A stretch of DNA of 64,000 bases from contig CAWFOU010000007.1 in the NCBI GenBank assembly GCA_963817525.1, positions 960,001 to 1,024,000 on the forward strand, given 5' to 3'. A model generated the notes under the pieces. It saw only the letters and a list, made by a program, of their open reading frames with translations. It did no database searches and was not told where the DNA came from. Of this stretch, positions 1 through 64,000 are shown in pieces. This stretch comes from an uncultured archaeon. GTDB lineage: Archaea; Thermoproteota; Nitrososphaeria; Nitrososphaerales; Gagatemarchaeaceae. The position numbers and the translations under genes were made by a program. Numbering within the stretch: the first letter of the stretch is position 1; the number at the start of each line of letters is the position of its first letter.

Positions 1-41
1 ACTTAGCACGGAACCTCGTTCGCTTTACGAGTAGAATAGGC

Positions 42-515
42 GTGCCTTCGCAGAGCTTCTCCGACGTAGACAAGCAGATACTGAAAGTCTTGCTCGCGCC
101 CAAAGGTAACGTCTCCTCCCGCGTGCTGGCTCAGCAGCTCGGTCTTCCTCGCAGCACAATCCACCGGAGGCGGAGCCGGCTGGAGAAGGATTGCCTCGAC
201 CTCAATTACTCTCTCAATCTGCGAAATCTAGGCTACAGGCGGGTTGACCTCCTCATCTACACGGAGCGAGGGGCGACCCAGGCCATCGCAAACGAGCTCT
301 TGCAGCGCGACGAAGTCGTCTACGTAGGCAGGTCGATCGGGGAGCACACCATCGACCTGAGGGCGGAGGTGATCGTCAAGGACAATTCAGAGCTTCTCGA
401 GCTCCTCGAGCTGGCGAAGGCCATGGACGACGTGAAGGACGTCATCTGGAGCGAGATCGTCGACGTCATGGGAACCAAGAGGTCGATACCCTCGGCGATC
501 ATCGACAGCCTCTGA
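42..515 (+). CDS. Lrp/AsnC-family transcriptional regulator
   Basis: N-terminal HTH (DKQILKVL..LAQQLGLPRSTIHRRRSRLE) plus RAM-like C-terminus; paralog of 41418-41897. Confidence 0.85.
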   Translation: MPSQSFSDVDKQILKVLLAPKGNVSSRVLAQQLGLPRSTIHRRRSRLEKDCLDLNYSLNLRNLGYRRVDLLIYTERGATQAIANELLQRDEVVYVGRSIGEHTIDLRAEVIVKDNSELLELLELAKAMDDVKDVIWSEIVDVMGTKRSIPSAIIDSL

Positions 516-752
516 GGCCGATTGTTGCGATTTGCCGTGCGAATGTTGATGAGACAACGAATCATTTCCCAGAATAACTAGAGCATTTTTCTAACGTGAT
601 TGGGTTTTTGCACGACTTTCACTGTGCACCAGAGCCTCTGCCCCATTTTCTCGTTGAATCTGACGGCACGGCTTTAGTAGTGAAGCATCGCATAAGATTG
701 TCGTGACAGGAAGCTCGAGGCAAACGGGTCGGCCGGAGGGGACGAGCCCGCG

Positions 753-1034
753 ATGAAGTACCGGGGCAGATTCGAGATTGCTTCGAGCATCCTCAAGGTC
801 GCCCTCGAGGGCAAGGCTTCCAAGAGAAAGCTGATGTACTCCTCGTTCCTCTCGTTCCCCCAGATAAACGAGTACATGGATTTCTTGCTGGCTAATGGGC
901 TCGTCATGGCAGACAAGGACAACCACGTGTACTCTCTCACGGAGAAAGGTATGCGCTTCCTTCACGCCTATGAAGACCTGAGCGAGTTGATACCGCTCAA
1001 GGAACCGATTCCAGCCTCGCAAGTAGCGATGTAG
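753..1034 (+). CDS. Small winged-helix protein (archaeal DUF4364/ArnR1-like)
   Basis: MKYRGRFEIASSIL..LMYSSFLSFPQINEYMDFL..YSLTEKG pattern; paralog of 42744-43031. Confidence 0.85.
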   Translation: MKYRGRFEIASSILKVALEGKASKRKLMYSSFLSFPQINEYMDFLLANGLVMADKDNHVYSLTEKGMRFLHAYEDLSELIPLKEPIPASQVAM

Positions 1035-1095
1035 ACTCGTAAAGCGCCTTTGTCGCTGCCGTCCGCGCCATCCTCTCGTGATTCCAGGTGAACGG

Positions 1096-1296
1096 CTACT
1101 TCGTCAGCTCGAAAGGTTGCTCTTGAGGGTGGGCTCTCTTCCACTGGTTGAACGCCTTGACCTTGCCCAATACGTTCGCCACATTGTCAGCGCACACAAG
1201 ATGAAGGCGAAAGCCCATGATGTCTATCCGATCCTTTCGGAGGATCTTGTTGCAAAATGAGCAGTCCACCCCGCCCTTCCCTGAAGAATGAACCAT
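1096..1296 (-). CDS. Putative small zinc-binding protein
   Basis: CSFC...HLVC (CxxC/HxxC) in a 66-aa ORF; no better overlapping ORF. Confidence 0.45.
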   Translation of the reverse strand: MVHSSGKGGVDCSFCNKILRKDRIDIMGFRLHLVCADNVANVLGKVKAFNQWKRAHPQEQPFELTK

Positions 1297-1591
1297 TATC
1301 GGTCATTCATGAGGAGTCGCTGCCGGTTAAAGGGCCTTGCGCATCTAAGTCCTGTAACGAAATCTCCTACTAAGGTTCCGTCATCATTCGAGAAGGCGCT
1401 TTCACGTTCGTGGCTCCCAGACTCGACGACTCTGTCTAGAGGCATCGACTAGTCGATGGCCCCAGAGTCATGATGCTCCCGCCCTAGGACTTCTCTAGCT
1501 GTGGAAGGCTCACATGTTCTCTAGCTCATCACATGCTAGACAACATCACTTACGCATATGCCGTTCCTGACCGTCGCTATTCCGACCGGAT

Positions 1592-3136
1592 TTGACAAAG
1601 ACAGAAAGGGGTATTCCGAAGAGAAGCATGATTGTGCTTGCTGTAACCGCCCTGCTCGTAGCAGGAATATTGGGGGCATACGGGACGCTGCAAAGCGCTT
1701 CCGCCGCGACGGCGCCAAGCCTCGGCGCTGCAGGATCTTTCGCGGTGCTTGCATATTCCGGGATCACTAACACCGGAACGACGACTATTACGGGTAATGT
1801 GGGATCATATCCTACTGTCTCTGAGACTGGATTCGGCACAGTGACGATCACTGGAACGAATTATCCTACCGGTGCACCATCATCGACGCAAACCGACCTC
1901 GCTGCGGCAATTACAGCAGCAGCGGGATACGCGCCCACCACAATACATACAGCTTTGGATGGCAAAACTCTGGTACCAGGCGTCTATACGGCTTCATCTA
2001 CGACTTTCACTCTGTCAGGAGGAGTTCTCACCTTGAACGGTGAAGGCGGTTCAACCGGGGTCTGGGTCTTCCAGGCACCAGACGCGATAGCGGGTGCGCT
2101 TTCTACCACGGAAGGTAGCAGCGTTGTCCTCGAGAACGGTGCAGATTCCTGCAACGTCTTCTGGGTGACAAGCGCAGGCGGAGCTACCATCGGCACGTCG
2201 AATACCTTCGTAGGGACGATACTGGCCTACTCGAGCGTCACACTCGGAACGAGCACTTCGCTCCAGGGAGCGGCCTTGGCAAACACCGGCGACGTGACGT
2301 TGGCAGGCAATACCATCTCAAACACTTGTATCACCTCGACGATAAGCTCTAGCTCATCCACGACGACATCCGCCTCTTCCACGAAGACGTCCACCTCAAC
2401 CACGACAATCTCCACTGGCACGACGACAGCCACCTCAACCACGACAATCTCCACCTCTTCCACGAAGACGTCCACCTCTGCCACGACGATCTCCACCTCA
2501 TCCACAGCAACCTCCACCTATTCCACGACAACCTCCACTAGCACGACGTCAAACAATTGTGTAAACCCTGCATCGCCAGTCACTCTGACGGTCAAGTCTG
2601 AGACGGCCAACGGCACTCCCCTCTATGGCTACTATGTGCTCTACAACTGCGTAGGCATCACGACTCAATCGACCGGCTTCACGACCGCGACCTTCGCTGT
2701 CGTACCGGGCATGAGCCACATTATCCTGGTCCTCGGCTACGGCTGCTACGCCTTCTCCCACTGGGCCGACACGGGCTCAGCGTCCCCGTACAGGACATTC
2801 TCGATAACGACCGCCACCACGTACACGGCGGTGTACGCGGACACATGCACGTCAACACCTTCGACTTCCTCGACCATCAATGTCAGCGCGGTCGACACCT
2901 CTGACCATGCGGTGACGGGCCTCTACACGACGCTGTGGCAGGGCGGGGTACTGCTCCAGACCTGCTTCGGTCCGTGCACCTTCACGGTCAGCAACGGACA
3001 GTCGTACCAAGTGCTCGTGGCGGACTATGGCAGCTACGTCTTCAGTCACTGGACTGACGGCACCACCACCCAGTCCCATACGGTGACCATCGGTGGCACA
3101 AGCACGACTATCAGCTTGACGGCAGTCTTCTCCTAG
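1592..3136 (+). CDS. Secreted ice-binding-like (DUF3494) protein with Thr/Ser linker and two C-terminal repeat domains
   Basis: Signal peptide; LGAAGSFAVLA, ITNTGTTTITGNVG, TLVPGVY, VWVFQ, NVFW, FVGTILA motifs of DUF3494. Confidence 0.88.
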   Translation: MTKTERGIPKRSMIVLAVTALLVAGILGAYGTLQSASAATAPSLGAAGSFAVLAYSGITNTGTTTITGNVGSYPTVSETGFGTVTITGTNYPTGAPSSTQTDLAAAITAAAGYAPTTIHTALDGKTLVPGVYTASSTTFTLSGGVLTLNGEGGSTGVWVFQAPDAIAGALSTTEGSSVVLENGADSCNVFWVTSAGGATIGTSNTFVGTILAYSSVTLGTSTSLQGAALANTGDVTLAGNTISNTCITSTISSSSSTTTSASSTKTSTSTTTISTGTTTATSTTTISTSSTKTSTSATTISTSSTATSTYSTTTSTSTTSNNCVNPASPVTLTVKSETANGTPLYGYYVLYNCVGITTQSTGFTTATFAVVPGMSHIILVLGYGCYAFSHWADTGSASPYRTFSITTATTYTAVYADTCTSTPSTSSTINVSAVDTSDHAVTGLYTTLWQGGVLLQTCFGPCTFTVSNGQSYQVLVADYGSYVFSHWTDGTTTQSHTVTIGGTSTTISLTAVFS

Positions 3137-3160
3137 TCGAATGGCGCAGTGGGCGGAGCA

Positions 3161-4071
3161 TCAGCTTCGCCCGCGCCCTGACTTTCGGCTGCCACCGCTC
3201 CTAGTCTTGTGGCCACGCTTGGTTGCGGGGCGACGTCGAGCCACAGCGTCAGTGCGGTCTCCAGGGGGGCCGTTCAGGGCATCCACGATTCCCCGGAGCT
3301 CCGAAAGGTCACTAATGACAAAGTCAGGCTTCGCCTCCGGCCCGGACGCCCCAGCGTAGGTCGCCCACCCCTCCGGCTGCTCGCCGTCGTCGATGAGCAC
3401 GGCGCCCAGTCCGGCCTTCCGGGCGCCCACGATGTCGTGCCTAGGCGAATCCCCGACGAATATCGCGTGCTCCTTCTCGACCCTCAGCGCCCTCAGCGAC
3501 CTCTCGAAGATCACCGAGTTCGGCTTCCTCACGCCCTCCCTCTCGGAGGCGAGGACGACCTCGAAGTGGGAGTGGATTCCCGACTCCTCCAGGTGGGCCA
3601 CGAGGGACTCGTAGCTGTGATGGTTGGAGACCACTCCCATCCTCAGGCCGGCGGCCTTGAGCTCGCCCAGGGCGCGGTGGGCGCTCTCCCTGAGCGGATA
3701 GTTCCTCGTCACCGCGAACCAGAACGCGTCGTTCGCCTCCGTCGCCAGCCTCGCCCTCCCGGTGTCAGGGAGTGCGGGGAACAGGGCGTCCACTATGTCT
3801 CGAAACTTGACCCTGTCAGCGATGTCCCTGTCCTCCTCGGCCTCGATCTTGGAGTACTTCTGAAAGGTCAAGTCCCCAAGCTCGACGAACTCGTCGAGGG
3901 TCGCCTTCAGCCCGCCCCTCTTCAGCAGGAGGTATGCCGAGGCCAGGCCCTTGGCCCTGACCTCTGACCAGGACTTGTTGGCCTTGAACAGCGTCCCCCC
4001 GTAGTCGAATAGGACGACCTCTATCTCCCGTCTCTCCCCTTGCGCGGAGGGAGGGCCGCGGCGTCCTGCAT
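3161..4071 (-). CDS. HAD-family hydrolase (5' end frameshifted or non-canonical start)
   Basis: Motif I FDYGGT (~4010) is in frame with VVSN, RKPN and FVGDSPRHDIVGA; there is no in-frame ATG/GTG/TTG before it, and the ATG at 4071 is one base out of frame. Confidence 0.75.
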
Positions 4072-4239
4072 GACCAGGCGGCTTTGAGTGCCCTATCGTG
4101 CCTACACCTTCCCTTACTCTCCGGTCTTCCCCGGCTTATAATTCTGACACGCCGCTCACAGGCCGACGGCCGTCGAACGCTAGGGAGGATGAGCGTTGGT
4201 TCACCCCGCCAAAAAACAAGTTGACTCGACCGATTTATT

Positions 4240-4983
4240 ATGCGTCCCCTCGCAGCGCTGCGCGTGCCTACTCCGGCCCACATCCTCGCCAGGCCCGGAG
4301 ACATCGCCGACGTGGCCGTCATATCGGGCGACCCTGCGAGGATAGAGCAGCTCTCCAAGATGCTCCGGGACCCGAAGCTGGTCAACACCAACAGGGGCTT
4401 CACGACCTACACGGGCTACTACGACGACAAGAGGATCACGCTCTCCACCCACGGGATAGGCGGGCCCTCGACTGCGATCGTCGTCGAGGAGCTGCACATG
4501 CTGGGCGCCAAGGCCATCGTCAGGTTCGGGACCGCCGGAGGCCTGGTGAGCGGCCTGGGGATCGGCGACTTTGTGGTCCCGACCGGCGCGGCGTATCCCC
4601 AGGGCTCGCTCATGGAATACTTCGAGGACGGCTCCCTCCCTGCCGTCCCGGACTTTGGACTGGCCCAGGCGCTGATAGAGTCGTGCAACAGGGCGGGCCT
4701 GAAGCACCGCGAGGGGCTGGTCTACTCCAGCGACGCGTTCTACTCGCAGGACTTTGTGTCGCTCGAGCCGTGGGTCAGCAGGGGGGTCATCGCGGTCGAG
4801 ATGGAGTGCGCCACGCTCTTCACGCTGGGCCTGCTCAGGAGCTTCAAGACGGCCGCCCTGCTGATGCTCAGCAACAGCCTCGTCAACAAGTCGGAGGCTG
4901 ACCTCGCGCAGGCCGAGAAGCTCAGGCCTTTCGCCGCCAAGGGGGCCGCCGCGATATTCGAGGCGGTCACCCGCCTCCCCTAG
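4240..4983 (+). CDS. Purine nucleoside/uridine phosphorylase (PNP_UDP family)
   Basis: GDPAR, HGIGGPS, RFGTAGG, SSDAFY and VEMECA motifs. Confidence 0.92.
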   Translation: MRPLAALRVPTPAHILARPGDIADVAVISGDPARIEQLSKMLRDPKLVNTNRGFTTYTGYYDDKRITLSTHGIGGPSTAIVVEELHMLGAKAIVRFGTAGGLVSGLGIGDFVVPTGAAYPQGSLMEYFEDGSLPAVPDFGLAQALIESCNRAGLKHREGLVYSSDAFYSQDFVSLEPWVSRGVIAVEMECATLFTLGLLRSFKTAALLMLSNSLVNKSEADLAQAEKLRPFAAKGAAAIFEAVTRLP

Positions 4984-4998
4984 GACGGCGCCCGAGCC

Positions 4999-5634
4999 TC
5001 AACCCTTGGCCTCGAGGTCCTTCATTACCTCTGCATACCCGACCACCCTCCCAGACGCGTCCTTGACCTCGGAGAGGTCCGTCCTGTATCGGGTCCTGTA
5101 GCAGTCTCCCGACTTTACGATCTGGAAGGTCTCGTAGGCCGCGTTGACCCGGCGCTTGTACTCGTCCTTCACGTCGGTGAGGACGCCGACAACCCCGTCC
5201 GCAGGCCAGCCCTCGCCCTCCGTCGCGTGGACGTCCATCGCTGACCTCTCGAGGGCCCCCACCGTCTGGGCGTAGACCCAGTACCTGAACTCCTCCTTCC
5301 ATACCCCCTTCTGCGCCATCTTCTCCGGGACAAGCTGGATGAGCTGCGTGAGCGCGTAGTTCAGCCGCCCGAGCCACGCGCCCCTCTCTCGGGACGCCCC
5401 GCCTTCGCCGAATATCTCGACCGCGAGGCTCCTCGTGCGGCCCGGAGCCCCCGCCTTCCTCCCCCTCTCTAGCTGGAGGACGGCCTTCGAGATGGCCACG
5501 AACGCCTCCCTGTAGTGCACCGAGACCTCGGTGTCCTTGTTCTCCTCCCGGCCGAGGGCTCGGCTTACCTCCTCAGCGAGGGCCTCCACCTTGTCGTCGA
5601 TCGCGGGCCTCTCGTCCGCAGAAATGTAGGGCAT
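4999..5634 (-). CDS. Hypothetical protein
   Basis: ATG-started 211-aa ORF with host codon bias (MPYI...GRLNYALTQL...DEYKRRVNAAYE). Confidence 0.75.
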   Translation of the reverse strand: MPYISADERPAIDDKVEALAEEVSRALGREENKDTEVSVHYREAFVAISKAVLQLERGRKAGAPGRTRSLAVEIFGEGGASRERGAWLGRLNYALTQLIQLVPEKMAQKGVWKEEFRYWVYAQTVGALERSAMDVHATEGEGWPADGVVGVLTDVKDEYKRRVNAAYETFQIVKSGDCYRTRYRTDLSEVKDASGRVVGYAEVMKDLEAKG

Positions 5635-5662
5635 GCCAGAGGCTATGCCGCCTGATTATTTA

Positions 5663-6211
5663 TCACCGAGGCTCGGAGCCAGGATGCGAAGGCCCGCCGC
5701 CCCTCTCGATCCCGAGCCTGCGGATGACGTAGCCCGCCGCCTGCTCCGGGGTCCCTCTGTCGGTGTGGACGAAGACGGCCCTCCGGGGCCTCTCGAAGGA
5801 GGCGCTGAGCCGGTCGAACGACTCGTCGGGGACGGTCGTCTCGCGATGAGAGTTCCTCACCCGAGCCACCTCCGGGTCGCAGAGGACGCAGACGACGTCC
5901 GAGGAGGAGCAGTACCTCGCCAGCTTCCCCTCAGCCTCGGCCCTGTACTCGTCCCTCAGGAAGGTCCCGTCGAGTATCGCGTCGTACCCGCTCTTGAGTG
6001 CCTGCCGCCCCACCAGGAACGCCGACTCGTATACGAACTTGGCCTCGGCCCACGTATACTCGGGCGCGGGGATCATGAACCTCAAGGCGTCGGTTTGGAC
6101 GTGCACCGCCCGCCCGAGGGCGGCCGCCACCATCCGGGCGATGGTCGTCTTCCCGCTGCCGGGTATGCCGCAGAAGATCAAGAGGCGACCCTTCGTCTTC
6201 GTGTCCTCCAA
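5663..6211 (-). CDS. P-loop kinase (AAA_33-like)
   Basis: CGIPGSGKTT Walker A and ILDGTF; TTG start at 6211. Confidence 0.85.
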   Translation of the reverse strand: MEDTKTKGRLLIFCGIPGSGKTTIARMVAAALGRAVHVQTDALRFMIPAPEYTWAEAKFVYESAFLVGRQALKSGYDAILDGTFLRDEYRAEAEGKLARYCSSSDVVCVLCDPEVARVRNSHRETTVPDESFDRLSASFERPRRAVFVHTDRGTPEQAAGYVIRRLGIERGGGPSHPGSEPR

Positions 6212-6289
6212 CGACTCGTCGCCAGTATTAAACCGTCGGCCGGCCACGTGTCCGAACGGCCTTATAGGGCCGCGGGTCGCGTCGGCGGG

Positions 6290-6814
6290 TTGGAGCGGTT
6301 TCGCTACATCGGCTGGCCCGAGTACGGGCGGCTTTTGGAGAAGCTCGCCAAGCTGGTGGCCTCCGATGGGAAAGGGTTCGACCTCGTCATCGGGATCGCC
6401 AGGGGAGGCCTGCCCGTCGCGATGGTGGTCTCGGACCGCCTCGGGGCGAAGGTCGATTTCATCAACGTAAAGTCCTACAGCGGCCTGGGGGCGAGGGGAA
6501 AGCCGAAGATCCTCTCGACCATAACCGAGCAGATCCGGGGCGAGCGCATCCTCCTGGTGGACGACATCGTGGACGAGGGCCACACCCTCGTTACGGTGAC
6601 CGACTACCTCACGACGAAGGAGCCCGCCTCGATAAAGACCGCGGCGCTTTTCACCAAGCCCTGGAGCGTGGTCCACCCGGACTTCTCACTGGGCGTCCTG
6701 GACGCCTGGGTGGTCTTCCCCTACGAGCGGGGAGAGGTCAGGAGGCTCAGGGCGAGCGAGGGCAAGCGCCAGGCGCCCCAGACGAGGAGCGCCTCCACAC
6801 CGACCGCCGCCTAG
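6290..6814 (+). CDS. Type I phosphoribosyltransferase (purine PRTase-like)
   Basis: IGIARGG and [17 protein letters not shown] motif, WVVFPYE; TTG start at 6290. Confidence 0.9.
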
Positions 6815-8289
6815 GGTGGGCCGGGGGCACGCCGCGCGCCGCTCCTCCAGCGCATTGCGACCACCGCTCCGGCGACGACCACCACCGCGGCCACCGCTAC
6901 CAGGATCTCCGCGTACTCGTAGCTGTTGGTAGAAGGCTGGGCGAGGGGCTTCCCGGGCAGCCCCTGGGGCAGGGGGCCGAAGACCGTCCCGTTCGGGTAC
7001 GTCAGGGGGTACTGGTTGGCGACGAAAGGCCCGGGCAGGACGAGCGGGGCTCTGGGCGTCTGGCTAAAGTCGAAAGCGCCGGAGAGGTCGTTAGCGTGGG
7101 CGTCGCGCGAGGTGAGCGAGGGGAGTCCAAAGTCCGTCTCGATGAACTTGAGGATTGAGGTGAAGTCGCCCTGCGTGTTGTCGACGTACCCCTGCCTCGC
7201 GTAGGGCGAGATCACGATCAACGGGACCCTGAACCCGTAGCCATATTGGTCCACCTGCGGTGGCGGGACGTTGTCGTAGAACCCTCCCCAGTCGTCCCAC
7301 GTGAGGAAGATCGCGGTCGAGTTCCAGTACTGGCTCTTCATGACCGCATTGATCTCGGTGACGACGGTCTGCTCTCCCTGGGTGACGTTCGCCGGTGGCT
7401 CCTCGCTCGTCAGGTCGCTGTCTGGCATGACCCAGGAGACGCTGGGCAGGCTCCCGTTCTTGAGGTCGTTGATGAACTGGCCCGTCTCCCAGATGTTCTG
7501 CACGAGCGAGTCGTTGTTCTCGACGTACGGGAAAGCGGGTAGCGGGTTCCAATTGTTCAAGAATCCCGAGTCGCCCGCATAGTAGCGCCACGAGACGTGG
7601 GCCGCCACTAGCTCGTTGATGACTGACCTGAACGTAAAGTCGTCCGCCTTGACCGTGCTCGAGTTGAAGTTGAACACCCCATTCCTAGAGTCTAGCACGA
7701 GGCCTCCCGACTGCCCCGCCATGAGGTAGAGGTGGTTGGGAAGGCTGGGGCCCATGACCGAGCTGAAGAAGTCGTCAAAGAGGACGTACTGAGCCGCATA
7801 GTCCCAGTAGTAGGGGATGAGGTGGTAGTCGTAGTACCCCATGGAGACGTCCGACCCGTTCTGCGCGGCGATGAAGCCGTTCATGCCCCCGTCATCGTAC
7901 GCCTCGTGGGCGGCGGTCCAGCTGTTGTTGAGGTTCGCCTGGAGGACGGCGCTGGTGAAGAGGTACGGCTTCACCGCCGGAGGCCCTCCGGGCTTGTCGG
8001 GCACCGCCGTGTCATTGTAGAGGCCGTTGACCCCCGGATAGGTCCCGAAGTAGTTGTCGAAGGTGTGGTTCTCCTGGACGATTACGATCACGTGCTTGAT
8101 GGGGGTCGCTGCCGTTCCAGCCGTCGCGGCGCTTGCCGAGTGCGGGAGCGCCGATATGATGAGCAATGAGGCGACAATGGCCGCGCCGAGGCCAAGCTTC
8201 ATGCCGTGCCTGACTCCTCTCAATCGACGGCTACTCGCCCGCATCGCCGGATTCTGTTTTTTGAACCTTGCGGCCTTTCCCCGATTCAT
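6811..8289 (-). CDS. Secreted phosphoesterase (phospholipase C/acid phosphatase family) with C-terminal membrane anchor
   Basis: [37 protein letters not shown] and GFRVP motifs; C-terminal TM plus basic tail. Confidence 0.92.
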
Positions 8290-8353
8290 CTCCGTCCAGA
8301 ATTAGCACGAGCGCGTTTCAAAAGTTAAATAACAATTTGACGTCGAAAAGACG

Positions 8354-9967
8354 TTGGCCGAGGGGAAGCGGGAGGAAGCTTCGCCGGCACCAACGATGTT
8401 TGTCCGGGAGGCCACCGGCCTCGTGAAGCAGGCCTCATTCCTTGACTCTCTCAGCCTGAACATCAGCAACATGTCCGCGGGGGCCGCCCTCGGGACCATT
8501 GGGTTCACAATGATCGCCGTGGACGTCAGCGGGGTCAACCTCGCCTACGGTGCCCTCATCGCCTTCGCGCTCTCCATCCCGGAAATAGTAGTCTACACCA
8601 TGATGAGCAGGCGCATGCCCAGGACGGGCGGGGACTACGTGTGGGTCTCCAGGGCCCTCGGCGGGTTCTGGGGGAGCTCGCTCTCGTTCATGGGCTACAC
8701 GCTCGAGACCCTCGCGTTCCTCGCGCTCATCGTCCTCTCGTTCGTCGTCGCAGTCGGCTCGGTCGGCGTCTTCCTCACTAACGGGGCCGGCTCGTGGCTC
8801 AACCTGGCCGTGCCGGGGGCCGCGCCCCTCGAACAGTTCGCGGTCGGCATCGTCCTCTTCGCGGCGCTGATAGGTGTGAACGTAGTGAAGCCGCGCATAG
8901 GGTTCAAGCTGGTCTCAACGCTGACCGTGATCAGCGTCGTCATACTCCTGATAGCCGTGTTCACGCTCTTGGCGAACGGCCACCAGGGCGTGGTCAACTA
9001 CATGAGCTCGGTGAACGCCTCCGAGCCCTTCGTCGTCCCCAACGTCCACTCGGGGAACCTGACCTACTCGCAGGTCTCGAGCACGTACCAGGGGTCGAGC
9101 TTCTCCTTCGGCCCCACCCTGCTCATCTTGCCCTTCTTCGCGATATTCGTCTTCCCCTGGCTGAACGCGGCCCCCGCGGTCGCGTCGGAGATCAAGGGGA
9201 AGTCCGCCATAAAGTGGAACATCCCCGTATCCGCAGCCATAGTCCTGGTCTTGATAGCCGGGGCCTTCGAGGCGATGTACTACGCGGGAGGGGTGCCCTT
9301 CATCAATGCCGCGCTCCACAACCCCGACCTCGTCGTCTACTACTCCTTTAACTTCTGGACGCTCGCGATGGGGGTGACCACCAGCGTCCCCCTCCAGTAC
9401 ATCATCGGCATAGGGTGGATACTGTGGGAGGTGGCAGTCCTCGCCTACGGGATAATCGTCTTCTCCAGGTACATCTTCGCCTACGCCTTTGACAGGTTCC
9501 TCCCGACCAGCTTCGCAAACCTCAGCCGCTTCGGCTCGCCGCTGACGGCCCACCTCCTCGACCTGCTGGTCACCATCGGGCTCGTCGCTGCGTTCGCCTC
9601 CTTCTACGGGAGCCTGTCCGCGCTCTATGCCGCCGTGATCGCCGCGATGATCTACTTCTTCTTCGTCGGAATCTCCGCTGTCGTCTACGCCAACAAGCAC
9701 GAGAAGGGGAGCTCGAAGGGGACGCTCTCGATAGCCGGGGTGCTCATGTCGCTCGTCTTCCTCTTCATCATCTACGAGTTCATCGCCAACCCGACGGTCT
9801 GGGGGACGTCAGCGACGGTGGCGGGGATACCCGGGACCGACTTTGCGTACGCCTATGCCGCAGGCTCCTTCGTCGCCGGGGCGATCATCTACCTCGTGTC
9901 CAAGTCCTACTACGGCAAGCGCGGCATCGACATCGGGATAGCCTACAAGGAAATCCCGCCCGACTGA
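8354..9967 (+). CDS. APC-family amino acid permease
   Basis: FVREATGLVK start, MPRTGGDYVWVSRAL, ~12 TM segments, YKEIPPD end. Confidence 0.92.
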   Translation: MAEGKREEASPAPTMFVREATGLVKQASFLDSLSLNISNMSAGAALGTIGFTMIAVDVSGVNLAYGALIAFALSIPEIVVYTMMSRRMPRTGGDYVWVSRALGGFWGSSLSFMGYTLETLAFLALIVLSFVVAVGSVGVFLTNGAGSWLNLAVPGAAPLEQFAVGIVLFAALIGVNVVKPRIGFKLVSTLTVISVVILLIAVFTLLANGHQGVVNYMSSVNASEPFVVPNVHSGNLTYSQVSSTYQGSSFSFGPTLLILPFFAIFVFPWLNAAPAVASEIKGKSAIKWNIPVSAAIVLVLIAGAFEAMYYAGGVPFINAALHNPDLVVYYSFNFWTLAMGVTTSVPLQYIIGIGWILWEVAVLAYGIIVFSRYIFAYAFDRFLPTSFANLSRFGSPLTAHLLDLLVTIGLVAAFASFYGSLSALYAAVIAAMIYFFFVGISAVVYANKHEKGSSKGTLSIAGVLMSLVFLFIIYEFIANPTVWGTSATVAGIPGTDFAYAYAAGSFVAGAIIYLVSKSYYGKRGIDIGIAYKEIPPD

Positions 9968-10083
9968 GCGACGAGTCCAAGCATGGAGATCACGAGGCCA
10001 AATCCCAGAGTTCTCAGCCCGAGCGATGCGGCGACAGTTTATTCCTCGCCCCGCTTCGGCAAACAACCTTTCGGGTATTCGCC

Positions 10084-10611
10084 CTAAACAGGCTCCACGG
10101 TTCGAAGCAACTGCAGCAATGAGAAAGGCTTTTGCAGAAACGAGAACCCCAAGGCCTTGGCCTCGTGCCTGACAGAGTCATCAGCTGTCGTGATGATTAC
10201 CTTCACATTGGGCCTCAACGCCGTTATTAGTTTGGCGACCTCGATGCCGTTTTTCCCTGGCAAGCGGAAGTCCATTATCACCACATCCGGGGGTGCACTT
10301 CCTTCAGAGACCGCCCGCACAAAATCTTCGCCGTTGAGAAATGTCGATATCCAGTCATATCCGAGACCCTCGAGGAAGGTCAAGTACACTGTGAGCAAAT
10401 CCTGTTCGTCTTCGACTATCGATATCCTAGTCTCTTGCCTGGTTCGGCTCGCACCCTTCACTTTTCCGGGGGGTGTGGATTGGAGGTCGTGCGCTCGAAG
10501 GAACGGGCCATCCACCACGTGGTGCGAGGCCGGGTCGCCTTGGTAGAGCAAAGAAGAGGCGGTTTTTCTTTCCCCAGAGGGAATCTGGATCGTTATTTCC
10601 TCGGTAGCCAT
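10084..10611 (-). CDS. Response regulator receiver protein
   Basis: IVEDE, PDVVIMDFRLPGKNG, FLQKPF; overlaps the end of the kinase. Confidence 0.9.
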   Translation of the reverse strand: MATEEITIQIPSGERKTASSLLYQGDPASHHVVDGPFLRAHDLQSTPPGKVKGASRTRQETRISIVEDEQDLLTVYLTFLEGLGYDWISTFLNGEDFVRAVSEGSAPPDVVIMDFRLPGKNGIEVAKLITALRPNVKVIITTADDSVRHEAKALGFSFLQKPFSLLQLLRTVEPV

Positions 10612-12413
10612 ATTTCCACCACCGTTCCCTTTGTATAGTCGCCCTCGACCCTATTTCTGAGCTCGATCTTCCCGGAGTAACGGTCGACGACCAGCGCCCG
10701 AACGATTGACAGGCCGAGCCCCCTGCCTTTCGTCGTTCCAAGATACCTCGTGAACACGCCAGGCTTGCTCTCGTCAGGTATGCCCCTCCCATGGTCGCTG
10801 ATCGAGACCTTCCAGAACCTCCTGACTAGGGACTTGTCTGACTCCTCTTTTGCCTCGACCTCGACCCCGATGGGAACCTCGCTTCCGTCGGTGTTCTTCA
10901 CCGCGTTCGAAAAGATGTTGACAAAGACCTGGTCCAGCAGCGAGTCGGCGATGACCTCGGGGTGATCGATGTCTCCAATGGATACCTCCACCCTCTTTTC
11001 AGGAAACGCGCTTTTGACCAAGGAGAGCGACCGTTCAAGTGACTCGCGAAGGCTGACGGCTGTGAGGACCACGCTCTCGCCCGAAGTCATGTCCGCTAGC
11101 ATCCTCGCCTTCTGAATAAGATCCGTAGAACCGTCTACTGCCTTCTCGATGGAGTCGACGAACCGCTTCGATTTCTCGTCCGAGACGCTATTTTGAAGCA
11201 GTTCTGCATTCGCCCTTGTGATCTGGTTGTAGTTCCGGATGTCGTGAGTCAGGATGTCCTGCAGCAGCAGTGAAGTATTCAGACTCCTCTCCAAGTCTTT
11301 TGTCCTCTCTTTCACAATCTCGGACAGCGACCTATTGCGTCTGACGATGACAAGAGAGGTCACCAAGGCCGCCACTATAACTCCGAGTATAGCAGAGAAT
11401 GTGAGGAACCGCAACTGGTTAATCTCAGCTACTTGCGAAGCTGCCAGTGTGCTCGGGACTGTGACATATACGACGGCGAAGACTCCTTGATTGGACTCGT
11501 TGGCGATCACGTCACGATAAAGTATAGGCTCGCTCGCAAGAGCCGAGGTCACCCCATCGTAGACAAAATTTCGTAGGGCGGGCGAACCGCTCAAAGAATC
11601 GTTGACGAATCCATAGAATTCTCCCCTGATGGACGGCGGAAGCTGTGCCTCGATGGTAGGGTCGTAGAGGTTTTTCCCGATACTCTGGGTCGAGCTGCCG
11701 TAGAGCACGGTGCCGTTATAGTTCACCACGCCCAGGGTGCCCTGCGTCTGGGGCGCCAACTGACTTTTTACAAGGGCCCCAAGATTTCCGAGGCTGACCC
11801 CGACCGCGATTATGCCGACGAAATTCTTTTCACCCGCACCGCTCGCATTTTGGTAAGCGTACACGGGCTGGGCGAATACGATTACCGTCTTGTTGAGGAG
11901 GATCGAGAAGTATTCCGGATCGATGAAAGTCGCGCCCAATTCCTTCGCTCCGAGGAACCATGGCTGCTGACTGTTGTTTTGCCCTTCCTTGATGGCTATC
12001 TCAAGGCTAGTCCCATTACTTGAACCAACGAGTCTGCCAGACGCGTCGCTGAGGCCGTAGCCGGTGGTGATGTTGCCAGTCGTGCTTTGAGCTTTGGCGA
12101 GGAGGGGCTGCACCTCGGTGAGGTTCAATGCCTGTATGCCGGGAGAGGCCGAGAGGACCAAAAGGTTGTTCGTGACAGCGCGCATGTTGGAAGCCAGTAT
12201 GTTCGCCATATCGTGAACCTCGACCTGAGCGTTGGTATCCGTGGCGGCTACCGCTGAAGCTTGGACGTTCGCTGTCGAGGAAGTGAAGAACGCCAGAACA
12301 GACAGTGATAGCACCAGCGCAGCCACGAGAATGATGGCGAGGGATACCCATGAGGGAGGTCTTGGCTTGAAGCGATTGCTAGTCCGCTGCCCACTACCTG
12401 GGTTCTCTGCCAT
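10593..12413 (-). CDS. Membrane sensor histidine kinase (extracellular Cache-like domain)
   Basis: Two TMs, DILTHDIRN H-box, NIFSNAVK, DHGRGI, GRGLGLSIV. Confidence 0.93.
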   Translation of the reverse strand: MAENPGSGQRTSNRFKPRPPSWVSLAIILVAALVLSLSVLAFFTSSTANVQASAVAATDTNAQVEVHDMANILASNMRAVTNNLLVLSASPGIQALNLTEVQPLLAKAQSTTGNITTGYGLSDASGRLVGSSNGTSLEIAIKEGQNNSQQPWFLGAKELGATFIDPEYFSILLNKTVIVFAQPVYAYQNASGAGEKNFVGIIAVGVSLGNLGALVKSQLAPQTQGTLGVVNYNGTVLYGSSTQSIGKNLYDPTIEAQLPPSIRGEFYGFVNDSLSGSPALRNFVYDGVTSALASEPILYRDVIANESNQGVFAVVYVTVPSTLAASQVAEINQLRFLTFSAILGVIVAALVTSLVIVRRNRSLSEIVKERTKDLERSLNTSLLLQDILTHDIRNYNQITRANAELLQNSVSDEKSKRFVDSIEKAVDGSTDLIQKARMLADMTSGESVVLTAVSLRESLERSLSLVKSAFPEKRVEVSIGDIDHPEVIADSLLDQVFVNIFSNAVKNTDGSEVPIGVEVEAKEESDKSLVRRFWKVSISDHGRGIPDESKPGVFTRYLGTTKGRGLGLSIVRALVVDRYSGKIELRNRVEGDYTKGTVVEIWLPRK

Positions 12414-12591
12414 GTCTGCCTAGGTTCCTTGTAAGGCGCAGCTAGAATCGAGGTATAAAGGAGGGCTGGCAGCGACTGCAGACGACCGCCGATGACGGAG
12501 TTCGCAGCGTCAAGTGACTACGATATCAACGCACCTCGAACACCCAGGAGCTCCAATGGAACTCCAAAGCTGAAAAATTGTAGAGGGGACC

Positions 12592-12750
12592 TCAGCGGTC
12601 CCCCTGTTTCTTCTTGTTCTTGTTCACCGTCGCCCAACCGACCCTCTCAGCCCTTTCGGGGGACATCCCACGTTCCTCTTCCGACTCCTTTACGTGCTCT
12701 GCCTCCCGATGCTCCTTGGCCGTGAACCTATGACCCTTGCCCTCTGGCAT
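12592..12750 (-). CDS. 52-aa charged microprotein (not in ORF track)
   Basis: MPEGKGHRFTAKEHREAEHVKESEEERGMSPERAERVGWATVNKNKKKQGDR; the AEH..AER..WATVNK pattern resembles small bacterial stress proteins. Confidence 0.75.
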   Translation of the reverse strand: MPEGKGHRFTAKEHREAEHVKESEEERGMSPERAERVGWATVNKNKKKQGDR

Positions 12751-12814
12751 GACTGTCACCTCCATCCAACCGGGACCAGCGCGAACTCACAACGTTAAGC
12801 GGGGTTGACCTTGC

Positions 12815-12979
12815 TCATATCTTCCTCTTTGCTTTTCCAACCGCTTGTTCGATTTCCCCCTCGACTTTTTCGCCTGCTCCTCTGACTCTCTCCGACTTAT
12901 CACCAGTTGCCTTGCCAGTCTCTTCACGAGCGGCGCCCTCGATTCTTTTTCGCTTTCCCTCCAACTCGGTGTTGTTCAT
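12815..12979 (-). CDS. CsbD-like general stress protein (54 aa, not in ORF track)
   Basis: MNNTELEGKRKRIEGAAREETGKATGDKSERVRGAGEKVEGEIEQAVGKAKRKI fits the CsbD pattern. Confidence 0.8.
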   Translation of the reverse strand: MNNTELEGKRKRIEGAAREETGKATGDKSERVRGAGEKVEGEIEQAVGKAKRKI

Positions 12980-13262
12980 GCCCTTATTCTACGAGCCAAA
13001 GCTTTTATTTCAGACGCAGAAAGTTACGTAGCTGTTTTCTGCGGGGATGGTGCATTTTCCGGTCGTCTCTCACGACAAAATGAACGAAATCTTCCGCGGC
13101 GCACCCACGACGGGTACTTCGGATTGCGGTTAGTACTTTTCCTTGTGGGTCGCCGCACCCGACGCAATGACAGGGCACGTGGCAGTCGAGCTACAAAAAA
13201 ATCTGAATGAGATTTGGCGAGCAGGGAGTTCGGGTTTGTACTGCCGCGAGACCGGGTTGAGC

Positions 13263-13535
13263 CTAATCGTCTGCCATTGCGAATATGCTTATCACTGCGA
13301 CGGCAAGAAAGGCGATTCCGGCAAGGAAGAAACTGCCTGTGATAAACCAGATGAGGGCCGCCACAAGGATAGCAGGCAGCATGACCAGGGCGGCAGCCAC
13401 CAGGACCAAGATTATCAGTGCCCCCAGCACAAGAAGTATGATCCCACCGAAGGTTCCGGCCATGCCATTGAGGAAACTCGCTCCCACTTGTAGCGCCTGA
13501 ATCACGGCTATCAAAATGGCGTACAAGATCATCAT
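13263..13535 (-). CDS. Small membrane protein
   Basis: Highly hydrophobic ~85-aa ORF with TATA-like TTATA upstream. Confidence 0.65.
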   Translation of the reverse strand: MMILYAILIAVIQALQVGASFLNGMAGTFGGIILLVLGALIILVLVAAALVMLPAILVAALIWFITGSFFLAGIAFLAVAVISIFAMADD

Positions 13536-13650
13536 TTATCCGAAAACCACTTTCGCGGTGCAAGTGACTGGCGCTTACTATAATGATTGTCAAATTCTTA
13601 ACTAAGATTTTTCTCGGCGCTCAGGATCACACTTTAACCCGTGGATTGAA

Positions 13651-13848
13651 ATGGAAAGACAACAGCTGACGTGCAAACTATGCGGGCGGACCTTCAACTT
13701 TTCAGACGAGTTGAACAGGCACAACAACAAAGTCCACGGCTCATCGAGCTCGGGCCGTGACGCCGACAAAGGCAGAGATGGTCAGACTGACTATCAAAGC
13801 GGCGGCCGGAGCATGAGCTCGGGATCGAGTAGAAGCAACCACGATTAA
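13651..13848 (+). CDS. C2H2 zinc-finger microprotein
   Basis: CKLCGRTFNFSDELNRHNNKVH; TTTAA box ~20 bp upstream. Confidence 0.75.
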   Translation: MERQQLTCKLCGRTFNFSDELNRHNNKVHGSSSSGRDADKGRDGQTDYQSGGRSMSSGSSRSNHD

Positions 13849-14174
13849 GGGACCAAGGTTCCTCTTCGGAAGACGACCAACAGCCAAACGGGAAGAGCCG
13901 AAGGAAGGGCAGCAACAAGAGAGCGTAGATTCTCTAGCCCTTCTCTTCGGGTTTTCCAACCGTCGCCGAGCAAATCGTCGCAAGCCAGCGCGAGGTAAAG
14001 TCAGAGGAGGGAGGCTGGACTGAACAGAAATCTTGTGGCCTGGTAGAGAAGTATTTGGGGTCCGTAGGAATCTTATTGTAAATTTCACCTATGAAACATA
14101 ACGCCAAATCTGCTGAAATAATATTAAGGGTAATTCAGTACGTATGCTTAACTTGTTTGCCTGAATACCGGAGC

Positions 14175-15785
14175 ATGTCTGCTCCCTCGGCCAAAGAAAC
14201 CCTCTTTCACACGTCGGTGATTGCTGCCCTTATGCTTCTGCTCTTGCCTGCCTTCTTCGCGGGCCCAGCGCTGGCTTCTACCGCTTCAAGCGTCACGGTA
14301 AATTCTGTTAATCAGGATGCCGCGACGATCACCGGGTACCGCACGGTGCTGTTCGCTTCGAACGGCACCATCCTCGCTGAAAGCTTCACGCCGAGCACAT
14401 TCACAACGACAGCAGGGGACAGCTACAGCGTACAGTCAGATAGCTACGGGAGCTGCACCTTCACGAGCTGGTCAGACGGCGTCACGAACAATCCGCGGGC
14501 ATTCACGGCCACCAGCTCGGCGGTCACATTCACTGCGGAGTACAACTGTACCGGTAGTTCGGCCACGTCGAGCGCGACGGTCGACTCGGTCAATCAGAAT
14601 GGCACAAGCATCCCCAACTACCCGACGACGCTCTACGCCTCGAACGGGACCGCGATCAAGAGTGGCCTCACTCCCCAGACATACACCACCACCGTAGGCG
14701 ACAGCTATGGCGTGAGCGCGGAGAGCAGCGGACCATGCACTTTCACCAATTGGTCTGACGGTGTGACAAGCGATCCAAGGTCGTTCACGGCCACCAGCTC
14801 GGCGGTCACCTTCACGGCCGTCTATGACTGCAGCACCACTACGCCTTCACAATCCACGGTCTCCGTCAGTTCGGAAAATCAGTTCGGGAACACAATCACC
14901 GGTTACTATACCGCTCTCTTCAACTCGAGCGAGAAGGTTGTGGCGTCGGGGTTCACTCCGGCCAAGTTCAACACCACGTCAGGCCAATCATACAGCCTGG
15001 TGGCCGATGGTTACGGGAGCTGCACCTTCACGAGCTGGTCAGACGGCGTCACCAGCGATCCGAGATCATTCACAGCCACCAGCTCCAATCTAGCGTTCAT
15101 AGCACAGTACGACTGTGCGGGCGCATCCGAATACTCGCACCTTGCGGTGAGTTCTGTGAACGAGGATGGAAGTGCGATAACGGGCTACGCGATCACGATC
15201 TTCAACTCCGACGGGGCAAAACTAGCTTCAGGAACCACCCCGCTCAGCTTTGCCACAACTATAGGCCAGTCATACGAGGTCCAGGCAGGCAATGGCACCG
15301 GGAGCGGAGGAAGCTGCACCTTCAGCTTCTGGGTCGCCAACAGCACCTCCGATCTCCCAATAACGTTCACCGCGACAAGTTCGAATCAGACTCTTCCTGC
15401 GGCATACAATTGTAACAACGGCGGTTCGACCAGCATCACGGTCTATGCACACAGGATACCCGCGGGTTACTGGGCTGCTTGCTTTGCCACTGTATGCGCC
15501 GCTGGGACGGGTCCCGGCGCTTCGATGTACTTCGCGTTGATTAACGCGGGCGGAACGGTCGTGGCGACAGGCTTCGCCAATGAGAACGGCTTGACGTTCA
15601 CTGGTCTGGTCGCCGGAGCCACCTACTACCTGCAGGCGGACGATTGTGACGGATGTCACGGCTCGACCCACGACGTGCTATTCAATCATTGGGGGAACAA
15701 TGACACTACCGACCCCATCGCAATCGTGGCCGGGAGCAGCATCGACGCGTGGTACAACTGCACGAATGGATGCGGTGGCGACTAG
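14175..15785 (+). CDS. Secreted protein with 4-5 tandem ~85-90-aa Cys-containing repeat domains
   Basis: Signal peptide; repeated VxSVNQ..YGSCTFTSWSDGVTSDPRSFTATSSAVTFTAxYxC, also conserved at DNA level. Confidence 0.85.
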   Translation: MSAPSAKETLFHTSVIAALMLLLLPAFFAGPALASTASSVTVNSVNQDAATITGYRTVLFASNGTILAESFTPSTFTTTAGDSYSVQSDSYGSCTFTSWSDGVTNNPRAFTATSSAVTFTAEYNCTGSSATSSATVDSVNQNGTSIPNYPTTLYASNGTAIKSGLTPQTYTTTVGDSYGVSAESSGPCTFTNWSDGVTSDPRSFTATSSAVTFTAVYDCSTTTPSQSTVSVSSENQFGNTITGYYTALFNSSEKVVASGFTPAKFNTTSGQSYSLVADGYGSCTFTSWSDGVTSDPRSFTATSSNLAFIAQYDCAGASEYSHLAVSSVNEDGSAITGYAITIFNSDGAKLASGTTPLSFATTIGQSYEVQAGNGTGSGGSCTFSFWVANSTSDLPITFTATSSNQTLPAAYNCNNGGSTSITVYAHRIPAGYWAACFATVCAAGTGPGASMYFALINAGGTVVATGFANENGLTFTGLVAGATYYLQADDCDGCHGSTHDVLFNHWGNNDTTDPIAIVAGSSIDAWYNCTNGCGGD

Positions 15786-15880
15786 CCTGTGTCGGGAGGG
15801 CCGTGCACCTGGGCCTCAACCACCTCCTGAGGTTCTGCCCTAGCAGTAGTCGCCCCGCTTGAGATGGCGAGGATGCGCTC

Positions 15881-16012
15881 GCGGAGGCAGACGGAGGCCG
15901 ACGTGATCGAGCTGCGCTCGAGTGCCTCCGCCCACCTCCTGACGCTCTCGCCCTCCTCGAGTTAGTGGAAGTAGTGCGACTGCGTCAAGCTTAGGCTCCT
16001 CACTTTTCCCAT
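15881..16012 (-). pseudogene. N-terminal remnant of tyrosine integrase
   Basis: MGKVRSLSLTQSHYFH*LEEGESVRRWAEALERSSITSASVCLR is 29/43 identical to the N-terminus of the 39620-41041 integrase; internal TAA. Confidence 0.88.
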
Positions 16013-16069
16013 TGTCGGCCTGATTGCTGTTGTCGACGAGGGGCAGGCGCTTTGAGGTGCGGCTGGGAG

Positions 16070-16101
16070 AGACGAATAATAGTTTTGACGGGGGGACTCG
16101 G
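16070..16101. repeat. Decayed tRNA-Ala att site with arm
   Basis: agacgaataat..gacggggggactcgg resembles 41094-41127; same position relative to the integrase start. Confidence 0.75.
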
Positions 16102-16108
16102 GTCCGAC

Positions 16109-18055
16109 TTACGGCGGGATGCCTACCTTCCTGCAAAAGTCCAGAAAACGAGGGTCGTTCCTCATCGGCGCGTAGAGGGGGTCGATCTTTATTGTAAAGG
16201 GCCAAGAGTGCGTCTCTGCCTGCTGCACCAGCAGCTTGAACGCCTCATCCAGATTGCCAAGCGCGACCTGCATGAATAACTCCCCGCGGAGCAGTAACTC
16301 CCCGCGTAACCGGGAAGACTCCTTCCTGCGGGCGGACATCTCCTCCAGAGCGTCCTCGGCTTGCTTCCTCTTTCCCGCCAGTGCGAACAAGAGGCCCTGA
16401 GAAACGGCGACCATGGGCTCGTCGGGGCCGACGCCGCGGGCTGCATCGACCATCTTCTGCGCTTCCTCGAAATCGTTCCTCGCCATATAGTAATCGGCGG
16501 CGCAGAGGTAGACCTTCGGTTCCTTCGGGTTGAATTCCCTCATCCTTGCGAGGACGTCGCGGGCCAGGGCATCATCGCCGCCCCACGTCGCAGTTGTCGC
16601 GAGCATCTCGCCGGCGCCGAAGGATAGTGGGTCCAGCTCGTAAGCCCTCTTGAACATGAGCAAGGCTTGGTTGAGGGCGCGCATGATGCTGTCCACTACT
16701 CCGAGGGACATGTATGCTTCTGAGAGGTTTGGGTTGATCCGGACGGCGGCCTCGGCCTCGACGAGCGCCGCGTCGAACCGGTCTAGCATGAAATGGACGC
16801 CTGCCATTGACGAGTGGGCTTCCGCGAGGCCCGGGTCGAGCTCCAGAGCCTTCACAGCTGCCGCCTCGGCGTTCTTGGCGGCCGTAAGAAAATCCTCGTA
16901 TCCCATGATCCCTCTCGCGCGCCACGCGTCTGCGAGCCCGGCGTAGCCCCGCGCAAAAGTCGGGTCTTTTGCGACCGACCGCTGGAGGAGGGTCAGCGTT
17001 TCCTTCGTGCTCGCCTCGTTGGTGTCGTAGGAGAGGTGCATCGCCCTGAGGTACAAGGTGTACGCCTCGATATCGTGAGTCTCCTTGCGCGTCTCCCCGG
17101 AGAAGAACCCGGCCGAAAGCGCCGCCGCGACCTTCGAAGCAACGTCGCTCTGTATCGCGAAGATATCGCCAAGCTTGCTGTCGTAGTTTGACGACCAGAG
17201 ATGCTCTTCCGTGCGGGGGTCGATTAGCTGCACCGAAATCCTGATCCTGTCGCCCGCCTTCCTTACGCTTCCCTCGATTACCGACCCGACGCGCAGCTCC
17301 GCTGCGATCTCGGAGATCTTCTTCTCCTTCCTCCTGTAGTTCATGACGGAGGTTCTCGCAATCACCTTCAGCCCCTTGACCTCGGAGAGCCTCGCGATGA
17401 GCTCCTCGGTAAGTCCGTCCGCGAAGTATTCGTCGTTGGGGTCGAAGCTAATGTTCACGAATGGAAGCACGGCCAGCCTTTCTCTCGGTCCTGATTCTTG
17501 ATACCTCGGCTGTCCGCCGGTGGACCGCTCCTCCCCGGGCAGCTTGACCCTGTACACCGCGACAGGCAGCTCGACGTTCTTCAGCTCCACCTCTCCGACC
17601 TTCTCAATGTCAAGCTTGGTCTTGTTCCTGATCTGGTCGAACACCTGCTGGGAGATGCAAACCCCCCCAGGTTCAGCCAGCGGCTCGATTCTTGAGGCAA
17701 TGTTGACGGCGTCGCCGTATATGTCACTAGCTTCGTGGACGATATCCCCTACGTGGATTCCTATCCTCAACTCGAGCTTCCGGGTGGGGGGCACCTCCAG
17801 GTTGCGCTCTTTCATCTTCTGCTGGGTCTCGACGGCACTCAGCACGGCGTCGAGCGCGCTTCTGAACTCAACTAGGAACGCGTCGCCCATCGTCTTCACC
17901 TCGACACCCCCGTGCGTCAGGAAGGTCGGGCGGAGGAGGCTTCTATGCTCCTCCAGAAGCTCCAGGGCCAAAGATTCGTTGGCCTGGGAGAGGCGGGTGA
18001 AGCCTACCACGTCCGTGAACATTATCGCCGCGAGCCTTCTCTCACCACTTGCCAT
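16109..18055 (-). CDS. Class III adenylate/guanylate cyclase with TolB-like and TPR domains
   Basis: RRLAAIMFTDVVGFT, VKTMGDAF, RIGIHVGD, YGDAVNIASRIE; LAVLPFVN..YFADGLTEELI; TPR helices. Confidence 0.93.
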   Translation of the reverse strand: MASGERRLAAIMFTDVVGFTRLSQANESLALELLEEHRSLLRPTFLTHGGVEVKTMGDAFLVEFRSALDAVLSAVETQQKMKERNLEVPPTRKLELRIGIHVGDIVHEASDIYGDAVNIASRIEPLAEPGGVCISQQVFDQIRNKTKLDIEKVGEVELKNVELPVAVYRVKLPGEERSTGGQPRYQESGPRERLAVLPFVNISFDPNDEYFADGLTEELIARLSEVKGLKVIARTSVMNYRRKEKKISEIAAELRVGSVIEGSVRKAGDRIRISVQLIDPRTEEHLWSSNYDSKLGDIFAIQSDVASKVAAALSAGFFSGETRKETHDIEAYTLYLRAMHLSYDTNEASTKETLTLLQRSVAKDPTFARGYAGLADAWRARGIMGYEDFLTAAKNAEAAAVKALELDPGLAEAHSSMAGVHFMLDRFDAALVEAEAAVRINPNLSEAYMSLGVVDSIMRALNQALLMFKRAYELDPLSFGAGEMLATTATWGGDDALARDVLARMREFNPKEPKVYLCAADYYMARNDFEEAQKMVDAARGVGPDEPMVAVSQGLLFALAGKRKQAEDALEEMSARRKESSRLRGELLLRGELFMQVALGNLDEAFKLLVQQAETHSWPFTIKIDPLYAPMRNDPRFLDFCRKVGIPP

Positions 18056-18226
18056 GCCGACTTCTTCATGCTCGCCGGCTCGGTTCCCATAAAGTCGTTT
18101 CGGAGATTGCGCCGCGGGCGCATAATGGTTTCAGGGACTCCCGAGAGACAAAGAGCGGTTCCTCTCCGTCTCCTATGGCGCAACGCCGAGGAATAGCTTA
18201 AATCCCGAGTACGCAAACAAACACTG

Positions 18227-18658
18227 TTGCCGAAGGAGTCTGAGGAGAGACTCGCAAAGATGATAGCGAAAGTGTCGTTATTCTCGAATCTGTCTCAAAA
18301 GCAGCTCAAGAGCATCGCGAAAAGCGGAACCGAACGGGGTTTTGATTCGGGTCACGTGATAATCAAGGAAGGGGAGAAAGGAGTTGGCTTTTACCTGATA
18401 CTTGACGGAAAGGTGGAGGTGCGTAAGAAAGGGAAAATCCTTTCGACACTTTCGGCCGGCGAGTTCTTCGGGGAGATGGGGCTGATAGATGACCAGCCAA
18501 GGTCGGCCGATGTTGTGGCCGTCTCGTCCACGACGACCTTCTGTCTAAGCCCGTGGTCTTTCGCTGGTGCCGTTACGGGGAACCCTGAAATCGCACTGAA
18601 GATGATGAGGGTTCTCATCAATAGGCTGAGAACCAGTAGCAAGGCACTAACCGAATAA
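18227..18658 (+). CDS. Stand-alone cyclic-nucleotide-binding protein
   Basis: IIKEGE, FYLILDGKVEV, GEFFGEMGL..PRSADV. Confidence 0.92.
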   Translation: MPKESEERLAKMIAKVSLFSNLSQKQLKSIAKSGTERGFDSGHVIIKEGEKGVGFYLILDGKVEVRKKGKILSTLSAGEFFGEMGLIDDQPRSADVVAVSSTTTFCLSPWSFAGAVTGNPEIALKMMRVLINRLRTSSKALTE

Positions 18659-18743
18659 CAACACGCCAATCCCTCGCGGCATGTCCTCGCAATTGAGGAG
18701 GCGTTAGTTCTCCCTCATGGGCTGGAACAAGACTCACAACCGC

Positions 18744-18929
18744 CTATGAGCAACAGTGATGTAGACAATCTGGGCATTCACAAGGGCAGGGACACCCACA
18801 ACGACCACATCTTCGTCCTTGGCTGTTCTTTGCTGTTATCTTTATCCACTTATTCTGGACTCCATCCCAGGACCACTCGTATAACTCCTGTGCGGCTTCT
18901 GACCCGTCTGGGGATTCGAGGGTCGACAT
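18744..18929 (-). CDS. Putative Cys-rich microprotein
   Basis: C-terminal CGRCGCPCPCECPDCLHHCCS (metallothionein-like). Confidence 0.5.
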   Translation of the reverse strand: MSTLESPDGSEAAQELYEWSWDGVQNKWIKITAKNSQGRRCGRCGCPCPCECPDCLHHCCS

Positions 18930-19103
18930 TTCCTGTTCTGGCGGTTCTTAGGGACTATTGGGTCTTCGCCTTTTGAAGCGGTTCGTCCTCACAAGGTCAA
19001 TGCGGAATTCCAGCCCGGCTTCGCGGCCTCCTCCAGTTACAAATCTTGTCCGCTTCACCTGCATTCGTTTACGGACGATCGCTCGGCTTGAGCTAGGCCG
19101 ATG

Positions 19104-19511
19104 CTATCGCTTTACTTTTTCAGGGACAATCCCTGTGCTGTATATCGTCATCACGGTGTCCCTGAGGAGGTTCATGTCGTCGAGGCCGAAGTCCGGCTCA
19201 GCCGATATCAACATCACGTTCTTACCGCCGAGGTAGAAGGTCAGCACGTTTAGTCTCTCCCGCTTCACGAACGTGAACTGCATCCCCCCGAAGTACCGGT
19301 CCCAGGTCCTGTCAGTCCCAATCTGTATCGTCAGATTTGCCATCAGCCTGAGATTTTCACTGGCAGGCTCCATGGAGATGATGCCCTTTCTCATCCCCCC
19401 TGCAATCACCCTGCCAGTCTCGTCGAGAACTCCTGCGTACCTGACCCGTCGGTTGAACTTGAAGGCCTGAATGCATAGCTTATCCAGCGGGTAGGTCATG
19501 ATTCCATCCAA
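19104..19511 (-). CDS. Roadblock/longin-like protein (thaumarchaeal type)
   Basis: VRYAGVLDETGRVIAGGMRKGI..YFG....FVKRE...LISAE. Confidence 0.75.
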   Translation of the reverse strand: MDGIMTYPLDKLCIQAFKFNRRVRYAGVLDETGRVIAGGMRKGIISMEPASENLRLMANLTIQIGTDRTWDRYFGGMQFTFVKRERLNVLTFYLGGKNVMLISAEPDFGLDDMNLLRDTVMTIYSTGIVPEKVKR

Positions 19512-19792
19512 GAATCTTCTCGTTCGTTCGGTATAAGACTTGATTGCTCCGCAGTCTTATGGGCTTCGAGCGAGAAGCAGCGGGGAGCCTGTCCATCCAT
19601 GCCTTCTACCACAGCCCAGCCCCCTATTCTCGGGCAATTTGGCCGGTCTGCCAACCTTTGGGAGGTTTCCGGGGGCTTTCGGAATGACTATTTTTGGGAG
19701 ACTTGTCACCGACAGAGTCGTCACCGCGGTGACAGTTCAGCCAGTGACATCTGCCATAACAACTAGTCAATCGTACTCTAACGCGAGTAACT

Positions 19793-20440
19793 ATGTCACA
19801 GTTCGCAAACAAGTGGGACAAGCCAAACAGCAGCGGATTCACAACGAGGATGCGGGATTCTGTAAAGAACCCGGGTCCCTTGAAGCCGAGACTGGACCTA
19901 GCCGTAAGGCAGATCCAAGTCCAAGTCGCAAAGCTCGACGGGACATGCGCAAAGCTGAGGGAGAGGGACGCCTCGATCTTCAACAAGATCGTGTCATCCA
20001 TCCAGAAGCATGACTCTCAGCACGCCTCGGTCTATGCGAACGAACTCTCGGAGATAAGGAAGATGAGCAGGATGGTCACACAGGCCAAACTGGCTCTCGA
20101 GCAGATAACCCTGAGGCTCAACACCGTCACCGAACTGGGCGACATCGTGGTGACCCTCACCCCTGCAATGTCAGTGATTCGCAGCGTCAGGCAAGGGCTT
20201 GTAAGCGTCCTTCCAGAGGCAGAAGGCGAGATCGGAGAGATATCAGGCCTGCTGAGCAGCATCCTGGTGGATGCGGGCACGGTGGGCGGGTACTCGCTGA
20301 ACTTCGAGGCTGCCAACGAGGACGCCGAGAAGGTCCTGGCAGAGGCTGCAGCAGTCGCCGAAAGCAGGATGAAGGAGAAGTTCCCAGAGATTCCCTCTGG
20401 GCTCCCCTCGATGGAAGGCTCGACGGAAAGCACATCGTAG
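19793..20440 (+). CDS. cdvB: ESCRT-III/Snf7-family cell division protein CdvB-like
   Basis: GPLKPRL..YANELSEIRKM..LALEQITLRLNTVTELGDIVVTL..AEKVLAEAAAVAE..EKFP. Confidence 0.9.
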   Translation: MSQFANKWDKPNSSGFTTRMRDSVKNPGPLKPRLDLAVRQIQVQVAKLDGTCAKLRERDASIFNKIVSSIQKHDSQHASVYANELSEIRKMSRMVTQAKLALEQITLRLNTVTELGDIVVTLTPAMSVIRSVRQGLVSVLPEAEGEIGEISGLLSSILVDAGTVGGYSLNFEAANEDAEKVLAEAAAVAESRMKEKFPEIPSGLPSMEGSTESTS

Positions 20441-20681
20441 AGGCGAGAATGGAAAACGTGAGGGGCTTGGACCCGCTTTCGCGGGTCCTCCCCTCCAATC
20501 CTCCTCTTCTCGGACACGATTACAGCGCGAAAAGCATCCCGCCCTTGGGCGGTAAGGATTTGCCCCATCTTTAGCCGCCCGGATTCGGCCCGTGGTTTAT
20601 GCACGCGCCGAGGACACGGTCGACCAGCTGAAGATTGGCGACCTGCAAAGAATTTTAAACAGCGTTGAAGGCTACACGCGC

Positions 20682-20738
20682 ATGGCAAAGTCGAAAAAGG
20701 TCAAGAAGAAGGCTGCAAAAGGAAAGGCAACCAAATAA
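20682..20738 (+). CDS. Putative 18-aa Lys/Ala-rich micropeptide
   Basis: MAKSKKVKKKAAKGKATK; BRE/TATA aaagaaTTTTAAA at ~20647-20659; T-tract at ~20778. Confidence 0.55.
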   Translation: MAKSKKVKKKAAKGKATK

Positions 20739-21013
20739 GGCGCCCTGGGGTTCTTGGAGCGGAATGAGTCCGCCCTGTTTTTTGTCAGCTAGAAGAGGTG
20801 ACAGAGGTCAACCGATGGACTGGCTATCGGCGGACACTCCAAGAATCTGGCCCCCTGAACGCGTCGCTCTGAATACTTGCGAGAAGGACTTCTGCCAACC
20901 TTTTGCGGATTGAACCTCGACCTTTCATAGAGCGAAGAGAATCCATCCGGGTCGGTAGGGGACTAATGGGCGAACACCTAAGTATCCAGCCAGGGAGCGG
21001 CCCCTGAAGAATA

Positions 21014-21325
21014 ATGCCTCAATACGCCCAAATCAAGCTGACCAGTCCCGACCTCGACCAGCTAGAGAGACTTGCGTGGGAGATCAAAGAGATCGCGGAG
21101 AAGACTGGGGTCAAGAGCATAGGTCCGCAACCTCTTCCAACGAAGAGGCTGAAGATCACCACGAGGAAAGCCCCCACGGGCGAGGGCACCCACACGTTCG
21201 ACCATTGGCAGCTCAGGATTCACAGAAGGCTCATTTACATCGAGCCGAACGAAAGGGCGATGAGGCAGATTACGAAGCTGACGATTCCTGAGGACGTCAA
21301 GATAGAGCTCACTCTGACGAGCTAG
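21014..21325 (+). CDS. rpsJ: 30S ribosomal protein S10
   Basis: IKEIAEKTGV..GPQPLPTKRL..RKAPTGEG..RIHRRLI. Confidence 0.95.
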   Translation: MPQYAQIKLTSPDLDQLERLAWEIKEIAEKTGVKSIGPQPLPTKRLKITTRKAPTGEGTHTFDHWQLRIHRRLIYIEPNERAMRQITKLTIPEDVKIELTLTS

Positions 21326-21340
21326 AGTCCCTTACGCGTC

Positions 21341-21709
21341 TCAGCGGATGAATTCTACGCTCGGCAACCCTTCGAACGCCTTGTCCCCCGTCAGGAATTT
21401 CAGTCCCTCTTTCTTGGCGATGTGATATCCCATCGCGTCAGCATATGAGAGCTCAAGTTTTCGCAGCTCATAACGCAACTTCATGGCTGTCTCGACGTCC
21501 AAGAGTGAGAATTCGGTCTCGCGAGCGGAGTAGACTTCCAAGACCTCGTGCGCTGCCCTCGCCCCGTGCACTCTCAAGATGGCGTAGTAAATCTCCATCA
21601 GGTTGAGCCTCGTAAGGACGCCCGTGTTTTTCTCGAAGTAAGGAGCGTATCCGGGGCTGTCGCTGAGGTAGGCTAGGACGGAGTAGCTGTCGTAAAAGAA
21701 CTTAGCCAC
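21341..21709 (-). CDS. PIN-domain toxin (VapC-like)
   Basis: FYDSY, NLMEI, LSYADA and LTGDKAF acidic tetrad. Confidence 0.9.
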   Translation of the reverse strand: MAKFFYDSYSVLAYLSDSPGYAPYFEKNTGVLTRLNLMEIYYAILRVHGARAAHEVLEVYSARETEFSLLDVETAMKLRYELRKLELSYADAMGYHIAKKEGLKFLTGDKAFEGLPSVEFIR

Positions 21710-21917
21710 GCCAGCCTTTCCTCATTTCTTCCTTGGCGGCCTGGAGATCCTCGATGGGATATTTCCCCCTCAGTTCGGTGATGTCGCTCACCTTGGTGAC
21801 CCGAATTTCGACCTCCTCCCCCACACGTAGCCCGTTCCTCTCGGCGGCTTCCTTGGGTATGACGACTCCAAGCGAGTTTCCCCACTTCTTTAGCCGAGCC
21901 TTGGTCTGCACGACCAT
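21702..21917 (-). CDS. AbrB/MazE-family antitoxin
   Basis: KKWGNSLGVVIPK; overlaps the PIN gene. Confidence 0.92.
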   Translation of the reverse strand: MVVQTKARLKKWGNSLGVVIPKEAAERNGLRVGEEVEIRVTKVSDITELRGKYPIEDLQAAKEEMRKGWRG

Positions 21918-22023
21918 GATTATACACGTCTAATTCTAATAGTTAAATGTTTTCCCAAGCGCGCAAAACGCGGCTCAGAACACTCGCAGGCTCAAAGCCT
22001 ATGACAAGAAGAGCGTGATTCAC

Positions 22024-22062
22024 GCCTATTTGGGCGCAAATAGCTCAAATCGGGCTCTACAG
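22024..22062. repeat. 39-bp imperfect direct repeat (copy at 24100-24138)
   Basis: gcctatttgggcgcaaatagctcaaatcgggctctacag vs gcctattcaggcgtaaatagctcaaatcaagctctaaag. Confidence 0.8.
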
Positions 22063-22199
22063 CGATTCTCAAAACACGTTCGGCGCCTGAGCGCCAAGGC
22101 AGGATTTAGACGGGAAGCACGGGAATCAGCCTGTATCCCTCTGAACCACCCAAGGGTCGATGGCACGCTTATATCACGCGGAATCCGGATTAATGGAGC

Positions 22200-22901
22200 G
22201 TGAACTGTCCCAAGTGTGGCACCGCCAACAGCGATGATGCGGTCTTTTGCAGTTCGTGCGGCGCGAGTCTGAAGGCTTCCAGCCCACCAACGACATCTCC
22301 GTCGCCAGGGGCCGCCCAGCCGGGAGGCAAGATGGATGAGATGAAGGCCGTGTTCAACAACGCGATAGCGCTGGTCAAGGACCCAGTGGCCTACATGACG
22401 CAAAACAAGGGCCAGTCTGTTCCCGTGAACTCCCTGATGATAAACTACGTTGCAATCCTCGCGCTCGTGCCGCTCGTCGGAAGGATCATCGGCGATCTCT
22501 TGTTCTACGGCGGCGCCGGTGTCGGATATTCGATTGCCGGGGCGATTGTCTCCTACATTCTTGACATAATCTCCGTCTTCGTGATCGGGATTGTAATCTG
22601 GAAGCTAGGGCCATCTTTCAATACGGTAACGGATCAGGCCAAGGCAACCGTTCTGGCGGCTTATGTGTACACACCGGTCTTCCTCATCGGAATATTGAAC
22701 ATCGTGCCGGCCCTCGGCTATCTCGCGATTTTGGGGTTGCTCTATGGCCTGTACATCCTCTACCGCGGGCTTCCGATATTGCTGAACACTCCGGCCGACA
22801 AGACGGTGATCTACGTGGTCGCGGTGCTCGTCGTCTCGATTATCATCCTCGCCGTTATATCGCTGATAATCGGTGGACTCGACGCGGCCGCCCTCAGATG
22901 A
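22200..22901 (+). CDS. Zinc-ribbon + Yip1-like membrane protein
   Basis: CPKCG..FCSSCG; five TMs with AAYVYTP and YGLYILYRGLP. Confidence 0.88.
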   Translation: MNCPKCGTANSDDAVFCSSCGASLKASSPPTTSPSPGAAQPGGKMDEMKAVFNNAIALVKDPVAYMTQNKGQSVPVNSLMINYVAILALVPLVGRIIGDLLFYGGAGVGYSIAGAIVSYILDIISVFVIGIVIWKLGPSFNTVTDQAKATVLAAYVYTPVFLIGILNIVPALGYLAILGLLYGLYILYRGLPILLNTPADKTVIYVVAVLVVSIIILAVISLIIGGLDAAALR

Positions 22902-23051
22902 GGAGCCGGTCCCAACTTCTAGTTCCTCAAACTAAGGTCGCCAGCAACCGCAGAAAGCTCGAAAAAACAGCAATAATTGTCATACGTGGGTTGTGGAATG
23001 AGTGCCAAGGGCAGATTTGGGCTTGCATGTTCAGCTTCGAATTGCGCCGTT

Positions 23052-23426
23052 CTATACGGTCAGAACAAGGTAGACTGAGAGCAACAGGGCGATTGCGAAC
23101 ATGCTGAGAGCAAGGGTTGTCTCTATGCTCTTGCTCGGTTCGTAGCGTCCTGTCTTGATTCTTTGCTGGTTCATGGTAAACCTGCTTAGTGCCAGCAGCT
23201 GCATGAGCCCTCCTGCTATGACCAGGGCGATTCCGATTATCGACGAGAGGTCATAGGAGGTGGTCGGAGCCGAGGGAACCAGAGACTTCACGATCAGATC
23301 GAACTTGGCCACCACGAAACCCAAGCCCATCACCGCGATGCTTGTACGTACCCACGCGAGAAAAGTTCGTTCGTTTGCGAGATGATCTCTTGCCGTAGAC
23401 GCTCTTTCGCCCGAGTCCGAAGCCAA
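23052..23426 (-). CDS. DUF202/YidH-family membrane protein
   Basis: RDHLANERTFLAWVRT. Confidence 0.92.
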   Translation of the reverse strand: MASDSGERASTARDHLANERTFLAWVRTSIAVMGLGFVVAKFDLIVKSLVPSAPTTSYDLSSIIGIALVIAGGLMQLLALSRFTMNQQRIKTGRYEPSKSIETTLALSMFAIALLLSVYLVLTV

Positions 23427-23825
23427 CTACGCGCCGACCGCCGACAGGACGATCGGTTCTAGCCCGGCGATGTTCTTGACCAGGTCCTCCGGGATGTCGT
23501 GACGTTCCCTGAGATATTCGGGGGAGTTGTACGATACTAGCACCTTTCCGCTTGAATCCTCGGAGACTAAGACCTTGAGGGGGAAATCGATTGCAACGGT
23601 TGGTGCAGCTATCATCAACGGAGTACCTGCCTTGGGGTTCCCAAAGATTACCAATAGAGTAGGATTCATCTCCAGCCCTGCCTTGGCGGCATCTCCACTG
23701 AAGTCTATTCTAGAGAAGATTGTCAAGCCGCGTGAGGTGATGGCCGACTCTAGCCCAGCAACGGTCTCCGCGAAGGGATACTTGCTGACCACCTGTACAA
23801 CTCCATTCACGGCGGTCGAGGCCAA
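23427..23825 (-). CDS. DUF302-family protein
   Basis: FGNPKAGTPLM..AIDFPLKVLV. Confidence 0.9.
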   Translation of the reverse strand: MASTAVNGVVQVVSKYPFAETVAGLESAITSRGLTIFSRIDFSGDAAKAGLEMNPTLLVIFGNPKAGTPLMIAAPTVAIDFPLKVLVSEDSSGKVLVSYNSPEYLRERHDIPEDLVKNIAGLEPIVLSAVGA

Positions 23826-24139
23826 ACCAGCAATAGAACCCTATTTTCGTCCTATTAAATGACGAGGCTTTGATGAGTATACTGCAGGGGCAGGTGGGAT
23901 TCGAACACTCCATTGCCCAAGACCGTACAGACCAATGAAGATTGTTTGTGCTTGTATTCGGGCCGAATTAGCAACGGTATGACTCAATCTAGCGACGAAT
24001 GCGCGAGGGGTTCTAAGGACTCGAACCCTAACGAAGACGGCCCGACGAGACTCGAAACCCTCCCAACTGAAGACAGTTACCACAATAAGTCTGAGTCAAG
24101 CCTATTCAGGCGTAAATAGCTCAAATCAAGCTCTAAAGT

Positions 24140-24165
24140 TGTGGACCGGGGGGGACTCGGACCCC
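24140..24165. repeat. att core, copy of tRNA-Ala 3' end
   Basis: 26 bp identical to 41107-41132. Confidence 0.93.
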
Positions 24166-24288
24166 GGGGAGTCTGGACCCCAATCTTTTCCTGCGTATTG
24201 GGTTCCATTGTATCCTAATCTGATATGAGCCGGGCTTAAAAATACCACGGATCCCCAGTTTCTTTCGGCCATTACGGCTTACCAAGTA

Positions 24289-24333
24289 CGAGCCCGACGG
24301 GACCCGCCCCTGAACAGGTTCTCAAAGTGGATT
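24289..24333. repeat. 45-bp direct repeat (copy at 26209-26253; partial copy at 27561-27581)
   Basis: 41/45 identity; the reverse complement contains a tRNA-like 3' end CCCGTCGGGCCCG. Confidence 0.85.
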
Positions 24334-24494
24334 GCCGCGGAGCAACCAACCAGGTTCGAATCGTCCAGGGGAGATTTTGAAATGACTAGTTCACATATCG
24401 AAATAACTAGTTCAACAATTCCTTGACAGCGGCCTCCGCGCCAGAATATCATACTAAACAGTTAATTATTAGGCAAAGCAACCCTAACCTCGCA

Positions 24495-25253
24495 ATGACA
24501 ACTCACATGGAACGGTACCAAGGTAAAAAAGTCGTGATCACTGGCGGCACCAGCGGCAGCGGGCTCGCCACGGCGAAGATGCTCCTCGATGGGGGTGCGC
24601 GTGTTCTGGTGACGGGGCGGTCGCACGCCGGCCTGGAATCGGCGCAGAAAGAGATTGGAAAGGACGCCATCGTGGTTCCCAGCGACGCGCGCTCGTTGAA
24701 GGACATCGACGCCCTCGCCTCTCGGGTGAAGGCCGAGTTCGGCACCTTCGACCTGCTCTTCGCCAACGCCGGATTTGCCCTCTTTGCCCCTCTCGAAAAC
24801 ACGACCGAGGCCATGTACGACGAGATGTTCGATCTGAACGCCAAAGGACCGTTTTTCGCGGTGCAGAAGCTCGCGCCGCTGATAAACCGGGGGGGCGCCG
24901 TCGTCCTCACGACCTCCATCGCAAACGTCAAGGGAAGTCCCAACCAAGCGACCTACGCAGCGTCCAAGGCCGCGCTGCGCTCATTTGCTCGCGTGCTCGC
25001 CGCTGAGCTTCTGCCTCGGGAGATTCGCGTCAATGCGGTAACGCCCGGTCCCATCGACACGCCGATCATCGGCAAAGTGTTTCCCGAGAAAGGCGTGGCC
25101 GCCCATGTCAGGGAGCAGGCGATCGCTACTAATCCGATGAAGCGCTTTGGGATGCCGGAGGAAATTGCGAAGGCCGTTCTCTTCCTCGCATTCGACGCGA
25201 CCTTCACCACCGGTTCCGAACTTCCGGTCGATGGCGGTGCGTCGCAACTCTGA
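24495..25253 (+). CDS. SDR-family oxidoreductase
   Basis: VITGGTSGSG, FANAG, YAASK, VNAVTPGPIDTP, VDGG. Confidence 0.95.
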   Translation: MTTHMERYQGKKVVITGGTSGSGLATAKMLLDGGARVLVTGRSHAGLESAQKEIGKDAIVVPSDARSLKDIDALASRVKAEFGTFDLLFANAGFALFAPLENTTEAMYDEMFDLNAKGPFFAVQKLAPLINRGGAVVLTTSIANVKGSPNQATYAASKAALRSFARVLAAELLPREIRVNAVTPGPIDTPIIGKVFPEKGVAAHVREQAIATNPMKRFGMPEEIAKAVLFLAFDATFTTGSELPVDGGASQL

Positions 25254-25525
25254 AAGCAGTACGCGAAATGCATCGACACTTGATCTGATGAGCCAAGTGC
25301 GTTGACGGCACCGGTGAGTCACCCTCAACGAACTCGGCAATCTTGTAGGCCTTCCGGCGTTTTGCGCCGACCGGTGACGAGTGCGATCGAATGTTCCATG
25401 GGCGCCTCCGTGGTAAACGGTGAAGGTCGAGTCCTGAGGCCCCGCGAGGCAGTGTCGGCTTGCTAATTACGAACTATTCGGTTTTTATATCGGTGCGACG
25501 GCCTTGTCCAGGAGATTTAAACTAA

Positions 25526-26158
25526 ATGTTGCAAAATGACGCCAGGCCGCGTGGACGGCCGCGCAGCTTCGACGAGAGGTTCGCGCTGGAAAAGGCGATC
25601 CAGGTGTTCTGGTCGAAGGGCTACGACGGAGTGACGATCGACGACCTCGTCGCAGGGATGGGCGTGGGACGGCCGAGCCTGTATTCCGTCTTCGGAGACA
25701 AGCGGACGTTGTTCTTGCGCGCCCTTAGGGCGTACGCAGAGACGAAAGGGGCTCTCGCTGCGAAGGCACTCCTCTCGCCGCGCACTCTTCGCGACTCGCT
25801 CGCCGCCTTCCTGAGGAACGCCGTAGAAACTGCGACCCAGGAGGGATCCGCTCGGGGATGTCTTCTCGAGTGCGTCGCGCCGCTTGTGAACGATGCTGAG
25901 GTCCGGCAGTTCCTACAGAACGCGGCCGCTCACGCCGTAGGACTAGTGGAAGGTCGTTTCCGGGATGCGATCAGCGCGGGCGAAATCCCGTCCGACTTTC
26001 CTGTGGCCATCCGCGCAAGCCAGGTCGTTGATTTTGCTCGTGGCCTTACCATGGGTGCGCTGATAGGCACGCCGCGCAAGACGCTTCTCAGGGATGCCGA
26101 GGAAGCGGCCGACTTGGTGCTCCTGCCGCGGCGTGTAAATGCGGCGCCAGAACGTTGA
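25526..26158 (+). CDS. TetR/AcrR-family regulator
   Basis: RGRPRSFD..FWSKGYDGVTIDDL..SLYSVFGDK; GCLL. Confidence 0.95.
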   Translation: MLQNDARPRGRPRSFDERFALEKAIQVFWSKGYDGVTIDDLVAGMGVGRPSLYSVFGDKRTLFLRALRAYAETKGALAAKALLSPRTLRDSLAAFLRNAVETATQEGSARGCLLECVAPLVNDAEVRQFLQNAAAHAVGLVEGRFRDAISAGEIPSDFPVAIRASQVVDFARGLTMGALIGTPRKTLLRDAEEAADLVLLPRRVNAAPER

Positions 26159-26294
26159 TGACGGCTGGGTAGCCATCGCTCGCAAGGCGGCCGGCCCCGG
26201 AATGGTAGCGGGCCCGACGGGGCCCGCCCGTGAACAGGTTCTCGAAGTGGATTCCGGGAAAGTTAGCTCGCGGATCTGCGCGGCGCCAGTTCGG

Positions 26295-26951
26295 TCAGGC
26301 CGGTGATTCCTTCAGGACTTGCGCCAGTATGCGTCGCTCCGCCTTTATGCGATGCACCACCAGCGTGGAGCTTCGCATCCCGAGTCTCCTCCCGAGCTCG
26401 TTAGAGCTTATCCTCTTTGGAAGGTCATAGTATCCAAGGTTGAAGGCAGCGATTAGGACCTTTCTTTGCTTCTCCGTAAGATTGGCTAGAGGCGAAGTCA
26501 GGGAGAATCTCGCATCTCCAAGAGAGATCACCTTGTATCGCATGCCTGTCTCGTCGACGATCTTCCGAAAGCGCTTAACCTCATTCACATTCCCTAGGAA
26601 TGTCGCTCTAATCCGTCCATCTCTAATCTCAAACGGGAGGGTAAGGTATCCGCCCGTCACGAACATCTTGGGCGTCGGACCTTCTGAGCCGTACTTTCTT
26701 CGCAGGAAGTAGATGTGCGCTCCGCCTTTCTCTTCCTCCAAGTGTTGGGCGACGGTGGAGTCGTCTAAGAGTACATCCTCAAGCTTGGTTGCGCCTCCTT
26801 TGAATTTCACCCGGCATATCATCGCGACCTCGTCCGGTTCCTCCCTTAGGAAGCTGACGACCTCAAATAGCTCGATTTTCCTTAGCGACGACTCTGCACC
26901 CATGAGTCTACCCAGTTCTTCCGTGGTTGACTCCAGCACGAGCCTGCGCAT
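26295..26951 (-). CDS. Bacterio-opsin-activator-like (HTH-10) regulator
   Basis: LTEKQRKVLIAAFNLGYYDLPKRIS..KAERRI. Confidence 0.9.
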   Translation of the reverse strand: MRRLVLESTTEELGRLMGAESSLRKIELFEVVSFLREEPDEVAMICRVKFKGGATKLEDVLLDDSTVAQHLEEEKGGAHIYFLRRKYGSEGPTPKMFVTGGYLTLPFEIRDGRIRATFLGNVNEVKRFRKIVDETGMRYKVISLGDARFSLTSPLANLTEKQRKVLIAAFNLGYYDLPKRISSNELGRRLGMRSSTLVVHRIKAERRILAQVLKESPA

Positions 26952-27046
26952 GCAAAGACAACGACAGTGCGGGAAATATCAATCTTTCTAGCACGCTAGC
27001 ATATTAGCTACAACACTCTTATGAGATTCTCTAATATTTCGAAACA

Positions 27047-27439
27047 ATGACTGCGGAAACCAAACTCGTGATTCGCCCCCAGGGAATCCTGATCGCCTGT
27101 GTGCTGATGATTGTGTTTGGCATCGCGGAGGTTGCCACAGGCTTCACCGGTCATTTTCTCGGCGGCATTTCGGTTGCCACGTCGACGGAATACACAATCG
27201 CAGCGGCCGCGACCGGTTCCTGCTACAGCCTGGCTGGTCTTTTCATTCTAACGATGAGGAAGCGGGGCGCGGCGCTCGGCATCGCCTTTCTCTGTGCTGA
27301 ACTCCTCGGACGGGTCTACCTTGTCTCGACCGGTCTCTACCCGTTCAGCGGAACTGATGAGAGTGCGGTTATCGCGGGAAGCATAATCGCTGTACTCTTC
27401 GCACTCTACATTGGACTGAGGTGGAATAGATTCAGGTGA
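27047..27439 (+). CDS. Small 4-TM membrane protein
   Basis: Hydrophobic ORF divergent from the HTH-10 regulator. Confidence 0.75.
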   Translation: MTAETKLVIRPQGILIACVLMIVFGIAEVATGFTGHFLGGISVATSTEYTIAAAATGSCYSLAGLFILTMRKRGAALGIAFLCAELLGRVYLVSTGLYPFSGTDESAVIAGSIIAVLFALYIGLRWNRFR

Positions 27440-27695
27440 CTCAAATCGCAAAACTCGAGACGGTCCGACGTCCTGGAATGGCCTCTGCGTCTCAGGTCTG
27501 CTCCGCAATAGCATAATTCGGCCTCTTTCTGACAAAACAAGCTCAGAACAGGCCTTTTATTAGCGGGCCCGACGGGGCTCGTCACCTATAGGTGGCGGAC
27601 CCGAGGAGGACCTGGAGGCTTTTATGCGGTCTAGGATATCCAGGAGTCCTCGCCGAGTGGAGTAGCATGTGGGGGGAGATGAAGGAGGGGAAGCT

Positions 27696-28406
27696 TCACG
27701 TGCGGGAGCTCAAGCACTTCCACGACAGACTAGTAGCCTCCGCGCGCTGAGCCTCAAGGTATTCCCTGATGTATTCGCACGCCTGCTCGGGGATGAAGGT
27801 GAAGTAGCTCCTCTTGCTCTTGCTGATCGGCCTGCGGATGACGAGCTTGGCGGGCACCTTCGTGAACGCAGCGCTCTTTTGCGCAATATGGAACTCCAGC
27901 TCCGGAAAGTCGCCAAGCTTCAGGCCGTCGGCACCGTAGATGGTGCCCATCACTTCGGGGCGTATCCCCGAGAACGCGATTAGGGAGCATGCCGCCTTCG
28001 CTCGCAGGTCGGCGTGGTTGAGGATCCTGTTCAGCTCGTCCGGAGAAGGCGTCTTCTCGTTCTCGTACTTGTTCGGGGTGTATGGGATGCGGATCTTCTT
28101 GGTGACGACGATGTCGTTGAACGAGAACCACGACTTCAGCGCCTTGATGTACGACTCGATGAGGGTGCCCGCGTTCCCCCTGGCTTCGAGCATCGACACC
28201 ATGTCGATGAGGAACGAGGTAACCTCCTTGGGGTTCTTCCTGGCCAGGTCGGAGGGGGTGGTGGCGTACTCCCTGCAGATGTTCCCTATTCGCCTGAAGC
28301 AGACGGAGGCATACGTCTGAGAACCTCTCTTGGCGTTCTCGTACCAGCGGAGAAAGGTCTCGTCCTCCTCCAGAAGGTGGACGTAGGGCGATCTCTTAGG
28401 TAGCAC
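27696..28406 (-). pseudogene. C-terminally truncated tyrosine integrase
   Basis: Homologous to 39620-41041 (SPY.H.L.EDE.F.RW, NKYENE, SGIRPEV, DGLKL.DFP); ends before the RxxF/GH/Y catalytic motifs. Confidence 0.88.
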
Positions 28407-28638
28407 AGCATGCTGGTGCGGTGCGGCATATAACGTCTGGGTCCAGACCCGGGGAAGTGTGGACCGGGGGGGACTCGGCCGATTATTCGTCTGAGTCTTC
28501 GGCATCCGATGCCCAAAGACCCATCGCTCGCAATTATATCTAGAGCCTGAGATAAAAAGGTCACGGTCGCGGATTCTGCTTGATTAAGATACATGGATTC
28601 CTAAATATTGATAAGATGCGACCAGAACATTCGTCTCG

Positions 28639-29187
28639 TTGTCTCAACGAAGGGAACGAATTAGGGCGGGCCTTAACGTTCCTCACGTTGAGCAAGGCGA
28701 AGAGGAATATTACTGCGTCCCTGCGTGTATCAGCATGGTAGTTCGGTTCCACGTTGAGACTATGGGGGCGGAAATACCGAACCCTCCTGTTTCCGAGCTA
28801 GCGAGCGCTATGGGAACGGACGCATCAGGCACTTCTCTTAACGACGTTGTGAGGGCCAACCGGACACTTCGGGGCCGTTCTCACTTCTTGGAACTTAAGC
28901 CAAGAAGGAACTGCGAGTTTCGGGACATCAAAAAGCAAGTTCAGGAAGAAGGAAGGCCCGTTATAGCATGGATTAAGCCGCACAGGGAAGACCGAATCGG
29001 GCACTCAGTAGTCGTCAAGGAAGTTGACCCTTCGGGGTTAAAACTGACTATTGATGACCCTGCTAGAGGCGAATGGGTGTTAGAAGTGACCGAGTTCCTT
29101 CGGGTTTGGGGAAACTCCCACTACGTTTTAATCGAGGCGACGGTGGACAACAAGCCTCCGCAATCGGATTTACGTGAATTTGAATGA
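28639..29187 (+). CDS. C39-like cysteine peptidase
   Basis: VPHVEQ..YCVPACISMV, GRPVI, GHSVVV, IDDP (Q-C-H-D). Confidence 0.85.
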   Translation: MSQRRERIRAGLNVPHVEQGEEEYYCVPACISMVVRFHVETMGAEIPNPPVSELASAMGTDASGTSLNDVVRANRTLRGRSHFLELKPRRNCEFRDIKKQVQEEGRPVIAWIKPHREDRIGHSVVVKEVDPSGLKLTIDDPARGEWVLEVTEFLRVWGNSHYVLIEATVDNKPPQSDLREFE

Positions 29188-30110
29188 TGAAAGACGCGAC
29201 AGAAGCCATCGAGCGCTACGTGGACAACACGTATGGCGACCTGATTACCACAGGGAAGCCCTTACATTACAAGAGCCGAGGCTGGGTCGCCGAACTCAAG
29301 TCGGATTATCCACGCACGATTAGGGACGATAAAGACCCGCACTCGACCTTCGTTAAGTTCATCACGCTGAGAGAGCTGGGGGAAGTCACGTTGTCGGATA
29401 ACAACGAGATAGAGGGAACTCCCAGAAAGGAACTCGTTGAAAGGCTCACATCTTCCCTAACTCAGTGGAGGCAACTAGTCGAGGAAATCATACTCAGCAC
29501 TTCGTCGAATAGGCTTGCTAAAATTGGGCGACTCAAGGACACCCTGAATCCTATAGTTCTTGTCGTTGACCACTTCTCACGTGAAGGGGTTGACTTGCTC
29601 TCCTACGAAGAGATTAGGAAAGACCCTCGCTCAAAGAAGATGCTCCGTTGGCTCGAATTCTTAGAGCAAATCAAGCTAGTAGCGAAGAAAGACGACGGAT
29701 TCACCTATGGGAACAAGTTCAGCGAGCTGGAGAAGCAACTCGGCCCGGGAGAGAACTTGACCGACACGGTAATCTCCTATATCATGCAGAACTACTACGC
29801 CACGATGCGCCAAGCCCTAGAGATATGGCGCTTCGACCCGTATCTTCACATGGAGACCTGCTATTTCGGCCCGTCACTCCAAGCCGGGAGGCTTCTATAC
29901 AGAAAGGAAGCGTCCTTGCTCGCACTCTATCACAAGTGGTATCAGAAGCAATCTCCGAACTACAGGATAAGGCCCATACTTGACCAACTTCAAGAAGTGG
30001 GTTTGCTAGAGAAAGAAGGCGAGTATTGGGTTGGCTCGAAAGACATGTGGAAGACTCTCGCCCCGCTGAAAGAGAAAGTTCCGCAAGAGATAGCTCCGCT
30101 GAAAGCGTGA
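29184..30110 (+). CDS. Hypothetical protein, possible winged-helix repeats
   Basis: ATGA overlap with the peptidase; LEFLEQIKLV and LDQLQEVGLLEKEGEYW wHTH-like segments. Confidence 0.75.
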   Translation: MMKDATEAIERYVDNTYGDLITTGKPLHYKSRGWVAELKSDYPRTIRDDKDPHSTFVKFITLRELGEVTLSDNNEIEGTPRKELVERLTSSLTQWRQLVEEIILSTSSNRLAKIGRLKDTLNPIVLVVDHFSREGVDLLSYEEIRKDPRSKKMLRWLEFLEQIKLVAKKDDGFTYGNKFSELEKQLGPGENLTDTVISYIMQNYYATMRQALEIWRFDPYLHMETCYFGPSLQAGRLLYRKEASLLALYHKWYQKQSPNYRIRPILDQLQEVGLLEKEGEYWVGSKDMWKTLAPLKEKVPQEIAPLKA

Positions 30111-30514
30111 TTAACCAAATTAGGCAGTGGGAAAGGTTGAGACTCAAAGCAACCCAAATCGTCATAACTATCGTAGTCATTGCGCTAGTGGGCGGCGGCG
30201 CAATTCTTCTTTACGATGAGACGTCGGGGCCGTCTGTGAGTTCCAGCGTGTCCACAAATGCTAGCTTGGTAAGCGAGCTGGATTGCTTTGGAAGCAATGC
30301 ATATACTACTGTCGCGCTCCGTGTAAACTCAACCTCAACCTCCACCTCTATCACGACTTATTCGGGACCTGGCGAGATGGAATTTGATTATCGAACTAAT
30401 ACGACTGTGGCCGCGCCTGTCGGTACCGTAGTAACTACAACCACTACTTTCGCTTCCAGCTCGGGCAACGTGGTTTCAGAGTGGGAAGCCGTAACCTGCA
30501 CTTACGTGAAATGA
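30107..30514 (+). CDS. Membrane-anchored Thr/Ser-rich protein
   Basis: GTGA overlap with the previous stop; N-terminal TM. Confidence 0.65.
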   Translation: MINQIRQWERLRLKATQIVITIVVIALVGGGAILLYDETSGPSVSSSVSTNASLVSELDCFGSNAYTTVALRVNSTSTSTSITTYSGPGEMEFDYRTNTTVAAPVGTVVTTTTTFASSSGNVVSEWEAVTCTYVK

Positions 30515-30526
30515 CAAGATATCGAC

Positions 30527-30853
30527 TCATCTAGGCTTCTTGACGAGCCTCTTCTTGACCCGGTTCTCCCACTCATGATAGTCAATCAGGCCGCGCTCTT
30601 CTAGCAGTTCGGCGAGAGAGGTTATCATGTTGTCCTGCATGTCAAGCTCGCCCGCGAGGTTATCCGTTGAGATCGACCCGGCCTTCAACGGTCGGCCTTC
30701 TGCGGCCCCTAGATACCCCTGCATGGTGAGATACGCGATGACGATGTTCCTGATTACTTCGGAGTCTCCGTCGCCAATCTTTCCCTTCATCTCAGCGTCG
30801 ATGATTGCCCATAGGCCTTCTGGAAGAGTGACTAGCGCCCTTCTCCGAGGCAT
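30527..30853 (-). CDS. Ribbon-helix-helix/CopG-like regulator
   Basis: MPRRRALVTLPEGLW..DSEVIRNIVIAYL; TGATG coupling to the transposase stop. Confidence 0.75.
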   Translation of the reverse strand: MPRRRALVTLPEGLWAIIDAEMKGKIGDGDSEVIRNIVIAYLTMQGYLGAAEGRPLKAGSISTDNLAGELDMQDNMITSLAELLEERGLIDYHEWENRVKKRLVKKPR

Positions 30854-31731
30854 CAGGCCCTTACCTCCACTTGGACCGCCCCGGCCTTCTCCACGACCTC
30901 TTGAATCGTCTTCTCCGCCGTCGCGTTCTGAATCAGTTGCTTCCAGCCTTTCATCTCTATCCCTGCCGCCTGCGCGGGGGTCTTCCCGATACTTGAGTGC
31001 GTCCGACAGAAGTTGTAGTTCACGACGTAGCCTTCGAGAAGGTTCTTGGGATTCTTCAGGCCCCGCATCGGCTTCACTCTGTCCTTGAGCGTCCCATGAA
31101 CTCGCTCCACTATGTTGTTGGTCTCCCTCGCTCGAATCCCGACCCTTCTCACCCACTCGACCTTGTTCCCCTTGTATCGGGTGTAGAAGACTTTCTTCAT
31201 CGCCTCGTCGTATGCGAAGGAGCCGTCGGTGTAGAAGGCCGTCGGCCTCTGCTTCTCAAGGGCCTGTGTGAAGACCTTGATTGCATCCGCGCTCGTCCGC
31301 GAGTTGCTAACCATGCTTGCGACTATGAACCGAGTGTCTTCGTCGATGGTCTCCCAGAACCACTTCTCTTCTCCGCCGACCTTTATCGCCGTCTCGTCGT
31401 GGTGATACTTGCCTCCCAACTTGGGCGCGAGGGTCTTCACGAACTCGCTGACCATCTCGCCATACTTAGAGACCCAATACCAAACCGTAGAGGCGGCAAC
31501 GGTCTCGCCGAAAATGTCTCCGAGCTGTCTCTGAACCTTGCGAGTGGAGAGACCGTCATAGTAGAGGTTCAGCGCCGTCACGATGACATGCTCGTTCACC
31601 CTCATTCGAGCGAAGGAGACATGGTTATCGTAGAAGTGGTGAGAGCAGTTCTTGCACTGGAACCTCTGGACCCCCATCTTGACCCCGTGTTTCACGACTT
31701 TTTCCGACCCGCAGAACTTGCATGCGTTCAT
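30853..31731 (-). CDS. IS6-family DDE transposase
   Basis: CKFC..CKNC Zn finger, HHDET, IDEDTRF, YTDG, NNIVERVHGTLK, YNFCRTH. Confidence 0.93.
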   Translation of the reverse strand: MNACKFCGSEKVVKHGVKMGVQRFQCKNCSHHFYDNHVSFARMRVNEHVIVTALNLYYDGLSTRKVQRQLGDIFGETVAASTVWYWVSKYGEMVSEFVKTLAPKLGGKYHHDETAIKVGGEEKWFWETIDEDTRFIVASMVSNSRTSADAIKVFTQALEKQRPTAFYTDGSFAYDEAMKKVFYTRYKGNKVEWVRRVGIRARETNNIVERVHGTLKDRVKPMRGLKNPKNLLEGYVVNYNFCRTHSSIGKTPAQAAGIEMKGWKQLIQNATAEKTIQEVVEKAGAVQVEVRA

Positions 31732-32256
31732 TTGCCAACAGGGTGTATATTGGCATTAGACCTATTTATATCCATTGTATAGCCAGTTGATATCCATGTA
31801 TCTTAATCAAGCAGAATCTCATAGTTCGAGCTGCCGTGGTCGAGACGACGCCCTGGAAGAAGGGCCGGAAGGACTGACGAACCGCTAACCAACACGCATC
31901 TTAGCGAAACCAACTACATCCTTACCACGCCGCAATCCAACTGAAGAGCCGTGAAAGTACTAATTCTTCATTCGCCCTAGCCGTGGTAACGGTTGACCCA
32001 GTCATTCACAGGGGTCGTCCGGCCTTGGGTCGGTCCGCCTTCTAAGCAAGTATCCCGTTGGCGCGAGGCCACCACTCGCTTGCGAATCCAGCCGATTGCA
32101 CTTGTATTACATTGTAAGCCATTGCTATATTAGCACGGGCATCACAAGAACTTGCGATGGGCTTTCAGAAGTTGCTTGCTGCGTTCCCTCTAATCCTCCT
32201 GTCGATTGGGATGACGAGCATTCCGATTGCAGCCGGCTTGACGACAGGATTTCGAT

Positions 32257-33300
32257 GTGGTGTATCCAGTCCCGGGTGGAATCTTGGACGGTAAACGCAC
32301 GCTAAGAAATGCATCGGTATGCGTATTGCTTTTGCTCATTGTGATCTCTCCAACTGCAATTATGGCCTCCGGCGACTCAACGAATGCAACAATGACCGCA
32401 AAGGAATACGCAGCGTACATGAATCAGACCCCTACCCCGGGTCCCGGATGTTGGGAGAGTAACTATCCGAACACAACTTGGTTGTCGGTACCTTGCAGCC
32501 AGCCTGACTACCCTGTTCCGACTGTCGGTGGTGGAACGGACGACTATGCCGACTACTCAGGCACGTCAAATGTTGGATGGGCACAAGGCGACTTTTCGAG
32601 CGTATCCGGGATAACTACAGAGGCCGACAGCGGCAATCCTTGCAGCAATTCGAACGGCACGGGACATTGTTCAGACTATTACAGTCTCCAACTGAACACC
32701 AACAGCTGGACATGCACGCCTCCCAGCGGTCATTCGACGACGTGCTGGGAGCAGTTCGTCTACACTGGCGCTAAAACTGTTGGAAATGTCGCGGTCTGGT
32801 GGTACCTTCCGGGTTATCACGGTACTTGGAATAACTGTCCAACTGGTTTCTCACAACCAACGGGTTACCCGAACGATTGTACTGACACCACCAACATTGG
32901 CGTTACACACGCGGACCCGCCAACGACGAAGCTTGGGTCCATGACACTTACCGGTCAGGCCAACTATGAGGGCAGCGGAGATGATGAAGCCTCAATGTGT
33001 GATGGAAATGGTTGTTACGCCGCGACCACCACGGGGTCTATCCTTGGGCTGTCTAGCAACTGGACCATAACTGAATTTAACGTACTAGGGTATGGAGGCG
33101 GGACTCAGGCACAATTCAACACGGGGAGCTCACTTACAGCAGAAATCTTCGAATATGACCACAATGGCAACATGATATCCCCAACATGCACGACTAGCAT
33201 TGGGTCAATAGTTACCGGGGAAACAGCCAACCTAAGTTTGGGTACTTGCACCGCCGTCTCTCCTCCGCTGGCGCACATCTCCTTCACTGAATCACACTAA
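32257..33300 (+). CDS. Secreted Cys-rich protein, thermopsin-like motifs
   Basis: Signal peptide; YSLQLNT, CWEQFV, EFNVLG, TGE; homologous to the N-terminal domain of 47736-50846. Confidence 0.75.
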   Translation: MVYPVPGGILDGKRTLRNASVCVLLLLIVISPTAIMASGDSTNATMTAKEYAAYMNQTPTPGPGCWESNYPNTTWLSVPCSQPDYPVPTVGGGTDDYADYSGTSNVGWAQGDFSSVSGITTEADSGNPCSNSNGTGHCSDYYSLQLNTNSWTCTPPSGHSTTCWEQFVYTGAKTVGNVAVWWYLPGYHGTWNNCPTGFSQPTGYPNDCTDTTNIGVTHADPPTTKLGSMTLTGQANYEGSGDDEASMCDGNGCYAATTTGSILGLSSNWTITEFNVLGYGGGTQAQFNTGSSLTAEIFEYDHNGNMISPTCTTSIGSIVTGETANLSLGTCTAVSPPLAHISFTESH

Positions 33301-33341
33301 AACATTAATAGCGATAGGATGTATTGCGCCGTGAAAAAACA

Positions 33342-33926
33342 ATGGCCAACGGCAGAAAGGCGCTCGCGCTTGTCGCGATTGTGATTCTGGTTGTAGGCGC
33401 CCTCAGCGTTTACTCCATTGTGGCGACGACCAAGTCGGTCGGACAAGGAAAGACAATCTCGTCGCTTGAATCGACGCTGAGTTCGATGGATTCACATCCG
33501 TTCATTTCTGTGAGCACTACAACGATCACCCTTTCTTCGACGGACACTCGACTTCCTTCTTTCCCATGGAACAGCAGCGCCGCGCAATATATGGCCGGTG
33601 CGAACTTTTGCAATGCCGGTTATGAGGGAGCTTGTTTCTCTAGCGCGTTCAGTAATGCTTACGTGTTCACTTGCCTCAACCAAGCCGCGACTCCACAGGG
33701 GTGCACGGTACGAATGAACGCGACCAACTCGATATCCTTCGTCGTCGTCACGGTCTGGTATCCTTACTACAACTCGACTGCGGGTGCGCCCGCTTGGGCA
33801 GATTGTGCTTGGAATAATCCCGGAGGAGGGGGTCCCAGCCAGTTCTATGCTGCGTTTGCATCCTACTGCTTCAAATTAGGTGGAAACGCCTTCATACTTA
33901 CCTCTCCACCTCTTCCCACAGCTTAG
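33342..33926 (+). CDS. Membrane-anchored Cys-rich protein
   Basis: N-terminal TM; NAYVFTC..QGC..YPYYNST..WADC..YC; homolog of 50848-51405. Confidence 0.75.
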   Translation: MANGRKALALVAIVILVVGALSVYSIVATTKSVGQGKTISSLESTLSSMDSHPFISVSTTTITLSSTDTRLPSFPWNSSAAQYMAGANFCNAGYEGACFSSAFSNAYVFTCLNQAATPQGCTVRMNATNSISFVVVTVWYPYYNSTAGAPAWADCAWNNPGGGGPSQFYAAFASYCFKLGGNAFILTSPPLPTA

Positions 33927-34123
33927 GGACCTTGGTGCTGTTCTCCATCACCTTGAATTCATGGAAAGCCCTTTGTATTGCAAATATAACGAGTCCAAGC
34001 CGACAACTCTAGGCTGAGACTCGTGAAGATATTGCGGAAGGGCAATCGTGGCTCTTGGACATGCGTCCCCCCTCGTATAGGCGCTGAAGTATCCAAAAGT
34101 GATTTTGCCTTGAGAAGGACTTG

Positions 34124-34672
34124 CTATTGGCCTTGCTTGGAAAAGCGAATCTTCAGTATGTTGCCCTTGACCTCTATCTGGAGTTTCCCTCTCGACAGAA
34201 CTTCGTAGGCCCCCGAGATATAGCTCTTCAGAAAATAGGACCACTTCTCACCGTACCCGTGGCGCAAGGTCATTCGTTCTGAGTTCTCGGACACGTTTCC
34301 TTCGACCGTGAACCACCCACCTACCTCCGCAAGTATGCTCACCAAGAACTCAACGAACGTCATCTGGCAGCCTGCGCTCTCCAAAAGTTCGAGCACCAGA
34401 GAATAGTTCTTCTTGCCCAGCGCGAACCCGTCCACTTCCAAGGAGTCGAGGTTCGCCGTGCTCATTATCGAAGCAAAGGTCTCACAGCCGAGCGCGATCC
34501 TGCCCAAGGCAGGAATCAGTGGATCGACCTTCAACGCTCTGGTCAGGACTTGCGCCACGTACATGTTTTCGCTGACATGAAGCCGTCGTGCAGTGCGTGC
34601 AAGCTCGAGTGTTAGACGCTCGTCAAGCCGGAACGCCTTGACTTTGGTATGGCTCGCCGTAGCCATTTCCAT
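34124..34672 (-). CDS. Hypothetical protein (RHH-like N-terminus, V4R-like C-terminus)
   Basis: KVKAFRLDERL..VSENMYVAQVL; LRHGYGEKWSYFL. Confidence 0.7.
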   Translation of the reverse strand: MEMATASHTKVKAFRLDERLTLELARTARRLHVSENMYVAQVLTRALKVDPLIPALGRIALGCETFASIMSTANLDSLEVDGFALGKKNYSLVLELLESAGCQMTFVEFLVSILAEVGGWFTVEGNVSENSERMTLRHGYGEKWSYFLKSYISGAYEVLSRGKLQIEVKGNILKIRFSKQGQ

Positions 34673-35345
34673 GAAAGAAACAGAGGAATCTCAATGCAGG
34701 TTCTATTTAGACTTGCCGTATTCACCGCAAAAATACAGCTTGGTGAACATTATTGCGTGAATCGCAACCGCGTTCCAATGTCACATTTCCTACCAGCAGG
34801 ATACCCAAGGTCGTCTTCACGAGCGTGCGCTCTATTATCTCGTCGGGTGATTTGGGCGATTCGAGAGGGGCATAGGTCGCAGGAAGATTTAAGGTTGACT
34901 GGATGAGTCAGGAAACTTGCGCAATTATCGTCTGGAAAGGTAACGACCCTAAACCCAACGAGGGCGTAAGAAGAGGAGACAACCTCATTGATTTTGTCAT
35001 AGGTTAACAATGCTGAAGAATAAAAATTGCGGTAAGCGTTTACCGTTATGAAGTTCCACGGTCAATATTCAGCTTCTGACGCTCATTTTAGCGACATTTC
35101 CATCACGAACTTCGGAACGGTAAACGTGTACAAATTGCGGAGTTCTTTAGAGTTCCCACGCTAGAGGCTCGCGGTTCCCGTGCAACAGCGAACGTCTGGC
35201 AAGTACTCTCCTAGAATCTTCCTCTGTCCTCCTGCTCAGCTTTTCTGCGTCGGCGGCTCCGGCTTACGCGAGAATGAATTGCGTCCCTTCTGGGCGCCTC
35301 GAAGGTATCTATCCTTTTGACAGTGTGTGCGCTCCCTGCCAAAAC

Positions 35346-35480
35346 CTAGGAGGCGAGCTTCCTGCTCCTCATGGCAAGATAGCCAGTTGCGATGGTGAAG
35401 ATCACGGCGACTACCGCTACTCCATACAGTAGGCCCGAGCTCACTCCTGTGGAGGATGTGGACGTGATTGTAGTTGCCCT
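35346..35480 (-). pseudogene. Orphan C-terminal membrane-anchor fragment
   Basis: ATTITSTSSTGVSSGLLYGVAVVAVIFTIATGYLAMRSRKLAS* with no upstream body. Confidence 0.6.
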
Positions 35481-36417
35481 TCCAGGTCAGCCTTCACCTG
35501 GAGAATGGTTTCCTGGAGAGGCTAATGGCAAGGCGGGCAGCCTCTGCCATCAGTATTGACCTGGAAATCGGTCCAAAAAACACACAAGGGGGATGGTATT
35601 AACTAACCCGCAACTCTCTACCGTCCTCTGTCTCCGGCTTCGCGTCATTGGCGCTATCGCAAGCCGATCAAGCTATGGTCGATTTGCTCATACCCGCATC
35701 AGAGGCATGTGATGCCCACCTGAGCGAACCTCTTACGACGCGTTCGAGTGCCTTGTGCCACCATCCACAACCATCCGCGGCTGGGACTAAACTGAGACCA
35801 GACTCCTTACCACGACACGCCAGCTCATTTCTGCCGGGCAGGGACGGATGTGCTTCGACTCAGATGAGCTTGTCCTCAGCTTGGCGAGCGCCCGCTCCGT
35901 CCGATTGTTGGCTTCGTGGCTGACGACCAGGACCATCGAGGTACTCGAGGGCGATAGCTACTTCCAAGTTGAAGAAACCGCGGACGCCAGGGCAGTGCCC
36001 CCTAAGGCTCATTGTCAGGGCGTCGAGGTCGACCGGAGACTTGGCCATCCTCTTCGAAAACCGATAATGCAACCCGGGTCCAACGAATCTCTTGCCCGGC
36101 TCAGCGTGCAAGGGCCTTTCGGTCCACAGTCGTTCCTCAGAATGCAGCAATCGCGCAGCTCTGCCGCTTGGGCATAGCCGAAGCCACTGCCTCTGGGACG
36201 GCACACTCCTACTGGAGTGGGCCTCTGTTTTTGTTTTGGGGGGGTTACTTTTTGCTAAGAATAGCAGTGGAGAAGTAGGCGGGTCTATTTAACGCGGCAA
36301 AATCGGGACCATTCCTATCGCGTTTTCCATAACCTCGGACACAGCCGAACCTAGCATACCTTGAGTTGAGAGCCAGTCAAGGCCTAACGACGACGCAAAA
36401 GCGCCGTTATCGAAGGC

Positions 36418-36780
36418 AAAGCGGACATCTTCAGGGGTCTGGACGGCGCCAAGGCGGACATTCGGGTCGAAAGTGGACATCGGGAGGCGGTTCTGACGGT
36501 GAATGTGGACATCAGGGGTGCCAAAAACGGGTCGCGGTTGCAACATCCATGTCCACCTTCGCGCGCCCAGGGGCGGCAAATGTCCACCTTCGGGCGGTCG
36601 GCGAGGGCGGAGTGGTCGTCGATGTCAACCTTGAGATCCAAAGGCTTGAGATCCAAGGGCCAGGCTTGACATTTTGGGCTCCAAGGTTGACATTTGTGGT
36701 TCGAAGTGAAGGACAGCTTCACGTGTCCACCTTGCCCCGGTAATGGGCGTGCAATGTCCACCTTCATGGATGTGGACATG
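36418..36780. repeat. 12 copies of a 12-bp motif AAGGTGGACATT in both orientations
   Basis: Copies at 36418, 36451, 36470, 36502, 36548, 36579, 36621, 36662, 36683, 36722, 36753, 36769. Confidence 0.85.
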
Positions 36781-36817
36781 GGTCGCTTCGGGGCAGGAGC
36801 CAACCGAGGGGGCTGCT

Positions 36818-37337
36818 AATGCTCGACCCTCGAGCATTATGCATTTGGAGTAATGCGCAACCCTTGCGCACTAGCGCCTTCATGGCAATACGCAACCCTT
36901 GCGCATTAGGCAACCCCGTCTTCTCGGGAAACGCATGATTTGGCACGTGAGGAATGTCTGTGGGACCTGCGAGGCTTCTCGAACGCACCCGTTCACGACC
37001 AATGCACAACCCTTGTGCATTAGCTCGCTTGGGCAAAGGCACAACCCTTGTGCATTGACCAGTCCGAGAGGTTTCACCCCGGCCTCCGCAAAGCTGTACG
37101 CCAAGACCCGTTCCACTATGGAGCGTAACTTTTGAAGATCAAATCGGGCGGGTCCGGCAGTCGCATCATATCATGGGGCTAAGGGTGCTAGAGCTCCCCG
37201 TTAACCAGGAGGTGCAGGATTTGGTGGATACAGGGGAAAATCGATGACTTGTACGAGACACTCACAATTCTGCTCACGGCTGATGCCCAACCCTTGGGCA
37301 TTGCGGCGCATGGGATAATGCCCAAGCCTTGGGTATT
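36818..37337. repeat. 21-bp palindromes AATGnnCAA-CCC-TTGnnCATT at 34-35-bp period
   Basis: Copies at 36818, 36852, 36887, 37001, 37036, 37282, 37317 (plus 38787 and 38822). Confidence 0.9.
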
Positions 37338-37734
37338 GGCTAGCCCTATACGGCCACCGCCCACGTTCCGCCGATGGTAGGGCCAATCCTAAAGCATCCT
37401 CTTGAAGGGCGACGCCCCGCGCAGCTTTACCTGCCGATCGAGAAGCAGCGTGCCAGCGTCGACGTCGAACCGGCCTATCCGCCAAAGGCCAGTGCTCTTG
37501 ATGAGGCGTGCGCGAGCTGAGCGAGAGGTTCGCCTCGCGAGAACCCTATTTTCAGTTCAAGCACTAAAGGCGAAAAGGGTGCGACTGCCGATCTCTCGAT
37601 GAAAGCGTACGATGTCGACCTTCCCGGTGTTCTCTGAAGAAGACAGAAACTGTCGCGAGAGCGAAAGGTGGCGTAGGAACCGAACCCCGAAGAACGATTA
37701 GCTTAAGCCCGATTCGTTCCAGGTTACCGCGCAA

Positions 37735-38193
37735 TTGTCCGGGGATCTCAAATCAAGAGTAAAGTTGCCTGAAGGGTTCAGATTTCTGCGCGAGGGCGAC
37801 ATAGAACGACCATTTCGGACCGGCGACAAAACGATGGACAAGTATGCGCTCAGAGACTACCACGCTTGGAGCCTCCTGCCCAACGAGCTCGTGATCCTGT
37901 ATGAGGTCGCAGGTGATGTTGCGGGCATAATAGAGATGACGGTCGACGAAGACCACATAATGATCGAGATGGTGGCGCGGAACACCCTAGTTGCGGCTTC
38001 TGGCGTTGGGACAAGACTCATGAGCCTCGCTGAAAATGTCTCGAGGCAGCTGGGCAGGAGCGAAATCCGATTGGAATCCCTTGACGGCGTGGTTGCGTGG
38101 TATGACGGGCCTCTGGGGTACGAAGAGTACACCGAGAGATTCTACGATCCTGAGTTCGGCTGGCTGACCCCGAAGAGGAAGTTCATGCGGTGA
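37735..38193 (+). CDS. GNAT-family acetyltransferase
   Basis: IEMVAR..GVGTRLMSLAE..IRLESL..VAWY..LGY. Confidence 0.8.
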   Translation: MSGDLKSRVKLPEGFRFLREGDIERPFRTGDKTMDKYALRDYHAWSLLPNELVILYEVAGDVAGIIEMTVDEDHIMIEMVARNTLVAASGVGTRLMSLAENVSRQLGRSEIRLESLDGVVAWYDGPLGYEEYTERFYDPEFGWLTPKRKFMR

Positions 38194-38410
38194 CCTTGGC
38201 CTTCTGCCTCATCTTGCCTATGACCTTTCGCGACACAGCGTAGACGCCGGTATCTGGGTCGGACCTCACGATGTCCAGATAGTGCTGGACGACCTTGTGC
38301 TCGCGCAGGTAGTTGTCGATCACGCGGGACTTGTTGACTCCCTGGGCTATCGCCATGCTCTCCAGAGCGTCATCCAGCTCGTCAGTCAGCGAGATTGAGA
38401 TTTTCCTCAT
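38183..38410 (-). CDS. Ribbon-helix-helix protein
   Basis: MRKISISLTDELDDALESMA..VNKSRVIDNYLR; ATG at 38410. Confidence 0.85.
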   Translation of the reverse strand: MRKISISLTDELDDALESMAIAQGVNKSRVIDNYLREHKVVQHYLDIVRSDPDTGVYAVSRKVIGKMRQKAKVTA

Positions 38411-38786
38411 GCTACCACGGTCATACTCTGGTAGCAGAGCGCTATATAATCTTGCCGGGAGTCTCTTCCGTTGATTCCCGAATGGACCTTGGCTGAGGCC
38501 AGAGATTCCTTTGCCAAAGAGCCGAAAGAAGAGCAGCCGAGGGAGCCAAGGGGCAAACCATCGGAGAGAGTGTTCTCGAAGGTACTCACAGCAGAGAAAC
38601 ATCGACAACTTTGGGAAGACTGCTTTCAGCGCCCAACGAGCTGTGTCCAGATTGACTCCGCGAGGGCTGCGCCAAGGAAGGGTCTGGCTGAGTACCCCTG
38701 TTTACGAAAGCGAAGATGGGCCTTCCTAGCTTCTAGTCGCAATCTTTCTCGCCTCGTTAGACGCCCAGAAAGCAACTCCTCAGACT

Positions 38787-38842
38787 AGTGTGCAACCCTT
38801 GCATATTAGCGCCTCTAGGGCAATGTGCAACGCTTGCACATT
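38787..38842. repeat. Further pair of 21-bp palindromes
   Basis: agtgtgcaa-ccc-ttgcatatt and aatgtgcaa-cgc-ttgcacatt, 35 bp apart. Confidence 0.85.
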
Positions 38843-39152
38843 AAGCTCGCATGGGCTCATGAGCAACCATGAGCTAATGAGGGTGATTCGCAAGCAGCCA
38901 AACGTCTCGCGAGGAAGCCAGAGGCCGAGCCAAGGACTCGGGAGGGAAAATCGGTCCAAAAAAAATAATGAGAGGAGATAAGAGAATATCCGCAACGAGT
39001 CCGTGCGACCATTTCGACTCCCCCAAAATGAGCGGCCTCGACAGCCGCCGCTAGTAACGGTCGGTCTCCGATTCGTCGGTTTCGGTCAGTTCAGAGAGAA
39101 AATAAATTTAGACAGCATCAAACACCACTGGAATATTTAACGGCCCACTGTC

Positions 39153-39283
39153 AGCTTGCCAAGCCTCCCACTAGGTTGCCACTCAAAGTCCTCCATTTGG
39201 CAACCTCATGACTCATTTTGGCAACCTGTCTCCTCGATTTGGCAACGTTGAATGGCAAGGTTGCCAAAACTAAATGGCAACCT
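39153..39283. repeat. Iteron-like TTTGGCAACCT repeats
   Basis: Direct copies at 39196, 39217, 39238 (21-bp period) and 39273; inverted copies at 39153, 39173, 39258. Confidence 0.85.
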
Positions 39284-39399
39284 GGGTTATCCTCCCGAAA
39301 TGGAGGAGACAGCCCAGAGCTGTCCCACTACCTGTCGAACTTTAGGAGTTAGAGCCTCTTGTTAAAAGCTCCAGACCACAGGGAAATCAGGAAATCGAA

Positions 39400-39618
39400 A
39401 TGGACTCCCGTAACGATGGCTCTGTCGACCTGCGACCATTCAAGGAGAAGCTAAAGAAAAGACTGCCATCCGAGAGTTTCGTCCTGATTGACCTCCTCAA
39501 CGAGCCGGATTCGATGCCGTCCACCCGGGCCGAGGTCCTGATCCCCCACTACCTCCAGAGACTGGAGAGAGAGCTTGAGAAGTACGAATCGAAAGGGCCT
39601 CTCGTCTTGAAGGCCTGA
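39400..39618 (+). CDS. Small hypothetical protein (possible directionality factor)
   Basis: 72-aa ATG ORF convergent with and abutting the integrase stop. Confidence 0.7.
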   Translation: MDSRNDGSVDLRPFKEKLKKRLPSESFVLIDLLNEPDSMPSTRAEVLIPHYLQRLERELEKYESKGPLVLKA

Positions 39619-39619
39619 C

Positions 39620-41041
39620 CTAGGCCGTCCTCAGCCCTATCACAACCTTCTCATCGGGCAGGTCCCGCTTATAGTCCCACCCCTGCTCTATCCACTGCTC
39701 CAGCTCGCCGATGGGAACGACCTTCTGCGTCCCCTGCTTGAGCCCCAGCATCTGTTTGGACTTTTCGTGGATAAGCTCCTGCAGCTTCTCCAAGGTGAGT
39801 TGCGTGACGTCGCCCAACGCTTGGATCTCCGCTTCGGTGTACCCGAACATCTTCAAAGCCTCGACCCTCGCGGTGTTCACAACCTCGTCCCTGCTGATCG
39901 TGGGCTGGGCGAGCGTCTCGAGGTGCTTCGCGGCGGCCTGGGAGTAGGCTTGCCTCATCCTCTCCGCCACCTCCTTGGGCAGCCCCTTGTTCACGCTGTA
40001 CACCGACTCGATGTTCCCCACGTGCCCCATCCAGAACTCCCTCCACTCCCTCAGGATCAGCCTCTCGTACTCCGCGTTCATCATGCAGACCTCGAAGTAC
40101 CTCCTGAGGACGTACGGCCTCCAGGTGAAACCGGCGGCCACGATTGCCTGTTTGAGGCCGACGCAGACCTTGTTCGTGCTGATGTAGCTAGACTTTTGGT
40201 TCTTGATGGCCCCTATGAGCGGAGATTCGGGCGTCAGCTTCTCTCCCGGTAGGCGCACCTCCTCTAGGACTCCCACCCTCTCCCTCCCGTGGGACCAGGT
40301 CTTCCTGGTGTACACCTTCGTCCGCATCCTCCACTCGAGGTAGTTCTTGAGGTACTGACAGGCCTCCGGGGGAAGGAACACAAAGTAGGTGTGCCCCGCC
40401 TTGCTTATCGCCCTCCTGCACACCACCTGGGCGGGCGTGTTGAGGAAGGAGACCGTCCCTCCCACCGCGTTCCCGGCCCCGTCGAGTAGGTTCTCGATCT
40501 TGAGGTCGGGGAAGTCGGCCAGCTTGAGCCCGTCGTCCCCCACCATGTTTCCCTGCACCTCGGGCCTGAACCCGCAGAAGGCGATGAGGGAGATCGAGAC
40601 CTTGGCCCTGATGTCGGCCACGTCGAGTATCCTCCTGAGCTCCTGGCGGGTGGGAGGCACCTCGTTCTCGTACTTGTTGTAGTCCGAGGCGCCGTAGATC
40701 CTGATGCTCTTGGGCGTCTCCATGTCGTTCCAGATCATCCAGCTCTTGACCGCCTTGACGTAGCCCTCGATGCCGGAGCCCTTGATCCCCTTCTTCTCAA
40801 AGTGGGTGATGAGGTCGTGGAGGAAGAACTTGGCCTGCTTCGTGTCCATGGTGACCAGCTCCTTCGGCGTGACCTTCAGCTCCTCGCAGGCGTAGGAGGC
40901 CTTGCGGAAGTAGACGGAAGCGGTCGTTATCGAACCGCGCTCCAGCGCCTCCACCCACCTCCTGAAATTCTCGTCCTCCCCCAGATAGTGGAAGTAGGGC
41001 GACTTCGCTAGACTCAGACTCCTCATCTTTCCATTTCTCAC
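39620..41041 (-). CDS. Tyrosine recombinase/integrase (intact)
   Basis: GFRPEV (R), PYVLRRYF, FWMGH, VYS (Y); adjacent to the att site and tRNA. Confidence 0.93.
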   Translation of the reverse strand: MRNGKMRSLSLAKSPYFHYLGEDENFRRWVEALERGSITTASVYFRKASYACEELKVTPKELVTMDTKQAKFFLHDLITHFEKKGIKGSGIEGYVKAVKSWMIWNDMETPKSIRIYGASDYNKYENEVPPTRQELRRILDVADIRAKVSISLIAFCGFRPEVQGNMVGDDGLKLADFPDLKIENLLDGAGNAVGGTVSFLNTPAQVVCRRAISKAGHTYFVFLPPEACQYLKNYLEWRMRTKVYTRKTWSHGRERVGVLEEVRLPGEKLTPESPLIGAIKNQKSSYISTNKVCVGLKQAIVAAGFTWRPYVLRRYFEVCMMNAEYERLILREWREFWMGHVGNIESVYSVNKGLPKEVAERMRQAYSQAAAKHLETLAQPTISRDEVVNTARVEALKMFGYTEAEIQALGDVTQLTLEKLQELIHEKSKQMLGLKQGTQKVVPIGELEQWIEQGWDYKRDLPDEKVVIGLRTA

Positions 41042-41108
41042 CTGTTTGTTGCTTTTGGTGAGCGACAGGCGCTTTAAGGCGGGGCGGGGACTCAGACGAA
41101 TAATGGTG

Positions 41109-41219
41109 TGGACCGGGGGGGACTCGGACCCCCGACCTGTCCCAATCTGGACTCTTGGTTTGCCAAGGGATTGGACGACGAATAGTCGTCTCTATCCTAC
41201 CAAACTAGACGACCGGCCC
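41109..41219 (-). tRNA. tRNA-Ala(GGC) with two introns (27/28, 21 nt; 37/38, 16 nt)
   Basis: GGGCCGG/CCGGTCC-A stem with G3:U70; both introns form BHB motifs; 74-nt mature cloverleaf. Confidence 0.9.
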
Positions 41220-41417
41220 TCGGGGTCGTCTACAATAGAGCCGTTAAAAGAATTTCAGAATTCGACTAGTTTGCCGGACTTTCAGGAAGCTACCGTGTGC
41301 CAGCAAAGGCGCAACCCAACAAGGCATCGAGTGGCGAGTCGACCCGGATAGAATACCTGAACACCGTGACGCGTGGTCCCTTACAATCAGCAGGCAGATA
41401 AGGGCGCTTTCTAGAGA

Positions 41418-41897
41418 TCAGAGCTCGTCGATGACACGGAATGGCACAGCCGGTTTTTGCCCGATTACCTCGACGACTTCTGTCCACACGACTTCCCTGA
41501 TGCCGTCCATCGCCTTCAGAATCTCCTGCATCTCCAGGATTTCCGAGTTGCCTTTCACCACCGTCTCCACCTTCAAGTCAATCGTCTGCTCCCCTATGCT
41601 CCTGCCGACGTAGACGACGTCGTCCCGCTTGAGAAGCTCTTCCGCAATCTCCGTGGTCTTTCCATGCTCTGTTGCAATCAGGAAGTCCACCTTCCGCCAG
41701 CCGAACTTCTCTAAGTCCATGGAATAAGTCACCTTGAGAAAGTCCGCCTCCAACCTTTTCCGTCTTCTTTGGACCGTCGTCGCAGGTATCCCCAGCTTCT
41801 TTGCTATCATCGCTGAGGTACGATGCCCATCAGGCGTAAGGATGATCTTCAACAGCTTTCGATCGACCCCAGACAACGACCCAGACCTCCTAGCCAT
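41418..41897 (-). CDS. Lrp/AsnC-family regulator
   Basis: Paralog of 42-515 (VVYVGRSIGE.TIDL). Confidence 0.85.
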   Translation of the reverse strand: MARRSGSLSGVDRKLLKIILTPDGHRTSAMIAKKLGIPATTVQRRRKRLEADFLKVTYSMDLEKFGWRKVDFLIATEHGKTTEIAEELLKRDDVVYVGRSIGEQTIDLKVETVVKGNSEILEMQEILKAMDGIREVVWTEVVEVIGQKPAVPFRVIDEL

Positions 41898-42024
41898 TCA
41901 CACCAGTCCGTCCGGTGGCTTTTATGCCCGGAAAATATAAGTTAGATGGTCGAAACCTCTATTCTGAGGAGAGAAAAGTATAAATTAGTCAAAGCGTCTA
42001 ACGTCACAACTAGGTCGTGCGGTC

Positions 42025-42264
42025 TTGGAAGCCTCAAAGCAGGGGAATGACGCCTTGAGTGAAATCCTGAGGAGGTTCGATGATGCAGGATCAATGACAC
42101 TTCGCGATGCATACAGGGAGAACCCAACGCAACCTTGGACGGAGTTTATGAACACCGTGGACAGTCTGGTTTCCCAGGGCTTCTTGACTGCCAAGGGAGA
42201 CGGGTTCGTCGTCAAGTACTCCCTCACGAGCAAGGGCAGAAATACAATCGGCCTCGCTCGTTGA
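42025..42264 (+). CDS. Small winged-helix-like protein
   Basis: VDSLVSQGFL..YSLTSKGR. Confidence 0.6.
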   Translation: MEASKQGNDALSEILRRFDDAGSMTLRDAYRENPTQPWTEFMNTVDSLVSQGFLTAKGDGFVVKYSLTSKGRNTIGLAR

Positions 42265-42371
42265 GCCAATCGCCTCGGGGAATTCCCGAAGGCTCCGTAA
42301 GAATCATGAGTGTCTGTGTCCCTTAGGACTCTAAGCACCCCTCTAAGTATGCGCGAGTCGTAAAGCACACC

Positions 42372-42506
42372 ATGTTGACCGAGCAAACGACCGGTCTTTG
42401 CGGCAGATGTGGAAAGGGCACTCACCTCGAGGGCCCGATTCGTGTCTGCAACGGCTGCGAGCGTGTCTCCAGCGCCTGCAGTTGCACTGCCTCCCGGGGG
42501 TGGTGA
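42372..42506 (+). CDS. 44-aa Cys-rich microprotein (not in ORF track)
   Basis: MLTEQTTGLCGRCGKGTHLEGPIRVCNGCERVSSACSCTASRGW. Confidence 0.6.
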   Translation: MLTEQTTGLCGRCGKGTHLEGPIRVCNGCERVSSACSCTASRGW

Positions 42507-42743
42507 TGAGAGGGCCAGAATCGCGCGCTAGGGCACTGCCACAAGAGACCCAACAAGAGTCGGGCCGTCATCCGCGCATGAGTATCACAGGATTCTCCTT
42601 AGACGAAGGTGGCATCGCCGGTTCTCTGAAGGCAGAGTTGCACAAATCGGAGGGCTCTCTGGGGGATTCGTTCCAAGGAAACACCAAGATTTCATAACAA
42701 TGTTCCATAACCTTGAAATAATGAACCCGCGTTCTACCCAGCT

Positions 42744-43031
42744 ATGAAGTACCGCAGCAGGACAGAAATCATCGAAGCATTGCTGCAGTCTGCGATGAAC
42801 GGCGCAACAAAGACGAGGCTGATGTACAGCGCATACCTCTCGTATGCGCAGGTCCAGGAGTACCTAAAGTTCCTCACTGGAAAGCAGCTTCTGTCGTTCA
42901 CAGAGGAGACGCAAGAGTACAAGCTCACCGAGCAAGGCCTTCACTTCCTCAGGACATACCGTGAGATCAGCGAAGTGGTTGCTCTTCCGGGAAGCAAGCC
43001 TGATAACGATGCGTACCCTTATGCGCGCTGA
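42744..43031 (+). CDS. Small winged-helix protein (DUF4364/ArnR1-like)
   Basis: MKYRSRTEII..TKTRLMYSAYLSYAQVQEYL..YKLTEQG. Confidence 0.88.
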   Translation: MKYRSRTEIIEALLQSAMNGATKTRLMYSAYLSYAQVQEYLKFLTGKQLLSFTEETQEYKLTEQGLHFLRTYREISEVVALPGSKPDNDAYPYAR

Positions 43032-43379
43032 ACGCTTAGAACGCCACGTTTCTTAGCGCTTGTGAAAAAAGTACCCGTTCATCTGTCATGATTTGACAGA
43101 TGAGCAGCGTCTTCCAGACCTACGCCAATCTGGGGCCCCGTATCTCCTCTGCTGGACGAAGAACATTCCGTGATGAGCATCGTCTGGTTGCTCGTGGTAT
43201 GGCTCTAGGGCAAGACAACCCGGATATCTGAGAAGGGGTGACTATCTTCCCTCGATCGTGCGTGCCCCATCCAACGCCTGAGTAGATCATCCGAAATCTT
43301 GGAAGTCTGCGCCCGCTGGAATAATCCACCGGTGCCATGACAGCATAGCAGATAAGCGATGATGGGATAGGAGATAGCG

Positions 43380-43529
43380 TTGGAGAACGAGGAGCCGGAT
43401 CTTATCACTTGCGATGAATGCTCCGCGGTGTTCAAGACTCCAATCGAGTTGGAGAATCACAAAGCGAGGCGACACGTCATTCCTGAACAGCCAGAGGCGG
43501 CGGTTATGCCAGGCTCGCATGAGGATTGA
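43380..43529 (+). CDS. 49-aa C2H2 zinc-finger microprotein (not in ORF track)
   Basis: TTG start; CDECSAVFKTPIELENHKARRH. Confidence 0.65.
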   Translation: MENEEPDLITCDECSAVFKTPIELENHKARRHVIPEQPEAAVMPGSHED

Positions 43530-43747
43530 AATCGAACACTGCAAGAAATCTCGCCATACGCCCGATCAGCTAGCTAGGGCGCCACGGAGCCACCGGTGTA
43601 ATCTCTGCACCCCGCGACTGAACTCCGAGTCAGCGGAAGTTGCGATTCCTAACAATCGCAGGCGAGATTCTTCGCTAACCCTCTTTATGCCAGAAAGCCA
43701 TTTGCTCCCGGTTTGACCTTTTTGGAGGGCCCGGAATTGATTAGCGA

Positions 43748-44788
43748 ATGAAGACAAAAAGGCGAATGAGGACAAAAAGGGCAATGCTGATCATAAATCC
43801 GATGGCTGGGCTGGGGAAGAGAAAGCAGACTCGGGGTGCAAGCAGGGCCGAAGTCGCAGGCGCGGTCGGTGGCCACAAGGAGCCCGCTGAGGAGGTCATC
43901 GAGGCGGTGGCAGAGGAATGCGCACGAGCCAGGATGAAGCTGGACGTGGAATTCACAAAATATCCTCAACACGGGATGGAGATTGCTAAACGAGCGAGGG
44001 GTAGGTACGACTTGGTCATCGCCGCTGGGGGCGACGGGACGATAAACGAAGTCATCAACGGAATCGCCAACTCCCGAACGATATTGGCGATAATCCCGAT
44101 CGGCACGGTCAACGTCCTCGCCTTGGAACTCGGGATACCCCTGAACGTAAAGGAAGCATCTCGGTTGATCATGGATGGACAGACTGTGGCGATCGACCTC
44201 GGCTATGCGGAGACGATGGATGAGTCAAGATACTTTTCCTTAGCTCTCGGTGTCGGTCTTGATGCGCTCGTGATGAAGGACACGACCTTAGAGTTAAGGA
44301 GAAAGTGGGGGGGCCTCGGCTATTTGATGACCGGAACCAAGCAGCTCATGACCTACAAATGGCCAAGAATCAGCATCAATCACTCGGTCACCTCAACTGG
44401 GTATTTCGTTATTGTAGCCAACTCTAAACACGTCTGGGGCGATCACCAGCTGGCGGACGACGCCAGTATGACAGATGGCCTGCTGGACCTTGTGGTAATC
44501 AACAGGAAAGTCTTGAGTGCAGTAGACCTGCTACTCACCTTCTCAAAGGGAAGACTCAACAGATACCTCCGGAAGGAATGCTATCAAGTGAGGCGGGTAG
44601 AAATCACCGCCGAGAGCGAGGTCGTCGTCCAGGCTGACGGCGAGATAATCGGGAGAGCGCCGCTCAAGGTCTCGGTAGTACCAAAGGCCTTGAGAGTCAT
44701 CGCGAACAATGGGATTCAGATAGAGGGCCTGGATTCCCGTGAGAATCGCCAGGAAGGGAGCGTCCCAATTCCTGCTTTGGAGGCATAA
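43748..44788 (+). CDS. Diacylglycerol-kinase-family lipid kinase
   Basis: IINPMAG, AAGGDGTINEV, IPIGTVN, QADGE. Confidence 0.92.
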   Translation: MKTKRRMRTKRAMLIINPMAGLGKRKQTRGASRAEVAGAVGGHKEPAEEVIEAVAEECARARMKLDVEFTKYPQHGMEIAKRARGRYDLVIAAGGDGTINEVINGIANSRTILAIIPIGTVNVLALELGIPLNVKEASRLIMDGQTVAIDLGYAETMDESRYFSLALGVGLDALVMKDTTLELRRKWGGLGYLMTGTKQLMTYKWPRISINHSVTSTGYFVIVANSKHVWGDHQLADDASMTDGLLDLVVINRKVLSAVDLLLTFSKGRLNRYLRKECYQVRRVEITAESEVVVQADGEIIGRAPLKVSVVPKALRVIANNGIQIEGLDSRENRQEGSVPIPALEA

Positions 44789-45464
44789 TCTTCCCGGACA
44801 CTTTGAACCAACCGGACGCGAGGTGTGAGAGCACGCCGACAGACAGATTCTTTGAACCCTCTGCGCGAGTCGTCCTTGCTTTGATGGCGTCCCTGAGCTC
44901 GCCGTCAAACACAGTATAGGCCTTGCCGATGTCGAGCAAGATGTGTGCATCGCTCGAGCCAACTGCAGCTACGGGTAATTGCATCGCTATCCTTGCTGCG
45001 GCGTCGTTTGAGGAGTCAGGAGTTCTAGAATTGATCGTCTCGATCGCGTCGATCTTTCCGACGAGACTATCTAGAGGATACCTGAACGTCTGCATCGGCC
45101 TGAATGGGTGAGGTATGACGACAAGACCGTCTTGGCTCTTTATGTCAGCGATGACTTTCAACAGGTCTCTCTCTCTGACTTCCTCCTCGATGAAGAGCGC
45201 TATCACATCTCCCTTGTCCGTGGTGACCTCCTCGCCTATGATCACCTCAAAATCCTTGTCTTTGTTGAGTTCCTTCGTCACAAGCGCGCCTTCGATTGTG
45301 TGATGGTCGGTGATAGCGATCCCATTCAATCCGGCGCGCTTCGCATCGTGTAGGAGGTCCGCAGGTTTGTTTCTGCTGTCCGGGGAAAAAATGGTGTGCA
45401 TGTGCAGGTCGAATCGTTTCATCTTCACTCCCCTGTCGCCCGTGTTCCTCATCTCGAGTCGCAA
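44697..45464 (-). CDS. PHP-domain phosphoesterase
   Basis: DLHMHT, AITDH, IGEE, PHPF, GSSDAH. Confidence 0.92.
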   Translation of the reverse strand: MRLEMRNTGDRGVKMKRFDLHMHTIFSPDSRNKPADLLHDAKRAGLNGIAITDHHTIEGALVTKELNKDKDFEVIIGEEVTTDKGDVIALFIEEEVRERDLLKVIADIKSQDGLVVIPHPFRPMQTFRYPLDSLVGKIDAIETINSRTPDSSNDAAARIAMQLPVAAVGSSDAHILLDIGKAYTVFDGELRDAIKARTTRAEGSKNLSVGVLSHLASGWFKVSGKIMPPKQELGRSLPGDSHGNPGPLSESHCSR

Positions 45465-45630
45465 TTTAAGCCTGGCAAACCTTGCCTTCAGAGGAATGTA
45501 TATTCAGGAACGGACATCGTGCAGCCCGAAGGAGGTGGTTCTACCGGACTGGACGACCGGCCCGAAGCCCCGCCTGCCTAATTTTCCGGGAGTTGAACAA
45601 CGCGCGGTCTGCGCGAAAACTCGACGAGCG

Positions 45631-46227
45631 CTAGCGACGTCGGCCCTTCTTTCGCTTCTCGGCCGCCTTGCCGTCTGACTTTGGCAGCGCCGACATTATG
45701 AGGTCCTTCGCATACTTCGCGTCCTGCCACTTGCCTATCTTCACGAACTTGTTGGGCTCCGACTCCTTGTAGTGGCTGAAGAAGTGCTCGATCTGCTTGC
45801 GCGTGAACTCGGGAATCTGCATGATGGTGTCGACGTGCGAGTAGATGGGGTCGATGTGCCTCTCGGGGACGGTGACCAGCTTGGCGTCAGGCCCGCCCTC
45901 GTCCTCCATAAGGAGCACTCCTATCGGTCTCGCTCGAATGACAGACATCGGGAACACAGGCTCCTCCGTGATAACCAGCGCGTCGAGCGGGTCGCCGTCG
46001 GCCCCCTTCGTGCGCGGGATGAAACCGTAGTTGAAGGGATAGTGGGTGGAGGTGTAGAGGAACCTGTCCACGAAGACGAACCCGGTCTTCTCGTCTATCT
46101 CATACTTGACGTCGCTCCCCCTGGGGATCTCTATCACGACGTTGACCTTGTTGGGCACGTCGTCCCCGGCGTCCAGTTCGCGATGCAAGCCAATCCCTCC
46201 GCTGTCTGGCCTGATAGGCCCGCGCAC
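45631..46227 (-). CDS. ppa: Inorganic pyrophosphatase
   Basis: EIPRGSDVKYE, YPFNYGFIP, DGDPLD, HFFSHYK; true start may be slightly downstream. Confidence 0.95.
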   Translation of the reverse strand: MRGPIRPDSGGIGLHRELDAGDDVPNKVNVVIEIPRGSDVKYEIDEKTGFVFVDRFLYTSTHYPFNYGFIPRTKGADGDPLDALVITEEPVFPMSVIRARPIGVLLMEDEGGPDAKLVTVPERHIDPIYSHVDTIMQIPEFTRKQIEHFFSHYKESEPNKFVKIGKWQDAKYAKDLIMSALPKSDGKAAEKRKKGRRR

Positions 46228-46237
46228 TCTTTAAGGC

Positions 46238-46696
46238 TTGGTCGAAATTCCGCGAATTGCTCCGTCGAGGGACGAAGGGAGCCAAGGCTTATTTCGGGGA
46301 CGTGCAGGCGCCGAACCCGTGTCAGCACAACCTGAGCCCAGCGCGCCTCCTGCTCCCGTCGCGCCTCCGAAGGTCCCCTTCCAGGCCTTCGCCCAGCTCG
46401 AGATCAGGGTTGGGAGGATACTCACCGTGGACGACATCCCCATCGCGAGGAAGCCGCTCTACAAGTTCACCATAGACTTCGGACCTATCGGGGTCAAGCA
46501 GTGCGCCGGGGGGATCAAAGCGTTCTACACCAAGGAGCAGCTCGTGGGGAAGCAGGTGGTCGCCATCCTCAACTTCGAGCCGAAGCCCATAGCGGGGGTC
46601 GTCTCGGAGTGCATGATGCTCACATCGTTCACTGACACCGACCTCTCGCTCCTCCAGCCGGACAAGGAGATGCCGCTCGGGACGAAGGTAGCATAA
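46238..46696 (+). CDS. tRNA-binding OB-fold protein (CsaA/Trbp111-like)
   Basis: LEIRVGRI, LVGKQVVAILNF, GVVSECMML; start uncertain. Confidence 0.88.
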   Translation: MVEIPRIAPSRDEGSQGLFRGRAGAEPVSAQPEPSAPPAPVAPPKVPFQAFAQLEIRVGRILTVDDIPIARKPLYKFTIDFGPIGVKQCAGGIKAFYTKEQLVGKQVVAILNFEPKPIAGVVSECMMLTSFTDTDLSLLQPDKEMPLGTKVA

Positions 46697-46742
46697 CTGC
46701 GTCGTCACACTTTTAACCGGTAAGTTTCTCGACCGCAACTGC

Positions 46743-46858
46743 GCGGTCGTTGTCTAGCCTGGTAGGACATCAAGCCCATCAGGGCGTGTAGGCTTGCCAA
46801 GCTGGTAATCCCTGTCAAAAAGGGACCAGACGCCCGGGTTCAAATCCCGGCGACCGCA
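46743..46858 (+). tRNA. tRNA-Gly(GCC) with two non-canonical introns (29/30, 19 nt; 45/46, 24 nt)
   Basis: GCGGTCG/CGACCGC-A stem, TTCAAAT T-loop; both introns form BHB motifs; 73-nt mature tRNA. Confidence 0.92.
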
Positions 46859-46922
46859 TACCTAATCCTCTCTCTTCGTCCAAACCGCTCTCGTTAAGTA
46901 TCGCCCGCTCACGGACGGTTCC

Positions 46923-47336
46923 GTGGCTGGCCTCCTCGAGGTTCTGATGCCCTACACATCCTACCTCGCGCTCGTCTTGCGAGTTTGGCTCGGTGGTACC
47001 CTGATGATCCACGGGCGCCCCAAGCTCAACAAACAGAACCGGGAGCAGTCGGTCAAGAATTTGGGGACACCAGCAGTCGCGGTCTTCTTGGGGATGGTCA
47101 TCGAATTCTTCGGAGGTCTCTTCCTCGTCATCGGATTCATGGTGCCGGTCGTGGGGGCGATATTGGCAATCTACTTCGGCAACATCATCGCCTTCAAGAA
47201 GACCAAGCAGAAGGCGGTCTACGTCGGATACGGCAAGCCCAACTTTGAGTTGGAGGTTTTCTTTTTGATGGCCGCCCTGGTCCTGATCTTTCTCGGAGCT
47301 GGCGCCCTCTCGTTGGACGGCCTCCTCGGGCTTTAG
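46923..47336 (+). CDS. DoxX-family membrane protein
   Basis: LRVWLGGTLMIHG, EFFGGL, GAGALSLD. Confidence 0.9.
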   Translation: MAGLLEVLMPYTSYLALVLRVWLGGTLMIHGRPKLNKQNREQSVKNLGTPAVAVFLGMVIEFFGGLFLVIGFMVPVVGAILAIYFGNIIAFKKTKQKAVYVGYGKPNFELEVFFLMAALVLIFLGAGALSLDGLLGL

Positions 47337-47636
47337 CTCGACGGAAATGGTTCGCCGACGTCGAGTTTACGCTTATAGACGCTTGGTCGTTCCCTCCCAC
47401 TCTTCTCGCAAGAGTTTGAAAACCCTCTCACAGTCAGAATGACAGTCGGTCTCTCAATCAGACGAACTCACAACTAACCTTCAATCGCCAGTAGGCTACC
47501 CTGTTCCAGTCATATGACTTGACATGTTCTCGGTCCTAACCGCAGTAATTTTTCTCAGAATTTTTTGCAGCAGTTAACGGGCCTCCTACCGTCAATCCTA
47601 CCATCAAAGGGCACAGCCTCCGGAAGAGAGCGCGCG

Positions 47637-47654
47637 CGCATACCTAATCCTCTC
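47637..47654. repeat. Direct repeat of tRNA-Gly end/trailer
   Basis: cgcatacctaatcctctc is identical to 46855-46872. Confidence 0.8.
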
Positions 47655-47735
47655 CCATTCCTACGTACGCTATGGAGCAGAATAGAAACCACTTCTGGGC
47701 CCGTTATATATCGGGCCCGCTACTATGCGGGTGTA

Positions 47736-50700
47736 TTGCTTCCCTCGAGATACCTCCTCATACCTCTCCTGGGATTCCTTCTGTTCTTCTCTCCTCTAAG
47801 CGCGTTCGCTCTGTCTCCGGCTGCTCGAGGCACCGCGCCGTCTGCGGCAGGAACCGCCATGACCCCTGCCCTAGCTTCTGTTAAGATGGCCGCCGAACCC
47901 GCGGCCGCTAACTCGACGACCGACCCCTGGGAGCAGTCTATGCTCCAGAATCCCCCGGCAGGCACTGGATGCTTCGTGTCCAGCCCTGGCGGAGGCGGCT
48001 GGCAGCCCGCCCCCTGTGGGACCGCCTCCGACGCACCCAACATGCCGCCGGCCGGGTCCTCCGCCGACGAGGTGGGCAACACGGACGACGAGGTGGCCAC
48101 CTCCTCAGGACCAATAATCGGGAGCTCGATTGGGACGTTCCCCGCCATCGACGGGCTGACCAGCGAGGTGGGCGGGACTGGGGCCCCGGCATTCCCGGGT
48201 AGCACCTGCCTGACAGGGGACGGCACCCCCAACTGCTACTCTCTCCAGCTCAACACCCAGACCTTCTCCTGCAACACGCCCTGGACCGGAGGGGTCACCA
48301 CCACCTGCTGGGAGCAGTTCGTCTCCAGCGACTCGGGCGAGCTCTACATCCAGTATTGGGTGCTCGGCTACTGCCACGACTCGGGAGGTTCAAACTGCGG
48401 CGACTCGTCTCCTTTCAACGCAACGAATCCTGCACCAAGCTTCTCGTGCCCCTCGATGAGCATCCCGAGCGGCTCCGGGTGGATGATGAGCGGGGGCGAC
48501 TGCTACGCCAACAGCGCCATGACCAGCCCTCCCACCACCGCTGCGACCAGCCTTGGGACGCTGACCCTCTCGGGGTTTGCCAACTACATGAGTAGCGGAA
48601 ACGACGTCATCATGCTGTGCATCTCGGGAGGGAGCTGCTACTCTGTGACCATCCAGGACAACATCGTGAACCTCTTCGAGAACTGGCACGACTCGGAGTT
48701 CAACGTCTTCGGTGACGCGAGCGGGTCGCAGGCGGTCTTCAACGCAGGGACCACGATCCTCGTGTCGAACCAGATAACGGACGAGAGCGGTGACTCGATT
48801 CCCGCAAGTTGCAACAACACCGGGTATACGGGAGAGTCGAACAACCTCTTCCTCGGCTCTTGTACCGGCGACAGTGGAGGGATCACCTTCGTAGAGTCGA
48901 GCCAGACGTTCAACTTTGCCGGCACCCAGACAGACAGCACGGTACTGGCGAGCGGACTCGCAACGTTCGCGGTCAGTCTGGACCTCACCAATGGCCCCGG
49001 TTCCCCGGTCGGGCTGAGCGTGATCGCCGGTCTTCCTTCAGGCGCGACCGCCTCCTTCTCGCCTAACACCGTCACGCCGTCGGGAGGGTCGACTCTAATG
49101 ATCACCACGACCCCTTCGGTCGCCCTCGGGGACTTCGCGCTGACGATCGAAGGGACGTTCGAGCTCTATACCGTCACCACCAGCGTCAACCTCCACGTCT
49201 ACGACTTTGGCGTGACTCTGTCGAGCGACGACACGGTCCTTAGGGGGACTTCGGCGATATACACGGTGGCGCTGACGCTACTACCGGGCTCTTCGACGAC
49301 AGGGGTTCCCGCCATGACCCTCTCGGTCTCGGGGGCGCCGTCTGACTCGACCACCAGCTTCAGCGCGGCCACCGAGACCCCCACGGATTCAGGCTGTAGT
49401 CTCTCGACGCTCGAGGACTGCCAGTACCTGACGGTCGCGACCAACGGTTCTCCATCGGGCTCTCTCGGCGACTACTCCCTCAGCGTGTCGGCGGTCAACT
49501 CCGGCCTCAGCGGGGGCCCGCGGTCTGCGACCACCGGCCTCAACATCTACGACTTCAACGTGGGGCTCTCTCCCGGGTCTGCCACCATCCCTCTGGGCGC
49601 CTCGACCTCGTACACCGTGACGTTGACGCTGGCTCCAGGCTCGTCAGCCCCTCCGGCGATTTCGCTCACCTCATCAGGCCTGCCGAGCGGCTCGACCTCC
49701 AACTTGTCCCCGAACACCGTCACCCCGACTTTGGCGGGCGCTACCTCGACTCTGACGGTCAACACGTTCCGCGGGTCGCCTGGTCCGACCGCGCTCGGTG
49801 ACTTCGCGCCGACCATCCAGGGGACGGACAACGTTGACCTGAGCAGCGGTTCTCGGTCCGGCTCTGCCGGCCTCCACATCTTCGATTACACGGTCAGCCT
49901 CACGCCTTCGAGCGCCACCCTCTTCTCTGGCTCTTCCACGATGATGTCAGTCGGCGTGGGACTCGTGCCGGGCTCGACGACCGTCGGGCTACCGAGCGTC
50001 AGCACGACCCTCACGGGCCTGCCGAGCGGCGTGACGATCAGCGGCTTTCCCTCCTCTCTCGGGATAGGCTCGAGCCAAACCTTCACCCTCTCGACCATCG
50101 CCACGGGGGGCTACGTCTCATGCCCGCAAGTCTCGAGCCACGGGGGACAGAACCTCAAAGACGCTGACCTCGCCCACTGCGACCTCGCCGGCTACAACCT
50201 GGGTGGGGACAATCTCCAGGGTGCGAACCTGATGTTCTCCGACCTCCAGAACGCGAACCTCGGGGGCTGTAACCTCCAAGGAGCCGACCTCGCCAGCGCC
50301 TTCACCTTGGGTGCCAATTTCCAGGGCACCAATATGGCGGGGGTCGACCTCTCCTCGGCTTCCAGCATCGAGACGGGGACGTTCACCCTGACCGCCACGG
50401 GGATGGTTCATGGCCAGTCGAGGAGCGGCACGGCGACACTCACAGTCTACGGCGACGACCTGAACGGGGGCGACTTCCAAGGAGCTAATCTTTCCGGGGC
50501 GAACCTCGCAGGCGACTTGGCGATGAACGCGAACTTCCAGGGCACCAACATGCAGCAGACCAACCTCTCGGGCGCGGTGTTCAGCGGCTCGTCCTTCCAA
50601 GGGGTCAACCTCCAAGGAGCCGACCTCGCCGGCGACCTGGTCACGAACGCTAACTTCCAGGGCACCAACATGCAGCAGACCAACCTCTCGGGAGGGACTT

Positions 50701-50846
50701 TCGCCGGTTCGACCTTCCAGGGGTCAAACCTGAGCAACAGCAACATGTCAAACGGCGACTTCAACAGCTGCGATTTCCAGGGCACTAACACCCGAGGAGC
50801 CAACATCACAGGAGCCACATTCGTGGGCGCGATCGACGCGCCGTAG
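47736..50846 (+). CDS. Large secreted protein: thermopsin-like domain, Ig-like repeats, C-terminal pentapeptide repeats
   Basis: TTATATA at 47704 suggests a TTG start at 47736; YSLQLNT/CWEQFV/EFNVFG/TGE; xLHIYDF repeats; ANLQGADL repeats. Confidence 0.85.
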   Translation: MLPSRYLLIPLLGFLLFFSPLSAFALSPAARGTAPSAAGTAMTPALASVKMAAEPAAANSTTDPWEQSMLQNPPAGTGCFVSSPGGGGWQPAPCGTASDAPNMPPAGSSADEVGNTDDEVATSSGPIIGSSIGTFPAIDGLTSEVGGTGAPAFPGSTCLTGDGTPNCYSLQLNTQTFSCNTPWTGGVTTTCWEQFVSSDSGELYIQYWVLGYCHDSGGSNCGDSSPFNATNPAPSFSCPSMSIPSGSGWMMSGGDCYANSAMTSPPTTAATSLGTLTLSGFANYMSSGNDVIMLCISGGSCYSVTIQDNIVNLFENWHDSEFNVFGDASGSQAVFNAGTTILVSNQITDESGDSIPASCNNTGYTGESNNLFLGSCTGDSGGITFVESSQTFNFAGTQTDSTVLASGLATFAVSLDLTNGPGSPVGLSVIAGLPSGATASFSPNTVTPSGGSTLMITTTPSVALGDFALTIEGTFELYTVTTSVNLHVYDFGVTLSSDDTVLRGTSAIYTVALTLLPGSSTTGVPAMTLSVSGAPSDSTTSFSAATETPTDSGCSLSTLEDCQYLTVATNGSPSGSLGDYSLSVSAVNSGLSGGPRSATTGLNIYDFNVGLSPGSATIPLGASTSYTVTLTLAPGSSAPPAISLTSSGLPSGSTSNLSPNTVTPTLAGATSTLTVNTFRGSPGPTALGDFAPTIQGTDNVDLSSGSRSGSAGLHIFDYTVSLTPSSATLFSGSSTMMSVGVGLVPGSTTVGLPSVSTTLTGLPSGVTISGFPSSLGIGSSQTFTLSTIATGGYVSCPQVSSHGGQNLKDADLAHCDLAGYNLGGDNLQGANLMFSDLQNANLGGCNLQGADLASAFTLGANFQGTNMAGVDLSSASSIETGTFTLTATGMVHGQSRSGTATLTVYGDDLNGGDFQGANLSGANLAGDLAMNANFQGTNMQQTNLSGAVFSGSSFQGVNLQGADLAGDLVTNANFQGTNMQQTNLSGGTFAGSTFQGSNLSNSNMSNGDFNSCDFQGTNTRGANITGATFVGAIDAP

Positions 50847-50847
50847 C

Positions 50848-51405
50848 CTATCCAGACGCCTGGGGCGGCGCTTCGAGGGTCCCGACTATGAACGAGCCAG
50901 CGCCGACGGTGCTGCAGTACGCCCACCCTGCCTCGGCCGCGGGCGACCCCCGGAGCTCCCAGAGGCAGTTGGCCCATAAAGGTGCGGTGGAGTTGGTAAA
51001 GGGATAGAATGTGGCCACGGTGAAACTCTCGGTCGCCGTCACTTGCACGGTCTGGATGCACCCCTGCTCGGTCCGGGCCTGACTCTGGCAAGGGAAGACG
51101 TATGCGTTCGCCGAACTGCCGCCCCAGCAGGGCGCGGGCGCTCCTCCCGCGGTGCATCCCCCCGTGGCCTCGAGGTATGCATAGGCCTGGGAGGAAGAAG
51201 GATTGGCGATCGAGGTGGAACTCGATACCTCCGAAGTCGTGCCCAAGCCGCTGCTAACGGCCGTGCTGGTGGGCGTACCACTCGAGGTGGTCGTCGCGGA
51301 AGGCACCAACGCCAGGACCGCATAGAAGGTGATCGCTATCACCACGATGACTACGGCGATGCCGATAATTCGCGTTGCCACGCCCGCTCTCTCTTCCGTC
51401 CTCAT
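50848..51405 (-). CDS. Membrane-anchored Cys-rich protein
   Basis: Homolog of 33342-33926 (NAYVFPC..QGC..YPFTNST..WANC..YC). Confidence 0.8.
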   Translation of the reverse strand: MRTEERAGVATRIIGIAVVIVVIAITFYAVLALVPSATTTSSGTPTSTAVSSGLGTTSEVSSSTSIANPSSSQAYAYLEATGGCTAGGAPAPCWGGSSANAYVFPCQSQARTEQGCIQTVQVTATESFTVATFYPFTNSTAPLWANCLWELRGSPAAEAGWAYCSTVGAGSFIVGTLEAPPQASG

Positions 51406-51592
51406 GGCCTATCGCAGGGGGATTTGGCACGCAACAATATAGTCCTAACATCTAGAACAGCGAAGCGAACGCCCGGAGCATCGCGGAGGCGGCTGCGACT
51501 CAGGCCTTCCGGCGACCTATCTGTCCCGCCTCTCTTCTCTTGCTTCTCTGACAACTCGATTGCCCCTTCGAAGCTGAGGAGACCCCCATTGT

Positions 51593-52027
51593 TTGGTGAG
51601 AAAGTATACAGCAGGGAGCTCGGGAGAGGCTCTGGCCCTGGAAGCAGAAAACGTCTTCAAGATAGCGGCGACCCATTCCAGAGTTCGCGAGTTCCTGACA
51701 AGCAACGGGTGGGAGTTCCAAGGAAAGGACGAGGACACGGAGATGGACTCGTTCAGAAAAAAGGGAACCAGGAAAGATCTGTTCGTCGAAGACATTTCGG
51801 ATGACTTTCCGGTGACCTTTCTTATGGGCGCCCTCAGCTTGGCGGAGTTCAGTGACATCGCTAGTGAATTGACGGCAGAGATCAAGCTACTCGAGGTCGA
51901 CAGTAGTTGGGAAGGGAGAGCGACGACCATCGTGGTCGCGATGACAGAAGGGCAGGTTAGGAGAATGTTCGGCGCAAGAACAAAGATGAGAAAGCTTGCG
52001 GTTCGCCGAACAGCACCACAGATTTGA
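51593..52027 (+). CDS. Hypothetical protein
   Basis: 144-aa ORF with plausible composition. Confidence 0.6.
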   Translation: MVRKYTAGSSGEALALEAENVFKIAATHSRVREFLTSNGWEFQGKDEDTEMDSFRKKGTRKDLFVEDISDDFPVTFLMGALSLAEFSDIASELTAEIKLLEVDSSWEGRATTIVVAMTEGQVRRMFGARTKMRKLAVRRTAPQI

Positions 52028-52154
52028 ACCAGGTGCCCAGATTCCCGGGGACCACGTCCTCTACTCTCTCCCAGCCTTGTGCCGTCTGGCCGCACACGCC
52101 GACTAGGACGAATGTTTCATCGCGTTAATACATCGCCTAGTGCCTGCTGGGCAT

Positions 52155-52541
52155 ATGGCAAGCTCAGTGCTGCGAGAGATATTCGGAGGCCCCGAGTACA
52201 TCGGGCCCGTCTCAGGGGTCAAGCAGGAGTACCACGTCTTCAGGACACCACGGGGGGACTACGCGGTCATGAGCAAGAGCAACCGGAGCACAACGTCGTT
52301 CCACATGACCTTCGTACCAGAGGTGAGGGTCGAGTCGCTTAGGACTGCCATCCCGAAGAAGGGGACGACCTCGACCATGCTCTTGAGAGACAAAAAGATC
52401 ATCGAGATGTTCGGGGTCGATGACAAGAACGCGCTCTACTTCGAAGTGCTAACGACCTTGTACGTCCTTGCCTCGCTGGGCGCGGTCGCGATCACCAAGT
52501 CCGGCAGGAGTCTAGTCTTCACTCCCAGAGAAGGGGCTTAA
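52155..52541 (+). CDS. Hypothetical protein
   Basis: ATG ORF with host codon bias. Confidence 0.7.
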   Translation: MASSVLREIFGGPEYIGPVSGVKQEYHVFRTPRGDYAVMSKSNRSTTSFHMTFVPEVRVESLRTAIPKKGTTSTMLLRDKKIIEMFGVDDKNALYFEVLTTLYVLASLGAVAITKSGRSLVFTPREGA

Positions 52542-52570
52542 CTAGGTCAAAGACACTCATCCATGGCCTA

Positions 52571-52591
52571 AAATCCCGGCGACTGCGTACC
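52571..52591. repeat. Degenerate copy of tRNA-Gly 3' end (att scar)
   Basis: aaatcccggcgactgcgtacc is 19/21 identical to 46842-46862. Confidence 0.8.
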
Positions 52592-52633
52592 CCTTGTAGT
52601 TCAGAACAGCCGCGCGCCAGACTTGGGTTCTTC

Positions 52634-54076
52634 TCAGAGTGTCCGTCCGCTCGGGACATGACCGTGCGGCAAAGTCCGCCTGCGGATGAGAAGGTACGAC
52701 GCGACGAGCAGTGCTGTGAACGCCGCCGCTAGTGCTAGCTGATATGGGAATACTGGGACACCCCCGCCACTCTTGCTCGAAGTGGTTGCCGTGACTGACG
52801 TGGTCGGGCCGCCGATTGATGTCGTGATGACGCTGGTGCTAGTGGTCGTGCTAGTGCTAGAGCTAGTGACAATGGTGGTGCTGGATGTCGTGGTCGAACT
52901 GCTGGCCGACGTCGTCGACGACGAGCCTTGGTATGTCAACGGGTTGGCGTACTCGAGCACCCTGGCGTAGCCAGGATCCGAGACCCACAGGTTCCCGGAG
53001 GAGTCGAATGCAAGTCCCTCTGGGTATCCCAGCTGCGTTTGCGTGGCGTTCGGTCCTCCGAAGAAGTACGAGTACTGCCCGATAAGGCGGCTCGCGTTCT
53101 CCCCGGTCGAGAGCGGAGTCGCAAACTCGAGGACTCGGCTGTTCCCGGAGTCCGAGACCCAAAGGTCACCGGAGTGGTCGAACGCGATAGCCTCGGGCAG
53201 GGTCACCGTCGACTGTGTATCGTTCCCGCCGTACGAGGTAAAGTCCGGTGCGCCTATGACCAGGCTCGCCGCCTCGCCGTCTGAGAAGGGATGCGCGAAC
53301 TCCATGATCCTGCTGTTGTCGGTGTCAGCTACCCACAGGTTCCCTGACTGGTCGAATGCCATGTCCTCCGGGCCCGACATATTCGCGTTCGCGAGATTGT
53401 CCGAGGTGCCGGTCAGGCTGGACTGCCCCAAGACCAGGCTCGCTGGCTCCCCCGTCGAGAGCGGCGCCTTGAACTCAACTACGCGGTTATCTGACTGGTC
53501 GGCCACCCAGAGGTTGCCCGAGGAGTCGAAGGCAATCCCGCCCACCTCGCCCAGGTTGCTCGCGTTCACCGTCCCCGCCGACGGTTCTCCGATGATCGTG
53601 CTTACATTCTCCCCAATGGTCAGCGGCGCCTTAAACTCGACGATGCTATCATTCTGGCTGTCCGCGACCCAGAGGTTTCCGCTGGGGTCGAAAGCGATGC
53701 CATTGGGACTGCAGACGTAATCCAGGCCTGTATTGTCGCAACCATTCGCCGCAAAGCTGGGTGACCCGACTTCGACGCTCGCGCTCTCGTTGAAAGTGAA
53801 AGGCGGCTTGTACTCGACCACGTAACTGTTGCCGTAGTCCGACACCCAGAGGTCACCGGACTTGTCGAACGCGGCGAACTCCGGCTGGCTGAGACCGTTG
53901 GGCCCCGGTGCCGCGGCCGAGGAGTAGAAGTTGGGCTGGCCCAGAACGAGCGACGCAGGCTCGGGCGTTATCGTGGGGGGCTCTTGCGCGCGGGCGGAAC
54001 CGAGCGAATTCAAGCCCAGCAAAAGCAAGACCGACAGCGCAGAGAGGGCTGCGCTGCGAGTCGCGACTTTCAACAA
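52634..54076 (-). CDS. NHL-repeat surface protein with PEF-CTERM-like (VPVFP) sorting signal
   Basis: Six AFDxSGNLWVADxxNxRV repeats; Thr/Ser linker; GGVPVFP + TM + RRR. Confidence 0.9.
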   Translation of the reverse strand: MLKVATRSAALSALSVLLLLGLNSLGSARAQEPPTITPEPASLVLGQPNFYSSAAAPGPNGLSQPEFAAFDKSGDLWVSDYGNSYVVEYKPPFTFNESASVEVGSPSFAANGCDNTGLDYVCSPNGIAFDPSGNLWVADSQNDSIVEFKAPLTIGENVSTIIGEPSAGTVNASNLGEVGGIAFDSSGNLWVADQSDNRVVEFKAPLSTGEPASLVLGQSSLTGTSDNLANANMSGPEDMAFDQSGNLWVADTDNSRIMEFAHPFSDGEAASLVIGAPDFTSYGGNDTQSTVTLPEAIAFDHSGDLWVSDSGNSRVLEFATPLSTGENASRLIGQYSYFFGGPNATQTQLGYPEGLAFDSSGNLWVSDPGYARVLEYANPLTYQGSSSTTSASSSTTTSSTTIVTSSSTSTTTSTSVITTSIGGPTTSVTATTSSKSGGGVPVFPYQLALAAAFTALLVASYLLIRRRTLPHGHVPSGRTL

Positions 54077-54116
54077 GCCTCAATTCTCAGTCGTGATATT
54101 TAACCCTGAGACGTAC

Positions 54117-55073
54117 TCAGCCAAGCGAAGGACGCGCCGGAGATGGCGCCGTCCCGTCGGCGGCGAGAGATGACCTCGGGACTGTCCGTGAGTAAGCGAG
54201 GAGGACTGCGAGGTAGAAGGCGAAGAACATGGCGTACCCGAGCCAGTCGTGTATGCTCCAGAAGGCCGCCGAGCCGTCGACGAACCCGAACCATATCATG
54301 AGCGCTATCCTCACCGAGTCGAGGACGGGGATCACTGCCAATCCGACGACCGCGAACTTGAGCGTGGTGGCAAGGGGCGAACCCATGTCCAAGTACATCA
54401 GGCCAAGCAGGGCCAGATAGATGCTGATGGAGTAGACGGCAGAGCAGACGGGCGTCACCACGGCGCTTATCGGCTCGCCCGACGAAGAGATGAACCCGAA
54501 TGAGACGCCCTGCCAAGCGACGTGCAAACCTAGGGCGCTCGTCATGCCCTCGGCCAGAGAGCTGGAGAACGAGGCCATCGGAGCGCCTAGGGTATCGAGC
54601 ATGAAGAGCGGAGACACCAGCCCGAGCGCGTAGAGGGAAGCATAGGGCAACATTATCCTCCACATCGTCGGATTGATGGCCAGTAAGCTCCCATAAGCGA
54701 CAAGCACCAGAGAGCACGCGGACAACTCCATGCCCAGATACTCGGAGGGTCCCCCCTGGCCGAAGACCAGGACCCAGACGATCGCTGGGAGAAGGACGAG
54801 TGCCACTCCGGCCAGCCTCACCGGAAGCATGGACGTCAGCCCATGCTCCTTGAGCAGTATCCTGTGGAAGTCCGGCCATCGCAGTGCGGTGAGCAGGACA
54901 AGGAGAGCGAGGAAGGGGTACGCCGGAAACACGGTGCCCAGGGTCTCCGTCAGCAGCTCGTCGAGCCCCGAAATGAGGATGAATAGCTGATTCGAGTATA
55001 GCGTCAGCACTAGAGCGGCCGTCGCTGCGACCCATACCGTCAGCCTGGCGTGGCCCCGGTCCAAGCTGATCAT
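54117..55073 (-). CDS. Exosortase/archaeosortase-family protein
   Basis: Polytopic; VTPVCSAVYS (Cys), DSVRI (Arg), IHDWLGY (His). Confidence 0.85.
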   Translation of the reverse strand: MISLDRGHARLTVWVAATAALVLTLYSNQLFILISGLDELLTETLGTVFPAYPFLALLVLLTALRWPDFHRILLKEHGLTSMLPVRLAGVALVLLPAIVWVLVFGQGGPSEYLGMELSACSLVLVAYGSLLAINPTMWRIMLPYASLYALGLVSPLFMLDTLGAPMASFSSSLAEGMTSALGLHVAWQGVSFGFISSSGEPISAVVTPVCSAVYSISIYLALLGLMYLDMGSPLATTLKFAVVGLAVIPVLDSVRIALMIWFGFVDGSAAFWSIHDWLGYAMFFAFYLAVLLAYSRTVPRSSLAADGTAPSPARPSLG

Positions 55074-55250
55074 GGCTCAACCTCGGACCGGCACACAGGG
55101 AACACGTAACTCACGATTCGACAGTAATCTGAGACCCTGGCCGGAGAAAAGCGTTGCGACAGGGGGCCGACCAGTCCTCGCCCGGGCCAGAGCCCTCGCC
55201 GCGCGGATGGTTGCGCAAGCCTCGGCGAAACGCCGGACGCGATCAGCGTT

Positions 55251-55451
55251 TCAGCGACTGAGTCTGACCGGAGGCCGAGGGACTTGAGGGGTCCTCCCTG
55301 CTCTTGCCTCTTGCAAGAAGCAGGCGAGGCATAGGTAACCGCCGACACCCTCAACGGTAACGAAGGGTCTTCCCGGATTTCCGCAGGCGCATCGTCCGTG
55401 CCGCTCTTCCCCCTGGGATAGCGCAATCGTCTTCTTGGAGTCCGGGCTCAA
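55251..55451 (-). CDS. Putative small zinc-binding protein
   Basis: CACG...LCLAC. Confidence 0.4.
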   Translation of the reverse strand: MSPDSKKTIALSQGEERHGRCACGNPGRPFVTVEGVGGYLCLACFLQEARAGRTPQVPRPPVRLSR

Positions 55452-55639
55452 AGCTCATCCCTTCCGGGGCCGGACGTCTCTTGCATACCCGGTGTATAGT
55501 CGGCGTCGGACTTAAGTCTTAATTATATATAATTATCAAAATACTAATCGTGGCCTTGAAATCAGCAAGGTCTGCTCTCGCGGCATTGCCCGCCACTCCG
55601 AAGAAGTGCCTTTCCAAAAACGACGTCACCTAGCGCGTC

Positions 55640-57493
55640 TCATCGCCTGCGCTGATGGTGATGTTTCCTCGGGGAATTGATCGCGACGATGTCGAAGAGT
55701 ATCCGCCTGAAGTTCATGGTCAGAGTCCTCGCGTAGAACTGGCCCTCTATCACCATGTCGTGGAGGTTGTGCTCCCTCTTCTCGTGCTCCTCGAACCTCT
55801 CGAAGGAAAGGCAGTCCTCCAGGTAGGGCCTGAGCTTGTAGACGTCTGGGTTCGCCACGACCTCCGCTGGGATGGGCTCCCTCCCTGTGGAGAGGAGCAG
55901 GTCGTCGAGCGCCTCCCTGGCGGCGGTGAAGCTCTTCCAGGCCTCCTCGACGAAGCTCAGGTAGATCCCGTGCCCGATGAGCCTCGAGATGAAGGTCCCC
56001 TCCTTGTCCTCCGAGTACCTCTTGAGGAGCAGCGCCTTGATGTTGAGCTCGCTCGACTTGTCGAAGCCGTAGAGGAAGTTGCGCGCGAGCCCCTCGAGGT
56101 CAGTCTTCCACGCGTGGTTGAGCGAGTCGCCGAAGGCCCCGCTCGCGAGGAGGAACCTCGCCATGTCATAGTCTCCCGAGATGAGCGCGCTCGAGATCAT
56201 GTGGGCAAAGTCTGGGTCGTAGGGGATCTCCGTCATCAGGACTCCCTTCTCGGTTATCTCGTGCGAGTGCTGCTCTATCGCCCCTATCTTGATGAGCCAG
56301 TCCTCCGCGAAAGCCACCTCCTTGTGGTTGACCTTCGACATGAACTCCAGGTCCGAGAGCTTTAGGCCGTACTTTGACATGAGGAGGACGATGTCGAAAG
56401 GCGTCTCGGTCTCGAGCGCCTTGCGCACGGGCACCGGGGTGATCTTCTTCGGGATGGGGGTGTCGGAGATGACCACCGCCCGCCCGGGCTTGAAACGGCC
56501 GATCCTCCCTATCATCTGGAGGAGCGAGTTGTTGTCTATCTTCTTGTAGTGCAGGGTCTTCTGGCCCTCCTTCTCCTTCCCGTCTATCACCTCGTTGAAT
56601 ATCAGGACGTTGTCGACGTAGATGTTGACGGAGGAGGCGATGACGTTGGTCGCGAATATCCTGAGGTTCTTGTCCATCTCCGCCCTCGCCTGGATCTTGT
56701 TGATTTCCGAGCCCTCCAGCCCGCCGTGGATGTAGACGCCGCCGTAGCTCGAGGCGTACTTCTCGACCAGGCGCCTCGTGGGGAGGAAGACCAGCCACGA
56801 CTCGTCGTGGGGCTGGGTGTAGAGGTAGCCAGCGAGGCGCTTGAACATGTCGTCCACGTCCCTCGCCTGCTCCACCTCTATCTTCACGGGGAACCTGCGC
56901 CCGGTGAGCGAGTAGAGCTTGGAGATGCCGAGGAAGTAGAGGAACTCGTGGGGGTCTATCGTCGCGCTCATCACCCTGAAGAGGTTACCCGCCTTCGCCT
57001 CCTCCTTCTTGGCGAGCGAGAGGCAGAGCTCGAGCTGGGAGGACATCTGGTGGCTCTCGTCGAAGTAGATGGACGAGTCGACGACCGAGTTCTCCGCGAG
57101 CATCCTGAGCAGGACGCCGTCGGTGACTATCTCGATCTTCCCTCCCACGTTGATCTTGGTGTCCTTCGTGATGACCGCGAGCTCGTGCTTCACCTCGGGG
57201 TGGAGGGCCTCCAGCGAATAGTAGAGGGCGCTGCACGAAGCCCTCGACGGCTCGCGGATGATTATCCTCCGGCTCCTCCCCGTGAGCTCGAACTCGTGAA
57301 TCGGGGTCACCGTGCTCTTCCCCGTCCCGACGTCCCCGATGATCACAAAGTGGTCGGAGAAGTCTATCTTGTCGAGTATGTTGAATATCGGGAGGTCGGG
57401 CCTCTTCTTCTGCGCGGCCGTGTTCGGCGGAGGGGTGACGACCTCAAGCTGGGCGGGCTCGGCCGAGTCGTCGACGTCAGAATCCAGAGCCAT
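55640..57493 (-). CDS. DEAH/RHA (HrpA/HrpB-like) helicase
   Basis: GDVGTGKST, TDGVLLR, FDESH, MSAT, GRRFPV, LVFLP, ATNVIASSVNI, QMIGRIGR, HA2-like ITEKGVLMTEIPYDP. Confidence 0.88.
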   Translation of the reverse strand: MALDSDVDDSAEPAQLEVVTPPPNTAAQKKRPDLPIFNILDKIDFSDHFVIIGDVGTGKSTVTPIHEFELTGRSRRIIIREPSRASCSALYYSLEALHPEVKHELAVITKDTKINVGGKIEIVTDGVLLRMLAENSVVDSSIYFDESHQMSSQLELCLSLAKKEEAKAGNLFRVMSATIDPHEFLYFLGISKLYSLTGRRFPVKIEVEQARDVDDMFKRLAGYLYTQPHDESWLVFLPTRRLVEKYASSYGGVYIHGGLEGSEINKIQARAEMDKNLRIFATNVIASSVNIYVDNVLIFNEVIDGKEKEGQKTLHYKKIDNNSLLQMIGRIGRFKPGRAVVISDTPIPKKITPVPVRKALETETPFDIVLLMSKYGLKLSDLEFMSKVNHKEVAFAEDWLIKIGAIEQHSHEITEKGVLMTEIPYDPDFAHMISSALISGDYDMARFLLASGAFGDSLNHAWKTDLEGLARNFLYGFDKSSELNIKALLLKRYSEDKEGTFISRLIGHGIYLSFVEEAWKSFTAAREALDDLLLSTGREPIPAEVVANPDVYKLRPYLEDCLSFERFEEHEKREHNLHDMVIEGQFYARTLTMNFRRILFDIVAINSPRKHHHQRRR

Positions 57494-57631
57494 AGCCTAG
57501 CCTCGATTGCGAGCCGTCGGCGGGGAGAGATAAACAAGTCGTAGCCGACGTTGACCTCGTCGGGAGCGAGTCCCGACCGCGAGCATTGTCCGCGAACCAT
57601 TAAATCCTCAAGATACCCTCGCGACGTCGAT

Positions 57632-59227
57632 ATGCAAGCACGCGGTCCCGAAGGGGCGGAAGCCCGCGAACCCCTCCTATACCTGGGGACGGACGGCTCG
57701 GCGCCCTTCGAGGTCAACGCCAACGTCATCGCCACGGGGAGGACGTGCGTCATAGGCGCGAGCGGGAGCGGCAAGAGCTACGCGGTGGGGGTGATCTGCG
57801 AGGAGCTGTGCAAGTGCCAGGTGCCCTTCGCCATCGTGGACACGGAGGGCGAGCACGCGGGCCTCAAGGAGAAGTACGAGCTCGTCCTCGTGGGGGACGA
57901 CCCGACGTGCGACCTCCAGTGGTCCTCCACGGACCTGGGGCAGCTCGCCAGCCAGGCGCCCGACATCGCTCCCCTCATCCTAGACGTCTCCGAGACCGAG
58001 GCGCCGAAGGAGAAGGTGGGGGAGCTGATGTCAAAGATCTACGCGGAGGTCGAGAAGCGACGGACGCCCTACCTCATCATAGTGGAGGAGGCCGACAGGT
58101 TCATCCCACAGAACGGCGAGAGGGTCGCCATCTTCGGAGAGATAGCCAGGCGGGGGAGGAAGCGCGGCCTGGGCCTGATGGTCTGCACCCAGAGGCCTTC
58201 CCTGGTCGACAAGAACATCCTGAGCCAGTGCGGGAACCAGCTCATCGGGAAGCTGGTCATCAAGAACGACCTTCAGGCCGTGGCGCAGTTCTTCTCCGGG
58301 CACGACCTCCCGAAGCACCTGACCGCGCTCGAGGCGGGGAGGTTCTTCGCCATGGGCGGCCTCTCCCCCACGCCCAAGCTGGTCGCCATCAGGAGGAAGG
58401 ACACGCAATACCGCGGGAACACGCCCAAGCTGGGGACCCGGGTCGTCAAGCCCTTCAGTCCGCTGCTCACGGCGGCGCTCAGCCGCAGCGTAAAGGCCGG
58501 CAAGGCGGAGAAGATGGCGCTGGTCGGCATCAACCCCACCTTCTCCGCGGAGGACGTCCCGACAATAGTCAAGCGCGACAAGAGCTTCATCTTCTTCGGG
58601 AAGGAGGAGGTGGTGGCGAGCGCCGAGCTCGTCCTCCGACCGATGGTCGAGGTCGGAGTCGCCTTGAAGGCTGGGGTGATCAAGAAGAGGATCGAGCTGA
58701 GGTATCTCATCCTCGACGGGCAGACGGGAAAGTCGGTCGAGTTAGGGGAGGTCCCGATCATGTACGAGGGGCTCGAGCGGCTGATGGGGCTCGACCCCGA
58801 GGAGATCGAGGTCCTCCGGACCACCAGGCTGGACAAGGACATGAGCCTGCTGGAGGTCGCGAACAAGGTCGGGGTCTCCAGGGAGATGCTGAGGAGGCCG
58901 CTGAAGGTGTTGGAGGAGAAGAGGCTGATAAGGTCCTTCCAGGTCTCAAAGTCAAAGGTCTTCCGCCGCATCTTCACCTTCCCCGAGTTCCCCTGGCACG
59001 AGTCCGAGCGGCCGCTGGAGGCCGTGGAGGGCCCCAAGGCCAAGGTGGAGGAGTACAAGCTGGACGAGAACAAGGTCCGCGAGGTCATCAAGGGGCTCGT
59101 CCCCTACTCCGACGTCCAGACCTTCAAGAGGTTCGTCTACCCACTCTACCGCGTTGAGCTCATCATGAAGAGGAGGAAGAGGATAGTCTGGCTCGACGGG
59201 ACGACGGGCAGGGAGGTCCACCAGTAG
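57632..59227 (+). CDS. HerA-like ATPase (DUF87) with C-terminal HTH
   Basis: GASGSGKS, VDTEGEH, IVEEADRF, RGRKRG, TQRPS; later HTH segment. Confidence 0.88.
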   Translation: MQARGPEGAEAREPLLYLGTDGSAPFEVNANVIATGRTCVIGASGSGKSYAVGVICEELCKCQVPFAIVDTEGEHAGLKEKYELVLVGDDPTCDLQWSSTDLGQLASQAPDIAPLILDVSETEAPKEKVGELMSKIYAEVEKRRTPYLIIVEEADRFIPQNGERVAIFGEIARRGRKRGLGLMVCTQRPSLVDKNILSQCGNQLIGKLVIKNDLQAVAQFFSGHDLPKHLTALEAGRFFAMGGLSPTPKLVAIRRKDTQYRGNTPKLGTRVVKPFSPLLTAALSRSVKAGKAEKMALVGINPTFSAEDVPTIVKRDKSFIFFGKEEVVASAELVLRPMVEVGVALKAGVIKKRIELRYLILDGQTGKSVELGEVPIMYEGLERLMGLDPEEIEVLRTTRLDKDMSLLEVANKVGVSREMLRRPLKVLEEKRLIRSFQVSKSKVFRRIFTFPEFPWHESERPLEAVEGPKAKVEEYKLDENKVREVIKGLVPYSDVQTFKRFVYPLYRVELIMKRRKRIVWLDGTTGREVHQ

Positions 59228-59317
59228 CCGGGCCGCGAGCGCGGCCCGCGCTCGTTCGAGTCATCCTAACGATAAGCATAAACCAACCAGCCGCCGCTCA
59301 TTCACTGGTAAGATGGT

Positions 59318-60925
59318 TTGGTAGACCAGCGCCAGGCCGACGGACGAAATTGGGAGCACCCGTACTTCGACAACTTCAACAGCGCCTTCAACCCGCAGAC
59401 CACGATCAACCGCGACAACGTGCGCAGCCTGCGGTTGAAGTGGACGTGCGAGCTCACGCCGGGGAGCTTTTCCAAGGCAGGAACCGGGTCCAAGTCCCCG
59501 AGCCCTAAGCGGCGCTCGAGAGTCCAGACGATACCTCTTGTCATCGACGGGAAGATCTTCGTGGCCGACGGGAACAACGTGGTGTACTCAATCGACGCAG
59601 GGACCGGCTCCCCAAGGTGGTCGTTCGCCGCCCCGCTGGATGGAGACATGGAGTTCGGCCTCCTCCACACCCTGAACTATCACAAGGGCCTCGTCTACCT
59701 CGTCTTGTCGAACTGCGTCCTCTACGGACTCGACGCGGACAGCGGCGCGGTCGGCTTTCAGATGGGCGGGATATTTCCAGACGGCGCGAAGGGCTACTCG
59801 GGGAGGACCGCTCCCAGCTTCTTCCACGACACCGGGATAACGGGGGCAGCGACGCCATACGAGGTCACGGCGAGGGGTTGCGTGGCGTCTTGTGACCTTT
59901 CGTCCAAGAAGGTGAGATGGAGGTGGTTCTCTGTGCCTCCTGCGGTCAAGGGGCCCAAGAACTGGGACAAGGACGCTTCCAAGGGAAACATCAAGGCCTA
60001 TCCCGGCGACTGGGGCAAGACCGAGTTCTCTGGGAGGGGGAGCGTCTGGACGCAACCCGTCGTCGACGAAGAGGCGGAGAGGGTCTACTTCGGAACGGGC
60101 GACCCTGACCTCTTCCTCCTCAAGGGATCCCTTGTGCCCGGGCCGCTCCTCTACACCGACTGCCTGGTCGCGCTCAACCCGAACACGGGGAAGATGCTCT
60201 GGTATTACCAGTCCACCCCCCACGACGTGGTTAGCTGGGACTTTGGCTGGAACACCATCCTCGCAGAGGCCGAGGTCGACGGGAAGAAGAGGAAGGTCGC
60301 CATCGGGGGCACCAAGGGCAACCACGTCTACGTGCTCGACGCGGAGACGGGCAAGCCCATCTACTCGCCCGTGAGGGTCGGGCACAACACAACGCCCCTC
60401 AACGTCAACCTGGGCAACGAGGCAGACATGCTTAGATCCCTCGAGCCCGGAGTCTACTGCCCGGGGCACGGCGGGGGGATCAACGCCGGCCTTGCCTTCG
60501 CGTACAACCACATCTACGTGTCATCCCAGAGGATGGAGCAGCGCGCCGAGTGGCATCAGGGGAAATACCGCGGCAAGCCGATGAAGATAATGAAGCTCAC
60601 CAACACCGACTCTCCGCAGCACTCCACGATATCGGCGATAGATGCGGGACGGGGGGAGGTCAGGTGGAGCTTCTTCATCCCGAACATCCACCAGAGCGCC
60701 GGCCTCGTGGTCAGTGGCGGTGTGCTGTACGCGGTGGACCGCAAGGGGGTCTTCTACATGCTGGACGCCTTGAACGGGGGGCTGATTCGCATGGAGCAGC
60801 TCGACGGCGCCGGGAGCGCGGGAGTCTCGATAGCGGCCTCGGAGGGAGGGGAGATGCGCGTGTTCGTCCCCCTCACGGGGGCCGAGGGGTCGCCCAACAA
60901 GCTCCTCTGTTTCGGGCTGTCTTAG
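59318..60925 (+). CDS. PQQ-binding beta-propeller dehydrogenase-like protein
   Basis: INRDNVRSL, VYFGTGDP, LWYYQSTPHD, YVLDAETG, CPG. Confidence 0.88.
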   Translation: MVDQRQADGRNWEHPYFDNFNSAFNPQTTINRDNVRSLRLKWTCELTPGSFSKAGTGSKSPSPKRRSRVQTIPLVIDGKIFVADGNNVVYSIDAGTGSPRWSFAAPLDGDMEFGLLHTLNYHKGLVYLVLSNCVLYGLDADSGAVGFQMGGIFPDGAKGYSGRTAPSFFHDTGITGAATPYEVTARGCVASCDLSSKKVRWRWFSVPPAVKGPKNWDKDASKGNIKAYPGDWGKTEFSGRGSVWTQPVVDEEAERVYFGTGDPDLFLLKGSLVPGPLLYTDCLVALNPNTGKMLWYYQSTPHDVVSWDFGWNTILAEAEVDGKKRKVAIGGTKGNHVYVLDAETGKPIYSPVRVGHNTTPLNVNLGNEADMLRSLEPGVYCPGHGGGINAGLAFAYNHIYVSSQRMEQRAEWHQGKYRGKPMKIMKLTNTDSPQHSTISAIDAGRGEVRWSFFIPNIHQSAGLVVSGGVLYAVDRKGVFYMLDALNGGLIRMEQLDGAGSAGVSIAASEGGEMRVFVPLTGAEGSPNKLLCFGLS

Positions 60926-60955
60926 CATGACCTGTCTCCGGACTCGGTCGTCCGA

Positions 60956-61909
60956 ATGAACCCGCCCAAGACGCCCCTGGTCTGGGCTGAGAGGATCAAG
61001 CCGATGCCCTTGGACCCGGGATCAGTCCCCACGCTCGCGAGCGACATCGGGATGTTCTCCAGGGCAGGGGTGGAGCTGAAGATCACCGAGTTCCTCGGGA
61101 GCCCAGACGCCACGGCCGCCTTCCGCGCAGGCAAGGCGCAGATTGTGCACCTGCAGCTCCCAGAGGCCGTAAGGCTCGCGGCCCAGGCCGACCCCCCAGC
61201 GAAGGTCTTCTGGGCGAGCAGGATGGGGAAGATGGCGGGGATGCTCGTGTCAACCTCCTCGATCTGGGGCGTCGACGAGCTCCGGGGGAAGAGGTTCGGC
61301 ATCGGGGCGGAGGGGGACTTTTGGGACCCGATAATCTCAAAGATGCTAAGCTCGAACGGGATAGAGCGGGGCGAGATAACCTGGGTCAAGGGCCTGGACC
61401 CTTCCGAGAGGGCGGACATGCTGCTCAACGGCAAGATCGACGCCACCTTCGTCACCATGCAGACCTACATCAGCAAGCTCGCCGGCAGGGGGGAGATCCG
61501 GCTCCTCCTCGACGACGAGGCGATGAGGGAGTTCGCGGTGAGGAGCGAGTTCCTGGTCGCGGTCGCTACCGACCGACTGATCGAAAAGTCGCCGGACACG
61601 CTCGCGACAGTCACAAAGACCCTGATGAGGGCCGCCCGACTCTTCGGCGAGGACTCGGAGTCGTGGGTCGAGGCGGCGTCGAAAAGGAGGCCGGACGTCC
61701 CCCGGGAGAGCATCAGGAGGCAGTGGCATTACTTCCAGAAGGACTGGCCGGCCAACGGAGACATAGACACCAAGCGCTTCAGGCTCATCGTCCAGAAGTT
61801 GAAGAGCGAGGGAGGGGTCGCGATTGGCGCAGAGATTCCGATAGACAAGTGGGTCACGACGGAGTTCGAGGAGGCCGCGCTGAAGGAACTGGGAGTCTAT
61901 CCCAACTAA
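60956..61909 (+). CDS. ABC substrate-binding protein (SsuA/THI5-like)
   Basis: GMFSRAGVEL, ELRGKRFGI, LLNGKIDA. Confidence 0.8.
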   Translation: MNPPKTPLVWAERIKPMPLDPGSVPTLASDIGMFSRAGVELKITEFLGSPDATAAFRAGKAQIVHLQLPEAVRLAAQADPPAKVFWASRMGKMAGMLVSTSSIWGVDELRGKRFGIGAEGDFWDPIISKMLSSNGIERGEITWVKGLDPSERADMLLNGKIDATFVTMQTYISKLAGRGEIRLLLDDEAMREFAVRSEFLVAVATDRLIEKSPDTLATVTKTLMRAARLFGEDSESWVEAASKRRPDVPRESIRRQWHYFQKDWPANGDIDTKRFRLIVQKLKSEGGVAIGAEIPIDKWVTTEFEEAALKELGVYPN

Positions 61910-62021
61910 CCGACAGACATTAGGAAAAAGACATGTCGGCGACCGAAGCGTGCCCGGGTTGTCCCGACAGAACGCTTAAAGCGACTGAGGCGGGTTTTCT
62001 CGTCGGTCCTCTAGCACGCAG

Positions 62022-63656
62022 GTGAATCTTTCCGAGGGGAAGAACTGGGCGCACCCCTTCTACGACGAGAACAACACTAGCTTCAACCCCCAGAATGCGA
62101 TCAACAGGGACAACGTCCAGGACCTGGAGGTGAAGTGGGTTCGCGAGCTTCGGCCCCCGAACCCTCCGGCGGCCAGGGAGAACCCCATGGACCTGCCGGC
62201 CGCGAGGATTGGGCTGGGAAGGCCCATCCAGACCATCCCGCTGGTGATGGACGGGACCGTGTTCCTGGCCGACAACAGCAACGCGGTCTACGCGGTGGAC
62301 GCCGCGAGCGGTCAGCTCAAGTGGTCGTTCCAGCCCTCGATGCCGAGGCTCGGCGCCCTCCCGATGATCCACACGCTCAACTCGAACGCGGGAACCCTCT
62401 TCGTGCTCTGCGCCCAGAGCGCCCTCTACGCCCTCAACACCGAGACCGGGAAGGTCGAGAGCGAGTGGGCCCAGTTCTTCCCGGAAACGAAGCCGAACGT
62501 GGTCAGGGACAAGGACTGGGGCGCCCCGTCGTTCTCGGCCCCCACCTTCTACGGCTCGAGCGCGATATTGGGCTCTTCGACGGAGGACCCTGACGAGGCG
62601 AGGGGTTTCGTCGCCTCCTACGACGTAAAGTCGAGGAAGATGCAATGGGTCTGGTACGTCACCCCGCCGGCGGTCGAGGGTCCCAAGAACTGGGACGCAG
62701 ACGCTTCCAAGGGGAACATCGCTGCTTATCCGAACGACTGGGGCGAGATCGACATCGCGGGAAGGGCTACGGTCTGGGGCCAGACCGTCGCAGACGAGGA
62801 GGACGGCAAGGTCTTCGTCGGGACAGGGAACCCTTGGCTCTTCCACATAGAAGGGTCTCTGAGGCCGGGGCCCCTGCTCTACTCGGACTGCATGGTCTGC
62901 CTCGACGCGGAGACCGGGAAGATGGTCTGGTATTACCAGTCCACCCCCCACGACCATCTGGGGTGGGACTTTGGGATGAGCGTCATCCTCGCCCAGCTGA
63001 CGGTCGGTGGGCAGAAGCGCAAGGTCCTGATCGGCTCGTCCAAGAACAGCCATGTCTACGTGACCGACGCCGCGACGGGGAAGCTCGTCTTCGAACCCAT
63101 AAGGGTCGGCTACGTCGGGGCGCCCCTGAACGCCAACAAGGGAAACGAGGCGGACATGGTGGGCTCCCTCGAGCCGGGGGTCTACGCTCCCGCGCACAAC
63201 GGCGGCATCAACGCGGCCTCGGCTTTCGCGTACAACAAGATCTTCGTCGCCACCCAGAGGTTCGAGCAGCGCCTAGAGTACGTCGCCGGCGTCCACAAGG
63301 GGAAGCCCATCAGGCGGGCAACCCTCGTGGACATGCCAAGCCCAAGATATTCGACCATCTCGGCGATCGAGGGGTCGAGGGGGGAGATCGCCTGGAGCTA
63401 CTTCATCCCCAACGGGTACCAGGGCGCGGGCCTCACGGTAAGCGGCAACGTCGTGTTCGGCGTCGACCGCACCGCCATCCTCTACATGCTCGACGCCTCG
63501 AACGGGGCGCTCCTGCGGAAAGAGCAACTGGGAGGCCACGGGTCGGCTGGTGCCTCGATAGCCGCGACTCAAGAGGGGGAGATGAGGCTCTTCGTGCCCA
63601 TAAGCGGGGCAGGGGGGTCGGAGAACAAGCTGGTGTGCTTCGGGCCCCGGGCCTAG
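62022..63656 (+). CDS. PQQ-binding beta-propeller dehydrogenase-like protein (paralog)
   Basis: Close paralog of 59318-60925. Confidence 0.88.
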   Translation: MNLSEGKNWAHPFYDENNTSFNPQNAINRDNVQDLEVKWVRELRPPNPPAARENPMDLPAARIGLGRPIQTIPLVMDGTVFLADNSNAVYAVDAASGQLKWSFQPSMPRLGALPMIHTLNSNAGTLFVLCAQSALYALNTETGKVESEWAQFFPETKPNVVRDKDWGAPSFSAPTFYGSSAILGSSTEDPDEARGFVASYDVKSRKMQWVWYVTPPAVEGPKNWDADASKGNIAAYPNDWGEIDIAGRATVWGQTVADEEDGKVFVGTGNPWLFHIEGSLRPGPLLYSDCMVCLDAETGKMVWYYQSTPHDHLGWDFGMSVILAQLTVGGQKRKVLIGSSKNSHVYVTDAATGKLVFEPIRVGYVGAPLNANKGNEADMVGSLEPGVYAPAHNGGINAASAFAYNKIFVATQRFEQRLEYVAGVHKGKPIRRATLVDMPSPRYSTISAIEGSRGEIAWSYFIPNGYQGAGLTVSGNVVFGVDRTAILYMLDASNGALLRKEQLGGHGSAGASIAATQEGEMRLFVPISGAGGSENKLVCFGPRA

Positions 63657-63747
63657 CGCCTGAGGCCTGGCCCAATCGGGGCGACTTCTCTAGTTCGAAT
63701 TATGCTTACCGCAAGTATATTTACTACGCGCTGTCGAAAAAACGACA

Positions 63748-64000
63748 ATGAACCTGCGCAGAGGGATTTCGCGTTCGACCTATGCCGTCATCGGAGTTAT
63801 TCTGATCTTGATAGTTGTGGGAGGAGGATATGCTCTCCTCGCCCCGAAGAGTTCTTCTTCGACGACCTCCTCCAGCTCCTCGTCCGCATCCACCTCTTCC
63901 TCCACCACCCCCATCGTTCAGGGCAACCTGATCCTTGGGACGTTCGGCCTCGGAGACAAGGCCAATGTGGCGAACGCAGGCCAATCGGCCGAATGGCTGG
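63748..64000 (+). CDS. Membrane-anchored protein, partial (runs off the window)
   Basis: MNLRRGISRSTYAVIGVILILIVVGGGYALL plus Ser-rich linker; open to the window end. Confidence 0.7.
   Translation, partial: MNLRRGISRSTYAVIGVILILIVVGGGYALLAPKSSSSTTSSSSSSASTSSSTTPIVQGNLILGTFGLGDKANVANAGQSAEWL

Follow-up and report, generated by a model that had tools for sequence, protein, structure and literature searches.

Introduction

What purpose is served by short palindromes that recur at a fixed period in an archaeal genome, and whose two arms change together from one group to the next? The question is raised by positions 36817-38843 of a 64,000-nt stretch of DNA (hereafter the window) from an uncultured archaeon of the Gagatemarchaeaceae. 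To our knowledge, almost nothing is known of what maintains or moves the mobile elements found in mesophilic soil archaea, and we know of no DNA site reported so far for the ParB-like genes of thaumarchaeal conjugative elements. Here we propose such a site, for a ParB-like operon and its partner winged-helix protein, cl5.

A family of tandem palindromic sites

The window contains nine 23-bp palindromes (TAATGCNCNA-CCC-TNGNGCATTA), all with their CCC-type centre on the + strand:

36817..36839, + strand: P1, GCTCGA/TCGAGC, 10/10 arm matches
36851..36873, + strand: P2, GCGCAA/TTGCGC
36886..36908, + strand: P3, (A)CGCAA/TTGCGC, doublet with P2
37000..37022, + strand: P4, GCACAA/TTGTGC
37035..37057, + strand: P5, GCACAA/TTGTGC, doublet with P4
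37281..37303, + strand: P6, GCCCAA/TTGGGC
37316..37338, + strand: P7, GCCCAA/TTGGGT, deviating centre GCC, doublet with P6
38786..38808, + strand: P8, GTGCAA/TTGCAT
38821..38843, + strand: P9, GTGCAA/TTGCAC, deviating centre CGC, doublet with P8

Within groups, successive palindromes start 34, 35, 35, 35 and 35 bp apart, and the 12-bp linkers between them (13-14 bp if the palindromes are counted as 21 bp) are partly conserved (GCNCNTTTGGGC). The groups are separated by 114, 246 and 1447 bp, with genes only in the 1447-bp stretch. The nine palindromes, their grouping and their 34-35-bp period are as the original prediction had described them, and so are its five inner-arm pairs, one of which (GCTCGA/TCGAGC) occurs once and the other four twice each. 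Allowing up to two mismatches, the window yields 13 matches to ATGNNCAANCCTTGNNCAT (the nine sites, four of which are read also on the other strand); 100 shuffles averaged 0.21 matches and never exceeded 2. The nine palindromes are real, and are members of a repeated family of DNA sites. CRISPR spacers are unique, about as long as the repeat or longer, and roughly 26-72 bp in length; the linkers seen here are partly conserved and, as predicted, too short, which rules out CRISPR.

The host genome (2.8 Mb) carries 25 copies of the family at six loci, all in tandem at 34-36 bp, with uniform orientation within arrays and at least seven site variants. Scanning the whole genome for similar palindromes repeated at a spacing of 31-38 bp returned only these loci and a single second family. 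The same palindromes are found in related thaumarchaeal (Gagatemarchaeaceae-type) MAGs and in 40 of 45 metagenome loci; the remaining five matched the degenerate pattern without a family palindrome, and this was also the result for the bacterial records L041 and L048. When 201 genomes of the order were scanned with the strict pattern, the family was clear, besides the host genome, only in one genome of the same genus (G186, four sites), and the other 25 matching genomes had mostly single, chance-like matches with one or two mismatches. The pattern scan of viral contigs gave no matches. Adjacent sites lie at a 35-bp period in 47 of 54 distinct pairs, and 37 of the 54 pairs share one variant (9.7 in shuffles), which puts the sharing within groups that the prediction noted far above chance.

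The integrated element that carries the window array

A cryptic element of 12.6 kb, integrated at a tRNA-like gene, carries the window array in an ORF-poor control region of 3 kb. The element has the following features:

28457..28478, + strand: left att-like direct repeat, 22/22 identical to 41106-41127
35550..35622: 73-bp block, 91-95% conserved among related elements, with a AAATCGGTCCAAAAAA core
36146..36428: non-coding block, 75-82% conserved among related elements
36473..36778: iteron-like cluster immediately to the left of the palindromes, with seven GTGGACA/TGTCCAC motifs that occur in both orientations
37735..38193, + strand: GNAT-family acetyltransferase gene (cargo), between palindrome doublets
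38183..38410, - strand: ribbon-helix-helix (CopG-type) gene; by eye, a TATA box of its own and a distinct inverted repeat precede the ATG
39620..41041, - strand: tyrosine-recombinase-like integrase of the element, 473 aa
41106..41219, - strand: tRNA-like gene, probably intron-containing, the integration target

The boundaries of the element are marked by repeats. The 3' part of the tRNA-like gene (41106-41132), in which ARAGORN found no tRNA, recurs at 28457-28478 and at 24140-24165, and the att-like copy at 28457-28478 gives the left end of the palindrome-bearing element. The integrase has no Pfam match, and a paralogue at 27696-28505 has a weak PHROG integrase match. A block like that at 35550-35622 is present also at 38862-38997, and GTGGACA clusters occur in the host genome solely beside palindrome arrays. 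A coding role of positions 36146-36579 was considered and rejected: a 96-aa ORF is present on the minus strand, yet homologues of the 36146-36428 block differ by indels of 1-2 nt, which argues against coding. Several ORF clusters over the same region are translated repeated DNA motifs and look spurious. Searches of PHROGs, NCBIfam and PADLOC returned nothing useful for the unannotated ORFs of the window or for the operon proteins described below, no TATA-like motif was found near the window doublets, and the element encodes neither a recognised replication protein nor a cl5 gene.

Mirror substitutions in the arms

Covariation was analysed in 69 distinct 23-mers from 60 sources, a set that remained after two outliers had been removed and that had been preselected by requiring palindromy at 8 of 10 arm positions. 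In this set, 92.5% of cells were paired, against 83.6% after shuffling and 23-36% in slid controls. The covariation score was 0.321, compared with 0.150 for shuffled sets, and none of 500 shuffles reached the observed value, so that the compensatory substitutions claimed for the window stand far above chance. Double-sided changes were seen in seven of the ten stem pairs, and pair 7:17 takes all four Watson-Crick types. In a set picked by the left arm and centre alone, this pair was Watson-Crick in 52 of 63 sites (TA 21, GC 11, AT 10 and CG 10). C8, A10, T14 and G16 were invariant in all 69 distinct sites.

Association with cl5 in conjugative-element-like regions

The palindromes recur beside cl5, a family of small winged-helix proteins of about 125-145 aa. 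In a scan for 9-nt arms with at least eight matches, a palindrome lay no more than 153 nt after the cl5 stop codon in 26 of 29 loci. Scanned alike, the stretch before the start codon had one in 2 of 29 loci, and the gene itself in 1 of 29. The association spans cl5 homologues of 28-77% identity, in 18 of 97 genomes of the archaeal family and in metagenome loci. In these regions the cl5 stop codon is followed by one to three palindromes, all of one variant, which lie ahead of the next gene's promoter; at loci in integrative and conjugative elements (ICEs) they start at the stop codon or a few bases on, and the doublet stands 16-130 nt upstream of a leaderless Zn-ribbon gene's TATA-like box (CTTTTAT). 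Operators of winged-helix repressors (MarR, PadR or IclR type) are dyads that a dimer binds and that overlap or adjoin the promoter under their control.

cl5 is the third gene of an operon, after the genes for a Zn-ribbon protein and a ParB-like protein, the latter directly upstream of cl5 in 31 of 33 loci. The model of the ParB-like protein (391 aa, pLDDT 84) matches Myxococcus xanthus ParB (Foldseek E 4e-7) as well as Noc, Spo0J and KorB, and has a match to the ParB-N domain of pNOB8 type (E 0.0099). No Pfam, PDB or ESM Atlas match was obtained for the Zn-ribbon protein, and the ESM Atlas gave no usable match for a 766-aa surface protein. Among the operon proteins, no partner NTPase of the ParA, ParM or TubZ type was seen by Pfam, NCBIfam or PADLOC matches or by Walker A, tubulin or actin motifs. 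In the host genome the distance from cl5 to a TraG/VirD4-like gene is 15 kb, and in 10 genomes such a gene is on the cl5 contig, 11-28 kb away; one is present in 15 of 18 cl5-positive genomes, compared with 38 of 97 overall. The cl5 operon is located within conjugative-element-like (ICE-like) regions of Gagatemarchaeaceae-type thaumarchaea.

In topology the predicted structure of cl5 is a winged helix whose recognition helix spans residues 36-48. The confidence of the model is middling (pLDDT 65), and its nearest structures are winged-helix domains and regulators (Foldseek E 0.006-0.04, none at E 0.001; Z up to 10.5 over residues 1-85). A stray match to JetB (E 0.0085) was also recorded. The palindrome arms vary with the protein clade and the core is kept (CAA-GGG-TTG type). 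Within the closest clade, cl5 residues 36-38 correspond to the site variant as follows: NRM with GCACAA, EST with GTGCAA, DPK with GTTCCA and QGD with GCGCAA (this comparison excludes L074 and L080, whose cl5 frames are truncated). We infer that these residues, at the start of the predicted recognition helix, could set the variant; the comparison draws on about nine related loci, whose common ancestry confounds it, and this counts against that reading. The pairs nevertheless form a natural series of protein and site variants that may be readable as a recognition code, with three residues set against two base pairs.

The favoured reading and its known relatives

We lean towards reading the palindromes as candidate dyad sites in double-stranded DNA, centromere- or operator-like, with cl5 from the conjugative elements of soil archaea as their likeliest binder. 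Each palindrome would be bound by a dimer, and two neighbouring sites could form the working unit. Their position after the cl5 stop codon resembles that of sopC after sopB, or the 23-bp pNOB8 palindrome of AspA. The original prediction had offered two explanations, namely pairing selection and a panel of sites that different allelic binders would each recognise. The panel is favoured by the position of the palindromes after cl5, by the variation of the arms with the recognition helix and by several window variants that are identical to sites beside other cl5 alleles in other genomes; pairing selection fares less well, as discussed below.

Several observations weigh against this reading. A profile search found one cl5 gene in the host genome, at G000:C7:1258460-1258885, and the window's element encodes none, yet there are at least seven site variants in the genome; none of the operon proteins was recognised as a ParA-type ATPase; sites spaced 35 bp apart are not separated by whole helical turns; and the binder could instead be the ParB-like protein, which includes a helical DNA-binding region of its own. 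One genome (G201) keeps TAATGC arms in its window-type arrays while its resident cl5 sites read CGTGCTCAA, so that the coupling of protein and array is not strict.

The sopC centromere of plasmid F is described as a run of 12 direct 43-bp repeats, and SopB binds the 16-bp inverted repeat that each of them contains (PMC3177203). This type Ia partition system shares with the cl5 loci the fixed-period tandem repeats with an inverted repeat directly after the binder operon, and a ParB-fold protein encoded in that operon. It differs in that the sites described here have a 35-bp period and 23-bp palindromes with only two or three copies at the protein-encoding loci, an extra winged-helix protein as the likelier binder, no ParA-type ATPase found in the operon, multi-variant arrays in elements that lack the genes, and archaeal hosts. 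The placement expected of a partition centromere is seen at the ICE-type loci (26/29 and 31/33, as above) and not inside the window, which has no such genes.

AspA of Sulfolobus pNOB8 is described as a small dimeric protein of winged-helix type that binds a 23-bp palindromic site, taken to be the centromere, and acts together with an atypical ParB (PMC5120986). The AspA-ParB-ParA system resembles ours in its winged helix, palindrome length, ParB-N domain and setting in archaeal conjugative elements. cl5 is likened to AspA by fold type and site, not by sequence similarity, and the site precedes the winged-helix gene in pNOB8 and follows it here. The gene order also differs (Zn-ribbon, ParB-like, winged helix, with no ParA found in the operon), as do the 35-bp doublets and the many site variants.

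The upstream part of the operon recalls the TFIIB-ParB pair, a combination said to be characteristic of ICEs in thaumarchaea (Krupovic et al., 2019; PMC6563490), given a gene with an N-terminal Zn ribbon before the ParB-like gene and a VirD4/TraG-like region. The portion of that paper considered here mentions neither a winged-helix gene nor palindromic sites, and a TFIIB identity of our upstream protein has no Pfam, PDB or Atlas match behind it.

A different binder as an alternative

The palindromes could instead be double-stranded sites for another factor, such as the ParB-like protein (parS-like sites), a replication initiator of the element (origin iterons) or a host protein, and the adjacency to cl5 would then be incidental. 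ParB, Noc and KorB bind short palindromes, and the ParB-like model aligns with them over about 220 columns that include the helical DNA-binding part. Moreover, the array adjoins a second iteron cluster in a conserved 3-kb ORF-poor region, as is seen at plasmid origins, and the one cl5 gene for seven variants fits here too. We nevertheless consider this alternative unlikely. GCACAA occurs together with NRM at two loci whose ParB-like proteins belong to different subclades (53% identity), and variants differ among loci of one ParB-like subclade. An initiator is disfavoured by the lack of a recognised replication protein in the window's element, and a host origin motif is unlikely since neither the GTGGACA clusters nor the palindromes occur anywhere else in the chromosome. 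We therefore prefer cl5, which the arm variants appear to follow, over the ParB-like protein or another factor as the putative binder.

Hairpins in single-stranded RNA or DNA as an alternative

Pairing itself, and not base identity, would be under selection if the palindromes acted as an RNA element (in 3'-end formation, processing or stability, or as a small RNA) or as ssDNA hairpins or cruciforms in replication or transfer. Support comes from the double-sided substitutions described above: about equal use of the four base pairs at 7:17 is a classic mark of pairing selection and speaks against the dsDNA reading, and co-divergence of gene and palindrome would be equally expected for an orthologous structural hairpin, which weakens the case for cl5. 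The 23-mers also fold as ssDNA (-3.3 to -8.9 kcal/mol, z -2.5 to -10), a doublet can form one long hairpin (-16.4 kcal/mol), and the placement at or just past the stop codon at ICE loci and uniform orientation within arrays are also in its favour.

Other signals make this explanation improbable. Non-Watson-Crick cells comprise 33 G·T, 28 A·C and 24 others, and as G·T and A·C are about equally frequent, neither strand is favoured; both one-step intermediates of GC-to-AT changes are present. The centre reads CCC, not GGG, on the sense strand of the adjacent gene at L106, L107, L108, L117 and one L112 site, and is therefore inverted relative to the gene in four to five loci. The equal G·T and A·C counts and the flipped asymmetric centre favour dimer-bound dsDNA over a hairpin of one RNA or DNA strand. 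Sequence is conserved at the four invariant arm positions and in the centre, and a 3-nt loop closed by an A-T pair with no T-run after it makes a weak hairpin. Rfam gave no match at E up to 1 on either strand of positions 34000-42000. That neighbours have a variant in common (37/54) is not required if selection acts purely on the structure of individual hairpins, and pairing between the palindromes of a doublet, considered as a selected unit, was rejected: it gave 37 and 47 mismatches, where pairing within palindromes gave 22 and 25. A metatranscriptome run (X14) covered 7% of words, with contigs at 35875-36075 and 38428-38720 and short partial matches at 35347-35429; none lies over the palindromes, and since contigs can show neither absence nor strand, they are neutral on palindrome transcription. 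A cruciform, or a hairpin formed on both strands, may be compatible with these observations.

Terminators combine a G+C-rich hairpin with a T-run in bacteria and rely on an oligo-T signal in archaea. An intrinsic terminator was dismissed, as inspection of 13 doublets of the host genome and 12 ICE-type loci showed no T-run after the palindromes.

Recombination sites and other rejected classes

Recombination sites for the neighbouring tyrosine integrase, with a lox/FRT-like core (inner arms and 12-bp linker) or an integron-like cassette array, are very improbable: integrase genes or fragments do lie 0.5-2 kb from arrays (window, C7:101406 and C7:142742) and the arms flanking a linker do form inverted repeats on either side of a spacer that is asymmetric and in part conserved, but the att repeats of the element are elsewhere, in the tRNA-like gene, palindromes at ICE-type loci have no integrase nearby, the 114-246-bp stretches between doublets are ORF-free and hence not cassettes, and differing variants at successive sites would block recombination between them. 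Integron attC sites are imperfect palindromes of 55-140 bp at cassette ends that occur with an IntI integrase; the 23-bp sites and their intervals, with genes only in the last, do not belong to that class.

The M. tuberculosis AbiEi homologue is reported to bind paired 23-bp inverted repeats with a 13-bp gap (PMC7319586). The length agrees, and AbiEi/AbiEii-like genes are found near 13 loci. We rejected an AbiEi antitoxin operator, as the AbiEi-like genes have AT-rich promoter repeats of their own and the arrays stand on either side of them at variable distance and in no fixed orientation. REP/REPIN-RAYT systems likewise have short extragenic palindromes in pairs, and are marked by numerous copies scattered over the genome and a RAYT (Y1/HUH transposase) gene; they were rejected because the 25 copies at six loci are all in related mobile elements and no Y1 transposase was found (PF01797 has no match in the host genome, which is 95% complete; controls were positive in 6/14 genomes).

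Arrays of several variants

The favoured reading of cl5-bound dsDNA sites has to accommodate the window, where five variants form an array beside a second kind of iteron and the protein genes are elsewhere. We infer that such an array may act in trans. Our tentative and rather doubtful proposal is that arrays with several variants consist of 'borrowed' sites for centromere function or handling, with site alleles that match differing winged-helix/ParB-like specificities. A small integrated element that is not itself conjugative would have five or more such alleles, so that the proteins of a resident conjugative element could segregate or transfer the small element; alternatively, the array could titrate those proteins and destabilise a competitor. 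The variants would then be a specificity code common to two classes of archaeal mobile elements, and use in trans would mean that one archaeal mobile element exploits or jams the segregation or transfer proteins of another. The site family could also serve as a handy metagenome marker for such elements. Several of the window variants are identical to sites beside other cl5 alleles in other genomes, and the variant of P4 is the one found beside the sole cl5 gene of the host genome (site G000:C7:1258892-1258949).

A family of covarying palindromes

All nine palindromes of the original prediction are present on reading positions 36500-39200, in one group of three and three of two with start-to-start distances of 34-35 bp, and its five inner-arm variants (GCTCGA, GCGCAA, GCACAA, GCCCAA and GTGCAA) were confirmed. 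Their consensus is TAATGCNCNA-CCC-TNGNGCATTA, and the 23-mers start at:

36817, 36851 and 36886 (group of three)
37000 and 37035 (doublet)
37281 and 37316 (doublet)
38786 and 38821 (doublet)

The ATGNNCAANCCTTGNNCAT pattern, with at most two mismatches, matched 13 times in the window against 0.21 expected (100 shuffles, largest 2), and the predicted single-stranded DNA folding energy of each 23-mer lies between -3.3 and -8.9 kcal/mol. Tested against known classes, the palindrome arrays proved to be neither CRISPRs nor REP/RAYT systems, integrons, AbiEi operators or terminators.

Pooling of all sources gave 171 instances in 128 distinct contexts, comprising 71 distinct 23-mers, or 69 after removal of two outliers. 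Among these 69, the arm bases C8, A10, T14 and G16 are invariant, the centre is CCC in 56, and pair 7:17 is TA in 21, AT in 15, GC in 14, CG in 12 and other in 7; double changes also occur at pairs 5:19, 6:18 and 9:15. In this set, which had been filtered for palindromy, 92.5% of cells pair on the named structure compared with 83.6% in shuffles, slid controls reach 23-36%, and the covariation score is 0.321 against 0.150 in shuffles (reached by 0 of 500). Selection repeated on the left arm and centre only yielded 63 distinct 23-mers, with Watson-Crick pairing at 7:17 in 52 and at least 8 of 10 arm matches in 53; the remainder is mostly chance genomic matches.

The observation that members of a group mostly share a variant was borne out, since neighbours are alike at positions 7 and 9 in 37 of 54 distinct adjacent pairs, against a mean of 9.7 and a largest value of 19 in 2000 shuffles. 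The period among these pairs is 35 bp in 47, 34 bp in 5 and 36 bp in 2. Mismatches at the inner six positions number 22 and 25 within a palindrome but 37 and 47 between the arms of neighbours, which identifies the single palindrome as the constrained unit. The order of variants (TCCA/TCGA type, GCAA, ACAA, CCAA, GTGCAA) is kept in homologous arrays of elements with about 80% identity. Changes could be copied from arm to arm by template switching within quasi-palindromes, and from site to site by conversion between 35-bp neighbours. Neutral copying of this kind may contribute, which would soften a reading of the variants as barcodes.

The element carrying the array

The nine palindromes lie in a cryptic integrated element, for which the relevant features are:

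41106-41219, minus strand, tRNA-like gene (weak match to the tRNA clan in Rfam; 88-90% conserved in two relatives)
39620-41041, tyrosine-recombinase-like gene (473 aa), adjoining the tRNA-like gene
28457-28478 (22 bp) and 24140-24165 (26 bp), exact direct repeats of the 3' part of the tRNA-like gene (41106-41132)
about 24.2-28.5 kb, putative left element; a 269-aa integrase paralogue at 27696-28505 overlaps the middle repeat
about 28479-41105, right element (12.6 kb), holding the palindromes
30853-31731, IS240-type DDE transposase inside the cryptic element
35550-35622, 36146-36428 and 36456-36513, blocks 75-95% conserved among related elements, within the ORF-poor region
36473-36778, cluster of seven GTGGACA/TGTCCAC motifs in the ORF-poor region

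The tRNA-like gene at 41106-41219 was not called by ARAGORN. The three exact direct repeats suggest that two elements have integrated in tandem. Recognisable genes of the right element encode a C39-like peptidase, an IS transposase, two secreted proteins, a GNAT protein, a ribbon-helix-helix protein and an integrase, and family searches recognised no replication or partition gene in it; about 3 kb (34.7-37.7 kb) is without a convincing ORF. Related elements in the same genome (contig positions C7:142 kb, C8:19 kb and C7:90-103 kb) have little common protein content beyond integrase homologues, and their most conserved part is the non-coding region. GTGGACA-type clusters are found in this genome beside palindrome arrays only.

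To the right of the last doublet (39189-39246), and also at related loci, stand repeats of the TTGGCAAC type, which add a third iteron class to this control region; arrays of the motif in related elements give rise to long ORFs that are spurious. At 38411-38450, a TATA-like ATTATATAG box and an inverted repeat (GCTACCA-N11-TGGTAGC) were seen by eye just before the ATG of the ribbon-helix-helix gene, and the repeat is probably this gene's own operator, unrelated to the palindrome family. Positions 35322-35474 are repeated at 76-86% identity in a dozen or more places in this genome and its relatives. Very deep RNA contigs from metatranscriptome run X14 match just 34-38 nt of that segment, with mismatches. 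The segment may be a gene fragment, as its minus strand resembles by eye the C-terminal membrane anchor of secreted proteins.

Distribution of the family

The genome (2.82 Mb, 15 contigs), in which the window corresponds to C7:960001-1024000, carries 25 copies at six loci, always as tandems of 34-36 bp and, within any one locus, with every C-rich centre on one strand. A generic whole-genome scan for similar palindromes in tandem at 31-38 bp returned only these six loci and one second family with a 36-bp period, at C7:95369-95441 and C7:100919-100955 (L094:11362-11452 and 16909-16975). The second family has the types TTATGGAC-AGATGCC-GTCCATAA and TGTGGACA-AATGC-TGTCCACA, with mirror changes of its own, and adjoins two of the six loci. 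It is akin in motif to the GTGGACA cluster at window positions 36473-36778.

When 201 genomes of the order were scanned with a strict pattern, the family was clear only in this genome and one other of the same genus. A looser doublet pattern had ten matches in GTDB, seven of them in records titled Candidatus Gagatemarchaeum stordalenia or 'Thaumarchaeota archaeon'; one of the remaining three lies in an Acidobacteriota-labelled MAG contig with homologous flanks (L044), and the other two look like chance. The same pattern matched 45 metagenome loci, 40 of which hold family palindromes under the filter used, and had no match in viral contigs. The titled records, together with the Pfam content, indicate a Gagatemarchaeaceae-type thaumarchaeon as host. 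L044, titled uncultured Acidobacteriota bacterium, contains one family palindrome and 75-92% matches to window positions 35553-35628 and 36146-36428; mis-binning of a thaumarchaeal contig and transfer are the two candidate explanations.

Sites beside a winged-helix gene

A different, simple arrangement is seen at C7:1258892-1258949, one of the six loci, and at 11 metagenome loci: a single-variant doublet or triplet directly follows the stop of a winged-helix gene (cl5, 125-145 aa); in some cl5 loci the first three bases of the palindrome are the stop codon TAA. The same doublet stands 16-130 nt upstream of a CTTTTAT box, itself preceding the ATG of a small Zn-ribbon gene by about 30 nt. Homologues of cl5 occur in 18 of 97 genomes of the archaeal family (26 loci, 28-65% identity), with at least one palindrome within 300 nt after the stop in 24 of the 26. 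A controlled count over 153 nt at 29 loci found palindromes after the stop in 26, before the start in 2 and inside the gene in 1.

The core (CAA-GGG-TTG, CGA-GGG-TCG and similar) is constant, and the outer arms and spacing (23, 26, 32, 34-36 or 82 bp) vary by cl5 clade. The clade nearest the cl5 of this genome has the arms TAATG...CATTA, as in the window, and within it the variant tracks cl5 residues 36-38.

Table. Residues 36-38 of cl5 and the palindrome variant in the nearest clade
NRM: GCACAA (this genome, L054)
EST: GTGCAA
DKS: GCTCGA/GCTCCA
DPK: GTTCCA
KPA and NRN: GCTCAA
QGD: GCGCAA
HKN: CCCAA type

The upstream ParB-like genes at the two NRM/GCACAA loci belong to different subclades and are 53% identical, so in these few, related loci the variant follows cl5 and not the ParB-like gene.

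A structural model of cl5 (29-sequence alignment, pLDDT 65) shows helix, strand, helix, helix and hairpin, the third helix comprising residues 36-48. In Foldseek, only winged-helix regulators fill the top rows, led by a MarR-like one at E 0.006 and followed by GntR, IclR, PadR, Sso10a, SSV1 F-93 and TubR, all weaker than E 0.001, and VIA-align gave Z up to 10.5 to winged-helix domains over residues 1-85. The 391-aa protein encoded upstream of cl5 (model pLDDT 84) aligns over about 220 columns with ParB of M. xanthus (E 4e-7), Noc, Spo0J, KorB, PadC and a pNOB8-like ParB-N domain (E 0.0099), and ends in a Zn-ribbon beta domain. It is preceded by a 376-aa protein with an N-terminal Zn ribbon, for which the searches made returned no family match. 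A 766-aa protein encoded on the opposite strand appears by eye to be a secreted protein that has many N-glycosylation motifs and a membrane anchor at its C terminus.

The order Zn-ribbon protein, ParB-like protein, cl5, palindromes is kept, with a ParB-like gene beside cl5 in 31 of 33 loci and the 766-aa surface protein in 25 of 33. In this genome a TraG/VirD4-like gene is found 15 kb from cl5, and in 10 genomes it is on the same contig within 11-28 kb; it is present in 15 of 18 cl5-positive genomes compared with 38 of 97 overall. The surroundings resemble an integrative-conjugative element (ICE):

C7:1273501-1275906 and surroundings, near the end of C7, ICE-like region (L145, L146) with TraG/VirD4-like, TFIIB-repeat and ThiF-family genes, an IS transposase and a PIN gene
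C7:1235616 and C7:1244600, relatives of the genes at window positions 34011-34591, also in ICE-like surroundings

According to PMC6563490 (Krupovic et al., 2019), the ParB-like gene of thaumarchaeal ICEs typically has a gene for a TFIIB homologue directly before it, and the Zn-ribbon/ParB-like module fits this description; no winged-helix gene or DNA site comes up in the paper's passages on the TFIIB-ParB pair.

Duplex sites or one-strand hairpins

Two explanations had been proposed for the paired changes, namely selection on pairing (ssDNA or RNA hairpins, cruciforms) and a panel of sites for different allelic binders, and we favour the second. Non-Watson-Crick cells comprise 33 G·T, 28 A·C and 24 other, and this near balance argues against a hairpin read from one strand, which is expected to tolerate just one of the two kinds; both kinds also occur at pairs 5:19 and 6:18, as the single-change steps between GC and AT. 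On the cl5 sense strand the centre is CCC at L106, L107, L108, L117 and one L112 site and GGG in most others, and such flipping of an asymmetric centre fits a symmetric dimer on duplex DNA that is indifferent to orientation. The four invariant arm bases likewise count for double-stranded sites. Rfam gave no match for the palindrome region, and run X14 had nothing usable on the hairpin question. Judged by these sequence patterns, putative double-stranded binding sites are favoured over a one-strand hairpin.

An orphan array

The palindromes form a real site family under strong constraint; they have a plausible protein partner and, unusually, an 'orphan' array of several variants, and we lean modestly towards reading them as putative protein-binding (centromere- or operator-like) sites. 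A profile search of this genome found one cl5 gene against at least seven site variants, and the window's element is without cl5. Each of the three window-type arrays in the genome has a GCACAA doublet, matching the resident cl5 site; GCACAA is also the commonest variant overall. In another genome (G201), the resident cl5 sites read CGTGCTCAA, yet TAATGC arms persist in the arrays. The lack of cl5 in the element, the excess of variants and the mismatch in G201 suggest three possibilities for the arrays: use in trans by conjugative elements with several types of specificity, titration of those elements, or binding by another factor.

No TATA-like motif was found near the window doublets, and a structural, centromere-like role therefore fits better than a promoter-operator. 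The layout resembles that of sopC, which follows sopB (abstract of PMC3177203), in that the site is placed after the operon, and AspA of pNOB8, which in passages of PMC5120986 accompanies an atypical ParB, also has a 23-bp palindrome. We do not assign the family to either system, as no motor protein of the ParA type was seen among the operon proteins and binding is putative.

Other observations

In two genomes of the same genus (G118 and G174), about 110-220 bp separate the homologue of 41108-41219 from that of 45698-46000 (a pyrophosphatase gene). Given this short distance, the 4.5 kb present here looks like a further insertion:

41220-45697, genes for Lrp-type and HTH_45 regulators, a diacylglycerol-kinase-like gene and a PHP gene

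A 1564-bp segment at C7:139116-140679 is 99% identical to C8:15166-16729, and the flanks of these two related elements are 83-86% identical; it could be a recent conversion or a mobile unit, and its 444-aa protein had no match in Pfam, PHROG, NCBIfam, PADLOC or PDB. A protein with an ice-binding-like domain is encoded at window positions 1592-3136 (Pfam E 7e-42).
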